A DNA stretch of 64,000 nucleotides from an uncultured bacterium. Lineage in GTDB: Bacteria; Fidelibacterota; Marinisomatia; SCGC-AAA003-L08; JACNLC01. Below, piece after piece: positions 1 to 64,000 of this stretch (the stretch's first letter is position 1; every line of letters starts with the position of its first letter). Below the pieces are notes generated by a model. The model searched no databases, was not told the origin of the DNA, and was given only the letters and a program-made list of their open reading frames with translations. The stretch is from positions 6,421 to 70,420 of the forward strand of contig CAYPCW010000003.1 of the NCBI GenBank assembly GCA_964409335.1. Direction: 5' to 3'. A program made the position numbers and the translations under genes.

Positions 1-244
1 CAACGCAACTTGAAATGAATTATCTGAAACTGGGAAGAAAATAAGTATGTTCTGGATTGAAGATACAGATAATGGAAAACGCAATTGAGTGGTCAGCCTC
101 CCAAGTTTCCCTGTGCGGGAATAGAACATGATTCGTAGTTTTATTTTCAGTAGTTTTAAACTCATGAACAGAAATAATTTACAAATGATATTCGGTCAAT
201 TCTTATGATTATTCACATAGTAGTATCCAATTAATCAGTCTGTT

Positions 245-2230
245 TTGAAAAAATACCCGCCTTTTTTTACCCTCCTGTTGGTTGGTCTGATGATCGCCAG
301 ACCCTACATTTGGCCTACCAATGCAAGCCAAACCCTCACCACCGTCTTCGGAGACGCACGTCCCCAAAGATTTCATGCAGGGATGGATATTCGGACCTGG
401 GGAAAGACCGGATATGACCTTTATGCTATTGACGATGGTTATATCCAGCGCATACGAACCGGTTCAAAAGGTTATGGAAAGGCGATCTATTTGAAATTGA
501 ATGACGGAAGCACCGTGGTTTATGCTCATCTTGACCACTTCACACCCAAAATGGATCATCTTGTCCGTACACTTCAGGAATCGGCAATGTCCTACACCAT
601 CGATCACTATTTTCCCCCGCTGGAATATCCAGTCAATCAGGGTGAAATTATAGGCATTTCAGGAGATACAGGCACCATCAGCGGACCTCACCTGCATTTT
701 GAGATCCGGGACGAAAACGAGAACCCGGTCAATCCTCAGCTTCTGGGATTATCCGTTAAAGATACATCGTTCCCCGAATTCTTTCATCTGGGCGTCATTC
801 CTCTGTCTCTGAAAACGCGGATTGACGATTCTCCCGTCATGGTGGGATATTCGGCACAAGGGGATGGTCTGCACCGGTTTGTCATCCCAGATACCATCAA
901 TATCTTCGGTTCCGCAGGACTTGCCGTCGAAGTCAAGGATAAATTAGATGGGCAACCTTTCAATTTCGGGCTGTATTCCATTAAACTGGAGATTGACAGT
1001 TTGTTGTGGTTTCAACGGGAATATGATTCATATGCCTTTCGTGAAGAACCATTATCTGCGTGGGATTCAGACTTTGCCCTGAGCCGGATGACAGGAGAAA
1101 AATATTCCAGATTATTTCAGGAACCATCTATTAATGTTCATAATTTTGTAAAACACCGGCGTAAAGATGCGCTTTCGATGGATAGAGGGTATCATTCGTA
1201 CCGGATCACCGCCTCTGATTTTGCGGGAAATTCGGCGACGTTATCCGGCATATTTAATGTTATCGGTCAACCCGCTCAAGATGGTTCCCTCGATATAATG
1301 ACATCAACCTGGGTCAGTCATTTTGCGGAGATGGGTACCCTTATGCTTTATCAATTGAACCATGGATTGGTATTGGTCAAACCGGTTGAAAATCGACAAA
1401 ATGAATTTTTGAAAAGGATAAAAACGAATCCCGAAAGCGGTCTTGCAGCGTTTGTCCTTATCGACGAAAAATCTTATCCATATTTCCGAAAGACAGATCA
1501 GTCAGACATTAATGTCTTTGGAAGCGTGAAATCAACAATAACCGGAATACGACTTGAGCCACCTATAGCAGATAAATATATTCAGCCGGGTGAACCTTTT
1601 GAAGTATGGTCATCCGATAGCTCTGTGGTTATTTCCGGTCCGGCGAATTGCTTTTATTTCCCTGCGCTGGTGTGGATATCCGGACCCGCAAACGAAGCGG
1701 AGTTCCCTTCTGCAGATATCCGGTTCGGTCCTGTTGCTGCCGGGCCAGAACTCATCCCCTTTAAACAGGAGATGCACATGAGTATTCGGAAGCAGACGGA
1801 TCAACCTGCAAACTCCGCAATCTATGTTTTGGATCGTAAGAAAAATAAATGGTCGTATATGAACACGATAGATGAAGGAAAGTATTTGTCTACAACCTTG
1901 TTATCGAGTGGAGAATTTGCGGTCATTACAGAATCCGCGCCGCCTGTGGTTGAAAATATTTTCCCCTCCCACCGCACTGAATACAGCGCTGAAGAAGTTA
2001 ACCGGATCTCGTTCAATGTGCACGATACATTTTCGGGGATTGACGGTGAAGGAAATGTGTCTGTCATATTAGACGGCAAACCGCTAATTTTCGAATACAA
2101 TTATTACAGAGAAAAAGTAAATTACAACCTTTGGGATGCCCTGCCCTCAGGTACACATCAACTGGAGATCATGGCTACGGATAATGTTGAAAATTCCATT
2201 GAAATCAAACGAACATTCACAATTCGGTAA
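245..2230 (+). CDS. M23/LytM family metallopeptidase with a long C-terminal extension
   Basis: 661-aa ORF. M23 signatures HAGMDIR and GDTGTISGPHLHFEIR. Hydrophobic N-terminus (signal/anchor). The TTG start from the ORF track is uncertain. Confidence 0.85.
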   Translation: MKKYPPFFTLLLVGLMIARPYIWPTNASQTLTTVFGDARPQRFHAGMDIRTWGKTGYDLYAIDDGYIQRIRTGSKGYGKAIYLKLNDGSTVVYAHLDHFTPKMDHLVRTLQESAMSYTIDHYFPPLEYPVNQGEIIGISGDTGTISGPHLHFEIRDENENPVNPQLLGLSVKDTSFPEFFHLGVIPLSLKTRIDDSPVMVGYSAQGDGLHRFVIPDTINIFGSAGLAVEVKDKLDGQPFNFGLYSIKLEIDSLLWFQREYDSYAFREEPLSAWDSDFALSRMTGEKYSRLFQEPSINVHNFVKHRRKDALSMDRGYHSYRITASDFAGNSATLSGIFNVIGQPAQDGSLDIMTSTWVSHFAEMGTLMLYQLNHGLVLVKPVENRQNEFLKRIKTNPESGLAAFVLIDEKSYPYFRKTDQSDINVFGSVKSTITGIRLEPPIADKYIQPGEPFEVWSSDSSVVISGPANCFYFPALVWISGPANEAEFPSADIRFGPVAAGPELIPFKQEMHMSIRKQTDQPANSAIYVLDRKKNKWSYMNTIDEGKYLSTTLLSSGEFAVITESAPPVVENIFPSHRTEYSAEEVNRISFNVHDTFSGIDGEGNVSVILDGKPLIFEYNYYREKVNYNLWDALPSGTHQLEIMATDNVENSIEIKRTFTIR

Positions 2231-2232
2231 CA

Positions 2233-2916
2233 TTGGTGTTTATACCGTATAAGGATGACAATCCACGTATTCTGATCCCCTATGTGACTTGGGGTATTTT
2301 GACTATAAACATTCTCGTTTTTATGTGGCAATGGTTTTCCTTTTTTGATGAACCCACTCATGCTGCATTAAGTTTTGGAACCATTCCCGCGCTATTAACC
2401 GGATATTCTCACCCGGTTGATATGTCATTCCCGGTAATTCCGCCCTTTCTTACCTTATTTACGTCCATGTTTATGCATGCCGGGGTCGCCCATTTACTGG
2501 GCAACATGCTGTTTCTATATATATTTGCTGATAATGTTGAAAGCATCCTGGGCCATAGAAAATTCCTGGTTTTCTATCTCGCTTGCGGTGTTGCTGCAAC
2601 CCTTTTACAGGTGGCGACCGATCCTCACTCGTTTTTGCCGATCGTCGGGGCATCGGGTGCGATTTCAGGCGTCATGGCCGCCTACCTTCTTAAATATCCC
2701 AAAGCAAGGATACACGTTTTGGTATTGGTTTTTCCTGTGATCATTCCTGCAGGATTTGTAGTTGGTATTTGGATACTATCGCAGGTCTTGAACGGTCTTT
2801 CCGATATTAACCGCACCGGGGGTGGTGTTGCCTGGTTTGCGCATATCGGCGGATTTCTTGCGGGGGCAATATTATCGGTATTAATTTCTAATTCAAAATT
2901 CAGATGGAGAGCATGA
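2233..2916 (+). CDS. rhomboid family intramembrane serine protease
   Basis: 227-aa polytopic ORF with the catalytic Ser motif GASGAISG and the His motif HIGGFLAG. It starts 3 nt after the M23 stop. Confidence 0.85.
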   Translation: MVFIPYKDDNPRILIPYVTWGILTINILVFMWQWFSFFDEPTHAALSFGTIPALLTGYSHPVDMSFPVIPPFLTLFTSMFMHAGVAHLLGNMLFLYIFADNVESILGHRKFLVFYLACGVAATLLQVATDPHSFLPIVGASGAISGVMAAYLLKYPKARIHVLVLVFPVIIPAGFVVGIWILSQVLNGLSDINRTGGGVAWFAHIGGFLAGAILSVLISNSKFRWRA

Positions 2917-3290
2917 TAAATACAGAATACCTCATCCGGGAAGCAATGTCAGCCCGGGAAAAAGCCATAGCCCCATACAGTCATTACCGGGTGGGGGTTG
3001 CACTTCAAACCACTGATGGGACGGTTATTCACGGATGCAACGTGGAATCAAAGGCGTATCCGACCACTTTGTGCGCAGAAAGGGTAGCCATTTTTTCAGC
3101 CATTTCCCGGGGTTATACGAAATTTTCCGCGATCGCACTTGTGACAGAAGACGGAGGTATGCCCTGCGGCTCATGTCGTCAGATCATGTTTGAATTCCTC
3201 GGTGAAGTTCCTATCATCGTTTCCGACCCTCAACTCAATTTCCAGGAGTTCCGAATATCAGACCTTCTGCCTTATCCTTTTGGAAAATGA
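2904..3290 (+). CDS. cdd: cytidine deaminase
   Basis: 128 aa. Zinc-ligand motifs CAERVAI and PCGSCRQ typical of small tetrameric cytidine deaminases. Confidence 0.9.
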   Translation: MESMINTEYLIREAMSAREKAIAPYSHYRVGVALQTTDGTVIHGCNVESKAYPTTLCAERVAIFSAISRGYTKFSAIALVTEDGGMPCGSCRQIMFEFLGEVPIIVSDPQLNFQEFRISDLLPYPFGK

Positions 3291-3349
3291 GACGTGACAC
3301 ATCTATTGAAATAAACAAGGACAAGTGAAATGAAACGGACCACTTTTAT

Positions 3350-4009
3350 ATGATTGATCCACTTTTAAATAAAACATCAATTTTAATTGGGATTGCCGGT
3401 GGAACGGGATCCGGAAAAACAACGGTTGCCAAAGCATTATCTTCTGAATTCGGAAGTTCCGAAGTTGCGCTGATTGAACAGGATTCGTACTATCGCGATC
3501 TTTCCCATATGGATTTACATGATCGGAGTAAGATCAACTTTGATCACCCGGATGCATTTGATTTCGATATGATGAAAGTTCAGATCCGAACGTTGATTTG
3601 CGGAGGGTGTATTGATGTCCCGGTTTACGATTACAACACGCATACCCGCAGCGGTGAGCTCCGGCATATTGACAGGCATCACATTGTCATCCTCGATGGA
3701 ATCCTCATTTTATTGGATCCTGAATTGCGTAGAATGATGGATATTAAATTATATGTTGAAACAGGAGATGATATTCGGATCATTCGCAGGATTACCCGTG
3801 ATGTTAAAAAAAGAGGCAGGACACTGGAATCCGTCATCGAGCAATATTACAAGACCGTCCGCCCATCCCATCAGCAGTTTGTGGAACCGACCAAAGCCTA
3901 TGCCGATATCATCATCCCCGAAGGGGGCAAAAATAAGGTTGCAATCGATGTGATACGGACGAAAATAATGACATTATTACTGGGATATAAAATTGGAGAT
4001 AAACAGTGA
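3350..4009 (+). CDS. udk: uridine kinase
   Basis: 219 aa. P-loop GIAGGTGSGKTT followed by the EQDSYY and FDHPDAFD motifs of uridine/cytidine kinases. Confidence 0.85.
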   Translation: MIDPLLNKTSILIGIAGGTGSGKTTVAKALSSEFGSSEVALIEQDSYYRDLSHMDLHDRSKINFDHPDAFDFDMMKVQIRTLICGGCIDVPVYDYNTHTRSGELRHIDRHHIVILDGILILLDPELRRMMDIKLYVETGDDIRIIRRITRDVKKRGRTLESVIEQYYKTVRPSHQQFVEPTKAYADIIIPEGGKNKVAIDVIRTKIMTLLLGYKIGDKQ

Positions 4010-4566
4010 AACTAACGCCTCGAATGGGTGGATGGATTGAGATCATTTGCGGTCCAATGTTCAGCGGAAAAACCGAAGAGCTGATCCGGCGCCTGGTCCG
4101 TGCACAAATTGCCAGACAACGGGTTGAGATCTTTAAACCAGAGATCGATAACCGTTACAGTCAGGAATACATCGTGTCACACAATAACCGGCGAATAAAA
4201 TCCGTCGTGATAAATGACCCAAAAGAGATACTGGATCATATTCACGAAGCAGATGTCATTGGGGTGGACGAGGCACAGTTTTTCAACGAATCCATTGTTG
4301 AAGTGTGCAGAACGGTTGCCAGCAAAGGAAAGCGTGTGGTGATCGCCGGCCTGGAAAAAGATTATATGGGTCAACCCTTTGGACCCATGCCCCATCTGCT
4401 GGTCGAGGCTGAATTCATCACAAAGGTACTGGCAATCTGTATGCAATGCGGCGACCCTGCCAATTACAGTCAGCGGATCAGTCAGGAAGGGGGCCAGGTG
4501 GTGGTTGGAGAAGCGGATAAATACGAGGCCAGATGCCGCGCATGTTTTAAACCTCCCTATGTCTAA
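4006..4566 (+). CDS. tdk: thymidine kinase
   Basis: 186 aa. P-loop GPMFSGKTEEL, VIGVDEAQFF, and a C-terminal Cys pair CMQCG...CRAC. The GTG start overlaps the udk stop (GTGA). Confidence 0.9.
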   Translation: MKLTPRMGGWIEIICGPMFSGKTEELIRRLVRAQIARQRVEIFKPEIDNRYSQEYIVSHNNRRIKSVVINDPKEILDHIHEADVIGVDEAQFFNESIVEVCRTVASKGKRVVIAGLEKDYMGQPFGPMPHLLVEAEFITKVLAICMQCGDPANYSQRISQEGGQVVVGEADKYEARCRACFKPPYV

Positions 4567-4712
4567 ACATGTGTAGGTGAACCTGTTTTTTCGGTATTAA
4601 ATTTTCCCGTCCATCTAAAAATGAAATCCTTTCGGGATTTAGTGAAATCCATCAATCGTAAGCTTAAACTGACAACTGTTAATGAAGGTACGAATAACAA
4701 GGAGAAGTAAGT

Positions 4713-6353
4713 ATGCATATTATAAGTATTTTGGGATTATTCACACTATTGGGGATTGCCTGGCTTTTATCCTACCATAAAACCAAAATAAGGTTAAAAC
4801 CCATTCTGTGGGGTGTGGGTCTGCAGTTTCTGTTTGCCCTCATTATTCTCAGAAACGACAAGTTTAGTTTTATTGGAATGGGGATTCTGGGTATCCTGAT
4901 TGTTACATATATTCTTCAGAAAGATGATCAGAAATTGGGGAGTGGTTACAAAGCAATGATTATTGTTGTCCTTGGCAGTATTGCAGTCTGGACCCTTTTT
5001 TACCTGTTGCATCCCACAGTATCCCAATGGGTACTTATTCTATCTTTGATCTTCTTAATTGTCAATTCGATCAAGAAATTTTATCAACCCGCACAACGGT
5101 ATGCAGGTGTATTATTTGTGATTTCCGGGATTGCCTTTCTCGTCACACATGGATTCCACGGACAGGTCATTTTCAAAGGATTCAGCGACAAGATTGCCGG
5201 ATTCCTGAGCTTATCCGATTATGGTGCAAAATTTCTGTTTTCGAACCTCGCTGACAACCGGTTTTTCGGACCATGGGTACCCGATTTCCCTAATGCAGGG
5301 ACGTGGCCGGGATTTGGGTTTCAATTTGGGTTTAAAGTTTTACCCACGATTATTTTCTTCGGTGGATTTATGAGTGTGTTGTATCACCTGGGAATTATGC
5401 AAAAAGTGATCGAAGCCATGAGTAAATTCATGCGCTGGACCATTGGAACCAGCGGTGCTGAAACCCTGTCATGTTCTGCGAATATTTTTGTCGGACAAAC
5501 CGAAGCGCCGTTGTTGATCAAACCCTTCCTAAATAAAATGACAAAATCAGAATTACTCACTGTCATGGTCGGCGGATTTGCTACCATTGCCGGAGGCGTT
5601 TTAGCCGGTTACATCTCCATGGGGATACCCGCCGGCCACTTGATTGCCGCCAGTGTTATGTCCGCTCCCGCAGCATTGGTCGTAGGGAAGATTATTTTCC
5701 CGGAAAGGGAACACTCCCAAACCGCCGGAGACGTTGCATTACCCAAAATCAAAGTCGGCGATAATGTGATCGAAGCCGCAGCGAACGGGATCACCGATGG
5801 ACTAAAGTTAGCGGTCAATGTGGGTGCAATGCTCATTGGTTTTATTGCGCTTATCGCAGTCATTGACGTGATACTGAATTACGCCGACCTGCTGATTGAT
5901 GGTAAATTTCTTAAAGGTGATTATATCCGATACGCAGCATCCGGGATGTCTCCCGCCATAGGTGAATTTCGCGGAATAATCCCCGGATCGCTTCAGACAT
6001 TCTTTGGTACGCTTCTTCGTCCATTGGCATGGATGATGGGTGTTCCGTGGGAGTATGCCGACAAAGTTGGTAATTTACTGGGTATCAAATTATCACTCAA
6101 CGAGTTTGTGGCATATGGAACTCTGGGCGCCTACATCAATGACGGTATATTGAGCCAACGCGCCATAACGATTGCAACCTATGCCTTGTGCGGATTTGCG
6201 AATTTTTCATCTATCGGAATCCAACTCGGAGGCATCAGTGCATTGGCTCCGAACCGGAAATCTGATTTGGCTAAAATAGGATTAAAGGCTATGTTTGGCG
6301 GTGCTATTGCTTCCTTCATGACCGCCACGATTGCCGGGTTTTTAATCAATTAA
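4713..6353 (+). CDS. nupC: NupC/CNT family concentrative nucleoside transporter (enlarged)
   Basis: 546-aa polytopic ORF. CNT-like segments GQTEAPLLIKP, LNEFVAYG and CGFANFSSIGIQLGG. AAGGAG lies 8 nt upstream of the ATG. About 100 extra hydrophobic residues sit after the second helix. Confidence 0.85.
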   Translation: MHIISILGLFTLLGIAWLLSYHKTKIRLKPILWGVGLQFLFALIILRNDKFSFIGMGILGILIVTYILQKDDQKLGSGYKAMIIVVLGSIAVWTLFYLLHPTVSQWVLILSLIFLIVNSIKKFYQPAQRYAGVLFVISGIAFLVTHGFHGQVIFKGFSDKIAGFLSLSDYGAKFLFSNLADNRFFGPWVPDFPNAGTWPGFGFQFGFKVLPTIIFFGGFMSVLYHLGIMQKVIEAMSKFMRWTIGTSGAETLSCSANIFVGQTEAPLLIKPFLNKMTKSELLTVMVGGFATIAGGVLAGYISMGIPAGHLIAASVMSAPAALVVGKIIFPEREHSQTAGDVALPKIKVGDNVIEAAANGITDGLKLAVNVGAMLIGFIALIAVIDVILNYADLLIDGKFLKGDYIRYAASGMSPAIGEFRGIIPGSLQTFFGTLLRPLAWMMGVPWEYADKVGNLLGIKLSLNEFVAYGTLGAYINDGILSQRAITIATYALCGFANFSSIGIQLGGISALAPNRKSDLAKIGLKAMFGGAIASFMTATIAGFLIN

Positions 6354-6407
6354 CCCGGTAAAAATTGTTGTTATCAGTTTATTTATTAATATTATGGTCA
6401 GAAGTGT

Positions 6408-7058
6408 ATGAATATCATTTTAATCGGTGCCCCCGGCGCGGGTAAAGGAACTCAGGCGAAGCATATTTCCCTGAAATATCACATTCCCCATATCTCAACC
6501 GGTGCCATCCTCAGGGATCATATAAAACTTAAAACCAGACTGGGGTTCCAGGCAAAATCCATTATGGATAATGGTCAATTGGTTCCGGATTCAGAAATAT
6601 TGGAAATGGTGCATGAACGGCTGATTGAAAGAGACTGCCGATCAGGCTACATTTTAGACGGCTTTCCCAGGACGATTCCACAGGCAGATGGGCTGGAACG
6701 ACTCCTGAACCCGGAAGGACAGAAAATTGTTTGCGTACTTGTGATCCAAACGGATATCGATATTATTGTTAAACGGTTATCCTCACGAAGGTCATGTACC
6801 CACTGCGGGCGGATTTATAATCTATTATTTAGTCCACCTGAAAAATCAGGCGTGTGTGACACATGTCAGTCGAATCTCATACAACGGGATGATGATCTAC
6901 CGGAAACGATTCTAAATCGGTTAAAGGTGTATAAAAAACAAACTGAACCGCTTATCCGGTATTACCGGGAAAAAAGCCTGACAACGATAGTTAACGGAAA
7001 CCGATCTGAGCGTGATATTACGAATACTATTTTTAAAATATTAAATCAATATGATTAA
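6408..7058 (+). CDS. adk: adenylate kinase (zinc-lid type)
   Basis: P-loop GAPGAGKGTQ. Lid Cys4 CTHCGRIY...CDTC. 216 aa. Confidence 0.95.
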   Translation: MNIILIGAPGAGKGTQAKHISLKYHIPHISTGAILRDHIKLKTRLGFQAKSIMDNGQLVPDSEILEMVHERLIERDCRSGYILDGFPRTIPQADGLERLLNPEGQKIVCVLVIQTDIDIIVKRLSSRRSCTHCGRIYNLLFSPPEKSGVCDTCQSNLIQRDDDLPETILNRLKVYKKQTEPLIRYYREKSLTTIVNGNRSERDITNTIFKILNQYD

Positions 7059-7647
7059 AATTGGAGTAACCGGAGGACTGGGTTCGGGGAAAACCATCGC
7101 AGCCCGGTTTTTTGCCTCAAAAGGTGCAGCGATTTTTGACGCTGACTATGAAGCAAAAGTCCATATGCTTCATTCCAATTCGTTGCAGAAAAAATTAATT
7201 AATATGTTTGGAAATTCTATCAGAAATAGTCGGAACAAGCTGGATTTTGCCGCTCTTGCGGCCATCGCTTTTGAAAATCCGTTAGATCAAAAAATACTCA
7301 ATGGGATCATCTGGCCTGAAGTATTTCTTTTGGTGGAAAAAGCAGCCCAAAAATATGAATCGGAGGGCACCAAATTATTTGCCACGGATGCGGCATTGTT
7401 AATTGAAGCGAAGTACACCCATTTTTTTGATTATGTATTGTTGATCACCGCTGATTATAGCACCCGAATAAAAAGAGCTCACAGACGGGGCAATATTTCT
7501 GATGAACAAATAAAAAAACGGATAAAATTACAAATGACGGACGAAGAAAAAAAACCATTCGCCAGTCATTGGATTGAGAATAACGGTTCCATCGATCAAT
7601 TTATTTCAAATTTGGAGGCATTCTATTCAGGACTATCTTTGCACTAA
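7051..7647 (+). CDS. coaE: dephospho-CoA kinase
   Basis: 198 aa. IGVTGGLGSGKT P-loop at the extreme N-terminus. Overlaps the adk end by 8 nt. Confidence 0.85.
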   Translation: MIKIGVTGGLGSGKTIAARFFASKGAAIFDADYEAKVHMLHSNSLQKKLINMFGNSIRNSRNKLDFAALAAIAFENPLDQKILNGIIWPEVFLLVEKAAQKYESEGTKLFATDAALLIEAKYTHFFDYVLLITADYSTRIKRAHRRGNISDEQIKKRIKLQMTDEEKKPFASHWIENNGSIDQFISNLEAFYSGLSLH

Positions 7648-7657
7648 CCTGAATCTT

Positions 7658-8185
7658 TCAGAACCGATCGATTTCCCGTCTCAATGCAACCGGATCCCCA
7701 AAAATTTCTTTCCACAAAATTGCCTGCTTTAATAAGGGCATTGCTCCAATTCGCTTCAATGCAGAGTTCACCCGGACACCGCCTCCGGATTTACTGACTT
7801 CAGCAGGCGGTTCAGAATGATCAAAGTCTTCGTACTCATAATTTTGAGACGAGGCTGCGGCATAGTCAGACTGTAGTTCCCGCTCAAATTCTTCATATTG
7901 GGTCTCTACGAGTTCTTCCTGAGGGGGTTGTGGTGAATATTCCAAATCTTCAGGTTCCTCTAAAACTACAGCTTTGGGGATCATGGGCTCATGTGGAATT
8001 GTACTGCGATATTCCTTTTTTATTGCGTTAAGAAGATTAAACACATTTTCCGTGGTCGGCGGAGGAGGGTTCGGCGTCCTCCGCTCTTCCAGCTTACGTT
8101 GTTTTTTCTTCTTCGCTATAATGGCGGAGAAAATTAAGTACAGAATGATCCCGAGAATCCCCGGTTCAAATCCGGAAAAGTTCAT
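7658..8185 (-). CDS. hypothetical single-pass membrane protein, Pro/Glu-rich
   Basis: 175 aa. N-terminal TM helix then KKKKQRK, low-complexity PNPPPPTT and an acidic EE/YE-rich stretch. Its start abuts the floA stop, so it is the third gene of the nfeD-floA operon. No family recognised. Confidence 0.55.
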   Translation of the reverse strand: MNFSGFEPGILGIILYLIFSAIIAKKKKQRKLEERRTPNPPPPTTENVFNLLNAIKKEYRSTIPHEPMIPKAVVLEEPEDLEYSPQPPQEELVETQYEEFERELQSDYAAASSQNYEYEDFDHSEPPAEVSKSGGGVRVNSALKRIGAMPLLKQAILWKEIFGDPVALRREIDRF

Positions 8186-9196
8186 TTATTTACCGGGTTT
8201 TTCGTCCGCGAATCCTGAACTATCAGAATCCGGTTTGGATATGGATTTTCTCATTTGAGAATCAGCCTGTATATTTTGCATCCGAAAGTAATCCATCACG
8301 CCCAGATTGCCTTTTCGGAATGCCTCTGCGAGCGCTTTAGGAACTTCTGATTCGGCTTCGACCACTTTTGCCTGCATTTCCTGGGTAAGCGCTTTCATCT
8401 CCTGTTCAGCGGCAACAGCCATTGCTCTCCGGCTTTCTGCCTTCGCCTGAGCCACTTTTTTATCCGCTTCAGCCTGATCTGCGGCAAGATGTGCGCCGAC
8501 GTTTTTCCCTACATCTACATCTGCAATATCAATGGATAAGATCGCATATGCCGTGCCCGCATCCAGACTTTTGGCGAGGACCGTTCTCGAAATATTATCG
8601 GGATTTTCAAGGACATCTTTATAGGTGTTCGATGATCCGATGGCACTGACAATGCCTTCACCGACACGAGCAATGACGGTATCATCTGTCGCTCCCCCCA
8701 CAAGCTGTTCAATATTGGTTCTGACGGTAACCCTGGCTTTGGCATATAATTGAATACCGTCACGGGCAACAGCTGACACTTTACCTTCCCGTGGACAGTC
8801 AATGACTTTGGGATAGACGCTGGTAGCCACTGCTTCTTTTACATCTCTGCCGGCGAGATCGATGGCAGTTGCGGTCTTAAAATCCAAATCGATATTCGCT
8901 TTATCCGCGGCGATGAGTGCGTCTACCACTTTCGGTACTTTTCCCCCGGCGAGATAGTGCGTTTCAAGTTCTTCCGACGTAATGAGGTCTAATCCGGCAC
9001 GATGCAGATTGATGATGCCGTTCACCATCATTTTTGGCGGGATTTTCCGCATACGCATGATGACTAATTTCACCATGCCCACCTTTCCCCAACCAATTGA
9101 CACACCTGCCTGAAACCATAATCCGATGGGGACAAAATAGAAAAATACCAATAAAGCCAAAATCCCTAATGGTATAAAAATCGCTAAAGTATTCAT
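8186..9196 (-). CDS. floA: flotillin-like protein FloA (YqfA/UPF0365 family)
   Basis: 336 aa. Near-collinear by eye with B. subtilis FloA: [19 protein letters not shown]...[50 protein letters not shown]. Confidence 0.9.
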
Positions 9197-9226
9197 TTCG
9201 AAAATTCCTTTACATTTGTTAAACTG

Positions 9227-10579
9227 TTACCGGATGACCGGTTTGACTAAAATCTGATTTCCATCAATCCCATCAACCAGTATATTGGTCTCAGAATTGA
9301 TGAACTCGCCATGAGACAAGACCTGATACTCCTTTCCGTCAATGATGGCTTTCCCTGAAGGTCTGAGTTTTGTGACTGTTTTTCCTGTCTTTCCCACGAG
9401 TTGATCATATCCCTTCGAAATGGTAAATCCCTCAGACTTCTTCTGTGGCGTAAAGGGAATATATTTTTGATATAGATTGCTTTTCGTCAGCGCTTTGAAG
9501 AAAATAACCCCGGTAATGACCATGATGATGATCGCAATAGTTATCCCATAGAATGCCTCCAAAACTTCTCCTGGAGCCGGATGGGGAGCCAGCAGCATTT
9601 TAAAAATGCTGAACAGGATTAATGCAATCCCGGAAATACCGGTAACGCCAAACCCTGGGATGACTAACACCTCTACCACGATCAGAATAATACCGGAAAT
9701 TAAGAGAATAATTTCAAAAACATCCGCCAATCCCACGAGTAGATGAGAGCCGAAAAACAGTCCCAGACAGATCAGCCCGAAGATCCCCGGGAACCCGAAA
9801 CCAGGTGATTTAATTTCAAAAAATATACCTAATAATCCAAGGGATAACAGCAACGGCGCCACTGTCGGACTCGTAAAAAACCGGACTATTTGTTCTGACC
9901 AGGATACTTTGACTTCCACGATTTTCCAACCATCAGGCAGGAGATAATCAAGTAATTCATCCCGGGTTTCGTAGGTCCCTGATGCGATATTTAATCTCAG
10001 GGCTAAATCGGTTGAGAGGGTTATCAGTTTTCCGGATTTAAATCCACTGATATCAGAAGCAGTGAGTGTATCACCTTTCGAATCAATGACGAATGGTATT
10101 TCAATTTCTTCATCGACCATCGCCGCAGCAACATCCCGGTTACGATGATGCGCTTCTGCGGTTGACGCCATTTCCTCCCGCATATATGAGATAACTTTTT
10201 CGGATGCTTTTTTGCCCGATTGATCTACGGCCGTTGCGGCACCGATTGTACCTCCGCTGGCCATAAAAATAGAATCGCATGACAATGAGATGAGTGCGCC
10301 CGCAGATATCGCACGGCGATTTACAAATACGACAGTGGGAATTGTACTTCCAAGAATAGCATCTTTGATCCGTGTCGCCGCATCCACACGCCCGCCAAAA
10401 GTATCGATATCAAACAGAATGAATTCTGCTTTGTTGTCTTCTGCTTCACGGATTCCACGCTCTATGTAATAGGGAAGACCCATGTCGATTTCACCATGAA
10501 TTTTGATGCTGTACACCAGAGGGTCTTGAGAAAATAAGAGTGTGAGCAGTAGGATTAGAAAGAGAATCTTGGTTTTCAT
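9227..10579 (-). CDS. NfeD family membrane-bound ClpP-class protease
   Basis: N-terminal ClpP-like fold (RAISAGALISL), four to five central TM helices, and a C-terminal NfeD OB-like domain (GKTGKTVTKLRPSGKAIIDG). The start is placed at MKTKILFLILL (signal peptide) rather than the ORF-track start at 10636. Confidence 0.8.
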   Translation of the reverse strand: MKTKILFLILLLTLLFSQDPLVYSIKIHGEIDMGLPYYIERGIREAEDNKAEFILFDIDTFGGRVDAATRIKDAILGSTIPTVVFVNRRAISAGALISLSCDSIFMASGGTIGAATAVDQSGKKASEKVISYMREEMASTAEAHHRNRDVAAAMVDEEIEIPFVIDSKGDTLTASDISGFKSGKLITLSTDLALRLNIASGTYETRDELLDYLLPDGWKIVEVKVSWSEQIVRFFTSPTVAPLLLSLGLLGIFFEIKSPGFGFPGIFGLICLGLFFGSHLLVGLADVFEIILLISGIILIVVEVLVIPGFGVTGISGIALILFSIFKMLLAPHPAPGEVLEAFYGITIAIIIMVITGVIFFKALTKSNLYQKYIPFTPQKKSEGFTISKGYDQLVGKTGKTVTKLRPSGKAIIDGKEYQVLSHGEFINSETNILVDGIDGNQILVKPVIR

Positions 10580-10930
10580 GATGATAAAATTACGTCTATG
10601 CCATAAAAACTCCCAATATCTAACATGCCCCATCAAACAGATGGGATGGCATTTTTATCGCCTGTAATTAAGTTACATTTGTCAAACCATGCTGGTGTCG
10701 AATTTAATTATTCCATACGATTTACAAATGTTTGAATCCTTCGAATTCGAGATTATACCTTCAAATTTATTCCACCAAATCTTTTCCCCAAGGAATGTCA
10801 TGATAGTAAAGCCCAATAAACCTGGATTGTAAAACCGAATGCGTAAGCCGTACTTATTGAAATAACACCCTGTCTTACATTTCAGAACGAAGTAAATTTC
10901 AGCTTAAAATCTTGATCTGAATGACAACAG

Positions 10931-11788
10931 ATGCTGAGAAATACTATCATATATTATTCCTTTTTTACATGGTGCTGGATCATTGGTCACATGCCAGAAA
11001 AACTGATACGGGCTATTGGCCGCGGGGTTGGGGTTTTTATATATTATATCATTCCAATTCGCAGATCGGTATCCCGTAAAAATATCCGTCTTGCATTCCC
11101 CAAACACGATACCGGCGAAATTGACAGGACCCAAAAAAAAATGTACCGCCATTATGGGATGGTTATGATGGAATTTTTCTCTTTACCATTTCTGTCATCC
11201 GATAAGTTAGGAAAAAAATGGGGGCTTTCCCCGGATGCTGAGAACATATGCCAATCCCATAAAAACGGCATCATCCTGAGTGCCCATTTCGGCAACTGGG
11301 AGTTGATCCCTCATATTTTAGCTTCTAAAGGTCTTTCCATGATTGCGATAGTGAGACCTCAGAAAAATGCCGGGTTCGATCGGATGATTACCCGGATCAG
11401 AAATTCCAGTGGCTGTAAGATGATATCTTCAAAAGCTTCTTCCCGTGACATTTTAAAAGAAATGCCCGGCAATTTTCTAATCGTTCTCGGTGATCAACGA
11501 GGAGGCAGACATGGGGTAGATATCGATTTTTTCGGGAAAAAGGCACGATCACCCAAAGGGTTCTGTGTTTTTCACCTTAAAACCGGAATCCCTATCTTTT
11601 TTACAACGGTCACTCTCGGTGATGATGGCCGGTACTTCATGAACATGGAAGAAATAAAGATAGACGCCGGGAATGCTAATATAGAAGAACAGATAAGAAT
11701 CATCGATCAAAAGTACCATCACTTGCTGGAAACAGAAATCAAGCGCTATCCGGAACAATATTTCTGGTTTCACAGAAAGTGGTTGTAA
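10931..11788 (+). CDS. lipid A biosynthesis (Kdo)2-lipid IVA acyltransferase family protein (LpxL/HtrB-like)
   Basis: 285 aa. LSAHFGNWELIP acyltransferase motif and the C-terminal PEQYFWFHRKW tail typical of the LpxL/LpxM/LpxP family. Lies in LPS gene context. Confidence 0.75.
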   Translation: MLRNTIIYYSFFTWCWIIGHMPEKLIRAIGRGVGVFIYYIIPIRRSVSRKNIRLAFPKHDTGEIDRTQKKMYRHYGMVMMEFFSLPFLSSDKLGKKWGLSPDAENICQSHKNGIILSAHFGNWELIPHILASKGLSMIAIVRPQKNAGFDRMITRIRNSSGCKMISSKASSRDILKEMPGNFLIVLGDQRGGRHGVDIDFFGKKARSPKGFCVFHLKTGIPIFFTTVTLGDDGRYFMNMEEIKIDAGNANIEEQIRIIDQKYHHLLETEIKRYPEQYFWFHRKWL

Positions 11789-11837
11789 AGTATTAATTTA
11801 ACTCTGTTATTTTTTTTAATAATTATGCCATAAGAAA

Positions 11838-12419
11838 ATGATCTATCCCGCTAAAAAAGAATATTTGAATTTTGCATCTGAATTGGTGAAAGCCGGTGAA
11901 ATTATTGTGTATCCCACAGATACTTTGTACGGGCTGGGCGTTGATGCCACTAATTCGGAATCCATCCGACAAATCAATATTCTGAAAGGGAGAAGCGAAC
12001 CACTCAGTATCGTCGTTTCCGACCTGGATATGATCGATGAGTTTGCCATCATAGACCCGGAATTTTCAAACATCATTTCGACCTTCCTGCCTGGTCCGTT
12101 TACCTTTCTGTTGCGGAAGAAATCCTCCATATTGTCGTCTTTAGTCACCTTAGGTACGCAAATATTGGGTATCCGGATTCCAGATCATAATTTCCCCAGA
12201 AATATTGTCCGAAAAGTGGGCAAACCAATTATTACCACCAGCATCAACCGGCACGGGAAACAACCGCTGACTCAGGTGAGTCAGGTCGAAATTGATTTCC
12301 CCGACCTGTCCATTTTTGAAGACCAAAAAGTCAGGGATTCTCTGGGTTCAACAATTATTGATCTGACAACATCCACCCCAAAAATTGTAAGACAGGGAGA
12401 CGGATCATTTTCTTTATGA
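11838..12419 (+). CDS. tsaC: L-threonylcarbamoyladenylate synthase (TsaC/YrdC family)
   Basis: 193 aa. YPTDTLYGLGVDA, KGR...PLS and the TSIN motif of the YrdC/Sua5 fold. Confidence 0.85.
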   Translation: MIYPAKKEYLNFASELVKAGEIIVYPTDTLYGLGVDATNSESIRQINILKGRSEPLSIVVSDLDMIDEFAIIDPEFSNIISTFLPGPFTFLLRKKSSILSSLVTLGTQILGIRIPDHNFPRNIVRKVGKPIITTSINRHGKQPLTQVSQVEIDFPDLSIFEDQKVRDSLGSTIIDLTTSTPKIVRQGDGSFSL

Positions 12420-14248
12420 GAACTTCCACAAAAGTATTTCAATACATCAAACCGTATAAGTTCATCCTCATTCTGTCGATCGTATCCTCGTTATTATATG
12501 CAATATTAAGTTCCTCTTCAATCTGGATGGTGGGGACGCTGATGGATAAAGTGATTTCTCCTCACCCCGCCGAAACAGTTAGTCCCGGTTCCCCGGAAGG
12601 ATTCACAAATGTGAATCAATCTCTCAAAGCGTGGAATCAGGTCCTCATCGGAGACGGGGCTCCTCGTGAGCAGCTATTACATCTGTGTTTGTGGCTTGTC
12701 GCCATTTTTATTTTAAAGAACATCTTTTTTTATCTGAACACAGTCTCTATTGCCTATGCACAGAATAAGATCATTCTCGATATCAGGGTACTCCTTTTTA
12801 AACATCTTCACCAACTGCCCTTATCTTATTTCGAACGAAGTAAATCCGCAGAGTTGCAAACCATTATGATTCGGGATGTTGCCGCATTAAATGCATCACT
12901 GAGTCAGAGCCTTCAGAAATTAATTGTTGAACCGGTGAATATTCTCATTTTTATCGTTCTTTTGTTTATCATTGATATCCAATTGACCCTGATCGCCTTG
13001 ATTATGATCCCGATATCCGGGATTGTCATTACCAAACTTGGTCAGAGTATTCGCCGAAAATCGAAGCGTTCCAGCATTAAAATCGCAGGAATTTCAAATA
13101 TTTTGCAGGAGACTCTCTCAGGCATCCGGATCGTAAAATCATTTGCAATGGAAAAATTCGAAACCATAAGGTTTATTTCTGAAAATAAAAAATTTTTCAC
13201 ATTATCTTTTCGCCATGCGAAAATGAGTCAGCTCAGTACACCAATTAACGAAATTATCGGAGTAACCATCGGCGTCATTTTATTGTGGACAGGCGGTTCT
13301 GCGGTACTGAGCGGACAAGGATTGAGCCACGACGATTTTATGCGTTTTATCCTGGTATTATTTGCGCTGCTCCAACCTGCACGTAAATTGGGGAATGTCT
13401 CTGCCCAAATCCAGACAGGATTGGCATCTGCAGACAGAATTTTTAATATCCTGGAGGTGCATCCCGCTATACAGGATAGCGATCAGGCAGAATCCATAAA
13501 ATCTTTTAATCACTCAATTCAATTCAAAGATGTGACATTTAAATATGACAGCGGGAACGGACCGTCCCTTCGTAATGTTTCGGTGACAATCAACAAAGGG
13601 GAAATAGTAGCGCTGGTGGGAAGAAGCGGTGCGGGGAAATCTACTTTTGTTGATCTGATCCCCCGGTTTTACGATGTGGCATCCGGCCAAATTTGCCTGG
13701 ACGACAGGGATATCCGCCTGATCAGCCTTCGCTCTCTCAGATCGATTTTAGGTATCGTTATGCAGGATACTTTTTTATTTAACGACACGATCGCCAACAA
13801 TATTTCCTATGGCAAACCCGATTGTTCACAGGATGAATTGATCCAGGCGACCATCGCAGCAAACGCTTTGGAATTTATCGAAAAACTGCCTGATGGATTT
13901 GAAACCGTCGTTGGTGAAAAAGGGACGCTTTTATCAGGGGGGCAGCGTCAGCGAATTTCCATCGCCAGGGCAATTTTAAAAAACCCACCCATTCTCATAT
14001 TTGATGAAGCCACTTCGGCGTTGGATACGGAATCAGAGCAGAAAGTTCAGGAGGCCATCGACAGACTGGTGATCAACAAAACGGTCATCGTGATCGCACA
14101 CAGATTATCGACCATTCGAAGGGCAGATAAGATCATTGTTTTTGATCAGGGCCGGATTATCGAAACCGGAACACATGATAATCTTATGGGATATAAAAGC
14201 ACCTACAGACAGTTTTACGATATCCAGTTTGGCCGGGAAGAAGCATGA
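12416..14248 (+). CDS. msbA: ABC exporter, permease/ATPase fusion, MsbA-like lipid A flippase
   Basis: 610 aa. Six-TM domain plus NBD with Walker A GRSGAGKST, signature LSGGQRQR and Walker B ILIFDEATSALD. The MsbA assignment rests on the lipid A/Kdo neighbourhood. Confidence 0.75.
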   Translation: MRTSTKVFQYIKPYKFILILSIVSSLLYAILSSSSIWMVGTLMDKVISPHPAETVSPGSPEGFTNVNQSLKAWNQVLIGDGAPREQLLHLCLWLVAIFILKNIFFYLNTVSIAYAQNKIILDIRVLLFKHLHQLPLSYFERSKSAELQTIMIRDVAALNASLSQSLQKLIVEPVNILIFIVLLFIIDIQLTLIALIMIPISGIVITKLGQSIRRKSKRSSIKIAGISNILQETLSGIRIVKSFAMEKFETIRFISENKKFFTLSFRHAKMSQLSTPINEIIGVTIGVILLWTGGSAVLSGQGLSHDDFMRFILVLFALLQPARKLGNVSAQIQTGLASADRIFNILEVHPAIQDSDQAESIKSFNHSIQFKDVTFKYDSGNGPSLRNVSVTINKGEIVALVGRSGAGKSTFVDLIPRFYDVASGQICLDDRDIRLISLRSLRSILGIVMQDTFLFNDTIANNISYGKPDCSQDELIQATIAANALEFIEKLPDGFETVVGEKGTLLSGGQRQRISIARAILKNPPILIFDEATSALDTESEQKVQEAIDRLVINKTVIVIAHRLSTIRRADKIIVFDQGRIIETGTHDNLMGYKSTYRQFYDIQFGREEA

Positions 14249-14928
14249 CCTGTGCCGTCATTGTAGCCGGCGGTGAGGGTACGCGTATCCAGAGTCAAAT
14301 TCCAAAACAATATTTGACCATCAATGGGCGACAGGTCCTATCCTTTTCGGTGGATACATTTCTCGAACATCCTATGATCAATAAGGTTATATTAGTTGTA
14401 TCTCTACATTATGCCCGACAGGTAAAAAAAAATTATCCCGGTTGCCATGTGGTATTAGGTGGCAAGACAAGGCAGGCTTCCTCTACCAATGGTGTAAACG
14501 CCGTACCACCCGGTACTGAAAAAGTGCTCGTTCACGATGCTGCACGACCCTTTGTCACCCATCAAATGATCACAGAGTGTGTAGAAAGTCTGGATGAATG
14601 TGACGGGGCAGTACCAATCTTGACGCCAGATAATACTATGATTATGCTCAACAATGGAACACTGGCATATTTAGACCGGCAGAAAGTAAAAGCAGTACAG
14701 ACCCCCCAGGGATTCAGGAACGGAATATTGACAAAAGCTCAACGATCGGGATTTGAAACCACTGATGAACTTGGGCTGGTTCTATTATCGAGCCCTAAAG
14801 CCAAAATTCATCTGTTTGCCGGCGATGATCGTAATTTTAAAATTACTACGCCCTTAAACCTTGAACTTGCATCCATCATGGCTACCCAGTGGAATAGCCG
14901 AGAAAATTTTCAGGATCTAAAATATTAA
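14245..14928 (+). CDS. ispD: IspD-family cytidylyltransferase (2-C-methyl-D-erythritol 4-phosphate cytidylyltransferase, or a TarI-like paralogue)
   Basis: 227 aa. VIVAGGEGTRI, IPKQYL and VLVHDAARPF motifs. Substrate cannot be fixed from sequence alone (see findings). Confidence 0.7.
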   Translation: MTCAVIVAGGEGTRIQSQIPKQYLTINGRQVLSFSVDTFLEHPMINKVILVVSLHYARQVKKNYPGCHVVLGGKTRQASSTNGVNAVPPGTEKVLVHDAARPFVTHQMITECVESLDECDGAVPILTPDNTMIMLNNGTLAYLDRQKVKAVQTPQGFRNGILTKAQRSGFETTDELGLVLLSSPKAKIHLFAGDDRNFKITTPLNLELASIMATQWNSRENFQDLKY

Positions 14929-14975
14929 TATTCTTAATTCCATCTTAATCCTATAGGTTCGGAAACAATGAAATC

Positions 14976-16034
14976 ATGAAAATATTTTTTTTAATGAAAT
15001 ACGACAGTTTTGTCACCACTTTAACACCGGTGATCAGGCATATTATATCACTTGGAATTGAACCGGAAGTTGCCCTTCTGGTTCTGCCCGGTAAAAATTG
15101 GGTAACCTCAAAAGTTACCAATCAATTGGAAGGCATTTCCTATGAAATTCTGACCCGAAAACAGGTCCGTTCCCGGGCAAAAAGACATTATGATGTTGCG
15201 GTTATAGGAACCGTGGGTGGCAGATCATTACACCGGTTTATCCGTAAATTCAGGAAAGAATCTCCCGCTACCCGAATCATCACCGGATATGCGGGAATGC
15301 TGCTGAACAACAATTATCGTGGTTTTTTACATGGTTTACGGGGGAGGTTGGGGTCGAATATTATTTGGACGCCGGGTGAAACATCGAGACAAAAGGTATT
15401 ATCCTCGGGACTTATTCGTCAGGGTGAACGGGTGATGACGTCAGGCATCCCCCGGTTTGATAACCTTTTCAAATTATCCATGACATGGGCAAATAACAGG
15501 GACCGGACGCAAATCCTTTTCATCGAACAACCTACATTCCCGAAAAGGAAACACGACCGATTCAAACTCGCAAAATTTTTATGTGATTTGGCACGTGTGG
15601 AATCAGAGTGTACCGTGGTGTTAAAGCCCAGGTTCTCAAAACGGATACCGCACACCCACGCTCCAAAACATTTAATGCAGGAAATGATTGAAACCATGCC
15701 CGATACTCCCGCAAACCTGGTCGTTTCATACGAACATTTATATGATCATTTACCACAAACAAAATATGCAATAAGTATCAGTTCTACCGGTGCGGTTGAA
15801 TCCATGCTCGTCGGTATCGATACTTTTTTTATCCATGATTTTTGCGGAAAGAAGAATAAGTACGGATCGAATGATTTTAAAGATGCAGGGAGTGTGGTGT
15901 CAATGGATCGGTTATTAAAACAGGAGAGGTCCGATGTAAATCTGGATTTTGCAAGGTCTATATTTCGTTTTGACGGTCTAAACACAGAACGGCTGGCGAA
16001 TTTGGTGCTGTACAATCAAATGGAAAAACCATGA
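14976..16034 (+). CDS. hypothetical protein, possible GT-B-like (capsule-synthesis/KpsS-like or sialyltransferase-like) transferase
   Basis: 352-aa ORF with no signal peptide. The C-terminal segment AISISSTGAVESMLVGIDTFFI resembles the nucleotide-sugar-binding half of GT-B transferases. Sits in a glycan cluster. The family call is weak. Confidence 0.45.
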   Translation: MKIFFLMKYDSFVTTLTPVIRHIISLGIEPEVALLVLPGKNWVTSKVTNQLEGISYEILTRKQVRSRAKRHYDVAVIGTVGGRSLHRFIRKFRKESPATRIITGYAGMLLNNNYRGFLHGLRGRLGSNIIWTPGETSRQKVLSSGLIRQGERVMTSGIPRFDNLFKLSMTWANNRDRTQILFIEQPTFPKRKHDRFKLAKFLCDLARVESECTVVLKPRFSKRIPHTHAPKHLMQEMIETMPDTPANLVVSYEHLYDHLPQTKYAISISSTGAVESMLVGIDTFFIHDFCGKKNKYGSNDFKDAGSVVSMDRLLKQERSDVNLDFARSIFRFDGLNTERLANLVLYNQMEKP

Positions 16035-16127
16035 CGAAAAAAGTCATTATTTTCAGATCAATATTATGTTTGATGTCTATGCGTTTACACGTTTAAACAA
16101 TGTACCCGTTGAGTTAGAATAATTGCT

Positions 16128-16727
16128 GTGTCATCGCATTCGATACTCATTATAGGTAATGGACAATCGGTTATGAACCATCAAATGGGTTCTGTAATTG
16201 ATACATTTACAACGGTAGGGAGGATCAATAATTACTCCACATCAGGGTTTGAGAATTATGTCGGATCCAAAACTCAAATCTGGTTTAACGGCGCCAATCA
16301 GAATCTGAAAAAGAGAGTTCAGATTCCCGAACGTGTCGTGGTCTTTATCCCGGCCGAAATTCTTTGGCGGAAGGGAGAATCCATTCATGAGCGAATCACC
16401 AGACGGTTAGGTATTCCCCGGTCGCGGTATGAGTTGACGAGCCTGAAAGACATGGAAGTCCTGGAACAGAAGTGCGGTATTTTACGTCCGACCACGGGTA
16501 CCGCATCTATTTTGTGGGCGATAGGTCAGTTTGAGGAGGTGATCATCTATGGATTCGATTTTTTCATAGACTCAAAAGCACATTACAATGATCGAAAGTG
16601 GATGAACTGGCTCATCCAAAAAGGAGTGTTAACAAAGGGGAGGAAACACGACATGACATCAGAAAAAATATTTATTGAATCTCTTCTTATCGAAGGTAAA
16701 ATCAAGAGGTTATCCACCCATGAATGA
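16128..16727 (+). CDS. minimal sialyltransferase-like protein (GT29/GT42-type sialyl motifs)
   Basis: 199 aa, GTG start. ILIIGNGQS...IDTFTTVGRINNY resembles sialyl motif L (and CstII VIIAGNGPS...DVFRCN). RPTTGTASILWAIGQFEEVIIYGFDFF resembles motif S. KHDMTSE gives an H-x4-E as in motif VS. Overlaps the neuA start. Confidence 0.55.
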   Translation: MSSHSILIIGNGQSVMNHQMGSVIDTFTTVGRINNYSTSGFENYVGSKTQIWFNGANQNLKKRVQIPERVVVFIPAEILWRKGESIHERITRRLGIPRSRYELTSLKDMEVLEQKCGILRPTTGTASILWAIGQFEEVIIYGFDFFIDSKAHYNDRKWMNWLIQKGVLTKGRKHDMTSEKIFIESLLIEGKIKRLSTHE

Positions 16728-17409
16728 GATTTTTGCCTTCATTCCTGCCCGCGGTGGCAGTAAAGGAATTCCGCATAAAAATATCAAGCCCTTTGCCGGT
16801 AAACCCCTGATCGTGCATACCATAGAAAATGCCCTGAATACCCCTCAGGTTGACAAGGTATATGTCTCGACAGAAGATGCCCAAATTACGTCGGTTGCAA
16901 AACAAGCCGGCGCTAAAGCCGTGATTCGCCCGACCGAAATTTCCGGGGATACTGCATCGACCGAATCCGCAATTCACCATTTTTTAGACACACTCAGGGC
17001 GGATGATATCTTTCCGGACATTATCGTGCTCATGCAAGCTACCAGCCCCTATCGCCCGGAAGATGCCCTTGCAAAAGCAATTGATCATTTTATCCTCAAC
17101 CGCCTGGACTCTCTTCTCACTCTGACACCAACTCACCACTTTTTCTGGACCATAGAGAATGATTTAGCCCTTCCGGATTATGATTATTTGAATCGCCCGC
17201 GCAGACAGGATATGAATCCACGGGATATCCGCTATACCGAAAACGGATCCTTTTATATTTTCACACGTCAGTCGTTTCTGAAGTCCGGTAACCGGTTGGG
17301 AGGGAAAATCGGATATTTTCTGCTGCCTGAAAAATACAGTTTTCAAATCGATACCGAGTTGGATTTTACCTTTTTAGAAAATATTTATCGGGAAAATGAG
17401 GGTAAATGA
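16720..17409 (+). CDS. neuA: N-acylneuraminate (CMP-nonulosonate) cytidylyltransferase
   Basis: IPARGGSKGIPHKNI motif at the N-terminus and MQATSPYR. The start is placed at ATG 16720 (ATGAATGA overlap with the upstream stop) rather than the ORF-track 16675. Confidence 0.85.
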   Translation: MNEIFAFIPARGGSKGIPHKNIKPFAGKPLIVHTIENALNTPQVDKVYVSTEDAQITSVAKQAGAKAVIRPTEISGDTASTESAIHHFLDTLRADDIFPDIIVLMQATSPYRPEDALAKAIDHFILNRLDSLLTLTPTHHFFWTIENDLALPDYDYLNRPRRQDMNPRDIRYTENGSFYIFTRQSFLKSGNRLGGKIGYFLLPEKYSFQIDTELDFTFLENIYRENEGK

Positions 17410-19439
17410 CCCTTTTCCGGTTGCGACCCTTTCATCCGTTGTTCACATTTTTCCCCAGTGCATTTCTCGCAGGTAGCTTGTCATTTATTTATTTTATTTT
17501 TGTCAACCTGATTTGGAGAATCGTTTTTTTATGTGTCCAGGGTGACGCTTTAGATGTCCACCATGGATGGCTCCTGATAAAAGCGGTATTTTTAGGACTA
17601 AGGCTGGATGGTGTGATTGCCGGCTATCTCACTCTCCCCGTTTTCATTACCGCCTTTCTCCCCATTATCGGATGGAAGAGCAAAACGTATCAGTCCATCT
17701 ATACGGTCTATAATATTGTGTGTGAATTTCTGATCTCATTTATTCATCTGTTTGATCTTGAATTCTTTAAAGAATTTGGAATGCATGTTAATTTTCTCAT
17801 CCTTCATCAGACGGGGAATGAAACCGAGCTATGGTCATATCTGACTTCCCAGTACCCTCTTGTAAAATATGTGATCATTCTTATTTTTATCACCATTTTT
17901 TTCGGGTGGATATTTATCCGGCTCATGTCTTATATCCGAAACACCAAAGCGGTCCGACCCATTCTGCAGTTTGCAGCGTTCATTTTTCTTTTTTCAGGGT
18001 TGGCTCTGGCGTGCCGGGGCGGTTGGCAGGAACGTCCTGTTGACTGGGGATATGCGATTTTCAGCGATAATATGCTGGCAAATCAGACTGCCCTGAACAG
18101 CATATTTTTCTTCGGGCGATCCATCGTAGAATTATCCTCTGAAGACAGATTGACAAAATTATTATCTGTATATCCCATGGACGAGGCTAAACAAACCACA
18201 TACGAACTGATTCGTCGCGGCGCTCACTTACAAACCAGGAACCCTGACTTACCGAAACACCCTCGCTTTAACGTGGTCATTGTCATACTCGAATCCTTTA
18301 CCGGAGCCCTGTGTGGTTTCCTTAATCCTCAACTGGAAATCGATGTAACACCCCATTTTGACGATTTATCGGCGCAGGGTATTTCTTTTTCACGCTGTTA
18401 TACGAACGGACAGCGGTCTGCTCACGGGATCAGTTCCATTGTAACGGGACGTCCCTCACTTCCCGGACTGCCCCTCATATATAAGGTCGAAGCTATGTCT
18501 GGCATTCCCACAATCGGAAGCATTCTTCAATCACAGGGATATTCGACTACATACTATTATGGTGGGGATGCCAACTATGATAATATGAGCGGATTTTTAA
18601 AATTAAATGGATTCGCTAACATTCTGGACCAACGCCATCTGCCTGCAGAATCCGAAGGGACGTCGTGGGGAAAATTTGACCACTATCTTTTCAAAATGGC
18701 GAAGGAAGATATGGACCAAATCACTCCCCCCTTTTTATCCGTGCTGTTCACGACAACGAACCACCAACCCTGGAGTGTACCTGCAGAATATGATTCTCAT
18801 ATCCCGCAATTTGCAGAAGCTCCCTTTCATCGTCAGAAGACAGCCCGGTCGATGGCATACGTCGATCAGGTCATCCACGAATTTTTGTTGGATGCTTCAT
18901 CCAGCGACTGGTTTTCGAGTACCATTTTTGTTTTTACTGCCGACCACGGACTGTGGGTAAACCACGATGACTTTGATGATCCGGTCAATGCCAGAATCCC
19001 CCTGGTGATCTATAACCCATGGATAATCCCACAGGGCAGATCCATCAATACGGTAACCAGTCAGGCGGACATCCTTCCTATTTTATTGTCATTGCTGGAT
19101 TTGGATGATTCCGCCCCCCCGCTGTGGGGTAAAAATACGCTGGCGTCCGCAGACGGATTCGCATGCCGGGTGGTCAATGACCAGATTTATTGGTATGAAG
19201 ATGATTATCAATACAAGGAGATACTCGATCAGAAAAAGGAGTGCTTTCGCATTTTACCCGATGGAAACCGATTTATTGAAACGGACATAAATATCCAGAA
19301 TACTCTCGAAAAACATTGTAGGAGCTATTTGCAAACCGCCTATTTTTCATTGAAGGAGAAAAATGTTATCGGGCAATCCACCCAACCTCAAAATGGCATG
19401 AACGTCGTAAATTTGAATCATAATTCTGATAAACAATAA
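17406..19439 (+). CDS. LTA synthase family / sulfatase-like membrane phosphotransferase
   Basis: 677 aa. About five N-terminal TM helices plus an alkaline-phosphatase-superfamily domain (VIVILESFTG, TNGQRSAHGI, FVFTADHG), the LtaS/MdoB-type architecture. Confidence 0.75.
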   Translation: MTLFRLRPFHPLFTFFPSAFLAGSLSFIYFIFVNLIWRIVFLCVQGDALDVHHGWLLIKAVFLGLRLDGVIAGYLTLPVFITAFLPIIGWKSKTYQSIYTVYNIVCEFLISFIHLFDLEFFKEFGMHVNFLILHQTGNETELWSYLTSQYPLVKYVIILIFITIFFGWIFIRLMSYIRNTKAVRPILQFAAFIFLFSGLALACRGGWQERPVDWGYAIFSDNMLANQTALNSIFFFGRSIVELSSEDRLTKLLSVYPMDEAKQTTYELIRRGAHLQTRNPDLPKHPRFNVVIVILESFTGALCGFLNPQLEIDVTPHFDDLSAQGISFSRCYTNGQRSAHGISSIVTGRPSLPGLPLIYKVEAMSGIPTIGSILQSQGYSTTYYYGGDANYDNMSGFLKLNGFANILDQRHLPAESEGTSWGKFDHYLFKMAKEDMDQITPPFLSVLFTTTNHQPWSVPAEYDSHIPQFAEAPFHRQKTARSMAYVDQVIHEFLLDASSSDWFSSTIFVFTADHGLWVNHDDFDDPVNARIPLVIYNPWIIPQGRSINTVTSQADILPILLSLLDLDDSAPPLWGKNTLASADGFACRVVNDQIYWYEDDYQYKEILDQKKECFRILPDGNRFIETDINIQNTLEKHCRSYLQTAYFSLKEKNVIGQSTQPQNGMNVVNLNHNSDKQ

Positions 19440-19448
19440 GGAACCTGA

Positions 19449-20498
19449 ATGAGCGTACTAACCATAGGAAACCGGGAAGTTGGCGGGGATAATCCGACTC
19501 TGATCATCGCCGAGATCGGTATTAATCATCAGGGGGATGTAAAAATTGCCCGGCAATTAATCGACAAAGCAAAAGACTGTGATGCGGATGTGGTCAAATT
19601 CCAAAAACGGACGGTCGACCGGATATTGACGAAAAGCGGGTTGGACGCTGCCTATGATAACCGGAATAGTTTCGGCGCTACCTATGGCGAACACAAACGA
19701 GCCCTGGAATTGTCTGAAAAAGATTACCGTAACCTTAAAAAGTATGCCGAGATGAACGGATTGATTTTCTGTGCATCTGGATGGGATGAAGAAAGTATTG
19801 ATTTTTTAAACGATCTGGGAGTGTTATTTTTTAAAATGGCATCGGCTGACCTGACGAATCTCCCATTACTGGAACATACGGCGAAAAAAGGAATACCCAT
19901 GGTTTTATCCACCGGTATGGCCGATTTTCCCATGGTCAGGGCTGCTTATGACCTCGTGTCCCGGTTTAATGATCAGATTGGTATTTTGCAGTGTACTTCT
20001 ACCTATCCATCCAACTTTAATGAAATTCATCTAAATGTTTTGCAGACGTACCGAAAAGAATTCCCACAAGCTGTGATCGGATATTCAGGACATGAACTTG
20101 GGATCGCTCTGCCCCCGGTGGCAGTTGCTCTCGGCGCCCGGATCATTGAACGCCACTTCACCCTGGATCGAACCATGAAAGGGGGAGATCATGCCGCATC
20201 TTTGGAACCTCAGGGTTTCTCAAAAATGGTTCGGGATATCCGCCATACCGAACAGGCATTGGGGAGTTTTGTGAAAAAAGTGCAGGAGTCCGAATTACCC
20301 GTATTTAAAAAGTTAGCCAAAAGCATTGTGACAACGGTTGAACTTTCCCCCTGTACAGAAATAACCGCTGAAATGCTCACCACAAAAGGACCCGGTACCG
20401 GGATTTCACCCATGCGGATAAACGACGTGATTGGGAAAAAAACAAAACATCACATTCCTGAAGATACGGTGATCAATGAGGATGACCTGATCTGGTGA
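19449..20498 (+). CDS. neuB: N-acetylneuraminate / nonulosonate (or 9-phosphate) synthase, NeuB family with SAF domain
   Basis: 349 aa. LIIAEIGINHQGD, VKFQKR, GYSGHE, ERHFTLD motifs and a C-terminal SAF-like tail. Confidence 0.85.
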   Translation: MSVLTIGNREVGGDNPTLIIAEIGINHQGDVKIARQLIDKAKDCDADVVKFQKRTVDRILTKSGLDAAYDNRNSFGATYGEHKRALELSEKDYRNLKKYAEMNGLIFCASGWDEESIDFLNDLGVLFFKMASADLTNLPLLEHTAKKGIPMVLSTGMADFPMVRAAYDLVSRFNDQIGILQCTSTYPSNFNEIHLNVLQTYRKEFPQAVIGYSGHELGIALPPVAVALGARIIERHFTLDRTMKGGDHAASLEPQGFSKMVRDIRHTEQALGSFVKKVQESELPVFKKLAKSIVTTVELSPCTEITAEMLTTKGPGTGISPMRINDVIGKKTKHHIPEDTVINEDDLIW

Positions 20499-20538
20499 TC
20501 TCTTTATTTCAACGGAATTTACTCATCCGGATTTACCT

Positions 20539-21033
20539 ATGCCCGGCGATATAGTGAAACTCCGGTCACCGAATATCCGGCTGGTTGCCAGCGATATCGA
20601 CGGTGTTTGGACAAATGCAAAAATGTATTATACTGAAAACGGTGAGTTCATGAAGGCGTTTTCCACATATGACGGGTTCGCGGTACAACTGCTTCATCAG
20701 GCGGGTATTCGCGTCGCGATTCTGACAGGAGAATCCTCGCAATCCGTTGAGAAACGCGCCGAAAAATTACAGATCGAACATGTTTACCTTGGGGAGACGG
20801 ATAAACTTCCCCGGATATGGTATCTTTGCAAACGGTTCCACATCGGTCCTGAGCAGGTGGCATACATGGGCGATGATCTGAATGATCTGGACGTGCTGAA
20901 ATCTGTGGGCATATCTGCTATGCCGTCCACGAGTCCCATATTATCCTTATTTACCCCGGATATCGTCACCAAAAGAGGAGGAGGGGATGGCGCATTTCGT
21001 GAGTTTGTGGATATTTTACTATCCCATCGGTAA
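20539..21033 (+). CDS. KdsC-family HAD phosphatase (Kdo-8-P or nonulosonate-9-P phosphatase)
   Basis: 164 aa. DIDGVWT (DxDG nucleophile motif), ILTGESS, GDDLNDL and GGGDGAFREF, the typical C0-type HAD of the KdsC family. Confidence 0.75.
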   Translation: MPGDIVKLRSPNIRLVASDIDGVWTNAKMYYTENGEFMKAFSTYDGFAVQLLHQAGIRVAILTGESSQSVEKRAEKLQIEHVYLGETDKLPRIWYLCKRFHIGPEQVAYMGDDLNDLDVLKSVGISAMPSTSPILSLFTPDIVTKRGGGDGAFREFVDILLSHR

Positions 21034-21045
21034 ATTTTTTACAAG

Positions 21046-22305
21046 ATGGTCTTTTATATTATCTATCTTGTGCTTTCGCCCGGGATATGGATACTGCTTC
21101 ATACCGTCGGTTGGCTGATCCCCAAAATCCGCACTCATATTATTCACCAGTATCCTGCCCTGATCTCAGCCAGACGAAAAATTCATGATGATAACCGCAG
21201 GGTAGTCCTTTTCCATGCCGCATCCGCCGGTGAATTCGAACAGGTCAAGCCCGTTCTCAAACGGATGGATCGTACCCGGTATCTGCTGGTTCAGTCTTTT
21301 TTTTCCCCGACCATTTTTTACAGGGAATACGGCTCGGGACTCTTTGATATCTGTTGTTATCATTTGTTCGATTTTCCATGGTCAGCGATCATTTTTTTCA
21401 GGACATTATTGCCGGATTATTACATTATTACCCGCCATGATATCTGGCCTCATCACCTGTTTATCGCCAAAAGGCTGGGTATTCAGGTGATCCTCATTAA
21501 TGCCAACCTGCATGACCGTTCTGCACGGTTACATCCCTTCAGCCAGTCTGCAAACCGGTGGTTGTTTTCTCAATTTGATACCATATTCACAGGTTCATCC
21601 CGGTTAAAAGCCAATCTTCTAAAACTTGTCCCCGAACCAAAGGTTGTGATTACGGGAGATACCCGGTTTGATCAGGTTCTGGAGCGAAAGAACGAAAACC
21701 ACCGCACGGTGCTCCCTAACTCATTTTTACGATCTCAAAATATCATTTTCGGGAGCGTCATTTCATCAGACATTGCGATCATCCATGAAACCCTCGGTCG
21801 ATACTTTATGCAGGGTACAGACTCCCTTATAGAAAAGAACCGACGGTTGATCATCGTTCCTCATGAGACGGATGACGAGACTCTGAATGAATGGAAATCC
21901 ATGCTGATTTCGCTGAATATGAAGCCGATCCGATGGGCTGAGGCGAACCCCCTGACTGATACCCGTGTTCTGTTGGTCGATACTGTTGGACAGTTAGCCG
22001 ACCTTTACAAATATGCGTCCATCGCTTATGTGGGTGCGGGGTTTGGCGCTGGCGTTCATTCGGTCATTGAACCTGCCGTTTATGGCTGTGTCGTTGTATT
22101 CGGACCCAATATTCACATCCTCGATGAAGCGGTTGATCTTTACCAGGAAAATATTGGCGTCATGGTTCATTCTGCCAATGATTTCATAGGATTGTTAATT
22201 CAGCTGGAAGACGCAAATAGCCTGAAATCCTATCAGGAAAAAACACTTCATTTTGTGAAATCCCGTCCCTTAAGTTCTGAGCGGATCATTTCACATATTT
22301 TTTGA
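21046..22305 (+). CDS. waaA: 3-deoxy-D-manno-octulosonic acid (Kdo) transferase
   Basis: 419 aa. N-terminal TM, FHAASAGEFEQVKP (WaaA HA.S.GE motif), and C-terminal GAGVHSVIEPAVYGCVVVFGPN. Confidence 0.85.
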   Translation: MVFYIIYLVLSPGIWILLHTVGWLIPKIRTHIIHQYPALISARRKIHDDNRRVVLFHAASAGEFEQVKPVLKRMDRTRYLLVQSFFSPTIFYREYGSGLFDICCYHLFDFPWSAIIFFRTLLPDYYIITRHDIWPHHLFIAKRLGIQVILINANLHDRSARLHPFSQSANRWLFSQFDTIFTGSSRLKANLLKLVPEPKVVITGDTRFDQVLERKNENHRTVLPNSFLRSQNIIFGSVISSDIAIIHETLGRYFMQGTDSLIEKNRRLIIVPHETDDETLNEWKSMLISLNMKPIRWAEANPLTDTRVLLVDTVGQLADLYKYASIAYVGAGFGAGVHSVIEPAVYGCVVVFGPNIHILDEAVDLYQENIGVMVHSANDFIGLLIQLEDANSLKSYQEKTLHFVKSRPLSSERIISHIF

Positions 22306-22309
22306 TCAA

Positions 22310-23068
22310 ATGAATAAGTTAAACTCAATATTTATACTGTTTTCCATAGGGTTGGTTTTGTGCCAGGATCAATTTGTACCTGGCGAGAAGCTTATTTTTT
22401 CAGCCGGTTTTCGTTTCTTTTCCGCAGGCGCTGCCTCGATCGAACTGTATGCCGATACCCTGAATGGCGTACCCCTTTACCAAATTATTTCGAAAACCCG
22501 TTCTGAAGGTCTATTGGATAAATTTTATAAGGTCCGGGATGAAATTGACATCTGGGTTTCCAGTGAAGACTTTGGCCTGATCAGGATGAATAAAAAGATC
22601 CGTGAGGGCAAATATAAACGGGATTTTAATGTTGAAATCGATCGTGAAACCCGGGAAGCGGTCATGGGATCAAAAAGGATGTCCATCCCTTCACAAGTTA
22701 TGGACCCTATTTCTGCGATCTATTATTTTAGGACAAAGAATTTAAAAACTGGGAATATTTATTCATTCATATCATTCGATAACGGTAAGATAAAAGACGT
22801 TCAGGTAACCGTTACCCACGAAGAAACCATCTCCGTCCCGGCCGGGATCTTCAGATGCTGGGTGCTGTCCCCTTCGTCACCCGATGGAACAACCCTGTTA
22901 AAAAATCAGGGAGAGATGACAATTTGGTTTACGAAGGACGATCAAAAACTACCGGCAAAGATTGTACAAAGTACCTCATTAGGATCTATGATCCTCGAAT
23001 TAAAGGACGTCCTCCTTCCGTTACCCAAAGAGCCTGCTGATGTCATTGAACATGACCAGAACAAATAA
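22310..23068 (+). CDS. DUF3108-like secreted protein
   Basis: 252 aa. Signal peptide and an opening GEKLIFSAGFRFFSAGAASIEL resembling the DUF3108 N-terminal pattern. No function known. Confidence 0.5.
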   Translation: MNKLNSIFILFSIGLVLCQDQFVPGEKLIFSAGFRFFSAGAASIELYADTLNGVPLYQIISKTRSEGLLDKFYKVRDEIDIWVSSEDFGLIRMNKKIREGKYKRDFNVEIDRETREAVMGSKRMSIPSQVMDPISAIYYFRTKNLKTGNIYSFISFDNGKIKDVQVTVTHEETISVPAGIFRCWVLSPSSPDGTTLLKNQGEMTIWFTKDDQKLPAKIVQSTSLGSMILELKDVLLPLPKEPADVIEHDQNK

Positions 23069-24085
23069 TAGAAGCAGAAGCATCACACCCACCTGCTGAA
23101 CGCTCATTTTCACTTTCGTCGGAAGCTTTCGACGGGAAATACCCTCTATCATTGCGATAACAATATGTCCTCCGTCCATTGCCGGGATTGGAAGAACATT
23201 TAATAATGCAAGATTTACACTGATAATCGCCATAAAATTCAGAAAGGATAATATCCCGTATTTGACAGACTCACCTGTGAGTTTAGCGATCATGATAGGT
23301 CCGCCGATTTCTTTTAAAGATGCATGTCCTGTGACTAGCATCCTAATGGAATCGAAAATGATGTCCAGCCAGTAGAAGGTCATGGATAACCCTTCCTGTA
23401 CTGACCGGATAAAAGTCGCCGGAACCACATCCATCCTTGGGGCGATACCGATCATACCCACCGACTTTAATTCACCCTCGATCATACTTTGATTGGATAC
23501 CGTCACGAGCGTGTCAATGAAGATTTCGCCGTTTCGTTCAATTTCCAATACGACAGATTGTTCAATGACTTCATGGATCTTCTCTGTCATTTCCGCCCAT
23601 GAGGATATCTCCGCCCCATTGACGGAGAGGATTTTATCCCCGGCGATAATCCCCGCAGATTCAGCGGGATAATCAGCCATCACATCTCCAACAACTGCCC
23701 TTTCGTCCGGTATGCCAACGCCAACATGATAAACGATTCCGGTAAATATTACAATAGCCAATAGAAAATTCATCAACACACCCGCAGAGGCGAAAAAGAT
23801 TTGCTGTAAGGGATTTTTCGACTGATATTCATAGTCCGCACCGGAACTCGAGGAGTCCATACTTTCATCGAGGATACCGGATACTTTGACGTACCCGCCT
23901 AATGGAAACAGACCAATACCATATTCAGTATCCCCCCATTTTTTCTTCAATCCGATACCGAAAAGATTGAAACCGAGGTAGAATTTTTCAACACGCATAC
24001 CTACAGATCTGGCGGCAAGAAAATGTCCCAGTTCGTGGACGAAGATTAATACACCCAACAGAATTACAAAATACACAAATGTCAT
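23021..24085 (-). CDS. rseP: RIP metalloprotease RseP (site-2 protease)
   Basis: 354 aa. HELGHF zinc motif in TM1, a central PDZ-like region, and a C-terminal NVLPIPAMDGGH motif. Confidence 0.9.
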   Translation of the reverse strand: MTFVYFVILLGVLIFVHELGHFLAARSVGMRVEKFYLGFNLFGIGLKKKWGDTEYGIGLFPLGGYVKVSGILDESMDSSSSGADYEYQSKNPLQQIFFASAGVLMNFLLAIVIFTGIVYHVGVGIPDERAVVGDVMADYPAESAGIIAGDKILSVNGAEISSWAEMTEKIHEVIEQSVVLEIERNGEIFIDTLVTVSNQSMIEGELKSVGMIGIAPRMDVVPATFIRSVQEGLSMTFYWLDIIFDSIRMLVTGHASLKEIGGPIMIAKLTGESVKYGILSFLNFMAIISVNLALLNVLPIPAMDGGHIVIAMIEGISRRKLPTKVKMSVQQVGVMLLLLLFVLVMFNDISRLFG

Positions 24086-24092
24086 AAATCAA

Positions 24093-25244
24093 TTATCCTT
24101 GAAGTTTTGAATTTAAAAATTGAGTTGTCCAGGCCATGAGTTCCCTGATTTGTTCAACATCCGGATCATTTACAGGGTTGTGACTGCTCATTGCCAACTC
24201 AATCACTCCTGGGATTTCTATAAAGGAAATTTTTTTTTGAAGAAATGCATATACGGCAAGATCATTTGCAACGTTTAAAACCGCAGGATATGATCCACCG
24301 GAATTTATCGCCTCATATGCCAGACTGATACAGGGGAATTTATGCAGGTCTGGTTTTTCAAACGTCAGTTGTCCGATAGATACAGGATCAAAATGCTTCC
24401 ACGATACCGGGGCATGATCGGGATATGTGAGTGAATACTGGATTGGGATTTTCATTTCCGGATACCCCAGTTGTGCTTTTACAGATCCATCTACAAATTC
24501 AACCATTGAGTGAATGATAGATTGGGGATGGACGACAATATCGACCTGACTCGCCGGAATGTCAAACAGCCATCTGGCTTCAATTACTTCCAGACCTTTA
24601 TTCATCATAGTAGCGGAATCAACCGTGATTTTCTCGCCCATTTTCCAGTTGGGATGTCTGAGGGCGTCTTCAATAGTGATCGTCGAGAAGGTGTCTATCG
24701 GACGAGTTCGAAAGGGTCCCCCCGATCCTGTGAGAATCAAGCGACGGATCTGGTCATGCTGCTCCCCAACCAGACATTGCCAGATAGCGCTGTGTTCGCT
24801 GTCAACCGGGAGTATCTTTACACCATTTTTCCGTTGTAATCCGGTGATTACTCCACCGGCGAGAACCAGACTTTCTTTATTGGATAACGCCACATTTACA
24901 CCGGCGGATATCGCCCGAATCGTCGGTTCCATTCCGGATGATCCTACCAAACCATTCAGTAAAATATCCACATTATCCCGGCCTGCTAATTCTAAAAGTC
25001 CATCACGGCCGGAAAGGATTTCAATGTTACCCGGCGGTAAATTTTTGACGGCTTCACTACCCGTCACGGAATCTGAAATACAGATGGTTTTCGGTCGAAA
25101 TTCGGCTACCTGACTGAATAGCAATTTTACATTCCGGTGTGCGGAAAGTGCGACGATCTCAAACTGATCCCTATGCTTTCTGACCACGTCCAGTGCCTGT
25201 GTTCCGATGGACCCGGTACTCCCCAAAATGCTGATCTTTTTCAT
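24093..25244 (-). CDS. dxr: 1-deoxy-D-xylulose 5-phosphate reductoisomerase
   Basis: 383 aa. ILGSTGSIGTQ NADPH motif, LSNKESLV, PVDSEHSAI and HPNWKMG. Confidence 0.95.
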   Translation of the reverse strand: MKKISILGSTGSIGTQALDVVRKHRDQFEIVALSAHRNVKLLFSQVAEFRPKTICISDSVTGSEAVKNLPPGNIEILSGRDGLLELAGRDNVDILLNGLVGSSGMEPTIRAISAGVNVALSNKESLVLAGGVITGLQRKNGVKILPVDSEHSAIWQCLVGEQHDQIRRLILTGSGGPFRTRPIDTFSTITIEDALRHPNWKMGEKITVDSATMMNKGLEVIEARWLFDIPASQVDIVVHPQSIIHSMVEFVDGSVKAQLGYPEMKIPIQYSLTYPDHAPVSWKHFDPVSIGQLTFEKPDLHKFPCISLAYEAINSGGSYPAVLNVANDLAVYAFLQKKISFIEIPGVIELAMSSHNPVNDPDVEQIRELMAWTTQFLNSKLQG

Positions 25245-25846
25245 AACGCTGTTGAGAATGTCATGACCGTATTCATATTTATAAGATTTCCGTCACGATA
25301 CAAAACCGCCTGTAACTGCATTCCGATAATTTTACAGATAACCCGTGAGACGATAATGGAAAATTGTTCATGATACCATCCGGGATCAGATAAATGAGTC
25401 CACGTGAAATGAATAGTATTGTGTTTATAATTAAATGATTGACCGATCATTCCGTACTGCCATTTGTAGCTCTTTTCACCATACCATTTCAATTGAAATA
25501 TCCCTAGTTCGAAGGCAGTCGTGCCGGTTTTTAACCAGGGAAGTTCGGGGACATATCCGAGACCAAGATGAATCAGAGGACTGAGGTGAGCATCGTATTT
25601 CCCGGGAGAAATTCCACCTTTCATATACAGGTTCGGGGAAACCCATAATTGAGAATTTAATGCGAATTCCGGGTTCGTCTTGTAGTAAAAGAGCGAAGTA
25701 GAAACGATGATATTTGAATTTTCAATGGTATCGTGGGGGATGAAAGAAAGAGATTTTGCCAGTTCTTTTTCCGGGATATTCGCAAAAACACAAGCCAATA
25801 ATAGAAAAAGTTGGAACTTGAATTTTAAAATGTTAAATAAGTCCAC
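25241..25846 (-). CDS. hypothetical secreted/outer-membrane protein
   Basis: 201 aa. Hydrophobic N-terminus, aromatic-rich alternating pattern. Overlaps the lpxA stop by 14 nt and the dxr start by 4 nt, so it is probably co-translated. No family recognised. Confidence 0.5.
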   Translation of the reverse strand: MDLFNILKFKFQLFLLLACVFANIPEKELAKSLSFIPHDTIENSNIIVSTSLFYYKTNPEFALNSQLWVSPNLYMKGGISPGKYDAHLSPLIHLGLGYVPELPWLKTGTTAFELGIFQLKWYGEKSYKWQYGMIGQSFNYKHNTIHFTWTHLSDPGWYHEQFSIIVSRVICKIIGMQLQAVLYRDGNLINMNTVMTFSTAL

Positions 25847-26606
25847 GACTGCTGGTTTCTATAAAATGAATAATTTTCTGAACTTCTGTCGTCTGTTCCA
25901 TCTCATTTTTTATCCATTCCAAGGCTTGGGAAACATTCATTTTAGATCGAAATATTTTATGGTACACTTTTTTAATGGTTGCTCTTTGTTCTTGTGAAAA
26001 ACCTCTTCTTCGGAGACCCACATTGTTCAACCCTGCATACTTCATGGGTTCTCCGGTTGCCAGGATATACGGGGGCACATCCTGTACAACCCGATAAGCT
26101 CCCCCGACAAATGCATGTTCACCGATTTTGCAGAATTGATGTACGGGAGTCAGTCCCCCTATCGTCGCATGATACCCAATCTCAACGTGGCCTCCAAGTG
26201 AGATACTGTTTGCAAGAATAACATTATCACCGATAATGCAGTCATGTCCCACATGAACATATGCCATGATGAGGACGTCACTACCGATTTCAGTCTTCCC
26301 GTGGGCTGATGTTCCTCTGTTCAGGGTACAATATTCTCTGACACGGGTCCGATCTCCGATAACTAATTCTGTCTTTTCACCATCGAATTTAAGATCCTGT
26401 GGCAAACCTGCGATGACTGCCCCCTGGAAAATATAGCAATCCTTTCCTATTCGGGTGTGGGCTTTAATTGTGACGTGGTCATGGATTTCTGTATTGTCGC
26501 CAATGACACAGTCGCCTTCGATAATTGAGAAAGCGCCAATGGAGACATTGCCTCCGATAACCGCATCGGAGTGAATAATAGATGAAGGATGGATGGTAGT
26601 GGAAAT
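25833..26606 (-). CDS. lpxA: acyl-ACP--UDP-N-acetylglucosamine O-acyltransferase
   Basis: Hexapeptide repeats, GAVIAGLPQDLKF, and a C-terminal LRRRGFS...SSRGLI typical of LpxA. The conserved N-terminus (STTIHPSSIIHSDAVIGGN...) lies upstream of the first ATG/GTG/TTG. The frame is open only back to TAG at 26618-26616. Proposed ATT start at 26606, 6 nt after AGGAG. Confidence 0.85.
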   Translation of the reverse strand: MSTTIHPSSIIHSDAVIGGNVSIGAFSIIEGDCVIGDNTEIHDHVTIKAHTRIGKDCYIFQGAVIAGLPQDLKFDGEKTELVIGDRTRVREYCTLNRGTSAHGKTEIGSDVLIMAYVHVGHDCIIGDNVILANSISLGGHVEIGYHATIGGLTPVHQFCKIGEHAFVGGAYRVVQDVPPYILATGEPMKYAGLNNVGLRRRGFSQEQRATIKKVYHKIFRSKMNVSQALEWIKNEMEQTTEVQKIIHFIETSSRGLI

Positions 26607-28027
26607 TATTCTCTCCTATCTACAACCGAAGCCATCATTTCAGCTTCAGCCACGACTTCACCATCCACCGTAGCTATTCCTTTTATTTTGCAGGTTCCCA
26701 TCCTGAATTTAACCAGAGTGACCTCGAACTCAACCTGATCTCCCGGTACAACGATTTTTCTGAATCTCGTATTGTCAATTGCAGTAAAATACATGAGTTT
26801 TGTTTTCGGATTGGGAATTGAATTTAAAACTAAAAAGCCACCTGCCTGTGCCATAGCTTCGAGGATCAATACGCCGGGCATCACGGGTTGGCCTGGAAAA
26901 TGCCCCTGAAAAAAAGGCTCGTTCATGGTGACATTTTTAATTGCATGGACAATTCTGCCAGGTTCTACGTCTAATATTCTATCAACCAACAAGAATGGAT
27001 ACCGGTGAGGCATGATCTGAAGGATTGCCTGAATATCAAATTTTACTTTCGAATCTTTTTGGCGGAGTTTCTTTTCCTTGATCTTTTTACCATATACCTG
27101 TTTGATCCGTTTTACCAGTTCTACGTTTGCCGCATGACCGCTTCTCGCAGCGATGACATGCCCACGTATTGGAATTCCCAATAATGATAAGTCGCCAATC
27201 AGATCCACCACTTTATGCCGGACAGGTTCGTTTGAAAACCGCAATTTGACACCGTTCATTATTCCATTTTCACCGGCAAAAATGTCGCTTTTGATGTTAA
27301 ACATTTTCCGGATAGTCTCAATTTCAGTTGATTTCACTTCCCGGTCGAGAAACACAAGCGCGTTATCTATACCACCGCCCATGATCAGACCCAATTCTTT
27401 CAGTTCGCGAATTTCGGAAAAAAAACAAAACGTCCGGGCGGGAGCGAACCGATGGATAAAATCATCTTCCAGAGAATACATCGCCGTATATTGAGTTCCT
27501 AAGGAGGGAAATTTATAATCGGTCATAAACGTGATTCGAAATTTGTCAGAAGGGAGTACGTGTATATCAACTCCACGCTCGGGATCGCTATAAGTGATGG
27601 TTTGGTCGATGATCAATTCATCGCGGTGAGCGCTCTGTTCAACGATCGTCGCATCCAGCAGAATTTTAACAAAGGGCTGGGCGCTTCCATCCATCACCGG
27701 GGGTTCTTTATTGGTAAGTTCTATGAGAACATTATCAATTTGAAGCCCTACCACCGCAGCCATGACGTGTTCAACGGTATGAATCCTTACCCCATTCTGG
27801 CTGATGGTCGTTCCCCGTGAAATATCGATGACATGATCGATATCAGCTAAAATTTCAGGACTGTCTTTTAAATCAATCCGTTTAAACAGGATTCCGGAAT
27901 TGGGCGGTGCAGGTTTAAAGATAGCTGTGGAATCAACACCTGTATGAAGCCCGACGCCGCTAATTTTAACTTCCTTACCAATCGTTCGTTGATATTTGGA
28001 GTGTTGGTAATTAATTTTATCGTTCAA
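26606..28027 (-). CDS. lpxC/fabZ: bifunctional UDP-3-O-acyl-GlcNAc deacetylase / 3-hydroxyacyl-ACP dehydratase
   Basis: 473 aa. The N-terminal LpxC half ([24 protein letters not shown]) is fused to a FabZ hot-dog half ([28 protein letters not shown]). Confidence 0.9.
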
Positions 28028-29055
28028 TTTTTTCCCTTCGTTAACGCATCGAAACGATCTTCCAATGCTCGTAAACGCCGGGCAATTTCAGGCAGTTTTC
28101 GAATGACGACGTCCTGCCTTTTCTTTTCATAGTGAGGTCTTGCGGGGATACCGGAGATAAAAGATCCGGGAGGAACGGATTGCATCACAGCTGATTTTGA
28201 AGCAACCACGGATCGGTCGCCGATACGGATGTGATCAACGACACCCACCTGACCAGCCAGGGTTACAAAATCACCAATTTTTGTACTGCCGGCGATACCC
28301 ACCTGACCGGCAAAAAGACAACCCCTGCCAATTTCAACATTATGCGCAATTTGAATTCCGTTATCCAATTTTGTATTTTCATTTATAATTGTATCATGAA
28401 ATGTACCCCTGTCAACAGTACAATTTGCACCAATCCAGACATTATTTTTAATGATTACTTTACCAATTTGAGGAATTTTATAATGAATATCCTTCACCGT
28501 AACCCATCCAAACCCGTCGGCACCAATGACCGAACCGGCATCAATAGTCACATCCTCGCCGATGACACACGAGTGATAGATCGTTACATTAGGATGAAGT
28601 GTGCACCGGGCTCCGATGATACTTCCCTCACCAATGACAACATTCGCGCCAATGCAGGTATCGGCTCCGATGGATACGTTTTTCCCAATCACAGCATTGG
28701 GAAGTATGGTGCAGCTTTTCCCCAGTGATACATTTTCACCAATCACTGCGGTAGGATGAATCCCGTGAGCAGGGTTCGGTTTTGTACCAAACAGTTCAAG
28801 AACCAGGATCAGGGCAATATCCGGATTTTCAACTTTGATAGTGGTTTTTCCTTTAAGATCGAGATCAAACTTGCGATGTACAATTACCGCCGAGGAGGCG
28901 GATTCATTAAAATATCGGTCAAATTTTGTCGATCTGATGAAAGAGATGAATCCCGCTTTACCATCGTCGATACTGCACACGCCGGAAATCCTCAGATCAG
29001 GATCTCCCTGAATGATTCCACCAATTTTTTCTGCTATCTGCCGGACAGTGAACAA
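28024..29055 (-). CDS. lpxD: UDP-3-O-acylglucosamine N-acyltransferase
   Basis: 343 aa. Long left-handed beta-helix hexapeptide repeats, the N-terminal LpxD-type domain, and an IAHNV catalytic His region. ATGA-type overlap with lpxC/fabZ. Confidence 0.9.
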
Positions 29056-29067
29056 TACTGTAGAGAG

Positions 29068-29613
29068 CTAATTCCCCGTTCCCGGTGCCGGTGTTGCAGG
29101 TGCTTTCAACTCATCCAACACGAATTGGGTAAGATCGTGGGAATCCAACGCATAGACAATAGCGCCGGACACAGCGTCGAAAATATAATCATAACTTCTT
29201 TCAGCGCCAACTTTCTGAATTGCCGTATCGACCTTTTTCAGAACCGGCGCTAATAGCGTTCTTTGTTTTTCATAGATTTCACCACTGGGTCCAAACTTTT
29301 GAGTTTGAAAATTTTGGATATTGATTTCCATTTCTTTGATTTGGGCATTTGCTTCCTGCCGTCTCGTGTCGCTCATTAATAAACTTTGTTTGGTAAACTC
29401 GGTTTTCACACTGTCTAATTGTGCCACAAGTTTGTTAAAGTCAGTTTCCATTTTCCTCTGTTCTTTTTCAACGGCTGCCTGAACGATGGCAACTTCTGAA
29501 TACTCGTTCATTATTCTATTTGAGTCTATGTAACCGATTTTCATTTCAGCAAAAATCAAAGCCGGGAATACAAATATTGCCCCCACCAAGGCTGTTTTTA
29601 TGTACCTATTCAT
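29068..29613 (-). CDS. skp: OmpH/Skp family periplasmic chaperone
   Basis: 181 aa. Signal peptide, coiled-coil-rich sequence, conserved position between bamA and lpxD. Confidence 0.8.
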   Translation of the reverse strand: MNRYIKTALVGAIFVFPALIFAEMKIGYIDSNRIMNEYSEVAIVQAAVEKEQRKMETDFNKLVAQLDSVKTEFTKQSLLMSDTRRQEANAQIKEMEINIQNFQTQKFGPSGEIYEKQRTLLAPVLKKVDTAIQKVGAERSYDYIFDAVSGAIVYALDSHDLTQFVLDELKAPATPAPGTGN

Positions 29614-29632
29614 TTTTTCTCCTCGTAATTAA

Positions 29633-32056
29633 TTAAAATGGCATCCCAAAAAGGATATGATAATTCCAGCCCTGTGGTCTGTTGTCGCCATCTACAATGG
29701 TATCATCAAACCCATATCCCATATCAAAACCAATCATCCCAAGCATTGGCATGAACATTCGTATCCCAATCCCAGCAGACCGTTTAAGTTGAAATGGATC
29801 AACATTGTCAAAGTCATTCCATACATTACCCAATTCGGCAAACATAAGGGTGTAAACGGTTGGATTTTCAGATATTAGAAATCTCATTTCCAGGGTATAT
29901 TTGAGAATGATGTCTCCTCCTAGAGGGCTGTATACGCCCATAGGACCGACGGTATTATCGTCATATCCTCGGAGCATTTCACCATAGGGTATTCCGCTTC
30001 CTCCCATGAAGAATTTTGCACTGGGCGGGATAACCGAGCGTTGGGAATTTTTTTCAGGGAGTGATTTTAACACTCCCATCTTCATATTTTGCCTTAACAC
30101 TACTTTTTTATAAAAGGGAGAATAGAAATCAAAATCAAGTTCGTGTTTATGATAATCTTCATCTCCTCCGATTACCCCGCCTGAGTAGGTTGATGACCAG
30201 GAAAAAAGCGAGCCGGCGGATGGAAATTCAGGATGATTCCGGCTATCCCTTGTAATGGTTTGAAGGAAAGATATACCGGATGAACTGAATGTAAAGGCAT
30301 TTCCCTCGTCTTTGATAAGATTTGCAATCCCGGTGGAAAAATAATCTAAAAGGTCGGATTCTGAACTCGCGAAATATTTATTTTTTGTCGTCCGAAGCAT
30401 CCAGCTACCCCGGAAGAAATAGTCTGGCCATTTGAATCGTCTTCCCCATCTCACAGACCCGCCTGAAGACCGAATATCAAATGGCAGGTAAGATCCCTGC
30501 CCCTGCCCGCGCTCTTGTAAATAGTACGAAATACCCATCAGATTTGGAGTATCAAATACCCAGGGGTCTACAAAACTTAATGAAAATGACTGATAGTCCG
30601 TTGTGTTCGTCGAGGTGTAACTGGTCAGTGAAGACAATTGATTATTGGATGTGCTTGATCCGATTCCCCGCTGATAATTGACGGATAAGGTTTGTCCACG
30701 ACCCCTGAAGTTTCGAAATTCAACCCCACCGCCACCGGTTAATCCATAAGTTCCGTTATAACCCATTGAAAAATTTGCCCGGTCAGCGCTTTTTTCTTTT
30801 ACATCCAAAAGGATATCAATCTGATCTTCACCCACAGGAGCCACATCCGGTTTTACAGTTTCGAAATACTCAAGCATGATGATATCTCGATAGCTGTCGA
30901 TCAGTTTCTGCCGGTTAAAAATATCACCGGGGAACATTCGAAGTTCCCTGCGAATAACATTTTCATGGGTTTTATCATTCCCCGTAATATTAATTTTTCT
31001 GATCTTCACGATCTGATTTTCAACAATGGTAAAATGAACGTCCAGCAAATTTTCGCCTACCGGTATGATCTTAGGGTCGATCATAAAATGGAAATACCCC
31101 TGATCCATATACAAAGGACTTACAGATTCTGAAATCGCCAGGTTAAACTTTTCTTCATTATATGGATCGCCTTTTGAAAAACCCAAATGTGCGGCTAATT
31201 CTTCAGTAGAATGGACATGGTTCCCTTCCCAGGTAATATCCCGGAAAAAATATTTTGGTCCTTCATACACATTCAAGCGGATCTCAAGTCCTTTTTTATT
31301 TTCTGCCAAACCGATATTTTCATCGATGACACGAAAATCGCGGTATCCTTTTTCATGGTAAAATGCCGCAAGGTTTTTTAAATCTTCATCATATTTTGTT
31401 TTATCAAATCCACCCCGCCATGGCAGATACCATTTTTTGGGGGTTGAATTTTTTAATTTTCTGATAATCTTAAGATCAGATACGGCGGAATTTCCTTCGA
31501 TGATGATTTTGGTAATCTTGGTTTTTTTATTTTCTTTAATTGTAATATTCAGTTTTTTTGAATGCATTAATTTACCATTGATCAGATCAGTGGTTATTTC
31601 TGCATTATGATAATGATTTTTCTCGTATTCTTTCCAAATCGCACGGACAGCATTAAAAATATTCCGTTCAGAAATCAGTTGACCTTTGTTGAGATTTACT
31701 GCATCTTCAAGGGTTGAACGTGATAATTTTTTATTCCCAAAAAATTCAAAGGATTCTAAAATGGGTAACTCGACAACGACAATTCTAAGAAGTACACCGT
31801 CTTCAGTTTCTTCATCAACGAATACCTGAACATCGCTGAATTGATTTAGATTCCACAACGTTTTAATCCCTTTTTGAATATCTTCAAAATCGATTTCCCG
31901 GCTCTCATACAATCTTGAACTGCGGATGACATCATCGGGTGCCAGACGTTCTGTACCTTCTACCACTACTGACAATATTTTTACTTTTTGAACCTGGTTA
32001 AATATCGGCGTGCACAATAAAAACAGGGAAATGAGTAAATATTTAATGGATAACAT
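29633..32056 (-). CDS. bamA: outer membrane protein assembly factor BamA
   Basis: 807 aa. Signal peptide, POTRA-like N-terminal repeats, an Omp85 barrel with RGY-type motif (MLRGYDDN), and a terminal aromatic ...FGMPF. Confidence 0.9.
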   Translation of the reverse strand: MLSIKYLLISLFLLCTPIFNQVQKVKILSVVVEGTERLAPDDVIRSSRLYESREIDFEDIQKGIKTLWNLNQFSDVQVFVDEETEDGVLLRIVVVELPILESFEFFGNKKLSRSTLEDAVNLNKGQLISERNIFNAVRAIWKEYEKNHYHNAEITTDLINGKLMHSKKLNITIKENKKTKITKIIIEGNSAVSDLKIIRKLKNSTPKKWYLPWRGGFDKTKYDEDLKNLAAFYHEKGYRDFRVIDENIGLAENKKGLEIRLNVYEGPKYFFRDITWEGNHVHSTEELAAHLGFSKGDPYNEEKFNLAISESVSPLYMDQGYFHFMIDPKIIPVGENLLDVHFTIVENQIVKIRKINITGNDKTHENVIRRELRMFPGDIFNRQKLIDSYRDIIMLEYFETVKPDVAPVGEDQIDILLDVKEKSADRANFSMGYNGTYGLTGGGGVEFRNFRGRGQTLSVNYQRGIGSSTSNNQLSSLTSYTSTNTTDYQSFSLSFVDPWVFDTPNLMGISYYLQERGQGQGSYLPFDIRSSGGSVRWGRRFKWPDYFFRGSWMLRTTKNKYFASSESDLLDYFSTGIANLIKDEGNAFTFSSSGISFLQTITRDSRNHPEFPSAGSLFSWSSTYSGGVIGGDEDYHKHELDFDFYSPFYKKVVLRQNMKMGVLKSLPEKNSQRSVIPPSAKFFMGGSGIPYGEMLRGYDDNTVGPMGVYSPLGGDIILKYTLEMRFLISENPTVYTLMFAELGNVWNDFDNVDPFQLKRSAGIGIRMFMPMLGMIGFDMGYGFDDTIVDGDNRPQGWNYHILFGMPF

Positions 32057-32804
32057 CCTTTTTTATTTGTTCGCTTGTTTTTCCAAATCTTCTTTCACGT
32101 GTCTGGTAATTCAGAATGCAGTATTCCAGATCTTCTTTTGAAAATTCCGGCCAATATTTAGGATATATAATTATTTCTGAATAGGCAATCTGCCAAAGCA
32201 TAAAATTACTTACCCGGGATTCTCCGCCTGTTCTAATCAGCAAATCCGGATCCGGCAGGTCAAAAGTGTAAAGGTATTTTTCAAAGATATTTTCATCGAT
32301 ATCATCAGGGTTAAGTTCCCCACTTTTCACCAGCCCGGCAATTTTTTTTGACGCGTTGACAATTTCCTGCCTGCTGCCATAATTGAAAGCCAGGTTGAGG
32401 GTCAGCCCAGTATTCGCGGATGTAGATGCAATACCGGCTTCCAGTTCTGACACAACGGTTTTCGACAGTGCCTTTTTACACCCGATCATTCGAAGCTGAA
32501 CATTATTTTTATTTAAATCGCTCAGTTCATTCTTTAATGATTTGATAAATAATTGCATCAATGCGCTGACTTCGGAAGAGGGACGGTACCAATTTTCGGA
32601 TGAGAATGTGAATAAGGTCAGGGTGCCAATACCTAATTCACCGGCGGCTTCGGTGACCCGTCTCACAGCTCTGACCCCTTCATTATGTCCGGCAATCCTG
32701 GGAAGCCGTCTTTCATGAGCCCATCGGCCATTACCATCCATAATGATTGCAATGTGCTGTGGTAATTTTTCTGGTATAATTTTGTCCTTAGTTGATCTTT
32801 TCAC
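32043..32804 (-). CDS. uppS: isoprenyl transferase (undecaprenyl diphosphate synthase)
   Basis: 253 aa. HIAIIMDGNGRWA, TLFTFSSENW and RTGGE.R.SNF motifs. Confidence 0.95.
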   Translation of the reverse strand: MKRSTKDKIIPEKLPQHIAIIMDGNGRWAHERRLPRIAGHNEGVRAVRRVTEAAGELGIGTLTLFTFSSENWYRPSSEVSALMQLFIKSLKNELSDLNKNNVQLRMIGCKKALSKTVVSELEAGIASTSANTGLTLNLAFNYGSRQEIVNASKKIAGLVKSGELNPDDIDENIFEKYLYTFDLPDPDLLIRTGGESRVSNFMLWQIAYSEIIIYPKYWPEFSKEDLEYCILNYQTRERRFGKTSEQIKKDVIH

Positions 32805-32897
32805 TTTTATTGATTGGAATTTTAGCTAAATAAGTTAGTTAACTTTTTTGATCTTATCAACCAGATTGAGTGGTAGCCGTCATGGTCTGTGGAATGA

Positions 32898-33941
32898 TCA
32901 CCGGATTAATTTAATTAGCTTTTCGGATATATCGGTATAGATTTTTGTAATGATAGAATCCGGGAATTTTAAAACGTAGGGAGAACCGGTATCCGTTGAA
33001 AACGCCAGATCTGGAGACAGGTGAATCTGTCCAAGTAACGGTACATTTAACCTTTCACTTTCTTCCTGCCCACCATTTCCCGGAAATATTTGAGTGATCT
33101 CCTCACAATGCGGACATTGGAAATGGGTCATATTTTCAATAATTCCCAGAACCGGTGTATTCACCTTCCGGAACATATCAGCTCCTTTTTGAACATCCTT
33201 CACGGCGAGGTCCTGGGGTGTCGTTACAATCACCGCCCCTGTCAGGGCGACTCTCTGAACGAGCGTCAACTGAATATCCCCCGTACCCGGTGGAAGATCA
33301 AGAATAAGAAAATCCAATTTTCCCCACTCCACTTCATCAAAAAATTGTTGAGTCATACGGGCGACCATCGGACCTCGCCAGATGGTGGGAGAAGCGTTGC
33401 CGCTGATGAATCCAAATGACATCAGTTTCATCCCGAATTTTTCAATCGGCGTGATCTTCTTTTGTTCAGTAAGTCTGGGTGCATCGTTAATACCCGTTAC
33501 CGAAGGCAAACTTGGACCATAAATATCGAGATCAAGCAAGCCGACTTTGTATTGTTTAGACAAGGTTGCAGCCAGGTTGATGGCAACGGTTGATTTCCCC
33601 ACTCCGCCCTTACCACTTGCCACGGCAATAATATATTTTATATTCGGGAATTCCCCCTTCTGAAGCTCGGATGTCCGTGTTTGCAACCCTTGTTTTTCAT
33701 CTTCAGGTTGTATGATAAATACCCCGACATTGGCAAATTGCGTATTTTTCTGAATAACGAGTTCAATCTCTTTTCGTAATTGGTCCTTAATTTTTTGCTC
33801 ATTTGAAGATAGGGATAAAGTTATGTGTACCGTTTCTTTTTCGACGTTTACATCCTTTACCATACCAAATGAAACAATATCACGGGAGAATCCCGGATAT
33901 TTTATACGTGCCAATAGTTTGAGGATATTTTCTTTATACAT
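32898..33941 (-). CDS. Mrp/NBP35 (ApbC) family iron-sulfur cluster carrier ATPase
   Basis: 347 aa. N-terminal DUF59-like domain, deviant Walker A VASGKGGVGKST, and the CPHC cluster-ligand motif. Confidence 0.9.
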   Translation of the reverse strand: MYKENILKLLARIKYPGFSRDIVSFGMVKDVNVEKETVHITLSLSSNEQKIKDQLRKEIELVIQKNTQFANVGVFIIQPEDEKQGLQTRTSELQKGEFPNIKYIIAVASGKGGVGKSTVAINLAATLSKQYKVGLLDLDIYGPSLPSVTGINDAPRLTEQKKITPIEKFGMKLMSFGFISGNASPTIWRGPMVARMTQQFFDEVEWGKLDFLILDLPPGTGDIQLTLVQRVALTGAVIVTTPQDLAVKDVQKGADMFRKVNTPVLGIIENMTHFQCPHCEEITQIFPGNGGQEESERLNVPLLGQIHLSPDLAFSTDTGSPYVLKFPDSIITKIYTDISEKLIKLIR

Positions 33942-34023
33942 GATATGGTTTTAGACTCTACCTGGTTATTCGCTATGATTTTGATCCTAAATAAAATTAA
34001 AAATAAATTCGTCAAATGAAACA

Positions 34024-34051
34024 AACGGCTATCTTATATAAGATAGCCGTT
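34024..34051 (-). terminator. candidate intrinsic terminator (perfect 28-nt palindrome) after the ferredoxin gene
   Basis: AACGGCTATCTTAT|ATAAGATAGCCGTT is a perfect palindrome. On the minus strand it is followed by TGTTTCATTT. It lies 35 nt after the ferredoxin stop. Confidence 0.5.
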
Positions 34052-34085
34052 GCACCTAAAGGTTGAATATCGCTTGTCTTTAGAT

Positions 34086-34367
34086 TTAACCGTTATATTC
34101 TATGCCATAATGGTCGTAATTCTTTTTGATCCAGTGATTCCACTCTTCCGGGACTGCATCTTCCTCAAAAATTGCTTCCACGGGACACTCAGGTTCGCAC
34201 GCGCCACAATCAATACATTCCTCGGGATGGATGTACAGTGTATGTCCTTCGGGGTCCATTCCCTTTTCCCATTTTGGGTCGTCAGGATGGATACAATCCA
34301 CTGGACAAACCTCAACACAAGCAGTGTCACAAGTACCAAGACAAGGTTCAGCGATAATATAGGCCAA
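34086..34367 (-). CDS. ferredoxin (two-cluster, FdxA-like)
   Basis: 93 aa. The second cluster has the classical motif [12 protein letters not shown]. The first cluster region is [17 protein letters not shown]. The AYIIAEPC start is typical of 7Fe-type ferredoxins. Confidence 0.85.
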
Positions 34368-34545
34368 TTTTTTCTCCTAACTAGATTAAAACTAAATTAT
34401 ATCATAAAAACAACCTTTTAAATTACACTGTTGTTCAGGGCACCACAAAAATAAATTATAGACATAACCATGTCCTGATAAGATGCGATAAATTATTAAA
34501 ATGGAATTATAGAATTATAATATTAAACAGTCACTGACCAAAATT

Positions 34546-35781
34546 TTGGATATGGAAAAATCGATTCTCAAAAACAAAAATATCATCCTTCTTTGGGTAG
34601 GGCATCTTATTTCTCATGCGGGTGACTCAATTTACATGATCGCGTTACCATGGTTGATTCTTGATTTAACAGGTTCTAAAAGCACTACATCCTTAACCAC
34701 AGCGAGCGGATATCTTCCAGCTATTTTGTTTGGATTGATTGCAGGTTCCATTGCGGATAAATATCCTCGAAAATATGTTATGATCACCAGTGATATTTTA
34801 CGTTCGTTTTTCGTAGCATTCGTTCCCATATTGCTGATTACCGGCCGGGCAACCTCGTTACTTATAGGAATGATCACCTTTATCGTGGCTTCCCTTGCAA
34901 CCCCATTTTATCCAGCACGGGATTCGCTGATCCCGGATCTGGTCTCCCCTAGCCAGTTAACCAGCGCAAATACCATCATCTCAACATCTGGTCAGATGGC
35001 TCATTTACTCGGTCCATTTCTGGCAGGTATACTGGTAGCCACCGTTGGCATCACGCATCTCTTCACCATTGATGCACTTTCATTTTCGGTATCATTGATT
35101 TGTATTTCATTTTTAAAGCCTTCAGGTCAATCCATGTCTGAAAGTCGTCCTCAAACATACACCCAATCGGTAAAATCCGGTATTCTTTTCATCACTAAAC
35201 GCAAAGATATAGAATCGCTTATCCTCATTACAGCCGTTAATAATTTTTTTATTATGGGGCTGGCAATTATCGGGATCCCGGTGTATGTCCGTGAAATTCT
35301 GGACAATCAATTCTCAACATTAGCTATTCTGGAAACTTCGATGGCGGCAGGAATGGTACTGGGTTCAGTCATTATTTGGAAATTCTTAAGCGGTATTTCT
35401 CCGGTCAAAATTTTATTAACAGGAATCATATTAGATGGTTTAACCTACTGTCTGATCTATTTTACTCATACCAGCTACATTGCATATTTTTTCCTGTTTG
35501 TCCATGGCATAGGAATCCCGATGATCACGATTTCACGGACACTTATTATTCAGTTTTCCATTGAAAATAAATATCTTGGACGAATTTTTTCATTAGTAAA
35601 TATGTCCGTCATGGGCACGACAACTGTTTCGGTTGTGGCTATGGGTTTTATTTTGGAGTGGATCCATGTCCAATGGATATTTTTGATTTTTGGATTACTG
35701 GCTGCAGGATGTTCGGTATTGGGTTTGTTTTCTAAATCCTTTATGAAATTAAAATTTTTATCAAATTTAAATTTATTGTAA
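34546..35781 (+). CDS. MFS transporter
   Basis: 411 aa with about 12 predicted TM helices and an MFS loop motif-like DKYPRKYV. Start may be TTG 34546 or ATG 34552. Confidence 0.75.
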   Translation: MDMEKSILKNKNIILLWVGHLISHAGDSIYMIALPWLILDLTGSKSTTSLTTASGYLPAILFGLIAGSIADKYPRKYVMITSDILRSFFVAFVPILLITGRATSLLIGMITFIVASLATPFYPARDSLIPDLVSPSQLTSANTIISTSGQMAHLLGPFLAGILVATVGITHLFTIDALSFSVSLICISFLKPSGQSMSESRPQTYTQSVKSGILFITKRKDIESLILITAVNNFFIMGLAIIGIPVYVREILDNQFSTLAILETSMAAGMVLGSVIIWKFLSGISPVKILLTGIILDGLTYCLIYFTHTSYIAYFFLFVHGIGIPMITISRTLIIQFSIENKYLGRIFSLVNMSVMGTTTVSVVAMGFILEWIHVQWIFLIFGLLAAGCSVLGLFSKSFMKLKFLSNLNLL

Positions 35782-36077
35782 TACTGATGTTGTTCAATTA
35801 TAAATTGAAAGACGAAAATCAGAAAGTTTAATGCTATTTGATTTGTTTTATCTGCGAGAAAAGGAAGATAATTTTTTTATTTTATTTATTTTTTGAAATA
35901 ACTGATTTAACAAAAACTTGATTTTTTTTGTTATACATTTTTGTTAATAATTTTTGTTTAATTTTTTCTTATCATTTTGTTTCCTCATCCTTTCCGCCTA
36001 AAATAATACCTGCATTAAATTATCTGAAACATTTTGGATATGTTTCGATATCCAATAATAATAAGTATTGGTAATAA
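35782..36077 (+). promoter_or_regulatory. AT-rich T-tract promoter/leader region of rng-rplU-rpmA with an 8-bp stem hairpin
   Basis: 296 nt without an ORF, visibly far more AT-rich than the flanks, with repeated TTTTTGTT(A/T)A units. Hairpin TTGGATAT-GTTTCG-ATATCCAA at 36034-36055, 22 nt before the rng ATG. Confidence 0.35.
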
Positions 36078-37625
36078 ATGAATACAATTGAAAAAAATAT
36101 TTTTATAAATATTTCCGCCGGCAGCACCCGTATTGCTATCACAGAAGATGAGGAGCTTGTTGAACTTTACATTGAATTAAATGATCAGCAGCGGATGGTG
36201 GGGAATATTTATAAGGGCAAAGTACAAAACGTGATAATGGGAATGCAAGCTGCATTTATTGATATTGGGAACGATATCAATGCATTTCTTCCATTCTCTG
36301 AAATCGGGAATCCGGAAAATCTGGGGAATATTTCAATCTCGGAAGATGATGAAGTTGAGGAAGAAATCCCACAGAAAAAAAACGGACATAACAAAACAGG
36401 TTCCCCCTTATCAAAAAATTTAAAAGTGGGTGACGAAATTTTAGTTCAGGTCATAAAAGAGCCTTATAGTGGCAAAGGCCCGCGGGTTACAACGGATATT
36501 TCCATCCCGGGGAGTCTGTTGGTTATGGTCCCAGGATCGAATATTATCGGCACATCCAGAAAAATATCTGATAAATACGAGAAAAGACGATTACGCCGAA
36601 TCGTAAAAGAATTCAAACCTCCGGGGATAGGACTCATCATCAGAACTATATCTGAAGGGAAGGACCAAAGTCTTCTCGAAGCAGATTTTAATCGATCCTG
36701 GGAGGCTTGGACAGCCATTGAACAAACTGTTAAAAGCCACCCGGCACCGGTGATTGTATATCAGGATTTTTCTACTGCCGATCAGGTTATACGTGACCTT
36801 TTTACTCCGGAAGTCTCCTCGATTGTTGTGGATAATAAACAGGTATTTAAAAGAATATACCATTACATTAAAGAGGTATCTCCTGATCAGGTCTATAAGT
36901 TACAAATCCATAAAATGAAAGGTTCAATATTTGATCAGTATAATATCGAAGACCAAATTCAGAAATCCCTTAGAAGAAAAGTGTGGTTAAAAAGCGGTGC
37001 ACATCTGGTGATTGAACAGACCGAAGCCATGATGGTTATTGACGTGAACAGCGGCAGGTTTATTGGTAAGAAAGATCATGAGCAGAACTCAACGAAGATT
37101 AATATTGAAGCTGCCAGAGAAGTGGCTCGACAGTTGAGATTGAGAGATATAGGTGGATTGATAGTTATTGATTTTATTGATCTGCATGAATCGGCGAATA
37201 AGAAAAAAGTATTTGAAGAATTTAAAGCGTCTTTAAAAAAGGACCGCGCAAAAGTATCTCTGGCTGAATTTTCAAGTTTTGGATTACTCGAGATGACTCG
37301 CCAACGGGTCAGGTTGTCACTTTTAAATACGGTAAATGACCCGTGCCCGATGTGCAATGGCCTGGGTATGGTACCCTCAAAAGATACCGTTATTACCAAT
37401 ATTGAAAATTGGTTAAAACGATTCAAAGCCAAATCAAAAGATAGACGGTTGACAATCACGGTACATCCCGATATTGCACAGTACCTTCAGGCCAATAAAT
37501 TGCTCAAAGGTTTTATGTGGGAGAACTGGATGTTATTGGATATCCAGGAAGATGAGTCCTTGTCACCTGATATTTTCCAGGTATTCTCCAAAAAAAGAAA
37601 ACGAGATGTGACTTCCGATGTTTAG
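36078..37625 (+). CDS. rng: Rne/Rng family ribonuclease (RNase G/E-like)
   Basis: 515 aa. S1 domain GNIYKGKVQNVIMGMQAAFIDIG, catalytic-core segments VIDVNSG and IGGLIVIDFID, and a zinc-link-like CPMCNG. Confidence 0.85.
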   Translation: MNTIEKNIFINISAGSTRIAITEDEELVELYIELNDQQRMVGNIYKGKVQNVIMGMQAAFIDIGNDINAFLPFSEIGNPENLGNISISEDDEVEEEIPQKKNGHNKTGSPLSKNLKVGDEILVQVIKEPYSGKGPRVTTDISIPGSLLVMVPGSNIIGTSRKISDKYEKRRLRRIVKEFKPPGIGLIIRTISEGKDQSLLEADFNRSWEAWTAIEQTVKSHPAPVIVYQDFSTADQVIRDLFTPEVSSIVVDNKQVFKRIYHYIKEVSPDQVYKLQIHKMKGSIFDQYNIEDQIQKSLRRKVWLKSGAHLVIEQTEAMMVIDVNSGRFIGKKDHEQNSTKINIEAAREVARQLRLRDIGGLIVIDFIDLHESANKKKVFEEFKASLKKDRAKVSLAEFSSFGLLEMTRQRVRLSLLNTVNDPCPMCNGLGMVPSKDTVITNIENWLKRFKAKSKDRRLTITVHPDIAQYLQANKLLKGFMWENWMLLDIQEDESLSPDIFQVFSKKRKRDVTSDV

Positions 37626-37680
37626 GTTGTTTCCGTTATTTAGATCAAAATAAATTACAGGTCTAATTTTAGGAACAATT

Positions 37681-38007
37681 ATGTACGCATACGTTGAGCT
37701 TTCCGGAAAACAGTTTAAAGTTGAGCCGGGAAAAGAAATTAAAATCCCTTATTCAAAAGGGAGCACAGGCGACGAAATCTTAATGGATAAAGTCCTGTTT
37801 TTAAATGACGGAACAAATATGATAGTTGGAAATCCCTTTGTTAAGGACGTCTCATTTACCGCTAATATCGTAAATCATGGCCGGGAACGCAAAATTATTG
37901 TGTTTAAATTCAAACGCCGGAAAGGGTATCAGAAAAAACAAGGTCATCGTCAGGATTTTACCCTCATCAAAGTAAACGATGTTAATTCTGTAAATTCATC
38001 TAAATAA
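37681..38007 (+). CDS. rplU: 50S ribosomal protein L21
   Basis: 108 aa. MYAYVELSGKQFKV opening and KFKRRKGY motif. Confidence 0.95.
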   Translation: MYAYVELSGKQFKVEPGKEIKIPYSKGSTGDEILMDKVLFLNDGTNMIVGNPFVKDVSFTANIVNHGRERKIIVFKFKRRKGYQKKQGHRQDFTLIKVNDVNSVNSSK

Positions 38008-38019
38008 AGGATTTTAAAA

Positions 38020-38277
38020 ATGGCTCATAAAAAAGGGGTTGGCAGCTCAAAAAACGGAAGAGACAGTAAACCAAATATGTTGGGTGTAAAAAGCCCTGAC
38101 GGTAAAGTTGTTACTGCCGGCAGCATTATTGTCCGTCAAAGAGGGACAAAGATCCATCCCGGAACAAATGTCGGAAGAGGTAAGGATGATACCTTGTTTG
38201 CGCTGATCGAAGGCAGAGTAAAATTTGAAAGAAAAGGCAGGGATAAAAAACAGGTAAGCGTTTACGCCGGTAATTAA
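38020..38277 (+). CDS. rpmA: 50S ribosomal protein L27
   Basis: 85 aa. [16 protein letters not shown] and [14 protein letters not shown]. Confidence 0.95.
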
Positions 38278-38303
38278 AAGTTCCCACCCAATGACGTTAT
38301 ATT

Positions 38304-38332
38304 AAAAGCCTCACATTCGAGGCTTTTTTTTT
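38304..38332 (+). terminator. Rho-independent terminator after rpmA
   Basis: AAAAGCCTC-acattc-GAGGCTTTT stem (9 bp) followed by a T-run to 38332. Confidence 0.8.
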
Positions 38333-38490
38333 GTAAAATATTTCCAATAAATAACTGATGTTGGTAAACGATCTTTTTTCTGCATTCTCCGTTGATTTTA
38401 AATTATCCTGTACGGGATTTATAAATATGAACCTAGCCACACCATGACAACCAGTACCTTAAAATTCTGTCAAAACCAATCATAAAGCCA

Positions 38491-39030
38491 ATGGAAGCCA
38501 ACATCATCGAATATATCAGACAGGCTCAAAAGGGCGATCAACGTGCATTCCATGCATTAGTGACATTTTATGATAATCGTGTATCCAATTTGATATATTC
38601 GATCGTACTTAATCGACAGGATACAGAAGATCTTTATCAGGAGATATTCCTGAAAGTATGGAAAAAGATCAGAAGTTTTCAATTTCGAAGCGACTTTTAT
38701 TCTTGGCTCTACAAGATTACCGTTAATACATGCTACAATTTCACAAAAAAACGGGCAAGGGTACGCACGGAAGATGGCGATGAAATTTTGGATAATACAA
38801 TATATCCATTTGAAGATAACGATCCCAATAAATTGGAAGCTGTCAAAGCGCTTTATTCAGCGATACAAAATTTATCTCCACGATTAAGAACAATTACGGT
38901 AATGCATTATCTTGAAGGCACTACGATCAGTAATATTTCCGTAATACTGAGAATTGAGGAGGGTACAATAAAAAAATATTTATTCCGGGCACGGGAAATA
39001 TTGAGAAAGGAGCTGGCTTTTTATGCCTGA
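38491..39030 (+). CDS. ECF-type RNA polymerase sigma-70 family factor
   Basis: 179 aa. Region 2 (DLYQEIFLKVWKK...F.SWLYKITVN) and region 4 (LSPRLRTITVMHYLEGTTISNISVIL...GTIKKYLFRAR). Confidence 0.85.
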   Translation: MEANIIEYIRQAQKGDQRAFHALVTFYDNRVSNLIYSIVLNRQDTEDLYQEIFLKVWKKIRSFQFRSDFYSWLYKITVNTCYNFTKKRARVRTEDGDEILDNTIYPFEDNDPNKLEAVKALYSAIQNLSPRLRTITVMHYLEGTTISNISVILRIEEGTIKKYLFRAREILRKELAFYA

Positions 39031-39859
39031 TATCTTTGAAAAGGAAATTTCAGAATACTCTGGAAGCAAATTAAATATCAATGAAAAATGGTTGAGTTAC
39101 CAACGGAACAAACTCATTGGTGCAATTGATCAAATCGAAAGCAGCAACGCTATAGACTTTCCCTTTAAATGGATCTTTTTCAAATTTCAGGAAGCGCCTT
39201 TGTCCTTTGCCCTTGTGTGTATTTTTTCCCTAATTGCGGGATTCTCCGCGGGTTTTTTCTTCAACGCATCCTATTCGGGCGGTAATGATCGTGCCGGGTT
39301 GAATATCATGGATATGTTGTCTTCAGATAAAATTTCCACAGTACAGTTAGATATTGATAAAAACTTAGCCGAACCATACATTTTTAAATTCCTATCCAAC
39401 GATGATTATCAATATGCAGGCCGAGAAAATGATCAAAACGTAATACTCCTGCTTGACCACATGCTGAATAACACTGCCAATCCCGGTGATCGGTTAAAAC
39501 TGGCGCGTAAACTTTCAGATACCGGAGTCACAAATGACATGGCTTTATCGGTAATTATTAAAGCTCTGCTGTTAGAGGACAATACAGCGATCCAATCGGT
39601 GCTGATCGAAAGTCTTCAGCACAATGAAACGACCACTGCCCGAGATGCTCTGCTCCAAATTGTCATTGGGCACTACGATGCTCCTGTCAGATTATCCGCA
39701 CTTAAATACCTGACTCAATTCTCATCAGACCCCCACGTTACTCAAATATTGAAGGTCGTCTCAATATCCGATGAAAATCCATCAGTACGATATACTGCAG
39801 AAAAATTACTCATGGCATCAATAAAGTCTGTCCAAACCGGTGGTGAAATTAAAAAATAA
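39023..39859 (+). CDS. putative anti-sigma factor, single-pass, with extracytoplasmic HEAT-like repeats
   Basis: 278 aa. Overlaps the sigma gene by 8 nt. One TM (LSFALVCIFSLIAGFSAGFFF). C-terminal repeats ...ARDALLQIV...PVRLSALKYL...ENPSVRYTAEKLL. No HxxxCxxC zinc motif. The role is inferred from position. Confidence 0.5.
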   Translation: MPDIFEKEISEYSGSKLNINEKWLSYQRNKLIGAIDQIESSNAIDFPFKWIFFKFQEAPLSFALVCIFSLIAGFSAGFFFNASYSGGNDRAGLNIMDMLSSDKISTVQLDIDKNLAEPYIFKFLSNDDYQYAGRENDQNVILLLDHMLNNTANPGDRLKLARKLSDTGVTNDMALSVIIKALLLEDNTAIQSVLIESLQHNETTTARDALLQIVIGHYDAPVRLSALKYLTQFSSDPHVTQILKVVSISDENPSVRYTAEKLLMASIKSVQTGGEIKK

Positions 39860-41013
39860 TGAGATCTTTTATCACAATCTTGCTCTTTTCTCTCGCTGTA
39901 AGCGGGCAAAGTATCACATTTGAATACGAATTAAATTCGGAAAGCGATACTTTACTTTTATTAAAATCCATTGATGGACCCATAACCGTTCGGGGGTCAG
40001 CTCAAAAAAATATTAAAATCGTTCAGCGTATCAGTTCCAATTTTGATATTGAGTCTTTAAATAAAGGAAATCTTAAATCTGTTAACCAGATTGTTGAATT
40101 TAATGAACAGCCTGGTATTTCAATCACAATAGATCGATCATATGATATCACGGTTCCAAAAAATATGAATATCCGCTTCGATCTTTTAGGGGGCAAGATT
40201 GATGTAACCGACATCCACGGCTCCTTAAAATTGGTAAAATTAAGCGGAGAAATAACCCTAAATGAGATCGAAGGAAAGGTGCATGTCACGACCGGCAACG
40301 GAGACTTAACTATTAACAATGTAAAGGGCGACATTTTGGGCTCTGCCCTAAATGGCAATATATTCACAGGGAATACCCAGGGAAAACTTCATCTGGAAAC
40401 AGGGAGTGGAGATTTATCTATCATCGAACACTCGGGAAATCTTATGATGAAAACATATGTGGGTAACTGTATCATTCAAAATACCATCGGAGACTCCATT
40501 CACGCCCTTACCCGAGGAGGTGATATTGCTATCCACTCACTATCATCAAATGATGGAATATTTAACACAATGGCAGGAGATATCTTACTTGAAAACGTTG
40601 ATGGAAATATTTCTACTGAAACATATGGAGGTATTATTTCAGGGTCAAATTGGACGGGGGATTTCACTTTGCAGAACTATTCAGGCGGTCTTTCCCTCGA
40701 TAATATTCACGGCAACCTGAAGATAAATTCATTTTATGGGAATGTCAGAATTCGTAGATATTTCCCAGACGAATCAATCGGGGATTCTTCCATAATTAAA
40801 ATTGTCTCGGGAAATCTGAATATGAGTTACACAGGAGACCACGTAGGCTTGGATGTGAAAACCCAGGGAGGGGCAATCACCAGTAATATTTTAAAAATGG
40901 TTGGGAAACTTCCATATATTGGGGTATATCATCCTGAAAACGAAATTCACACTATCAGCGTAACTTTATTGAATGGTAACATTATTATTAATAAAGGAAT
41001 CGTCAATGACTGA
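39859..41013 (+). CDS. DUF4097-type (putative adhesin / beta-solenoid) repeat protein
   Basis: 384 aa. Signal peptide and more than 10 iterations of G-[GNS]-[GDN]-[IL] rungs (GNGDLTINNVKGDI, GSGDLSIIEHSGNL, GGDIAIHSL, AGDILLENVDGNI...). TAATG overlap with the upstream gene. Confidence 0.7.
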   Translation: MRSFITILLFSLAVSGQSITFEYELNSESDTLLLLKSIDGPITVRGSAQKNIKIVQRISSNFDIESLNKGNLKSVNQIVEFNEQPGISITIDRSYDITVPKNMNIRFDLLGGKIDVTDIHGSLKLVKLSGEITLNEIEGKVHVTTGNGDLTINNVKGDILGSALNGNIFTGNTQGKLHLETGSGDLSIIEHSGNLMMKTYVGNCIIQNTIGDSIHALTRGGDIAIHSLSSNDGIFNTMAGDILLENVDGNISTETYGGIISGSNWTGDFTLQNYSGGLSLDNIHGNLKINSFYGNVRIRRYFPDESIGDSSIIKIVSGNLNMSYTGDHVGLDVKTQGGAITSNILKMVGKLPYIGVYHPENEIHTISVTLLNGNIIINKGIVND

Positions 41014-42529
41014 TCGGTATTATAAAATCGTTTTATTCGGTATCACAGTACTCTCCCTCATTTTGGGTTCATCCGGATTGGTCTCCTCAAAATCTTCTGA
41101 CGAAGAAGCGGAATCCAGGGAATTGATCCGGGACAAGGGTGTTACGAAAATTTTCAGCGATTATGAGATCACTGAAGATATGGTCTTAAACGGAAATTTA
41201 AAGATCATCGGGGGTGGGTTGGTCGTAAAAGGAACCGTAAATGGTGAAATCCAGGTGCTTGGTGGTGATATTAAAATCAATAAATCAGCCGTGATAAACG
41301 GAACCATCATCGCCATCGGTGGACAAATTGACAAAGACCCTGAAGCAACCATTAAGGGAGAAGTGCTGGAACTGAATAAAGATAAATTTTCAATCTCAAG
41401 GGATTGGGAAGGGGACAAGGGCATTCACCTAAATGATTGGATAAAAAGCGACGGCCCCTGTACTGCTTGTTCTATATTTGATCCAAAGCGACCCCACTCT
41501 CATCCCTATAAAGACGGTGGATGGATGCGGTATAATCGGACTGAAGGTCTTTATCTTCAGATGAATTTTCATGTGGAAAATGAATTTCTACCCGGGAACA
41601 TACTATACGGAGGTGTGGGTCGATCCTTTCACAGAAATAAGTATAGCGGTATTATCGGATTTGAGCAGCGATTGTTTCAGGATTCCTTTCAATTGTACAT
41701 TGAAAAATATAACAGGTCCACTTCAGAGGATACACTCAGGATCAACGGTGTCTTGAATTCTTTGGCTGCGTTTTTTATCCACCAGGATTTTTTGGACTGG
41801 TATGAAGCAGATGGATTCGGTGCCGGCGGATTCATCACCCTTCCCTGGAAGATAAAAATATCTGTTCAATATCGGGACGAATTGCAAAGTCAGATGAATA
41901 CCGTCGCTACCTGGTCACTATTCGGAAGCCAGGAGGTATTCCGGGGAACCTATTTGATCGAAGAAGGAAAAGAAATTTCCCTGAATTATAAAATTAGTAT
42001 TGGACAGCCTTATCAATGGAATTGTACTTCATCAGTCCTGGGGTATCTTCAATATTCAAAGACTGAATCGCAAAAAAAATCTGACTTCATTTACACAAAG
42101 CAGGACCTGATAGCGGACTCCTATTTCCCGTTTACCAGAAAATTAGGCATTCATACTCAAGTTAAAGCCGGATCTGTTTACGGTGATCATTTTGGTTTGC
42201 AGCATCGGTATTTAATTGGCGGAATTGGATCATTACGAGGATACACCTGGAAGCAATTTGACGGGACCCGTTTCTCTTCCGGGACAATCGAGATTGTTTT
42301 TGATGGTATCGCGGTTTTCTATGACCGGGCAGCCATCTGGTCTGATGGCGCCGATGAACTTTCATCAAACCACTGGGATAAATTACTGAATTCTCACAAT
42401 GGGGAATCCATTGGTTTTAGTTTTGGTTCTCACAGATCTCGTATTGATATCATAAAACCGTTGGGTACTGAAGGAGCTCAGAGCATTCAAATCAATTTTG
42501 TATTATATTACGGTAAGAGAGCATATTGA
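41006..42529 (+). CDS. secreted protein: bactofilin-like beta-helix repeats fused to an Omp85-like C-terminal region
   Basis: Start placed at ATG 41006 (MTDRYYKIVLFGITVL..., ATGA overlap). The N-terminal part LNGNLKIIGGGLVVKGTVNGEIQVLGGDIKINKSAVINGTIIAIGGQI resembles polymer-forming (bactofilin/DUF583) repeats. The C-terminal ~320 aa is aromatic/Gly-rich with GGIGSLRGY (42218-42244), the RGY-type motif of Omp85/TpsB barrels. Confidence 0.6.
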   Translation: MTDRYYKIVLFGITVLSLILGSSGLVSSKSSDEEAESRELIRDKGVTKIFSDYEITEDMVLNGNLKIIGGGLVVKGTVNGEIQVLGGDIKINKSAVINGTIIAIGGQIDKDPEATIKGEVLELNKDKFSISRDWEGDKGIHLNDWIKSDGPCTACSIFDPKRPHSHPYKDGGWMRYNRTEGLYLQMNFHVENEFLPGNILYGGVGRSFHRNKYSGIIGFEQRLFQDSFQLYIEKYNRSTSEDTLRINGVLNSLAAFFIHQDFLDWYEADGFGAGGFITLPWKIKISVQYRDELQSQMNTVATWSLFGSQEVFRGTYLIEEGKEISLNYKISIGQPYQWNCTSSVLGYLQYSKTESQKKSDFIYTKQDLIADSYFPFTRKLGIHTQVKAGSVYGDHFGLQHRYLIGGIGSLRGYTWKQFDGTRFSSGTIEIVFDGIAVFYDRAAIWSDGADELSSNHWDKLLNSHNGESIGFSFGSHRSRIDIIKPLGTEGAQSIQINFVLYYGKRAY

Positions 42530-42531
42530 TA

Positions 42532-43389
42532 ATGAAAAAAGTGATATTTATTGCAATGCTCATCTGCCTGATTTTCCCCAGTAATAAGGAAAAAATCCTT
42601 ACATTAAACGAACCACTTTACAATATAAAATCCATGAAAGTGAATATTGACTACAGTTTGGGGAATTTAGTGATCGAAGCGGGACAGCCCGATATGGCTG
42701 TAACCGGATACTTAAAATATTTTTATCAAAATATTGATGGATTGTTAGAATACGAAAAATTTGGCAGTACTGGTATTCTTCGGCTCGAAACGGAAGTAGA
42801 TATAGATTGGGATATCAATTATAAAAATTACGGTAAAAATAAAGTATACAATGAAAGCGAACTGTATCTTTCCCCTAAAATTCCCTTAAAAATGAATGTC
42901 GACGTGGGAATGGGAAAATCAACATTGTCCCTTCAGCAGTTAAAAATTGAAAATTTTGTTTTAGATTGCGGTATGTGTGAAACAAAGGTTGACTTTGGCG
43001 AGAGTTATAACCCTGTGGACTGTATGAAGATCGATGTAGACGCCGGATTGGGTTCTGCGACACTGAAAAATCTATTGAACTCAAATTCAGATCAAATGGA
43101 GTTTGAATGTGGATTAGGGACAATGAATCTCGAATTTGGCGGACAGTTAAAACATGACGTTGAAGTGGACATATCCGTTGGATTGGGAGCCGTGAATATT
43201 GAGATTCCGAAGGGGACAAACGTCATTTTTAAGTATGACGGATCGTTTTTGTCCAGTGTGGATCTGGATGATTTTTCAAATCATGGTGACGAGTACCGAA
43301 GCCGGGTCATTAACGATGCAAATTTTACAATCTATATCACCGGGTCCATTGGTGCAGGTTCTTTAAAAATAAAATGGATCGAAAATTAA
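42532..43389 (+). CDS. 'toast-rack' (LiaF C-terminal/DUF2154-like) repeat protein
   Basis: About 285 aa. Signal peptide and repeated G[LM]G rungs (DVGMGKSTLSL, DAGLGSATLKNL, CGLGTMNLEF, VGLGAVNIEIPKGTNV, GAGSLKIKW). ATG 42532 is preferred over TTG 42526. Confidence 0.55.
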   Translation: MKKVIFIAMLICLIFPSNKEKILTLNEPLYNIKSMKVNIDYSLGNLVIEAGQPDMAVTGYLKYFYQNIDGLLEYEKFGSTGILRLETEVDIDWDINYKNYGKNKVYNESELYLSPKIPLKMNVDVGMGKSTLSLQQLKIENFVLDCGMCETKVDFGESYNPVDCMKIDVDAGLGSATLKNLLNSNSDQMEFECGLGTMNLEFGGQLKHDVEVDISVGLGAVNIEIPKGTNVIFKYDGSFLSSVDLDDFSNHGDEYRSRVINDANFTIYITGSIGAGSLKIKWIEN

Positions 43390-43534
43390 ATCAGTCTGCC
43401 ACAATCAACCCTGACATAGTTATATCATTGTTTCAGGAAAAATATCAATTTAATATGAGTGGATAATCATTCCATTGTCTTTCTTTCGCTCTAACTTAAT
43501 GTAATTAAATGATTTATCAATGTTTTCATCTCCG

Positions 43535-43549
43535 TGGCACATCATTTGC
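43535..43549 (+). promoter_or_regulatory. sigma-54 (-24/-12) promoter
   Basis: TGGCAC-ATCAT-TTGC matches TGGCAC-N5-TTGC exactly. It lies about 50 nt upstream of ATG 43600, which is preceded by GGAG. A sigma-54 activator gene is 3.3 kb downstream. Confidence 0.6.
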
Positions 43550-43599
43550 GCACTTTCTTCTGAAGTTGGATTAACACATGATTAATTTTGGAGATTAAA

Positions 43600-44856
43600 A
43601 TGATCACACACAATAAAATCAAACTACTTACCGTTCTGTCAGTACTTGCCTTTTCTTTAGTTTATGCTATCAATTTTCAGGATGAGGAAGAATTGAAAAA
43701 TGTAGACAAGAATATGGAAAATTTTGAGATAAATATGCACAATTGGGAAATCCAAATGGAAAAATGGGGGGATGACCTTGAAAAATCAATTGAACAGGGT
43801 GAGACAATCCCGCCCCTTCCACCGGTTCCATCACTGAAAATGGTTAAAGAATTTGACGACAAGTCGCTCAAACTGGGTATCTACATCGAAAACATGGACT
43901 TTGAAGAAGCCTATCAAAGACATTATCCTGAATGTTACGGTGTGCTGGTCACCGGTGTGGTCCATGGCGGTAATGCGGACAGAGCCGGCATCATTAAGGA
44001 CGACATCATCATGGAATTTGGTGGTGAAAAAGTCCGGTACGAATCTCATTTGTTAAATCTTCGGGACAGCAAAAAAATCGGCGACTCTGTCCCGATCAAA
44101 TACTTTCGAAATGAGAAGATCATGGAAACGACCCTCGTATTCGCTCTACCTTCTCTGCCTGGGGATGATGACGAAACCTGGACGGATTTACAAAAATTTG
44201 GCAAAACTAAAAGTTATTCGGTTGGATATGGCGGCGGAGGTCCTCTCGGAATTAAAGTCGACTATGACCTTACCAATTTGAATAACTTTATCAACCAGTA
44301 CGGCTTTCGCCCCATTAATAAAAATTCTCTGGTTTACTTTGGCGGGTATGGAATGGGAAACGTGGGTAAAGGATTATTCATTGGCGGTATGGGCGCCGGA
44401 CTAAAATATGATCAAAAATTTACAACGCCGGATGATGGCTATACACGATTGTTAAATATTGAATCCGGTTTTGGCGGTGTCACTCTATTGAAAAAAATGC
44501 CCCTGTTCTCTTCAAATATTATCGTCGATTTGGGTACTACCCTCGGCGGGGGGACAACATCTATTGAGATCGCTCAGTCCGATGGAAATTTTTCCTGGGA
44601 TGGCACCCCGCTGATTGATGGACCCAACTGGTATGCCAGGTATGAGAAAAATTATTTGGTGGTTTATCCGACCGTCGGGGTACTGATCAGGATTAAAAGT
44701 TGGCTCGGACTGCACGCTTCCGCCGGTTACCTTTGGAACTATTCCATCAAGGATAACTGGACATCACTCCCCTTTGAATATGATGTTACAGGTGATAATG
44801 AACCAGACCCATTTGGCGGACAAACAATTGAGGTGGGCGTGTGGTTTGGTAACTAA
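43600..44856 (+). CDS. PDZ domain protein with Gly-rich C-terminal (beta-barrel-like) region
   Basis: About 418 aa from ATG 43600. N-terminal signal/anchor, helical acidic segment, PDZ (GVLVTGVVHGGNADRAGIIKDDIIMEFGGEKV). The C-terminal ~220 aa has GYGGGG, GGYGMGNVGKG, GGMGAG and GFGG runs and alternating hydrophobic strands. No protease domain. Confidence 0.7.
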   Translation: MITHNKIKLLTVLSVLAFSLVYAINFQDEEELKNVDKNMENFEINMHNWEIQMEKWGDDLEKSIEQGETIPPLPPVPSLKMVKEFDDKSLKLGIYIENMDFEEAYQRHYPECYGVLVTGVVHGGNADRAGIIKDDIIMEFGGEKVRYESHLLNLRDSKKIGDSVPIKYFRNEKIMETTLVFALPSLPGDDDETWTDLQKFGKTKSYSVGYGGGGPLGIKVDYDLTNLNNFINQYGFRPINKNSLVYFGGYGMGNVGKGLFIGGMGAGLKYDQKFTTPDDGYTRLLNIESGFGGVTLLKKMPLFSSNIIVDLGTTLGGGTTSIEIAQSDGNFSWDGTPLIDGPNWYARYEKNYLVVYPTVGVLIRIKSWLGLHASAGYLWNYSIKDNWTSLPFEYDVTGDNEPDPFGGQTIEVGVWFGN

Positions 44857-44874
44857 ACTATAATTCTCCGAATT

Positions 44875-44912
44875 AAAGAGCAGATCGGAATTTCTAATCT
44901 GCTCTTTTTTTT
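44875..44912 (+). terminator. Rho-independent terminator after the PDZ gene
   Basis: AAAGAGCAGAT-(11 nt loop)-ATCTGCTCTTT followed by a T-run to 44912. Confidence 0.8.
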
Positions 44913-45128
44913 GATGTAAATGTCTCAGGTCTGTTTTAATTTACCGCGGGTTATCAGAATCAGATTCCTCCAACCGGTATTTTTACACTTACGATAAAAA
45001 TAATTTGTCTGTTTGACAACTCATTAAATGGGTAACCGGTAATAAAAGTGATCCATTCGATAATGACAATCATATCAATTTTAACATGATTTATTGGCAT
45101 GTACACAACATAAGAGAACAGAACCAAA

Positions 45129-45692
45129 TTGTTTACTGACAAAATTATTTCCGGTATTATCGCATTAGGCTCGTTGATTTATTCCACTATCCCAGGTGTG
45201 AATGCAGAATTCTCCCCCATTGTTCTTTTCCCCAGAAGTGGCGCATTGTTGGTCAATACTCACCTTGACAATTGTTTTTCACCGGGACTTGACGAAATTA
45301 TACTCACCGGCCATCCAATTCGTTTCCATTTTACCGTTCAGATCATTGAAAATGAGACAAATCATATTATTTTAGAGAACAGTTTTTATCACGAAATTCG
45401 TTACTATCTCCTCGATAAAATCTATAAAGTTCATATTTCTGAAAACCTGGAAACCCTCGAAACAGAATCCTTCCAGCGTGCCAAGGAATATATAACTATT
45501 CTCGAAATGATCAACACCGTTTCGCGTGAAGACATCCGATTTGAAAAAGAGTACTTTGTAAAAATTACAGCGCATCTGGATAAAATCTTCATCCCAAACC
45601 TGGATAAAGAAATCGATCTCATGTTTTACTGGAAAAAAAACAAACCCGAGGTCAGATCGCCCGCTTTTAATCGCATGCTGATCACACAATGA
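45129..45692 (+). CDS. hypothetical secreted protein (possibly DUF4390-like, by context)
   Basis: 187 aa, TTG start, signal-peptide-like N-terminus. ATGA overlap with the downstream kinase. The position directly upstream of an NtrY/NtrX-like pair mirrors the known DUF4390 context. The family is not verifiable by eye. Confidence 0.45.
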   Translation: MFTDKIISGIIALGSLIYSTIPGVNAEFSPIVLFPRSGALLVNTHLDNCFSPGLDEIILTGHPIRFHFTVQIIENETNHIILENSFYHEIRYYLLDKIYKVHISENLETLETESFQRAKEYITILEMINTVSREDIRFEKEYFVKITAHLDKIFIPNLDKEIDLMFYWKKNKPEVRSPAFNRMLITQ

Positions 45693-46879
45693 AATTTCGA
45701 CTCCCTTCTATCAAAATTCAGTTTCTATTTATCGTACAATTCGTGTTGATTTTATCTGTACTTTTTTATCGATTGTATTTCATCCAAAATTTTGAACAAT
45801 ACGAAAATCAGATTGCTAACCTTGGAGTCGAAGACAGGCTTCGATCAATCTACCAGAATTACCGGGATCAAATCGCTCCTGAATATCTTGATGATTTTAA
45901 AATGGATATTGATACGTTGTTGGGTATAACGACCTTAAGTAAGTGGGGCGCCTCGAATTTTGAATCTGAAATGGAGCTCTATTCCCTGTATATCCTTATT
46001 TCTATCATCATTGCAGTATTTTTATTTACTATATTTACTTTTAAACTCATCACCCGGCCGTTGGAAAAACTACAGTATGCGACCCAGGCATTGTCCCGGG
46101 GTGATTTGAATGTTAATGTACCGGAGAGTAAATATTCACCTTTAAACGAACTCATTGTCTCCTTTAATTCGATGGTCAAAGAACTTGAGGCATCACGCGA
46201 CCAACTAATCTCTGCAGAAAAAGAAACAATCTGGCGGGAAATGGCGAGGGTCATGGCTCATGAAATTAAAAATCCACTTACACCCTTACAATTGACAGCT
46301 GAACGACTCGAGTCAAAATTGCTGGAATCAACCGATGCCGTGGTCAGGATCCTTCCCCGGTCGCTGGAGGTGATCAAGGAGGAAATTGCAGGACTGAAAC
46401 GACTGACCGTTGAATTCTCAGAATTTGCACGTCTTCCGGAATCCCTGCCCTCAAACTTCGATCTGGTAAAACTTGTAAAAGAAGTAGTGGCGCCCTATCA
46501 GTCCAAAGCTAAAATTAATTTCAAGGATAAGGAAGAACTACACATATTTGCCGATAGATTTCAAATCAAACAGGTTTTGGTCAATTTAATTCAAAACAGT
46601 ATCCATGCGAGCGAGACTACTCCGGAGATTTCCATACACACCGGGACCGGTGCCGATCAATTGATTTGGGTGACCGTTTCCGATCGGGGAAAAGGGATAC
46701 CTGAGGAGGATATCCCAAGAATATTCGAGCCTTATTTTTCCAAACGTAAAAAAGGGACCGGACTCGGTCTCGCAATTGTGAAAAAAATAGTCGAACACCA
46801 CAATGGTGTTATTTCGGTGACTAGCCGGGTAAATGAAGGAACCTCATTTATGATTAAATTACCGGTGCATTACTATTAA
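45689..46879 (+). CDS. sensor histidine kinase, NtrY-like (TM-HAMP-HisKA-HATPase, no PAS)
   Basis: 396 aa. Two TM segments, HAMP, H-box MAHEIKNPLTPLQLTAERL, N-box LVNLIQNSIHA, G-boxes DRGKGI and GTGLGLAIV. Confidence 0.85.
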   Translation: MKFRLPSIKIQFLFIVQFVLILSVLFYRLYFIQNFEQYENQIANLGVEDRLRSIYQNYRDQIAPEYLDDFKMDIDTLLGITTLSKWGASNFESEMELYSLYILISIIIAVFLFTIFTFKLITRPLEKLQYATQALSRGDLNVNVPESKYSPLNELIVSFNSMVKELEASRDQLISAEKETIWREMARVMAHEIKNPLTPLQLTAERLESKLLESTDAVVRILPRSLEVIKEEIAGLKRLTVEFSEFARLPESLPSNFDLVKLVKEVVAPYQSKAKINFKDKEELHIFADRFQIKQVLVNLIQNSIHASETTPEISIHTGTGADQLIWVTVSDRGKGIPEEDIPRIFEPYFSKRKKGTGLGLAIVKKIVEHHNGVISVTSRVNEGTSFMIKLPVHYY

Positions 46880-46914
46880 AATTTTCAGGTACACCAAAAA
46901 ATTCAGGACAGCCA

Positions 46915-48270
46915 ATGCGTATTTTAGTCGTTGATGATGAGAAAAATATCCGGTTTACCCTTACCGACATTCTTCAGGATGAGGGATATACCGTGGACAG
47001 TGTGGATAGCGGCGAAAAGTGCCTGGCACGCCTGAAGAGACAAAAATACGAGCTGGTCATTCTGGATGTTCGTATGCCCGGAATGGACGGAATTCAGGTT
47101 TTTCAAAAACTCAAGGAAATTGAATATGATGCTGATGTGCTGGTTATTTCAGGCCATAGCGGAATAGAAACCGCCGTACAGGCGGTAAAGCTCGGAGCAT
47201 ACGATTTTATTGAAAAGCCGCTGTCAATGTCTAAAATTCTCACAGCAGCGAGAAATATTGCACAAAAACAATCCCTACAGTTTACCGCCAGTCAGACCAT
47301 GTCCGATAAACTGAAAAAATATGCGATGATTGGAAATTCTCCCCAAATCCAGAGTATTCGGGATATCATCGAAAAGGCGGCGCCGACGGATACAAAAGTC
47401 CTTATCCGGGGTGAAAGCGGAACTGGAAAAGAATTGGTCGCATGGGCGATTCACGATAAAAGTCATCGACGTGAAAAACCATTTATTGCTTTTAATTCTG
47501 CTGCGCTCCCAACCGAACTGGTTGAAAGTGAACTATTCGGATATGATAAGGGCGCCTTTACCGGTGCCGAAAAGCGGAAGATCGGTAAACTGGAGATGGC
47601 TCATGGGGGAACCCTCTTTTTAGATGAGATCGGCGACATGAGTATGACAACACAGGCTAAAGTTCTCAGGGTGATCCAGGAAGGAACGTTCGAACGGGTG
47701 GGCGGCGAAAGTACTATCCGTATTGATGTGCGTATCCTGGCAGCAACCCACAAAGACCTGGAAAACATGATCTCTGAGAGCGCTTTTCGCCAGGATCTGT
47801 TCTATCGCCTGAATGTTCTGCCGATGAGCATCCCACCCCTTCGGGATCGAACCGGTGATGTCCTGTTTCTCGCAGACCATTTTCTGCAGTATTATGCCAC
47901 AGAACTGAAGGAAGATCTTAAATATCTGACCCCGAAAGCCAAAGCGTGTTTGGAGTCATATGAGTTCCCTGGGAATGTCCGGGAACTGAGAAATCTCATC
48001 GAACGTTTATGCATCCTTGTAACCAATCAGGAGATCACGGATAAAGATGTCCTTCCTCATCTTCGAAACAAAACCGGTAATGACGAAATCTGCGATTTTA
48101 TGACATTTGAAAATTTTTCGGATGCCAGGCGGGAATTTGAAACCCGGTTTATCACTGAAAAACTGAAACAATCCAAATGGAATATCACTGCAGCCGCAGA
48201 GAAACTGGGGATGAGACAACCCAACTTATCCCGAAAAATGAAAGAGCTGAAAATTTCCCGTATCGACTGA
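46915..48270 (+). CDS. sigma-54-dependent Fis-family response regulator (NtrC/NtrX-like)
   Basis: 451 aa. Receiver domain (VDDE...ILDVRMPGMDG), AAA+ with Walker A GESGTGKEL, GAFTGA loop (YDKGAFTGA), LFLDEIG, and a C-terminal HTH (NITAAAEKLGMRQPNLSRK). Confidence 0.9.
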   Translation: MRILVVDDEKNIRFTLTDILQDEGYTVDSVDSGEKCLARLKRQKYELVILDVRMPGMDGIQVFQKLKEIEYDADVLVISGHSGIETAVQAVKLGAYDFIEKPLSMSKILTAARNIAQKQSLQFTASQTMSDKLKKYAMIGNSPQIQSIRDIIEKAAPTDTKVLIRGESGTGKELVAWAIHDKSHRREKPFIAFNSAALPTELVESELFGYDKGAFTGAEKRKIGKLEMAHGGTLFLDEIGDMSMTTQAKVLRVIQEGTFERVGGESTIRIDVRILAATHKDLENMISESAFRQDLFYRLNVLPMSIPPLRDRTGDVLFLADHFLQYYATELKEDLKYLTPKAKACLESYEFPGNVRELRNLIERLCILVTNQEITDKDVLPHLRNKTGNDEICDFMTFENFSDARREFETRFITEKLKQSKWNITAAAEKLGMRQPNLSRKMKELKISRID

Positions 48271-48421
48271 CCAATCCGCAACCCAAAGGATCTGATCTCT
48301 AATCCGGTTTTTGCCTTGACGGAAGTCAGAATGATTAAACGTAATTATTATGCCTCCATTTCTTTCGGGTAATTCCATAACCATGACAGCCTAAATTTCA
48401 TCTTTCGCATCTACCTAAATC

Positions 48422-50779
48422 ATGACATTTAATAAAGTTATAACATTATGTCTTTTATTCTCACTCGGATTTTCGGCAGGGATATCCGGTTATGTCCGTA
48501 ATTCTGAGAATGGTGAGCCCATTTCCTTTGCCACCATCATGGTTCAACATACGCAGATAGGCACATCGGCAGATATTCACGGGTATTATGTGATTCAGGG
48601 CGCTCCCGTCGGAGATGTGTCATTGATCTTTATGATGATTGGTTTTTCACCCGACACTTTGCAAGTCCGCAATTACGATGGAGATAACCGGGTGGATGCA
48701 GATCTTTCCCCCATCGTCCTTTCCGGTGAGACCGTCGAGGTGAGTGGAGAAAAAGCACAATTTCTCCGGCAATCCAATGTGAGCAACATTAACCTGACAG
48801 TGAGGGATATCCGGTCGGTTCCCGCCTTTATTGAAGATGACATTTTCCGGACCTTTCAATTATTGCCCGGCGTCACATCACAGAATGATTTTTCTGCAGC
48901 GATTATCGTTCGCGGTGGCAGCCCCGATGAAAATTTAGTTCTGTTGGACACGCCACAAATCTACAACCCCTACCATGTGGGTGGAATTTTCTCCACATTC
49001 AACACTGACGCTATATCAAATGCCAGGTTTATTTCCGGTGGATTTCAATCTGAATACGGTGGACATCTGTCCTCGGTAATCAGCCTGACCACGAAAGAAG
49101 GAAATTCACGCAGAGGCCGGTTCTCTGCCGACCATTGGTTCTCGGATTACTGGAATATCAACGATATCCAGGGCGAAGTCACCCTGTTAAGTTCCAAGTT
49201 TCTTGCCGAAGGTCCTTCTTATAAAGGATCATGGTTTTTCTCCGGTCGCAGAACTTATTTTGACCAGCTTGCTTCTTTATACTACCGGGTCAGAGGTACC
49301 GACCAGAACTGGAATTATTATTTCTGGGATACTAATTTCAAAATCCATTCTGACATTTCATCAAACCACCGGATCACCTATACCCAATATTCCGGTTTAG
49401 ATGATTTATTTATCAATGTGGGTGGCAACGATCTGCCAGAGATTAATTTTCTTTGGGATTGGGGTAACCGGACCCGAAGTATTCAATGGCGATATCTCCC
49501 CTCTTCAAAACGGGTACTGGAGACCAACCTGACTCAAGCCCTCTATTTTTTTAATGTAGATTTTGATTTTACTATCCTCCGTGAAAGCAGTTTTTCAGAT
49601 TCCACGGAATCATCAGGGTTCGTAGCGCACATGACCAACCGGGTGAAGGATCAGGGATTTTCCCAGAATTTGACGTGGTTTTTGGATTCCGGGCACTCGG
49701 TGAATACCGGGTATTCCCTAAAAAAATTAAGTCTGCAATACCGTGAAACATTTGCCGGTTCCAAGATTGTGGACTGGGATCAATCTCCGACTCTTTTCGA
49801 GTGCTATATCACCGATTCGCGTCGTCCGGTTGACCGCCTGATCCTCGATATCGGTGTTCGCCTGACAAAGTATGAGTATTATGACCATTGGGTGTTTGAT
49901 CCGCGGTTCAATTTCAAATATTTTCTTACGGGCGAGCTGGCGGTGAAAGGAAGCTGGGGAATGTACTCACAATTTTTATTTACCATTAATCATGATGACC
50001 AGCTTCTGCGGATCGTGGATTTCTGGCAGCCCGTCATGAAAGGATATCAGCCTCAGCGCGCCGAGCATTTTATCCTTGGGCTGGAATATTTCGCACCTTA
50101 CAATCTGTCAGTAAATCTCGAGGGATATGTAAAACCATACCGATACATTTTGGACATGAGCCGGGTTTACCACCCTTCTGATGGAGAGGGCGGATTTGTC
50201 GCCGGCACCGGAATCGCACGGGGTATTGAAATCCTGCTGAAGAAATATCAGGGGGATATTACCGGATGGCTGGGGTATTCCTACTCCCTGACAAAAAAAA
50301 CCATGGACTATAACGAAAATGGCGTCATCGAACCGGTGTTGGGTGAAAAATTCCATGCGAAATATGACATGCCTCACAGTTTTAATCTCGTGATAAATTA
50401 CCGGATAAATCCGAAGCATACCCTATCCACCAGTTGTACAGCCCGCACCGGTGAACCCTTCACCCCGCCTAAGGGGAAAGTGTTCCATCAGGGTGTGAAT
50501 ATTTTTGGATCCGTGGATAATCCCTATCAACGGCTGGATACTTATTACGGACTCAAGAACAGCGCCCGGTATCCCTTTTATTTTCGGCTGGACCTTGCCT
50601 ACGGTTATAGTTCAACGGTGTTCAAAAAGGCTGTTGTATATCAGCTTCAACTCATCAATCTCACCAATCATTATAATGTGCTGCTGTACAACTGGGACCT
50701 GGAAGCATCACCCGCTAAAGTCAGCGCTTATAGCATGTTCCCCATACTTATCACCTTCGGATTAGAAATTAAATTATGA
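48422..50779 (+). CDS. TonB-dependent receptor with N-terminal carboxypeptidase-regulatory-like domain
   Basis: 785 aa. Signal peptide, ISGYVRNSENGEPISFATIMV (CarboxypepD_reg-like), a plug region (VPAFIEDDIFRTFQLLPGV, IIVRGGSPDEN), a long barrel, and a terminal aromatic-rich ...ITFGLEIKL. Confidence 0.8.
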   Translation: MTFNKVITLCLLFSLGFSAGISGYVRNSENGEPISFATIMVQHTQIGTSADIHGYYVIQGAPVGDVSLIFMMIGFSPDTLQVRNYDGDNRVDADLSPIVLSGETVEVSGEKAQFLRQSNVSNINLTVRDIRSVPAFIEDDIFRTFQLLPGVTSQNDFSAAIIVRGGSPDENLVLLDTPQIYNPYHVGGIFSTFNTDAISNARFISGGFQSEYGGHLSSVISLTTKEGNSRRGRFSADHWFSDYWNINDIQGEVTLLSSKFLAEGPSYKGSWFFSGRRTYFDQLASLYYRVRGTDQNWNYYFWDTNFKIHSDISSNHRITYTQYSGLDDLFINVGGNDLPEINFLWDWGNRTRSIQWRYLPSSKRVLETNLTQALYFFNVDFDFTILRESSFSDSTESSGFVAHMTNRVKDQGFSQNLTWFLDSGHSVNTGYSLKKLSLQYRETFAGSKIVDWDQSPTLFECYITDSRRPVDRLILDIGVRLTKYEYYDHWVFDPRFNFKYFLTGELAVKGSWGMYSQFLFTINHDDQLLRIVDFWQPVMKGYQPQRAEHFILGLEYFAPYNLSVNLEGYVKPYRYILDMSRVYHPSDGEGGFVAGTGIARGIEILLKKYQGDITGWLGYSYSLTKKTMDYNENGVIEPVLGEKFHAKYDMPHSFNLVINYRINPKHTLSTSCTARTGEPFTPPKGKVFHQGVNIFGSVDNPYQRLDTYYGLKNSARYPFYFRLDLAYGYSSTVFKKAVVYQLQLINLTNHYNVLLYNWDLEASPAKVSAYSMFPILITFGLEIKL

Positions 50780-52344
50780 AATTTATCAGTACCCTTCTAT
50801 GTGCGACCTTTCTGGTTTTACTGTCTTGTGAACGGGAGATTTCACTCTATGACATCGATGGAATTAACGAGGGCAACAATTATTATCAGGGTGAACTGCG
50901 TATCGAAGGTATCCTGTTCCCCACCGAAAATATGGCTTTAGTTCGCATCGATAAGACCTTTCCTCTCAACGAAAATTACATCTATGATTGCCTCGATAAC
51001 GACGGCGACTGGGACCCCCTTACGGATGATCTTGGAGAGGACGGACAGGTAAATGATCCTAATGACGACGATCATGACGGTATTACCAACGAACCCAGTA
51101 TTGGGGAGAATAACGGTATCCCCGATTGTGGCGAACCCAATGTGGATGAGTATGATGAAGTCCTGCCTAACTTTCATGTGGATTCTACGATCTGTTCATC
51201 GGTGAAACTGTATGGTCCATGGGGTGAATATCCGTTCACATGGGTGGACAATGCCGCCCAATTGATCTCATATCCGGAATACGACCCGAATCTGGATGAA
51301 GCCATCACCGAATGGTACGGAGGGTGGATCCCCATAAGTGAAATCGATTTCGGAATGTCACCGGATATGCCCATTGAAGACCGGATTTATTCCCTTGAAT
51401 GTGACTGCGGCGAATTCGGTGTTATTACCGCAACGGATACTTTGTTACTGCCCGTCAATTTTTATGGCGACAGCCTCGGAATTACCGCGCTGTATGAAAA
51501 TATTTACAATTATCCCACTATTCTGAATTTACTACAAAACTGTCCTGTGGATAATTTCTGGCTTACTTCATCCACCGGTGAGGCATTCTCCACCCGGCAG
51601 ATCTATTTTTCATCCCCCCTGGAAGCCACCAGTTTCTGGGTAAAGGTTGAAGAATTTTCACCTGACGGAATAAATCTCGATACCTGTACGCCTACGAATT
51701 TGAATTATATTCACGCCTTTCCTGCGATGAGCACTGTAGAAGGGATGTTGAATGATAATACTTACATCACCGGAACCGTCATAGCTGAAATCCCCGGATA
51801 CTATCGCATCAATGTTCAGACCATGTCCCATGGATTTGAAAATTATTACTTTTATACTGATCTGGACCTTCATGACCCTGTCCGAAGTAATTTGCGAAAA
51901 AATGATGGAAGTGTGGCGATGGGGAGTTTCGGTGCATTGACCACTAATTCTTTGTACACGATTGTTCAGCTCCCCCCTATGGTATACATGGATCACCTGG
52001 ATGTAGCCGGGCATTTATTGTATATCGGGATTGAGACCCAGATCAACGTAAACTGGTTCCATATTCGGATTTCCGGGGCAAATATTACCGGTCAGATTCC
52101 CGGCGGGGAAATTGCCGATGAGGACTGGAATCTAATTGTTAGTCCGTCCACCGGCGAAATATCAGGTCAACCGCAGGTGGATCCTATCCTCAACGGGGAA
52201 AATATACTGTTTGCAGTGATCGAACTGGATCCGGCATCCCTGGTACCGGGTGCGGTGATCTGTATGGAAGATATCGGATTTACCTGGACAGGTCATAATT
52301 TCCCTTATGTGGTATTCTACGGTCCCTGTATTACGATAGAATAA
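50776..52344 (+). CDS. lipoprotein with Asp-rich calcium-binding-like insert (possibly DUF4249-like partner of the receptor)
   Basis: 522 aa. Lipobox LVLLSC. DNDGDWDPLTDDLGEDGQVNDPNDDDHDGITNE (DxDxDG-type). ATGA overlap with the receptor gene. Confidence 0.6.
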   Translation: MKFISTLLCATFLVLLSCEREISLYDIDGINEGNNYYQGELRIEGILFPTENMALVRIDKTFPLNENYIYDCLDNDGDWDPLTDDLGEDGQVNDPNDDDHDGITNEPSIGENNGIPDCGEPNVDEYDEVLPNFHVDSTICSSVKLYGPWGEYPFTWVDNAAQLISYPEYDPNLDEAITEWYGGWIPISEIDFGMSPDMPIEDRIYSLECDCGEFGVITATDTLLLPVNFYGDSLGITALYENIYNYPTILNLLQNCPVDNFWLTSSTGEAFSTRQIYFSSPLEATSFWVKVEEFSPDGINLDTCTPTNLNYIHAFPAMSTVEGMLNDNTYITGTVIAEIPGYYRINVQTMSHGFENYYFYTDLDLHDPVRSNLRKNDGSVAMGSFGALTTNSLYTIVQLPPMVYMDHLDVAGHLLYIGIETQINVNWFHIRISGANITGQIPGGEIADEDWNLIVSPSTGEISGQPQVDPILNGENILFAVIELDPASLVPGAVICMEDIGFTWTGHNFPYVVFYGPCITIE

Positions 52345-52378
52345 TCGTTTGATGTCATTCACAATAAGTTCCTTGGCG

Positions 52379-53062
52379 CTAATTCCAATCCGCAGGCAGG
52401 GGCAGACTCCCCTTCAACAGCGAGGCGGGTTCTTCCTTTTCGATTTCCTTTTCAAGATACTGGCATACCACATTCAATCTCAGACTGATGTCCGGTAGTT
52501 CAAGTAGTTTCTGCTGTTCTTCTAAGGGAATGCCTAACAACGAAGCGATGATGTTGGTGATCATTTCTTTATTGATAAGCGGATTATTTAACAGGCTGGT
52601 TTCCATATCCGTTTTGGAAACGTGAAGAAATTCGCTGAACGTATCCAGCAGTTTCTTTTTTTCGCCAAGATCCGGTGAAGACACTACATCTTTGATCACG
52701 GTCATCGCACCGGTACGGTACGCCAGGTCGTGCATGGCTTCGTTGATTTCCACTTTTTCCAGACCGATCACATTGATATTAATCGATCCATCTTTCAGGG
52801 TTTCACTCTCAAAAATATGAACCAGGGTTCCGATTTTGTAGATGGGGGGATATCCCTTTAATCTGGGATTTGTCTCTCTTTTTTCCAGAACAACCGTCAT
52901 GAAATTATCCGTTTCAAGGGTTTTTTTCACCATTGTGATATCATTTATATTCGTAATTGCAAACATATGTCCGGTCTTGGGAAACATCACCATTTCACAC
53001 TGAACCAGTAACGGGGAACTCCCGCTAAAAGAGTCCATGAAAGGTTTTCGATATAATTTCAT
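52379..53062 (-). CDS. LON substrate-binding (Lon N-terminal) domain protein
   Basis: 227 aa. IYKIGTLVHIFESETLKDGSININVIGLEKVEI resembles the Lon N-domain core. No AAA+ or protease part. Confidence 0.5.
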   Translation of the reverse strand: MKLYRKPFMDSFSGSSPLLVQCEMVMFPKTGHMFAITNINDITMVKKTLETDNFMTVVLEKRETNPRLKGYPPIYKIGTLVHIFESETLKDGSININVIGLEKVEINEAMHDLAYRTGAMTVIKDVVSSPDLGEKKKLLDTFSEFLHVSKTDMETSLLNNPLINKEMITNIIASLLGIPLEEQQKLLELPDISLRLNVVCQYLEKEIEKEEPASLLKGSLPLPADWN

Positions 53063-53108
53063 GTATTACTCCGCTTTCACTTTTCAGATATCGTCGCGAC
53101 GTCTGATT

Positions 53109-53771
53109 TTAGCCGATCAATGATAATACTTTATCTACCAATCCGGTAATGCCTTGTTCCACATCGCGGATTCGTGGACCCAGCATATAAGCAGGTGTAG
53201 ATACAATTTTATATTTCTCATCTGTGACATAATTCTGCACGGCACAGTTGGTATGCATAACACCCAGTTTCTCCAACTCGTCTGCGGTGACCTGATCGTT
53301 ACCGATAGTGAGGTGGACGTTTTGTGTAATGTTACAGATCGCCCGTGCAGCCATCGCCGGGGAGATGCAGATCACACCGATTGGTTTCGAGGCCTTCACC
53401 ATCTCCTGTATCATCCGTTCCACATGGGGGTGGACGGTACAGTTGGCGCCTTGAGTGCCAAAATCGCTGAGATTCAGTGCTGCGCCGTAACCACCGGGGA
53501 AGATCAGCGCATCCAGGTTATTCGCATGGATTGTGGCGATATCCCGTACATTCCCGCGGGTGATCCGTGCACTTTCAATAAGGACATTTCGTGTTTCGTT
53601 GACCGCATCACCCGTCTGATGATTGATGACGATTCGCTGAGGCATATCCGGCGCTATAAAAATAATTTCTGCACCGGCACGGTCCAGAGCCAGTACCGTG
53701 AGAACTGCCTCCTGGATCTCTGTGCCGTCCCTGTAGCCGCAACCGGATAAGCAAACACCTACTTTTGGCAT
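53109..53771 (-). CDS. elbB: isoprenoid biosynthesis glyoxalase ElbB (DJ-1/PfpI superfamily)
   Basis: 220 aa. Collinear by eye with E. coli ElbB: GVCLSGCGYRDGTEIQEAVL, ETRNVLIESARITRG, FPGGYGAA.NLS.F, ICISPAM, TPAYML. Confidence 0.85.
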   Translation of the reverse strand: MPKVGVCLSGCGYRDGTEIQEAVLTVLALDRAGAEIIFIAPDMPQRIVINHQTGDAVNETRNVLIESARITRGNVRDIATIHANNLDALIFPGGYGAALNLSDFGTQGANCTVHPHVERMIQEMVKASKPIGVICISPAMAARAICNITQNVHLTIGNDQVTADELEKLGVMHTNCAVQNYVTDEKYKIVSTPAYMLGPRIRDVEQGITGLVDKVLSLIG

Positions 53772-53810
53772 AATAATTCTCCTTATTTTTATATGTGTCT
53801 TTGGTCGAAA

Positions 53811-54773
53811 TTACTCTGTTGGCCGGATTCTGCCAACAGTTTTCGATACCCATTCAATATTTCGTATCAACCCGGAATATTTGGTACGCTTTACAGCACT
53901 GTGACGGAATAGCGTACGAAACTCCACTTCATTCAATTGTCCCCATTCCTCCTGTGACTTTCTTTGGATACCCTCGCGCATCTGAAATTCCGGTACATCG
54001 GTCTTCTGTTCGCTTTTTTGATTCCAGGGGCAGATCTGCTGACAGATATCGCAGCCATAGATCCATCCGTCAAAAGTGCCGGCAAATTCAGGAGGGATGT
54101 CCCCCCGGTGTTCAATTGTGAGATACGATATACACTTTCCCGCATCCAGCACATAGGGTGCCGGGAAAGCCTTTGTCGGACAGGCGTCGAGACAGGCGGT
54201 ACAGGTTCCGCAATGGTCGGATTTAAAAGGGGTATCGGGCCTCAGTTCAATGTCTACCATGAGTTCACCCAAAAACAGCCATGATCCGTGATTTGTGGTA
54301 ATGAAATTGGTGTGTTTGCCCTGCCAGCCCAACCCCGCCTGTTGCGCCCACACCTTGTCGGTTACCGGAGAAGTATCCACGCAGACCCGGTATTTGACCT
54401 TCGGGTACAGGGACATGATGAATGTCAGCAGTTCGAATAATTTCCGTTTTATCACCGTGTGATAATCGCCCCCCCAGGCGTAATTGGAAATTTTCACCTG
54501 GCCGGGACCATCCTGCGCTCTGCCGGTAAAATAATTCATTGCCACAGATATCACGGACTTTACTTCGGGAAAATATGTGTAGACATCCGCTCTTTCGACA
54601 GATCGTGCCGCCATCCATCCCATCGAGGCAGAGTATCCTGCTTCCAGCCATTGGGATAACCGTTGACGATGGATATCGGGTAAATCAGGTGAAGCAATCC
54701 CGGCTTTTGTAAATCCCAGGGATCGCGCATGACGTTTAATTCGGTCTGAAAAAGAGTGATCCATCGTTGCCAA
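53811..54773 (-). CDS. queG: tRNA epoxyqueuosine(34) reductase
   Basis: 320 aa. Two ferredoxin-like motifs CGTCTACLDACP and CDICQQICPWN. WAQQAGLGWQGKHT region. Confidence 0.9.
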   Translation of the reverse strand: MATMDHSFSDRIKRHARSLGFTKAGIASPDLPDIHRQRLSQWLEAGYSASMGWMAARSVERADVYTYFPEVKSVISVAMNYFTGRAQDGPGQVKISNYAWGGDYHTVIKRKLFELLTFIMSLYPKVKYRVCVDTSPVTDKVWAQQAGLGWQGKHTNFITTNHGSWLFLGELMVDIELRPDTPFKSDHCGTCTACLDACPTKAFPAPYVLDAGKCISYLTIEHRGDIPPEFAGTFDGWIYGCDICQQICPWNQKSEQKTDVPEFQMREGIQRKSQEEWGQLNEVEFRTLFRHSAVKRTKYSGLIRNIEWVSKTVGRIRPTE

Positions 54774-54915
54774 AATTTATGATGGTTTACCCGTTGTAAT
54801 TAGGGCGATGATCATGTCATTCCACCGGGGATGATGCGGGACCCTGACCGGGTGTTGTCATCCGATCATTATTAAGGGGGGTTTCATCAGTGTTACCCTT
54901 CATATGGATATCCGG

Positions 54916-55365
54916 TCAATCCCAGACGAATCGCCAGTTATCGTCCGGTTGTCTCTTCCAAACCGTATGAAATATTCCGGTACTTTCTTCCGTATGTCCA
55001 GTTGAATCGCTGATTGCATAAACATATGTACCATACGTGTACGCCATATCTCCGCAAGAGGAGACATCCACAAAATCAGGCGCCCATGAAAGGCTGACAC
55101 CCGGTTGTTTTGAAGTGTCGGGCCCGTAACTTTCCATCAATGCATCCTTACCGACTACCAACCGTTTACCTCTGCTCAAAACCACATCATCTGCGGCAAA
55201 GGCTAAAAATCCCGCCGGGATCCCCTCCTTCTCAACCAGGGCGGCAAAATCTTTCTCAGTTTGGATAATTTCGCTTTTCCATTTGTCAATATTATCAGGG
55301 TTCACTGATTTTTCACAGGAAAAGGATATGATGAAGACAAATAATACCGGGACTGTTTTTTTCAT
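54916..55365 (-). CDS. DUF4440/SnoaL-like (NTF2 fold) lipoprotein
   Basis: 149 aa. Signal plus Cys (IISFSC). C-terminal FHTVWKRQPDDNWRFVWD typical of NTF2-like DUF4440 proteins. Confidence 0.6.
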   Translation of the reverse strand: MKKTVPVLFVFIISFSCEKSVNPDNIDKWKSEIIQTEKDFAALVEKEGIPAGFLAFAADDVVLSRGKRLVVGKDALMESYGPDTSKQPGVSLSWAPDFVDVSSCGDMAYTYGTYVYAISDSTGHTEESTGIFHTVWKRQPDDNWRFVWD

Positions 55366-55686
55366 GGTTTTCCTTTTATTGTTAATATAAAATTAGATAC
55401 AATTAAACGGTGACCGCCCATCAACTGCCCTGGGTTTCTTTTTATGGTTGACTTTCACCCCGATTTTCTAAGAGATTTTACACAACCGGTTTAATTTTTA
55501 CCAAGATGAAAATCACACAGGTCATCCGGTGACGAACCTTTTACCATTTTCTATCTACCGGGTAAAGATATAACACTTCACATACACCGGCTACCAGTAG
55601 CCGTTGAAGATTAAGTTTCCCTGACAAATAAAATTCAGATAAGTAACGGTGCTATTTCCGTGGATTTTCAACGATCGATCCGGTAC

Positions 55687-55715
55687 AAAAAAGCCCGTCT
55701 GATGACAGGCTTTTT
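55687..55715 (-). terminator. candidate Rho-independent terminator after the M16 peptidase gene
   Basis: The minus strand reads AAAAAGCCTGTC-ATCA-GACGGGCTTTTTTGT (7 of 8 stem pairs, T-run). It lies 22 nt after the stop at 55738. Confidence 0.6.
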
Positions 55716-55737
55716 AAGGTTAGATATCGACGAGGAA

Positions 55738-58653
55738 CTAATAGCCGAATAATTCTTCCAGCGTCAGGTATTTGATTTCGCCATAATCTGCGAGGACGGC
55801 AAGGTTCAGATCTTTCACATTACCGATGATCATGATCTGATATTTCCGTCCTTTCACATGTTTCTCAAAGAAATCTTTAATCTCCCGAATGGTCATTTTA
55901 TCCAGTCTATCGTAAACATCTTTCCGGATGTCGTGATCTAATCCCCGTTTCTGAGCAGTGAGGTAATTAAATAGTATACTGGATCGTGTCACCCGGTCTG
56001 TCTGGATTTTATTCGCTACCGCATCCACAGAAGATTCAAAAGATACCCTGGACTCGGGAAGTTCATTCAATAGTTCAAACATGGCGCTCATGGCTTCGGG
56101 GAGTTTATCTACCTGCGTACCGATGTATGCCATTACATGGTGATAGTCTTCCATCTTATCCGGATCATCATAAGTGGCAAACACCGAATATGCAAGCGCT
56201 TTTGCCTCCCGAATCGTCTGGAAAGTGATGGAGGACATACTCCCTCCGTAATAGGTGTTGAAGAGCGTACGTTCAGCAACATTGTGAGGATTGTATAATT
56301 CCCCCTTGGATAAAAACATGATCTCTGCCTGTTTCATATCATAATTCACAATAAACACCCGATTCTTGTCCGAATCCAGTTCAGTAAATTTCATCGCCGG
56401 AGGGATCGGACTCAGGATATCCGGCCGTTGATGATAGGTATCGACGATACCTTTGACGACCGGGATGTCCGCAGGCCCATAGTAGAGAATAGTATGTTTA
56501 AAAATCGCAAGATTGTGGATTTTTGCCAGAAGCGTGCCGGAAGAAATCTTCATGATCTCATTCTGAGATAGTATATGAGTGAAGGGGGAATTTTTACCAT
56601 ACTTCCCATAATTCAAAAGTCCGCCCCACAGAATTTTATTTTTCGATAATTTATTGTCCGCCCGGACCTTTAATTGATCTGCTTTCAAATTTTCAAGCGC
56701 TGATTCATTTGCCTGAGCGTCTGATAGCAGACTCTCGAAAAGTCGAATTCCCTTCTCCATTTTTTCCTGAAGACCCGAAAGACTCACCCATATTTGCTCC
56801 TCAGAAGCATTGACAGAAAAGGAACATCCGATTTTATAAAATTCCTGATTGATTTCTGCTGGCGAATACTGTGAAGTCCCCAGATAATTGAGATAGTTCA
56901 GTGCAATGTCGAGACCGGGATCGTTGTTGGTTCCCATTTCAAACAGATATACCAGGCGGAACAGGTCGTTTTCTGTGTTCTTCGCAAAATACATGGGGAT
57001 ACCCTCATTCAACTGATGACGCTGAATATCTTTTTGGTAATCGATGAAAACCGGTTTGATTTCAGGTACTTTTGCTTCTGTCATTGATTTCGCAAAATGT
57101 GACATACCTTCCCGGTTTATATCCAATGGCGTGATCTCTGGTTTGGTCACTTTCATGACGTTCTGATCTTCTCCCACACGCTTATAAACGACAGCATAAT
57201 TATTTTTGAAGGATTGGGTGGCAAAGCGGACAATATCCTGTTTGGTAAATTTGGCATACCGTTCATGCTTATGCACCTCGTTTTCCCATGATCTCCCCTG
57301 AATAAAAGCATTTACAAAGGCATGTGCTCTTACCCAGTTATTTTCATACCCTTTCAATTCCTTTAGTTTCAAATCATTCCGAACCGCATCCAAAAGCCAG
57401 TCGGGGAACTCCCCTTTTTTGAGCAATTCCAGCTGATACAAAAGGAGATCTTTGACTTCCTCAAGCGATTGCCCTTCCCGTGGACGGCCAACCAGGGTAT
57501 ACACACTGTAATCCTTAAAAATTTGGGGAAAGGCAAAAGCGCCCAGCACCTTTTGCTCCTGGTTCAAATTCAGATCAATCAGCCCTGCGGTCTGGTTTGC
57601 AATAATTTTTGACGTAACTGCAAGCAAATCTTCATCCGGTGAACCTGCTCCCCCGAACCGGAAACCGATGGTCACACTTTCTGCATCGGGTCCCACGACT
57701 TCGCCAATAACAGGCTGGGTAATGGGATCTTCTTTGGGGGGTATGAATTCCGGAACAGGTCTGGATGGCAATTTACCCCAGGTGTCCCGGATCATTTGAA
57801 TGACTTCATCCGGGTTCAAATCACCGGATAAACTAATGACCATGTTAGTGGGAACATAATAGGTGTCGTAATAATGGATCACTGTGCTGAGCGACGGATT
57901 CTTTAAATGCTCGATACTGCCAATGGTGGTCTGAGTACCGTAGGGATGTTTTTTGAAGAGTTCTGCACTTAATGCTTCATCCACTTTGTTATTGTCGTTA
58001 TCCAGCCCCCGATTCTTCTCTTCATATACGGTTTCCAGTTCCGTGTGGAATAACCGCATCACCGGATGACGATACCGCTCTGCTTCAAGTTTCAGCCAGT
58101 TGTTGATCTGGTTTGCAGGAATATCGTTGATATACACCGTCTGCTCCACCCAGGTATAGGCATTCGTCCCTTTTGCTCCCATGGAGGTGACCATTTTCGT
58201 ATACTCATTGGGAATCGCATATTTTGCAGCGACTGTGGAAATACTATCAATCTGGTGATATATCTGCTTTCGTTCAAGGGAATCGGTAGTGACATAATGT
58301 TTATCATATAGTGCAATTATCTTATCGATCTCAGCACTCTCTTTCTCCCAGTCGGCCGTTCCGAATTTGTCGGTTCCTTTAAATAGCATGTGTTCAAGGT
58401 AGTGAGCCAAGCCGGTGGCATCCGGCGGATCATTCTTATGTCCCGCTTTGACGCCGATCAGGGTTTGAATTCTGGGTTCGTCCTTATTGACGGTCATGAA
58501 AACGGTAAGTCCGTTTTCGAGGGTGTATATCCTTCCACTTAACGGATCCCCATCAACGGTTTGATAAGGAATTTCAGCCGGTTTGGGTTTTAACGGAATG
58601 CATCCAACGATCAGGACCGCAAGGAAAAAAAGTAAAAACTGATGAATTTTCAT
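55738..58653 (-). CDS. M16 (pitrilysin/insulinase) family zinc peptidase, double-length lipoprotein
   Basis: 971 aa. Lipobox LIVGC and the inverted zinc motif HYLEHMLFKGT (HxxEH). The length corresponds to four M16 half-domains. Confidence 0.85.
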   Translation of the reverse strand: MKIHQFLLFFLAVLIVGCIPLKPKPAEIPYQTVDGDPLSGRIYTLENGLTVFMTVNKDEPRIQTLIGVKAGHKNDPPDATGLAHYLEHMLFKGTDKFGTADWEKESAEIDKIIALYDKHYVTTDSLERKQIYHQIDSISTVAAKYAIPNEYTKMVTSMGAKGTNAYTWVEQTVYINDIPANQINNWLKLEAERYRHPVMRLFHTELETVYEEKNRGLDNDNNKVDEALSAELFKKHPYGTQTTIGSIEHLKNPSLSTVIHYYDTYYVPTNMVISLSGDLNPDEVIQMIRDTWGKLPSRPVPEFIPPKEDPITQPVIGEVVGPDAESVTIGFRFGGAGSPDEDLLAVTSKIIANQTAGLIDLNLNQEQKVLGAFAFPQIFKDYSVYTLVGRPREGQSLEEVKDLLLYQLELLKKGEFPDWLLDAVRNDLKLKELKGYENNWVRAHAFVNAFIQGRSWENEVHKHERYAKFTKQDIVRFATQSFKNNYAVVYKRVGEDQNVMKVTKPEITPLDINREGMSHFAKSMTEAKVPEIKPVFIDYQKDIQRHQLNEGIPMYFAKNTENDLFRLVYLFEMGTNNDPGLDIALNYLNYLGTSQYSPAEINQEFYKIGCSFSVNASEEQIWVSLSGLQEKMEKGIRLFESLLSDAQANESALENLKADQLKVRADNKLSKNKILWGGLLNYGKYGKNSPFTHILSQNEIMKISSGTLLAKIHNLAIFKHTILYYGPADIPVVKGIVDTYHQRPDILSPIPPAMKFTELDSDKNRVFIVNYDMKQAEIMFLSKGELYNPHNVAERTLFNTYYGGSMSSITFQTIREAKALAYSVFATYDDPDKMEDYHHVMAYIGTQVDKLPEAMSAMFELLNELPESRVSFESSVDAVANKIQTDRVTRSSILFNYLTAQKRGLDHDIRKDVYDRLDKMTIREIKDFFEKHVKGRKYQIMIIGNVKDLNLAVLADYGEIKYLTLEELFGY

Positions 58654-58793
58654 GTAAATATTACCTTATATAACGGCGTTAACTGATTTTATTAAATTTC
58701 AAAGAGATAAAAATATGGGGGAGGTCTGCACGACGCCATGGTTTTATCTGTTTGAGTTTGTGACAAGGAATAGCGAGCCTTATTGTGCTTTAT

Positions 58794-59615
58794 TTAAAAG
58801 GATTCGGAGTAAATGATTTTGACTTCCCGGTTGGCATATTTTGCAGAATTATTGTTCAGCCCAATATCATTATAATCTAATTCCAGCATCAGGTTAGGTG
58901 TCACAGCCCAGCGAAGTCCGGCATTCAGAAAGCCCCTGCCTTTACCGAATGTGATCTGGCTCAGGTCACCGATATTATCAAGGCTGTACTCATTATCGTT
59001 AAATGCGGCGTCATATTCCAGTAGAAGGGAAAAACTTCGGTTCAGTTCTTTGTCGAATCCAAAGAAAAAATCAGGATCTTTGTCACCATCCTTATTTTCG
59101 GTAAGATTTTTACTGATCCCCACATGAAAGCCCAGATTCCCCAGCGCATTCCAGTTTTTACTGGCGACGATGAAGGCGCCCAGTGCTTTTCGCCCATATC
59201 TCTCTATCAGTGTTGACGTATTATCCCCATCCACCGAAAACTCATGATATTCTCCCCTGCCCTGGGTATCCAGACCCACTACCACAGCCGGCCATTGATT
59301 GGTCTCTTCATATGCGCGGTATTTGATTTGCACTTCAGGATAGGTTTTATTGACAGACATTTTCTGGTCACCGATAAACTTTTGAACACCGTAGGACATG
59401 CCGATCATAAAATGATGAGTGAGTCCGACCTCGATTTTAGGTAGTATCCCTCCATTTTTCTGGAGCAGAAATTCCGAGGTAAACGTCCCTTTGGGAAGTG
59501 TGCCTGCGGTGGGGATGGAAATTAAATAGAGGGGCGGGTAAGGCTGTTCACGTTGTGCGAAGATGCCACTCAGCGCCACGAGAAACAGGGACAGGGAAAA
59601 AATGTATTTCTTCAA
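58794..59615 (-). CDS. hypothetical outer-membrane beta-barrel-like protein
   Basis: 273 aa. Signal peptide (..GIFAQ), alternating hydrophobic strands, C-terminal ...IIYSESF (terminal Phe as in many OMPs). No family recognised. Confidence 0.5.
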   Translation of the reverse strand: MKKYIFSLSLFLVALSGIFAQREQPYPPLYLISIPTAGTLPKGTFTSEFLLQKNGGILPKIEVGLTHHFMIGMSYGVQKFIGDQKMSVNKTYPEVQIKYRAYEETNQWPAVVVGLDTQGRGEYHEFSVDGDNTSTLIERYGRKALGAFIVASKNWNALGNLGFHVGISKNLTENKDGDKDPDFFFGFDKELNRSFSLLLEYDAAFNDNEYSLDNIGDLSQITFGKGRGFLNAGLRWAVTPNLMLELDYNDIGLNNNSAKYANREVKIIYSESF

Positions 59616-59676
59616 AATGACTCCTTTTTACATAGAAACAATTCAGGGTTTTGGGGAATGTTCACCATTTCATTGA

Positions 59677-61293
59677 TCAGGGTTGCAGGATCACATTCAC
59701 GAGAATAACCAAATCGGAAACGTCAATAACATCGTCGCCATTCATATCCGCAGCACAATGTTGATCTTCATCAAATGAAACGCTACCCAGGATATATCCG
59801 ACGATGGCGACCAGATCAAGAACATCATCTACGCCATCTCCATTTACATCACCGGTGGGATCGCAGCCCGAGAAATGGTTTTCGGTACCGGGTGTGCCGA
59901 AATCTCCATCCAGCATCAACTGGTCCGATGCGACCCAGTTTGACCCCAGACCGTTGTCAGCCAGGGGATCGGTGAGCATCATGCTTGCTCCGCTGGTATT
60001 GGGGAATGTGGCGCCGTTATCGTAATACACCTCATCAATAACAATCCCTGACGGATGTTGAATGGTGATCCCGTCCCAGGTATTATTCAGATTGATATTG
60101 GTGTACACATAATCAAGGGCAATTCCACCATTCAGCGCAGGATCGCCATTTCTGCCCAGTACGATAAATGCACCCGGTGCAAGGATAAGACTGCCCCCGG
60201 ACTGAATGGTATGAAAATCCGTATTGGCATCCCTGATAACAAGACCGTCAATCAGGATCGTCTCTGCGCCGATGTTCGTCAACTCAAACCATTCGCCGTA
60301 GGTATCGGATACGGCAGCAGGATTATTCATGATCTCATTGATCACCAATCCGGTGGGAATATCTGCGGGTTGCAGCGGTGATCTCCAGACCACCGGCCGG
60401 TGATCAGACACATTCTGATAATAGACGGAAGTTCCCATGTAGTCGTCCGGTCTGATTGTCTGAATGGTTGCGGAAGTATTTTCATCGAATAATCCTGAAG
60501 AGATCAAAATATGATCCAAAAAACTTGGTGGTGAGTACCATGGATAGGACTGTTGTGCCGGGTCATTGATAATGGCGAGGGTTGTAAACATCATATTGGC
60601 CGTATCGTTTACGAGGGGCCACAGGGAATTGCTGCCTTCAGGATCATCCGGCTCGTCATTGAAATCACCGGCGATGACGATATTCTGCTGCCCGCCGGAC
60701 GACATTTCATTCAAGATGTGATTGTGCAGCACTCCGGCAGAAACCAACCGCCGGTTAAAACCGTCACCACAACATTTTAAATGGACAACAATCAACCAGA
60801 AGTTCAATGCCGACGACCCGCATTGCCATTGCAAATCGACCTTTAGCGGATATCGCCACGCAAATTCATAGCCGTAACCGCTGAATAATATTTCCTGGCC
60901 TAAAATAACAACACTGTCACTTTTCAGGGCGATACCGAGATTCAGATTGGTAAATCCATCATAGTCTGTGTGGGTAAACGTATATGCAGACAGACTGTCA
61001 GCCAGCGCCTGGAACTGAACCAGATCCGTGATTTCCTGAAATACGATAATATCCGGCTGCATGTCACTGATAATCTCGTTAATGTATGAAATCGTATTGC
61101 CGGTTTGAGGGAATTCTTTCACGTTCCAGGTCATCAGTTCCAGTCCCTGCCAATTATTTATAAAGGGCATTTGCCAGAGATTTTGGGCGGGGATTACCGC
61201 GAGGGTATCGGATGGCGGACACTCCTGGGCGAAGACAGCCGTGACAGACATTCCGAAGATCATCGCCTGAAAAAAGGACTTTATGCTTTTCAT
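59677..61293 (-). CDS. secreted endonuclease/exonuclease/phosphatase (EEP) - lamin tail domain - dockerin protein
   Basis: Start placed at MKSIKSFF (signal peptide) = 61293. EEP motifs TWNVKEFP, IVFQEI, AGDFNDE, LDHILIS, SDHRPV. LTD VINEIMNNP...YGEWFELTN. C-terminal duplicated dockerin F-hand GDVNGDGVDDVLDLV / ADMNGDDVIDVSDLV. Confidence 0.75.
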   Translation of the reverse strand: MKSIKSFFQAMIFGMSVTAVFAQECPPSDTLAVIPAQNLWQMPFINNWQGLELMTWNVKEFPQTGNTISYINEIISDMQPDIIVFQEITDLVQFQALADSLSAYTFTHTDYDGFTNLNLGIALKSDSVVILGQEILFSGYGYEFAWRYPLKVDLQWQCGSSALNFWLIVVHLKCCGDGFNRRLVSAGVLHNHILNEMSSGGQQNIVIAGDFNDEPDDPEGSNSLWPLVNDTANMMFTTLAIINDPAQQSYPWYSPPSFLDHILISSGLFDENTSATIQTIRPDDYMGTSVYYQNVSDHRPVVWRSPLQPADIPTGLVINEIMNNPAAVSDTYGEWFELTNIGAETILIDGLVIRDANTDFHTIQSGGSLILAPGAFIVLGRNGDPALNGGIALDYVYTNINLNNTWDGITIQHPSGIVIDEVYYDNGATFPNTSGASMMLTDPLADNGLGSNWVASDQLMLDGDFGTPGTENHFSGCDPTGDVNGDGVDDVLDLVAIVGYILGSVSFDEDQHCAADMNGDDVIDVSDLVILVNVILQP

Positions 61294-61324
61294 AAAATTA
61301 TCAGCACCTTCAGACCGGTGATTA

Positions 61325-63289
61325 TTACCGGTTCTGTAAATCTCCGGCTGCCGGAACCGAAAACTGGAGATAGACGGGCCGGTGATCGGACAAATTATCG
61401 TCAAACACGTCATAGCCACCCACATAATCTTCTACCATGAGTGTTCGTACGGTGAATGGCTTCTGTTCAGGTAACAACGATCGTGAAACCAGGATATGAT
61501 CTAAAAAGCTGACATAGGGTTTTTTAGGGTAGGACGCCTGAGCCTTATCATAGGTGATCTCCCAGGTAGGAAAATAAAATCGGTCATCATTCAGGAATGG
61601 GGTAAAACAATGGGCATTTTCTGCATCTTTCAGATCGTCATTCCAATCCCCCATGACGATAAAGTTGGCGTAACCGGAATTCATTTCGTCATTCAGGTAT
61701 GCCCATAACATTTTCGCGGCATTCTGACGCCGGATCAATCCGGAATCGCAACATTTCATGTGGAGGTTTATCACGGATAGAGGTACTTCGCTTTCGTTGG
61801 TGAAATACATGAAATCCCCCCGGAGCGGCGGACGTCCTGCAAAATTATAGTCGTTTTCAGCAAAGGGTTCGATCTGCCGGACCAGCCGGAATTGATCCCG
61901 TCTGAACACGATAGCCTGATTCATATAAGAGGATGCTTTTGAAATGATGTAATCATATTCCGGCAGGTAGGCCATCAATTGACTAAACCATCCCGGATAT
62001 TTGATTTCCTGAAAGCTGATCAGGTCTGCGTTCAGATCATGGACGATTTCCGATAGCATATGGATGGTGGTATCCCCATTGGCGGGAAACATTTCGCAGT
62101 TCCAGGTTACCACATCCAGTTTGCCGGGGTCGTTCAACGATGGAATTGTGTATTCATCAAAGGGGAAATTTGTCCCCGGAAGCATTTCAGTTCCGGTCCG
62201 TTTTTGGGGGATTTTATACCAATCCGGGTGTTTGTATATCCTCGATAATGCCGCTATATTTTGGGTTTCAATCCAGTCATGCATAACCGGATCCACAGAA
62301 AAATCATCGGCCAGGAGGGTCTGTGAAACCCGGCCGTCAACTACCGTTTCATAACCGGTAAACATATGGGTTGACCTGTCGATTTTCAGCCGGATATGTC
62401 CGAACTCGGTTCCTCCGCCATAATTTTGAATGATATACACATGGCTGCTGGGGTCATACCATGGCAGTGGGTATCCTTTACTGACTCCGCCCGCCACAAT
62501 CACATCTACACCTTGCGCATACCGTCCCATTTGCAAGGCATTCAGGAATTCGCCCTCAAGTTCTTTCCCGATGGCGAGACTATCCACAAAATCACCATAC
62601 GCATCCTCCCGGTCATAGGGAACCCCATTTGTCGCGAGAACGAGGATCACCTCGGCGCCTTCTGTTTTCATGATGGAAATCCATTTTTTTAGCGCATCAA
62701 CTTCATGGCCGATATGAATGTCTGATAGATTTTCCGCCGATGAGAGATATTCCAGTTCTGATGTGATAATACCCAGGATCCCCACCCGGATACCCTTTAC
62801 GGTTTTGATGATGTACGGCCTGATGGTTCCATCTGAAAAAGGGCAATCGGAGCAATCCAGATTCGCCCCTAAAAAAGGGAAATTCGCCATTTTTGCACAT
62901 TCATATAGGGCAGGTGCACCGAGGATGAAGTCGTCGGCGCCGGGGGTTAGGGCGTCATAGCCAATCTGATTCATCCACTTTACGACTGTTTTTCCACTGT
63001 CTGCCAATCCCATAGGATTGCCCTGAAAAAAATTCCCGCCATCCAAAATGATCAATCCTTCCCCGTCCTTTTCCAACCGGGGACGGAGATCATTGAGATA
63101 CTGATACAGACCGGACACCCCCACAAGGTCCGGTGGGTATTCCGGATTCATAAACCCGGCGGTCTGTTCGGCGAGGACGCCGTGCAGGTCGTTCGTCGTG
63201 ACTAGATTTATGTAAAATGATTCTGATTTTTTTGCTGAAATGATATTCAGACAAAAAAGCATAGTGAGGATAATTTTATGTGTATTCAT
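61325..63289 (-). CDS. secreted 5'-nucleotidase-like (degenerate metallophosphatase) - EEP fusion protein
   Basis: 654 aa. Signal peptide. The N-terminal half is collinear with UshA/5'-NT (TTNDLHG present) but later metal-ligand motifs are altered (DGGN, GADD, ATNG, AGGVSKG). The C-terminal EEP has intact motifs TWNCEMFP, ISFQEI, MGDWNDD, LDHILVS, SDHRPV. Confidence 0.7.
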   Translation of the reverse strand: MNTHKIILTMLFCLNIISAKKSESFYINLVTTNDLHGVLAEQTAGFMNPEYPPDLVGVSGLYQYLNDLRPRLEKDGEGLIILDGGNFFQGNPMGLADSGKTVVKWMNQIGYDALTPGADDFILGAPALYECAKMANFPFLGANLDCSDCPFSDGTIRPYIIKTVKGIRVGILGIITSELEYLSSAENLSDIHIGHEVDALKKWISIMKTEGAEVILVLATNGVPYDREDAYGDFVDSLAIGKELEGEFLNALQMGRYAQGVDVIVAGGVSKGYPLPWYDPSSHVYIIQNYGGGTEFGHIRLKIDRSTHMFTGYETVVDGRVSQTLLADDFSVDPVMHDWIETQNIAALSRIYKHPDWYKIPQKRTGTEMLPGTNFPFDEYTIPSLNDPGKLDVVTWNCEMFPANGDTTIHMLSEIVHDLNADLISFQEIKYPGWFSQLMAYLPEYDYIISKASSYMNQAIVFRRDQFRLVRQIEPFAENDYNFAGRPPLRGDFMYFTNESEVPLSVINLHMKCCDSGLIRRQNAAKMLWAYLNDEMNSGYANFIVMGDWNDDLKDAENAHCFTPFLNDDRFYFPTWEITYDKAQASYPKKPYVSFLDHILVSRSLLPEQKPFTVRTLMVEDYVGGYDVFDDNLSDHRPVYLQFSVPAAGDLQNR

Positions 63290-63520
63290 TTAAATCTTTG
63301 CTTAATTGAGGCAGGAAATTAAGACGAAACCGGAAAATCAATCTGAATATAAATTGCATCGCCGGTTTGAGAATTTTTGATCAGATGCTACATCCATGAT
63401 CATTTTATTTTCTTCACCGACAGACCGGCGATTCGTTTCGGATTCACAATGTCTTTACCGTAAATTTCTTATCCAAAAACAAAAATTTTATTCAATTAAT
63501 TCATCTTTTAAGGAGCAAAT

Positions 63521-64000
63521 ATGAAAAGAACATTATCCGTACTTTTATTTTCCTTTTCACTTACATTTAGTCAATTATTTATTAATGAAATTGACTATGA
63601 CCAACCGGGTACCGATACGGCAGAATTTGTTGAACTTGCGGGACCGGCGGGGACCTACAATCAGGTTGTCCTCACGTTTATAAATGGGAATAATGGATCG
63701 GCCTATGCCTCCTACGATCTCGGGGCGATCGTTTTAACAGATGAAGTTGACGGATATGGATTTTATGTCGTTGGCAGTACCCTGGTCCCGAATGTGGATT
63801 TTTCGAATGGATTTCCGGCTTCCAACGCCATCCAGAACGGAGCTCCCGACGGGATTGAACTCCGCGTCGGGGGAAATATCGTGGACGCTGTCTGTTATGA
63901 AGGGTCAATGAATGATTCTGAGGGATACCCCATGGAGGTCGCCGCTGATGGTTCCGACACATTCCCGGAATCCGGTGAAAATGAATCCCTAGGCAGAGTG
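63521..64000 (+). CDS. secreted lamin tail domain (LTD) protein, 5' partial (runs off the window)
   Basis: Not in the ORF track because no stop is reached. ATG 63521 has AAGGAG 5 nt upstream and is open for 160 codons to the window edge. Signal peptide MKRTLSVLLFSFSLTFSQ, then FINEIDYDQPGTDTAEFVELAG (LTD opening motif). Confidence 0.65.
   Translation, partial: MKRTLSVLLFSFSLTFSQLFINEIDYDQPGTDTAEFVELAGPAGTYNQVVLTFINGNNGSAYASYDLGAIVLTDEVDGYGFYVVGSTLVPNVDFSNGFPASNAIQNGAPDGIELRVGGNIVDAVCYEGSMNDSEGYPMEVAADGSDTFPESGENESLGRV

Follow-up and report, generated by a model that had tools for sequence, protein, structure and literature searches.

Neighbouring ECF sigma and sigma-54 modules directed at the outer membrane

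Described envelope-control systems

In the sigma-E/RseA/RseB/DegS pathway of E. coli, a single-pass anti-sigma holds the ECF sigma factor, a PDZ domain faces the periplasm and the Omp85 family is part of the regulon. In FecI-FecR-FecA cell-surface signalling, the genes for an ECF sigma factor and a membrane anti-sigma accompany that of an outer-membrane barrel, an arrangement also seen for SigX-CfrX-CmpX-OprF (group ECF102, PMC7826278). Toast-racks of the DUF4097 and DUF2154/LiaF-C types are tied to envelope-stress transcription systems in the Lia/Psp-associated modules (LiaF, LiaG, YvlB); they are predicted to be intracellular, and some of their contexts include an operon-encoded sigma factor (PMC11237479). 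Within the Omp85/TpsB superfamily, noNterm and alternative-N-domain subfamilies are described, and stress regulation is proposed for the noNterm paralogues of Leptospira (PMC4104836, PMC11358297). Finally, in the NtrYX-family three-component systems of beta- and gamma-proteobacteria such as PlrP-PlrS-PlrR, genetics has identified a DUF4390 protein as the third component (PMC13001219), and NtrYX is linked to the cell envelope in alpha-proteobacteria (PMC7240162).

The nine genes considered here lie within the window, that is, the whole 64-kb stretch of DNA that was analysed, which comes from a groundwater bacterium, an uncultured member of the Marinimicrobia group. An earlier note had placed the nine ORFs at the correct coordinates, and its domain calls for them hold in Pfam and in follow-up analysis, with three start codons slightly corrected. 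Conservation was scanned in 80 metagenomic loci, with denominators that differ per feature. The region as a whole is probably best explained as two modules that lie side by side but are inherited separately, each directed at the outer membrane and each with its own regulator and promoter; gene content, folds, topology, promoters, enhancer and conservation pattern form the established part of this explanation.

The ECF sigma operon

Module A is an ECF sigma operon (38447-43389), isolated from the ribosomal-protein genes upstream by the rpmA terminator. Its features are as follows.

38304..38332, + strand: intrinsic terminator after rpmA (9-bp stem, then T-run)
38447..38471, + strand: ECF-type promoter ACAACC-N15-TGTC, 44 nt upstream of the sigma start codon
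38491..39030, + strand: ECF (group 4) sigma-70 factor, 179 aa (Pfam Sigma70_r2 and Sigma70_r4_2)
39023..39859, + strand: single-pass anti-sigma candidate (HEAT_2 and a transmembrane segment)
39859..41013, + strand: exported DUF4097 toast-rack protein, 384 aa (Pfam DUF4097; signal-peptide-like N-terminus)
41006..42529, + strand: POTRA-less Omp85-superfamily 16-stranded outer-membrane barrel with a bactofilin-like N-domain (AlphaFold2, Foldseek, motifs)
42532..43389, + strand: second exported toast-rack protein, Toast_rack_N and LiaF-like_C type (ortholog profile, Pfam)

A single copy of the promoter motif is present in the 64-kb window, and most of nine loci keep the motif some 44 nt ahead of the sigma gene. 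It precedes the ECF gene in L001, L003, L005, L006, L008, L009, L012 and the distant L007, lying 27-45 nt from the called ATG in related loci and, in L009, 3 nt inside the ORF call. The promoter is presumably autoregulatory. The sigma factor scores 97.6 bits against TIGR02937 (cut-off 42.9), and no NCBIfam equivalog matches it at or above its cut-off. The anti-sigma candidate (HEAT_2, 29.9 bits against a Pfam cut-off of 27.7) has a cytoplasmic N-terminus of 61 aa, a transmembrane helix at 62-80 and a periplasmic HEAT-repeat domain. The anti-sigma zinc motif, H-x3-C-x2-C, is present in its L007 homologue and absent from the window's own candidate, whose N-terminus is short.

The operon had been described as a start/stop-overlapping five-gene unit. 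This is true of the first three junctions, which overlap by 8 nt (sigma and anti-sigma, ATGCCTGA), 1 nt (anti-sigma and DUF4097, TAATG) and 8 nt (DUF4097 and barrel, ATGACTGA, with the barrel starting at 41006), but not of the last, where the toast-rack ATG at 42532 lies 2 nt past the barrel stop. A barrel start at 40973 was rejected, as homologues support 41006.

All of the structural proteins of module A bear export signals. The first toast-rack matches Pfam DUF4097 at 43.9 bits (cut-off 22.9). The second falls below threshold for both LiaF-like_C and Toast_rack_N in the window's own copy, but seven of its eight orthologues match both models and the ortholog profile matches PDB 4QRK (E 1.2e-14), which bears out the earlier reading of this protein as LiaF-C-like. 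Since both toast-racks carry signal peptides they face the periplasm, contrary to the prediction in PMC11237479. Unlike the Lia/Psp modules, the locus lacks PspA/LiaH, PspC, LiaI-LiaF-TM and LiaRS, and the toast-rack partner is an Omp85-type barrel in a diderm.

The barrel scores 21.9 bits against Pfam Omp85, just below the cut-off of 24. Its AlphaFold2 model (pLDDT 74.9) matches the BamA/TamA/Sam50 barrels with a Foldseek probability of 1.0 (E ~1e-11), and it keeps the L6 motif LRGY and the beta-13 motif FYDRG/A. The 16-stranded barrel, L6 (L/M)RG(W/Y) and beta-13 FxDxG are shared with the Omp85/TpsB superfamily (PMC4104836, PMC11358297). A canonical BamA with POTRA domains is encoded elsewhere in the window, making the module A barrel its paralogue in the same genome. 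The bactofilin-like periplasmic beta-helix occupies approximately residues 58-134 of the 518-aa barrel ORF. Pfam Bactofilin finds this domain in 9 of 12 family members (best E 1.8e-5) and gives no match to the window's own copy; with the Foldseek match, this upholds the bactofilin-Omp85 fusion that had been proposed. An N-domain of this kind, about 80 residues long, is neither a POTRA domain nor an absent one, and it differs from the N-domain types named in the available text of the two Omp85 papers. In the window's clade the barrel family is controlled by an ECF sigma factor, in Zixibacteria and Ignavibacteriales by sigma-54. By analogy with the Leptospira noNterm paralogues, the module A barrel is probably regulated by stress.

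In the proposed mechanism, the sigma factor would be held by the single-pass anti-sigma with its periplasmic HEAT domain and, once released, would transcribe its own operon from ACAACC-N15-TGTC, yielding two exported toast-rack scaffolds and an auxiliary Omp85-family barrel in which the bactofilin-like beta-helix replaces POTRA. The HEAT, toast-rack and beta-helix domains could together form an envelope-spanning signalling complex. As in SigX/OprF and FecI-FecR-FecA, the co-encoded barrel may feed a signal back to the anti-sigma. Compared with those systems, however, the barrel is of the Omp85 type rather than a porin or TonB-dependent transducer, the accessory proteins are toast-racks, and module A has neither a FecR domain nor a mechanosensitive channel.

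The sigma-54 module

Module B (43422-48270) consists of an enhancer, a sigma-54 promoter, the PDZ gene and its terminator, followed by a DUF4390-kinase-activator operon.

43422..43456, + strand: upstream activating sequence, with a half-site ATATCA at 43422-43427 and a palindrome, ATATCAattTAATAT, at 43442-43456
43535..43550, + strand: sigma-54 promoter TGGCACatcatTTGCg (-24 TGGCAC, -12 TTGC), the sole match in the window
43600..44856, + strand: outer-membrane PDZ protein (Pfam PDZ_2, AlphaFold2, Foldseek)
44875..44912, + strand: intrinsic terminator closing the monocistronic PDZ unit (11-bp perfect stem, then T-run)
45129..45692, + strand: exported DUF4390 protein, a PlrP-like accessory component (Pfam DUF4390, 48.1 bits; signal-like N-terminus)
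45689..46879, + strand: sensor kinase, two-transmembrane, HAMP-HisKA-HATPase (Pfam; topology)
46915..48270, + strand: NtrC/NtrX-type sigma-54 activator with REC, AAA+ (GAFTGA) and HTH_8 domains (Pfam Sigma54_activat, 238.8 bits)

Within the window alone the sigma-54 motif is not above chance (1 found, 1.2 expected). The promoter, which the earlier note had already pointed out, can nevertheless be accepted as real because 60 of 72 related loci carry the -24/-12 element ahead of the PDZ gene, where about 0.06 per locus would be expected. The rpoN gene was not found within the 64-kb window. The enhancer palindrome, 15 bp of the form ATATCA-N3-TGATAT, is centred 86 bp upstream of the -24 element in the window. 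Of 58 loci, 39 have a perfect copy and 55 a copy with no more than two mismatches, while the best match in control regions never has under two. Enhancer to -24 distances cluster at about 86, 96, 106 and 117 bp, a step of roughly one helical turn. Promoter and enhancer are retained in L006, L012 and L033, which lack adjacent two-component genes. The activator's recognition helix and the enhancer type vary together, which counts as a single evolutionary event; taken with gene adjacency, this points to the window's activator as the likely palindrome-binding protein. The promoters of the locus and the activator-binding site are defined well enough for direct testing.

The most likely start of the PDZ gene is the ATG at 43600, which is preceded by a GGAGA ribosome-binding site. 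The gene product comprises a signal peptide, a long helix, a PDZ domain (PDZ_2, 34.1 bits) and a C-terminal 8-stranded barrel of the OmpA/OmpX/OmpW class (residues 212-416, pLDDT ~90), which matches CarO, Ail, OmpA, OmpX and OmpW with a Foldseek probability of 1.0. The PDZ domain may bind the C-termini of envelope proteins. The terminator is where it had been placed, and a hairpin with T-run is clear after the PDZ gene in seven of eight loci examined (L001, L003, L009, L021, L022 and L023 among them), with none obvious in L024.

In 44 of 50 loci of the metagenome scan DUF4390 is the gene directly after PDZ, and the DUF4390-kinase-activator trio is complete in 29 of 31. In the window the DUF4390 stop overlaps the kinase start codon (ATGA). 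The kinase had been called NtrY-like; it is indeed a HAMP-HisKA-HATPase membrane kinase, but the likeness to NtrY is only loose, as Pfam finds no PAS domain and the periplasmic loop is about 73 aa long. The call of a GAFTGA-containing sigma-54 activator stands, the motif being visible in the translation and the REC, Sigma54_activat and HTH_8 domains in Pfam. Against NCBIfam the activator scores 455 bits for NtrC and 417 bits for NtrX, both under the equivalog cut-offs (600 for NtrX), one of the differences from the NtrYX-family systems.

Module B resembles PlrP-PlrS-PlrR in having an exported DUF4390 gene directly 5' of the kinase gene with a 4-nt overlap, followed by a REC-AAA+-HTH_8 response regulator (PMC13001219). 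In contrast to those systems, it is found in phyla of the FCB group (Fidelibacterota, Cloacimonadota) that lie beyond the survey of PMC13001219, has no rsmB upstream, retains GAFTGA in its regulator and has a clearly defined sigma-54 target, the PDZ outer-membrane gene with its phased palindromic enhancer. Its kinase also lacks a PAS domain and a PDC-sized periplasmic domain. Because the periplasmic loop is only 73 residues, the published PlrP-to-PDC-domain mechanism cannot apply literally.

The wiring of the region is well supported, and for module B it would be that of a three-component sigma-54 switch. The exported DUF4390 protein would modulate the membrane kinase, which would phosphorylate the NtrC/NtrX-type activator; this in turn would bind ATATCA-N3-TGATAT about 86 bp upstream of the sigma-54 promoter and, by DNA looping, turn on the monocistronic PDZ gene, whose product would place a periplasmic PDZ domain on an outer-membrane barrel anchor. 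With the sigma-E pathway the locus shares an ECF sigma factor with a single-pass anti-sigma, a periplasm-facing PDZ domain, an Omp85-family member in the regulon and a logic of outer-membrane surveillance. However, the PDZ protein here has no protease domain, is anchored in the outer membrane and is under sigma-54 rather than ECF control, the anti-sigma has a HEAT domain in place of the RseA-type periplasmic domain, and RseB, DegS and RseP genes are absent from the locus.

Relation between the two modules

Every structural protein carries either a signal peptide or a membrane anchor, and two of these proteins are outer-membrane barrels, so the locus is directed at the envelope, as had been supposed. 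The domain types suggest that damage to the outer membrane or the periplasm is what both modules sense or repair. The earlier note had gone further, taking the nine genes as one envelope-monitoring or remodelling system with two-tier control. Spelled out as an integrated envelope-surveillance system, this reading would have the ECF and sigma-54 pathways converge on one apparatus (Omp85-like barrel, toast-racks and outer-membrane PDZ protein) and the PDZ gene receive ECF read-through as well as sigma-54 input. Both regulatory layers are present, the ECF promoter and the sigma-54 promoter with its enhancer, and the neighbourhood is kept in related loci, with the entire nine-gene order intact in L001, L003, L009 and L025-L027. 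In L005, L006, L012 and L062 the PDZ gene adjoins the ECF operon though the two-component genes are absent. No terminator was found between 43389 and 43600, so that ECF-driven read-through into the PDZ gene is possible.

Co-inheritance of all nine genes is what fails. Among the 34 loci that have enough sequence upstream, just 3 show module A ahead of the PDZ gene, and these 3 are closely related to the window; in the other 31 module B occurs without it. An obligate unit is therefore not supported. In Fidelibacterota (= Marinimicrobia) and Cloacimonadota, PDZ-DUF4390-kinase-activator stands by itself as an autonomous module of four genes, and keeps its order amid unrelated flanking genes in L021-L024. 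Conversely, L007 has the ECF core (sigma, anti-sigma, DUF4097, barrel) without module B in a different genomic context, and in L004 the barrel and toast-rack pair occurs alone. The loci with the nine-gene order also share flanking housekeeping genes, so their synteny partly reflects kinship, and neither promoter motif precedes the genes of the other module. A single integrated system is thus unlikely.

Less likely still is that the modules are functionally unrelated, chance neighbours in a region downstream of rng-rplU-rpmA that is variable within one clade. The number of genes between rpmA and the CarboxypepD_reg outer-membrane gene does vary, from two (L004/L010) to six (L006/L012) to nine (window), and module B is mostly found elsewhere without module A. 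However, the products are all targeted to the same compartment, and other lineages have two further, independent gene orders that again combine components of both modules: kinase-activator-[sigma-54 promoter]-barrel-DUF4390-kinase, seen in Zixibacteria and Ignavibacteriales, where the barrel family lies between sigma-54 activator and DUF4390, and PDZ-DUF4097-DUF4390-kinase in L066 and L068, where DUF4097 is inserted into the PDZ module. This recurrence makes a shared pathway plausible and suggests a shared envelope function; the two separately inherited modules may be coupled more tightly than 'separable' implies. They probably serve related envelope functions without forming one obligate system.

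That the DUF4390-kinase-activator genes are a classical NtrYX/NtrBC-type nitrogen or redox regulator, with the PDZ gene incidental, is very improbable: NtrC and NtrX are the activator's best NCBIfam matches, but the scores fall short of the equivalog cut-offs, a PAS domain is missing from the kinase, genes of nitrogen metabolism are absent nearby, and the only conserved sigma-54 promoter and enhancer of the module precede the PDZ gene and travel with it across two phyla.

Composition and conservation of the locus

The nine open reading frames described in the earlier note are all present where it placed them. Its interpretation, that they form one envelope-monitoring or remodelling system under two-tier control by ECF and sigma-54 regulators, is only partly supported, since the region is two separable envelope modules with related themes. 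Module A (38447-43389) encodes an ECF sigma factor, a HEAT-repeat anti-sigma candidate, a DUF4097 toast-rack, an Omp85-type barrel and a second toast-rack (proteins 1-5). Module B (43422-48270) comprises an enhancer, a sigma-54 promoter, a PDZ-barrel gene, a terminator and then, in this order, the genes for a DUF4390 protein, a kinase and an activator (proteins 6-9).

Features and gene junctions of the locus (window coordinates)
38304-38332, hairpin terminator after rpmA
38447-38471, predicted ECF promoter, 44 nt before the sigma start codon
Sigma/anti-sigma junction, ATGCCTGA, 8-nt overlap
39023-39859, HEAT protein
Anti-sigma/DUF4097 junction, TAATG
DUF4097/barrel junction, ATGACTGA, assuming a barrel start at 41006
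41006-42529, barrel
Barrel/toast-rack junction, TGATAATG
43442-43456, enhancer palindrome, ATATCAattTAATAT, 86 bp from the -24 element
43535-43550, sigma-54 site, TGGCACatcatTTGCg, within the 210-nt gap after the fifth gene
43600-44856, PDZ-barrel gene
44875-44912, terminator ending the PDZ gene, 11-bp stem
45072-45092, enhancer-half-site-like sequence, ATATCAATTTTAACATGA, 40-55 nt upstream of the DUF4390 gene, not conserved in other loci
DUF4390/kinase junction, ATGA overlap

The barrel start is taken as 41006 because an alignment of homologues supports it; the most likely start of the PDZ gene is the ATG at 43600, which is preceded by a GGAGA ribosome-binding site.

Close relatives keep all nine genes (53-73% identity), but because they also keep the flanking rng-rplU-rpmA and downstream genes, this synteny says little about functional linkage. 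Among the related loci on other genomes and metagenome contigs (labelled L001, L003 and so on), the run from the ECF sigma gene to the PDZ gene, six genes in all, is retained in L005, L006 and L012; L006 and L012 have no two-component genes nearby, and in L005 the contig stops behind the PDZ gene. Only the barrel and toast-rack are found in L004 and L010, and L007 keeps the sigma, HEAT anti-sigma, DUF4097 and barrel genes (barrel identity 24%) with different flanking genes. A short contig, L062 (1-3859), carries HEAT, barrel, toast-rack and PDZ genes with no DUF4097 gene between HEAT and barrel, so that the barrel is constant while the rest of the ECF module varies in composition. Four divergent loci (L021-L024, of which L023 is from Cloacimonadota) have the PDZ, DUF4390, kinase and activator genes among unrelated neighbours, with no ECF operon.

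A scan of metagenome contigs with a PDZ alignment, mapped by iterated profiles, yielded 80 loci. DUF4390 is the next gene after PDZ in 44 of the 50 that have at least 1.3 kb downstream, and the complete regulatory trio occurs in 29 of the 31 whose downstream sequence reaches 5.2 kb or more. Of the 34 loci with at least 3 kb upstream, just 3 have the ECF module there, all three being close relatives of the window, so the nine genes do not behave as one unit. The PDZ gene is part of another module than the ECF operon, and of a broader one.

Module B: the regulatory trio, its promoter and the PDZ-barrel gene

The sigma-54 promoter proposed upstream of the PDZ gene is borne out by comparison: an element of the form TGGCAC-N5-TTGC (-24 GG, -12 GC) lies 5' of this gene in 60 of 72 loci, against about 0.06 per locus by chance. 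The case rests on conservation, because the window by itself holds one sigma-54 site where 1.2 are expected. Farther 5' lies the enhancer, a palindrome ATATCA-N3-TGATAT that is perfect in 39 of 58 loci and has at most two mismatches in 55; in size-matched control regions inside the gene, the best ever found had two mismatches. Measured from its centre, the palindrome lies 84-88, 96, 102-108 or 115-119 bp from the -24 element. The spacing changes by roughly one helical turn at a time, which fits an activator confined to one face of the DNA for contact with the sigma-54 holoenzyme by looping. An additional half-site in the window lies 20 bp upstream of the palindrome.

PDZ genes without an adjacent DUF4390-kinase-activator trio occur at L033, L054, L006 and L012, the L054 contig having no upstream sequence. 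At L033, L006 and L012 these genes still have the promoter and a perfect palindrome, an arrangement that implies regulation in trans. Tandem duplicates of the PDZ-barrel gene stand 5' of the trio in a further set of loci (L058, L069, L071, L077, L079, L084 and L090/L091), where the sigma-54 promoter and enhancer precede the first copy.

The window activator probably binds this palindrome. Its helix-turn-helix (HTH) recognition helix reads QPNLSRK in 22 of 22 loci with the ATATCA...TGATAT site and Q(V/I)SNLSRK in six of six loci with a T-flanked site (TTATCA... in five, a poorer CTATAT... match in L078), a co-variation that counts as a single event because the Q(V/I)SNLSRK loci form one clade. 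Two candidate uses of the palindrome elsewhere in the window were rejected. Matches with at most one mismatch at 30813 and 50245 lie inside genes and lack a sigma-54 site, and autoregulation of the trio was discarded since the ATATCA half-site at 45072 is not kept in seven other loci. No right-sized rpoN candidate was found among the window ORFs.

Pfam agrees with the assignment of a PDZ domain to the sixth protein, a member of a family of more than 160. Its model has a signal helix, a long helix, the PDZ domain (at low confidence) and a C-terminal barrel (residues 212-416, pLDDT about 90) with eight antiparallel strands. Foldseek matches this barrel to CarO, Ail, OmpA, OmpX and OmpW (probability 1.0; TM-scores, normalised to the target, of 0.5-0.65). 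A conserved YGV loop and similarity to DegP-type PDZ domains lead us to infer that the PDZ domain captures the C-termini of envelope proteins.

Within the trio, DUF4390 in the seventh protein (Pfam, 48.1 bits) and the GAFTGA-containing sigma-54 activator were both confirmed, the latter with REC-AAA+-HTH_8 architecture, a Sigma54_activat score of 238.8 bits and GAFTGA visible in the translation. The description of the kinase as NtrY-like needs qualification: HAMP, HisKA and HATPase domains are present, PAS is absent, and the two transmembrane helices enclose a periplasmic loop of about 73 residues. The activator scores 417 bits against the NtrX equivalog NF051870, below its cut-off of 600, and 455 bits against the NtrC equivalog, below 558.6. 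A role for the trio in nitrogen regulation was considered and rejected.

The closest relatives of the trio are the NtrYX/PlrPSR three-component systems, which match it in gene order and domain types, including a DUF4390 gene immediately 5' of the kinase gene. They differ in kinase architecture (a periplasmic PDC, HAMP and PAS there, HAMP only here), equivalog scores, taxa and the presence of a defined target. By analogy with Bordetella PlrP (PMC13001219), DUF4390 may tune the balance of kinase activities, although its contact with the kinase must differ from that of PlrP because this kinase lacks a PDC domain. The parts of module B, its promoter and enhancer, their phasing and their conservation are matters of observation here; in operation the module would be a sigma-54 switch of three components, with a PDZ protein anchored in the outer membrane as its one local output.

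The signals of NtrYX-family systems and DUF4390 accessory proteins are, to our knowledge, poorly defined, and their defined direct targets few. For the DUF4390 system described here, one target gene is clearly predicted, the operator is a defined site of 15 bp, and the sigma-54 promoter is phased; these elements are common to two FCB phyla, and the system extends the DUF4390-kinase association outside Proteobacteria. With its elements conserved in this way, the circuit lends itself to reconstruction and testing in a laboratory host.

Module A: the ECF operon, toast-racks and barrel

The ECF assignment of the first protein holds: it has about 180 residues with sigma-2 and sigma-4 domains only (Pfam Sigma70_r2 and Sigma70_r4_2) and scores 97.6 bits against TIGR02937 (cut-off 42.9). 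No NCBIfam equivalog above its cut-off places it in an ECF group, and the main text of the ECF reclassification paper makes no mention of DUF4097, Omp85 or bactofilin contexts. The predicted promoter, ACAACC-N15/16-TGTC, occurs once in the window and also lies just 5' of the sigma gene in L001, L003, L005, L006, L007, L008, L009 and L012, mostly at a distance of about 44 nt from the start codon. At motif level, then, the sigma factor appears to have the own promoter typical of ECF families, with an AAC-type -35 and a conserved -10.

HEAT repeats are likewise found by Pfam in the second protein, which has a cytoplasmic N-terminus of 61 residues and one transmembrane helix (62-80). A single transmembrane helix and a gene overlapping the sigma gene, here by 8 nt, are traits of class I anti-sigma factors. 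An H-x3-C-x2-C motif is typical of zinc-binding anti-sigma domains. The motif is missing from the window HEAT protein and its Marinimicrobia orthologues, but the L007 homologue carries it, as HHRNTCIRC, and the anti-sigma assignment of the window protein is therefore supported by homology. In L007 (5498-6430) the motif is borne by an N-terminal extension of about 40 residues, lost in all Marinimicrobia copies, which share instead a short conserved helix, WLxxQRNRLMGAIDQ.

Proteins 3-7 each have one N-terminal hydrophobic segment that looks like a signal peptide. DUF4097 is present in the third (43.9 bits, Pfam cut-off 22.9), and the fifth is a toast-rack as proposed, its ortholog profile matching the toast-rack reference structure 4QRK (E 1.2e-14) and seven of eight orthologues matching both Toast_rack_N and LiaF-like_C. 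Toast-racks have been predicted to be intracellular (PMC11237479). That prediction does not fit the two signal-peptide-bearing copies found here, and periplasm-facing toast-racks thus bear on it.

The fourth protein had been described as a bactofilin-like/Omp85-like fusion. The Omp85 part is confirmed by fold and motifs; the bactofilin-like part holds for the family, the window copy having no Pfam match to it. In the AlphaFold2 model (pLDDT 74.9) a signal helix is followed by a beta-helix of short strands (residues 58-134) and then by a barrel of 16 strands; Foldseek matches the barrel to BamA, TamA and Sam50 (probability 1.0, E about 1e-11). Judged by the Omp85 hallmarks, (L/M/V)RG(W/Y/F) in loop 6 and FxDxG in strand beta-13, the family alignment keeps LRGY in a nearly invariant block and FYDRG; the window barrel reads FYDRA against this last consensus. 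POTRA gave no Pfam match in the window barrel, and the model has the beta-helix in that place. The close family has 14 members, and the window-family profile reaches 887 clusters at E 1e-10 or better. Non-POTRA Omp85 subfamilies offer a further comparison (PMC4104836, PMC11358297).

The window beta-helix does not match Pfam Bactofilin (PF04519) at E up to 10, but 9 of 12 members of the barrel family do (best E 1.8e-5), so the label 'bactofilin-like' holds at the level of family sequence profiles. No bactofilin was matched among PDB sequences. Two other PDB matches of the beta-helix were set aside: a gamma-carbonic-anhydrase-type beta-helix was marginal (single sequence, E 0.021), and Kelch-type designer proteins in the profile search were artefactual. 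Bactofilins are cytoplasmic, polymer-forming cytoskeletal proteins, whereas the domain here should be periplasmic, because it is preceded by a signal peptide and fused to an outer-membrane barrel.

Module A may be pictured as an autoregulated ECF sigma/anti-sigma operon, the cargo of which would be two toast-rack scaffolds in the periplasm and an auxiliary Omp85 paralogue. Together with the HEAT domain, the toast-racks and the beta-helix of the barrel might form a signalling chain across the periplasm. Two uncharacterised outer-membrane architectures emerge from the locus: in one, a PDZ domain is joined to an OmpA-like barrel; in the other, an Omp85 barrel carries a bactofilin-like beta-helix. 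Both seem to be under stress regulation, and the phyla they come from have few cultured members or none.

Relations between the modules and the wider envelope context

Proteins of the module A type stand beside DUF4390/sigma-54 systems in two other arrangements, which argues against pure coincidence in the window. The first is shared by L017 (Ignavibacteriales), L020, L105 (from a complete genome of Zixibacteria) and L106: genes for a HAMP kinase and a sigma-54 activator come first, then a TGGCAC-N5-wTGTT promoter, and after it the genes for a bactofilin-like/Omp85 barrel, DUF4390 and a second kinase.

Clusters of the Zixibacteria/Ignavibacteriales type
L017, 6480-13901
L020, 6635-13245
L105, 4089-10718
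L106, 4092-11338

The barrel of these clusters is 26% identical to the window barrel over residues 55-423 (E 3e-22) and belongs to a subfamily of more than 200 members annotated merely as 'BamA/TamA family'. The clusters are preceded by STAS, anti-sigma kinase and SpoIIE partner-switching genes and a NUDIX gene, and L020 has a palindrome, GTGGCA-ATT-TGCCAC, just past the activator stop codon. In the second arrangement, a genuine DUF4097 gene (Pfam E about 1e-15) lies between PDZ and DUF4390 (L066 9384-10193, L068 2735-3595).

These cross-links do not make the nine genes one unit. The idea of two-tier control may survive in a limited form: ECF-driven transcripts may read into the PDZ gene, because no terminator precedes it. 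Comparative evidence for the regulatory wiring, as predicted from sequence, is strong; the physiological role, like any coupling of the two modules, we infer.

Membership of the Lia/Psp group, whose toast-rack modules (PMC11237479) are one comparator, was rejected because neither the locus nor the scanned window ORFs contain PspA/LiaH, PspC, LiaI-LiaF-TM, LiaRS or PspF. Other comparators are the sigma-E OMP-stress pathway and ECF operons with outer-membrane proteins (PMC7826278). A broader proposal, which we think rather unlikely, is that the DUF4390-kinase-activator trio would be an ancient, widespread sensor of outer-membrane integrity with dedicated outer-membrane barrels as direct sigma-54 outputs (for Fidelibacterota and Cloacimonadota the PDZ-barrel, for Zixibacteria and Ignavibacteriales the bactofilin-like Omp85). 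In the lineage of the window it would be coupled physically and functionally to the ECF pathway through toast-rack, HEAT and beta-helix scaffolds, giving envelope-spanning surveillance of outer-membrane protein biogenesis. If true, this surveillance machine would be the counterpart, in little-studied phyla, of enterobacterial sigma-E and Rcs.

The host is a diderm of the Fidelibacterota, a phylum also named Candidatus Neomarinimicrobiota, Marinimicrobia and SAR406. The locus occurs in aquifer and groundwater metagenomes; the PDZ region is absent from the RNA runs searched, the locus being present only in aquifer and groundwater DNA runs. Searches of the whole window for structured RNAs gave no tRNA genes and, at Rfam gathering thresholds, no match. 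Besides the locus, the window encodes a canonical BamA with POTRA, a Kdo transferase, and LpxC joined to a FabA/FabZ-like domain in a single ORF (26606-28027 (-)). The BamA gene (29633-32056 (-), at least four POTRA domains) adjoins uppS (32043-32804 (-)). Two neighbouring Exo_endo_phos-family proteins are encoded at 59677-63289 (-), one of them also with a Lamin Tail Domain and a type I dockerin. At 48422-52344 (+) lie a CarboxypepD_reg and Plug outer-membrane protein of 785 residues and a translationally coupled partner of 522 residues with no Pfam match, a pair that relatives keep downstream of the locus; in L004 it directly follows the toast-rack gene, and the partner there is DUF4249.

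Follow-up and report, generated by a model that had tools for sequence, protein, structure and literature searches.

A motif upstream of an outer-membrane PDZ protein gene is very probably a sigma-54 promoter with enhancer sites, conserved across uncultured Marinimicrobia

The stretch of DNA analysed here (the window, 64,000 nucleotides in length) carries at positions 43535-43549 a sequence, TGGCACATCATTTGC, that reads like a textbook sigma-54 promoter, and the question it raises is whether the sequence is used as one and, if so, which activator opens it and for which genes. The window corresponds to G000:C3:6421-70420 of a 2.36 Mb metagenome-assembled genome in 81 contigs with 44.7% G+C, which named homologues of the PDZ protein assign to the Marinimicrobia. 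The Marinimicrobia (also SAR406, Neomarinimicrobiota, or Fidelibacterota) are abundant uncultured ocean bacteria, and to our knowledge almost nothing is known about their gene regulation. A full-text literature search found no paper containing both 'Marinimicrobia' and 'sigma-54', and a 2025 cross-phylum survey of sigma-54 regulons mentions neither Marinimicrobia nor PDZ proteins. We conclude that a genuine sigma-54 promoter is very probably present here, accompanied by enhancer sites on its upstream side and conserved among the uncultured Marinimicrobia, and that through it the two-component regulator encoded nearby probably activates a single outer-membrane PDZ protein. The features in and around the motif are as follows.

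43535-43549, + strand: predicted sigma-54 promoter core TGGCACATCATTTGC (-24 TGGCAC, 5-nt spacer, -12 TTGC), from the consensus match and conservation in orthologues
43561, + strand: predicted transcription start, with the C of the GC doublet taken as -12 and the known geometry of sigma-54 promoters
43590-43593, + strand: ribosome-binding site GGAG, 6 nt 5' of ATG 43600; GGAG and ATG are invariant in a three-way alignment
43600-44856, + strand: PDZ protein (Pfam PDZ_2, AF2 model, Foldseek)

The preliminary description held that the motif matches every specified position of the consensus, that it is the only full match between the genes of the window, and that it lies about 50 nt before ATG 43600, with GGAG 6 nt ahead of that codon. 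All of this stands. The sequence agrees with TGGCAC-N5-TTGC at 10/10 specified positions, with its GG and GC doublets exactly 10 nt apart, and a scan finds it to be the sole exact match in the whole window, coding DNA included; shuffled sequences are expected to give 0.10 matches, and at least one match occurred in 9 of 100 shuffles. It is non-coding, has the same orientation as the PDZ gene, and is located 50 nt 5' of ATG 43600, which the orthologues indicate as the start of the gene in preference to TTG 43588. The gap that holds it extends for 210 nt from the stop of the upstream gene at 43389 to the ATG. This is not the only sizeable gap of the cluster, as had been thought, since the one after the PDZ gene (44857-45128) is larger (272 nt). 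Taking the C of the GC doublet as -12 places the predicted start at 43561 and gives a 5' leader of approximately 39 nt. Neither the gap nor the leader shows an Rfam match near significance that would point to structured RNA.

The uniqueness of the motif in the window does not carry over to the genome, where four exact matches are found against approximately 3.5 expected from base composition. Matches at 8/10 positions or better fall mostly in coding DNA, and near-matches show no enrichment in the non-coding DNA of the genome. As the count is at chance level, frequency provides no evidence, and we have rejected genome-wide enrichment of the strict motif as support; the argument has to rest on context and conservation. 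Among the four exact matches, only TGGCACATCATTTGC is clearly non-coding and ahead of a gene. A second, at G000:C44:5968-5982 on the - strand, falls within an ORF, in its 3' end, with the next gene on that strand starting 77 nt further on, and may be an internal sigma-54 promoter or a chance occurrence.

To evaluate conservation, orthologues of the PDZ gene were gathered from relatives and from a 201-genome sample of the phylum. The footprint set comprises 34 assessable orthologous loci, each from a different genome, although as relatives these are not independent samples. Accepting TGGCAC, TGGCAT, and a few weaker forms, followed by N5 and by TTG with C, T, or A, a -24/-12 element is present 5' of the PDZ gene in 30 of the 34 loci; 29 were found by the automatic criteria and the thirtieth (G216) on visual inspection, its degenerate CGGCCT-N5-TTGA standing at exactly 92 nt from a palindrome, which is the expected distance. 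The element together with a palindrome 75-120 nt upstream of it occurs in 29/34 loci, compared to 0.4% of Markov-resampled controls, and under strict criteria the combination is found in 24/34 loci and in none of 3,400 resamplings. The same-genus locus has TGGCAC-TCCGT-TTGC, that is, another spacer at an equal distance to the ATG. When the locus is aligned with its same-genus and same-family counterparts, the invariant parts are both ATATCA sites, TGGCAC, TTTG, and the ribosome-binding site with the ATG, and the sequence between these blocks has diverged. TGG and TTG thus keep a constant 10-nt register and a constant distance to the palindromes while the intervening spacer varies.

The -12 part is less strictly kept. 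About half of the orthologous promoters (L045, L050, L053, L054, L059-L064, and L070-L072) have TTGT or TTGA rather than TTGC, and the C may be relaxed in this phylum, with a sigma-54 that tolerates T or A. We note that the genome under study also contains TGGTAT-N5-TTGT and TGGTAC-N5-TTGA, each in non-coding DNA immediately following the gene for another enhancer-binding protein (G000:C35:22228 and G000:C2:52096, both + strand).

The upstream part of the footprint consists of a pair of sites.

43422-43427, + strand: predicted distal enhancer site, half-site ATATCA only; invariant in the alignment with same-genus and same-family loci
43442-43456, + strand: predicted proximal enhancer site ATATCAATTTAATAT, with one mismatch to ATATCA-N3-TGATAT, 93 nt before the T of TGGCAC

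Across the loci, the conserved pair is formed by 15-bp palindromes, ATATCA-N3-TGATAT, approximately 93 and 113 nt upstream of the -24/-12 element. Counted back from the T of TGG, the proximal palindrome starts at 90-95 nt in most loci and at 81-83 nt in two, the second palindrome is found approximately 20 nt further upstream, and which of the two is the better palindrome depends on the locus. In many relatives the distal site is a full 15-bp palindrome that starts approximately 113 nt before the T of TGGCAC. Sites within the range of approximately 80-150 nt from the core, where upstream activator sites are looked for, are present in 29-30 of the 34 loci. That the ATATCA repeats might be activator sites had been offered as speculation; given that they turn out to be a palindrome pair conserved across loci at fixed distances, they are the best-supported part of the first interpretation. 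The single mismatch in the proximal palindrome and the reduction of the distal site to a half-site in this genome do count against the promoter reading.

A second inverted repeat had been proposed as an activator site together with the ATATCA repeats. It is formed, imperfectly, by GATAATCATT (43462-43471) and AATGATTTATC (43508-43518), and we rejected it because it is not conserved even in the same genus. An IHF-like sequence, TATCAATGTTTTC, is located at 43514-43526 between the enhancer sites and the promoter, the loci show partial conservation of TA/AT dinucleotides approximately 20 and 30 nt ahead of TGG, and the genome has two genes of the HU/IHF family (C45:20412-20681 and C46:9501-9776); taken together, we consider these observations too weak to claim an IHF site. 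Elsewhere in the genome, palindromes with at most one mismatch number 29 in total, of which 26 are inside ORFs, and the non-coding ones at C4:35619 and C30:16709 have no sigma-54 element nearby. The pairing of such a palindrome with a sigma-54 element is unique to the PDZ promoter, and a wider regulon in this genome was rejected, as no other palindrome pairs with a sigma-54 element at approximately 93 nt.

These data allow one alternative to be evaluated, namely that the -24/-12 element is not used, the PDZ gene owing its transcript to a promoter of the housekeeping sigma factor or to read-through out of the upstream ECF-sigma operon, and the palindromes binding a regulator that is independent of sigma-54, as NtrX-type regulators are in Proteobacteria. 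The chance-level count of the exact motif and the non-canonical -12 element in half of the orthologous promoters would both fit such a case, and no terminator was found between 43389 and the promoter, so that read-through from the ECF-sigma operon may add to PDZ expression. What this alternative does not account for is the fixed register of TGG and TTG and their fixed distance to the palindromes in the face of a changing spacer. Moreover, the genes upstream of the PDZ gene differ in other families, and the element is still present where no ECF operon precedes it, a search of the gap (43390-43599) found no sigma-70-like pair of hexamers, and the regulator encoded nearby has a full AAA+ domain with GAFTGA. 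We regard a silent element as highly improbable.

A sigma-54 promoter presupposes the sigma factor and an activator, and the genome encodes both. The preliminary description had asked that rpoN be confirmed; it is present and complete, as a 474-aa ORF on contig C48 with the AID, CBD, and DBD (PF00309, PF04963, and PF04552). There are seven full enhancer-binding proteins, one of which is encoded 3.3 kb downstream of the motif.

46915-48270, + strand: NtrC-type response regulator and enhancer-binding protein, the proposed activator (Pfam domains, synteny, co-occurrence)

This protein had been put forward as a sigma-54 activator behind a terminator, and its domains bear out the assignment: the REC domain contains Asp51, the AAA+ domain has both Walker motifs (A and B) with GAFTGA intact, and an AAA lid and a Fis-type HTH are also present (PF00072; PF00158, 239 bits; PF25601; PF02954). 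Its scores lie below the NCBIfam cut-offs for NtrC (455 against 558.6 bits), AtoC (425 against 714), NtrX (417 against 600), and ZraR (368 against 760), and it is therefore described as an NtrC-family regulator with no equivalog assignment. The remaining genes of the neighbourhood are listed below.

38491-39030: ECF sigma factor
39023-39859: HEAT-repeat protein
39859-41013: DUF4097 protein
40973-42529: Omp85-like protein
42526-43389: 287-aa protein, family unknown
45129-45692, + strand: DUF4390 (PlrP-like) exported accessory protein (Pfam PF14334, 48 bits; PMC13001219 for PlrP)
45689-46879, + strand: sensor histidine kinase, 396 aa, with two hydrophobic segments followed by HAMP, HisKA, and HATPase
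from 48422: TonB-dependent-receptor-like protein

Linkage of the five-gene ECF-sigma cluster (38491-43389) with the PDZ gene is restricted to this family (G001, G004, G005, G006, and G008). The DUF4390 gene is directly 5' of the kinase gene, with a 4-nt overlap, an arrangement that is kept in relatives; no PAS or PDC domain was found in the kinase with Pfam. The order PDZ-DUF4390-kinase-regulator is shared by the family, two further families of its order, and genomes related at the level of class and phylum. Among the 201 sampled genomes, 71 have both the PDZ-barrel and DUF4390 genes, seven have the PDZ-barrel gene only, two have DUF4390 only, and 121 have neither. DUF4390 was thus found in 73/201 genomes, nearly always beside the PDZ-barrel gene.

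The loci that depart from the pattern are informative. The promoter and palindromes are missing in four, G018 and G022 from one genus and G219 and G129 from another. In all four, no DUF4390 or kinase gene adjoins the PDZ gene and there is no DUF4390 match in the genome. A search for the regulator in three of these, G018, G022, and G219, found no orthologue, the hits being at the level of paralogues (39-43% identity). Conversely, in G006 and G008 the PDZ gene is unlinked from the two-component genes and retains its promoter and palindromes; there, the DUF4390-kinase-regulator set is found elsewhere, with a regulator that is 65% identical over its full length. Since the cis elements are absent along with the regulator and are kept when it is merely unlinked, their presence tracks this regulator rather than enhancer-binding proteins generally, and this co-occurrence is correlative among related genomes.

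This bears on a second alternative, in which the promoter is real and answers to another of the genome's enhancer-binding proteins, of which there are six besides the neighbouring regulator, the latter controlling something else. The number of candidates encoded, seven, and the separation of the PDZ gene from the two-component genes in G006 and G008 could be taken in its favour. Against this, the synteny of the PDZ gene with the DUF4390-kinase-regulator set holds across several families, up to the level of the phylum; loss of the promoter and sites coincides with the absence of DUF4390 (4/4 genomes) and of a regulator orthologue (3/3 searched); and enhancer-binding paralogues persist where the sites are lost, G219 retaining six. 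We judge activation by another protein to be very unlikely and infer, from synteny and co-occurrence, that the 46915-48270 regulator binds the palindromes.

Which genes the promoter serves depends on what follows the PDZ gene.

44875-44912, + strand: intrinsic terminator with an 11-bp main stem and a T-run (-20.5 kcal/mol, z = -5.8, none of 200 shuffles folding as well)

The strength of this hairpin agrees with the terminator that had been claimed between the PDZ gene and the regulator operon, and a hairpin with a T-run is found at the equivalent place in most orthologous loci, where a short AT-rich stretch then leads to the DUF4390 gene. Given the terminator, the PDZ gene is most likely a monocistronic sigma-54 unit, with the sensor genes in a separate operon. 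The alternative is that the promoter drives all four genes, PDZ, DUF4390, kinase, and regulator, as one autoregulated operon. The genes share a strand and a conserved order, and ZraR is known to activate its own operon as well as zraP (PMC4987338), both of which would suit a single transcript. Yet the strong hairpin recurs in most relatives, the AT-rich stretch between it and the DUF4390 gene does so too, and the two units have come apart in G006 and G008; a single operon is, in our view, unlikely. Before the DUF4390 operon (45072-45110), we note an ATATCA at 45072 and a TGGCAT at 45096, overlapping a weak sigma-70-like match (45063-45090). These elements could be a means of autoregulation; as a second enhancer and promoter they were discarded, as there is no -12 TTGC and the arrangement is not conserved in relatives.

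The product of the 43600-44856 gene is unusual. Behind a signal peptide come a long helix and an HtrA-like PDZ domain, which a Gly-rich linker joins to an eight-stranded outer-membrane beta-barrel; a signal-peptide-like N-terminal segment is found in all orthologues. The AF2 model (40-sequence alignment, mean pLDDT 82) places the PDZ domain at residues ~90-180, a disordered Gly-rich linker after it, and an antiparallel barrel at residues 211-417. Foldseek matches the PDZ part with the PDZ domains of HtrA, DegP, and DegQ, and the C-terminal part with the eight-stranded barrels of CarO, OmpA, and Ail. The orthologues mostly end in W-F-G-F, and an aromatic C-terminus of this kind is typical of outer-membrane barrels. 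No protease domain was found: TIGR02037 scores 43.7 bits against a cut-off of 416.2 and covers residues 91-182, the PDZ part, only. Instead of such a domain, the model has the barrel. The PDZ-barrel family is confined to the phylum and a few neighbours, and of its approximately 160 database members none has a name more specific than 'PDZ domain-containing protein'. Two to three PDZ-barrel paralogues in tandem occur in some families of the phylum (for example G046:C11, G057:C6, and G063:C360). HtrA-type PDZ domains bind the C-terminal peptides of outer-membrane proteins.

We therefore return to the question of whether the motif is used. On the evidence of context and conservation, we consider it likely that 43535-43549 is a functional sigma-54 (RpoN) promoter that drives the monocistronic gene 43600-44856 for an exported PDZ and outer-membrane-barrel protein. 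The element is of an ordinary type, the enhancer-dependent sigma-54 promoter, and is newly described for the phylum. Our model predicts that an envelope signal is sensed by the kinase and the DUF4390 protein (45129-46879), expressed from their separate operon behind the terminator, while sigma-54 RNA polymerase waits in a closed complex at the -24/-12 element. The phosphorylated 46915-48270 regulator would bind the half-site at 43422-43427 and the full site at 43442-43456 as dimers, these sites being centred approximately 110 and 130 nt upstream of the predicted start and two helical turns apart. It would then oligomerise into an active ring, loop over the AT-rich spacer, and contact the sigma-54 holoenzyme, and ATP and the GAFTGA loop would open the promoter for a start near 43561 and a 39-nt leader. 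The resulting protein, anchored in the outer membrane, could bind the C-termini of unassembled outer-membrane proteins through its PDZ domain. Promoter opening is modelled here on the behaviour of NtrC-family activators and the role of the PDZ protein on that of HtrA-type PDZ domains, and we infer both the transcription start and the nature of the signal.

A broader reading is that the PDZ-barrel, DUF4390, kinase, and regulator genes constitute an outer-membrane stress circuit that is complete in itself, spans the phylum, and has a regulon of one promoter; in it, the induced PDZ-barrel would capture the C-termini of unassembled outer-membrane proteins and feed back on the kinase via the DUF4390 protein, by analogy with ZraP and CpxP. 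We offer this tentatively and regard it as rather doubtful. If true, sigma-54 action would be shown for a DUF4390-linked system for the first time. In any event, the locus is a testable unit, with a promoter, a predicted operator (two ATATCA-N3-TGATAT sites approximately 20 nt apart), an activator, a sensor plus PlrP-like partner, and one target, and it could be reconstituted in E. coli without culturing the organism. It would extend the DUF4390 (PlrP) accessory proteins to a sigma-54-dependent system outside the Proteobacteria and points to envelope homeostasis as the function of the fusion between a PDZ domain and an outer-membrane barrel.

The closest parallels to the promoter itself are the NtrC-activated promoters of the glnAp2 type. 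Like these, it has a -24 GG and -12 GC core, an AT-rich, bendable spacer, two dyad-symmetric sites at roughly 100-140 nt upstream of the start, separated by approximately two helical turns, and an NtrC-family activator with REC, AAA+ (GAFTGA), and Fis-type HTH domains. It differs in the sequence of the site (ATATCA-N3-TGATAT), in a target that is an envelope protein rather than a protein of nitrogen assimilation, and in an activator that falls short of the NtrC cut-off. The nearest functional analogue is the ZraSR-ZraP system of E. coli and Salmonella, a sigma-54-dependent two-component system that adjoins its main target, an exported envelope protein (PMC4987338). ZraP is thought to deal with misfolded periplasmic and outer-membrane proteins (PMC4987338). 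There, unlike here, zraP is divergent from zraSR, both are sigma-54 dependent, and the target is a small periplasmic chaperone; the present regulator scores well below the ZraR cut-off, and zinc sensing or feedback is not indicated at this locus.

The sensor genes resemble those of the PlrP-PlrS-PlrR subset of NtrYX systems, in which a DUF4390 gene is likewise 5' of the kinase gene with a 4-nt overlap and a response-regulator gene follows (PMC13001219). PlrP is proposed to keep its kinase, PlrS, from acting strongly as a phosphatase, DUF4390 (PlrP-like) proteins have been reported mainly from beta- and gamma-proteobacteria, and the beta-proteobacterial regulators lack the AAA+ domain (PMC13001219, J Bacteriol 2026). 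The present locus, by contrast, has a full regulator with GAFTGA, a short 396-aa kinase in which Pfam finds no PAS or PDC domain, no rsmB neighbour, and a host from another phylum. Of the features that mark a PlrPSR-like system, the DUF4390 gene 5' of the kinase gene is thus found here, and the PAS/PDC kinase and the NtrX-type regulator are not. As for the target, its PDZ domain is of the HtrA type by sequence and by fold, as in DegS and DegP; unlike those proteins it has no protease domain, and the PDZ domain is fused to an eight-stranded outer-membrane barrel. By the criteria that define the NtrYX, ZraSR, and HtrA families, the locus is therefore not a member of any of them, and we suggest by analogy that it works in the manner of NtrYX and ZraSR.
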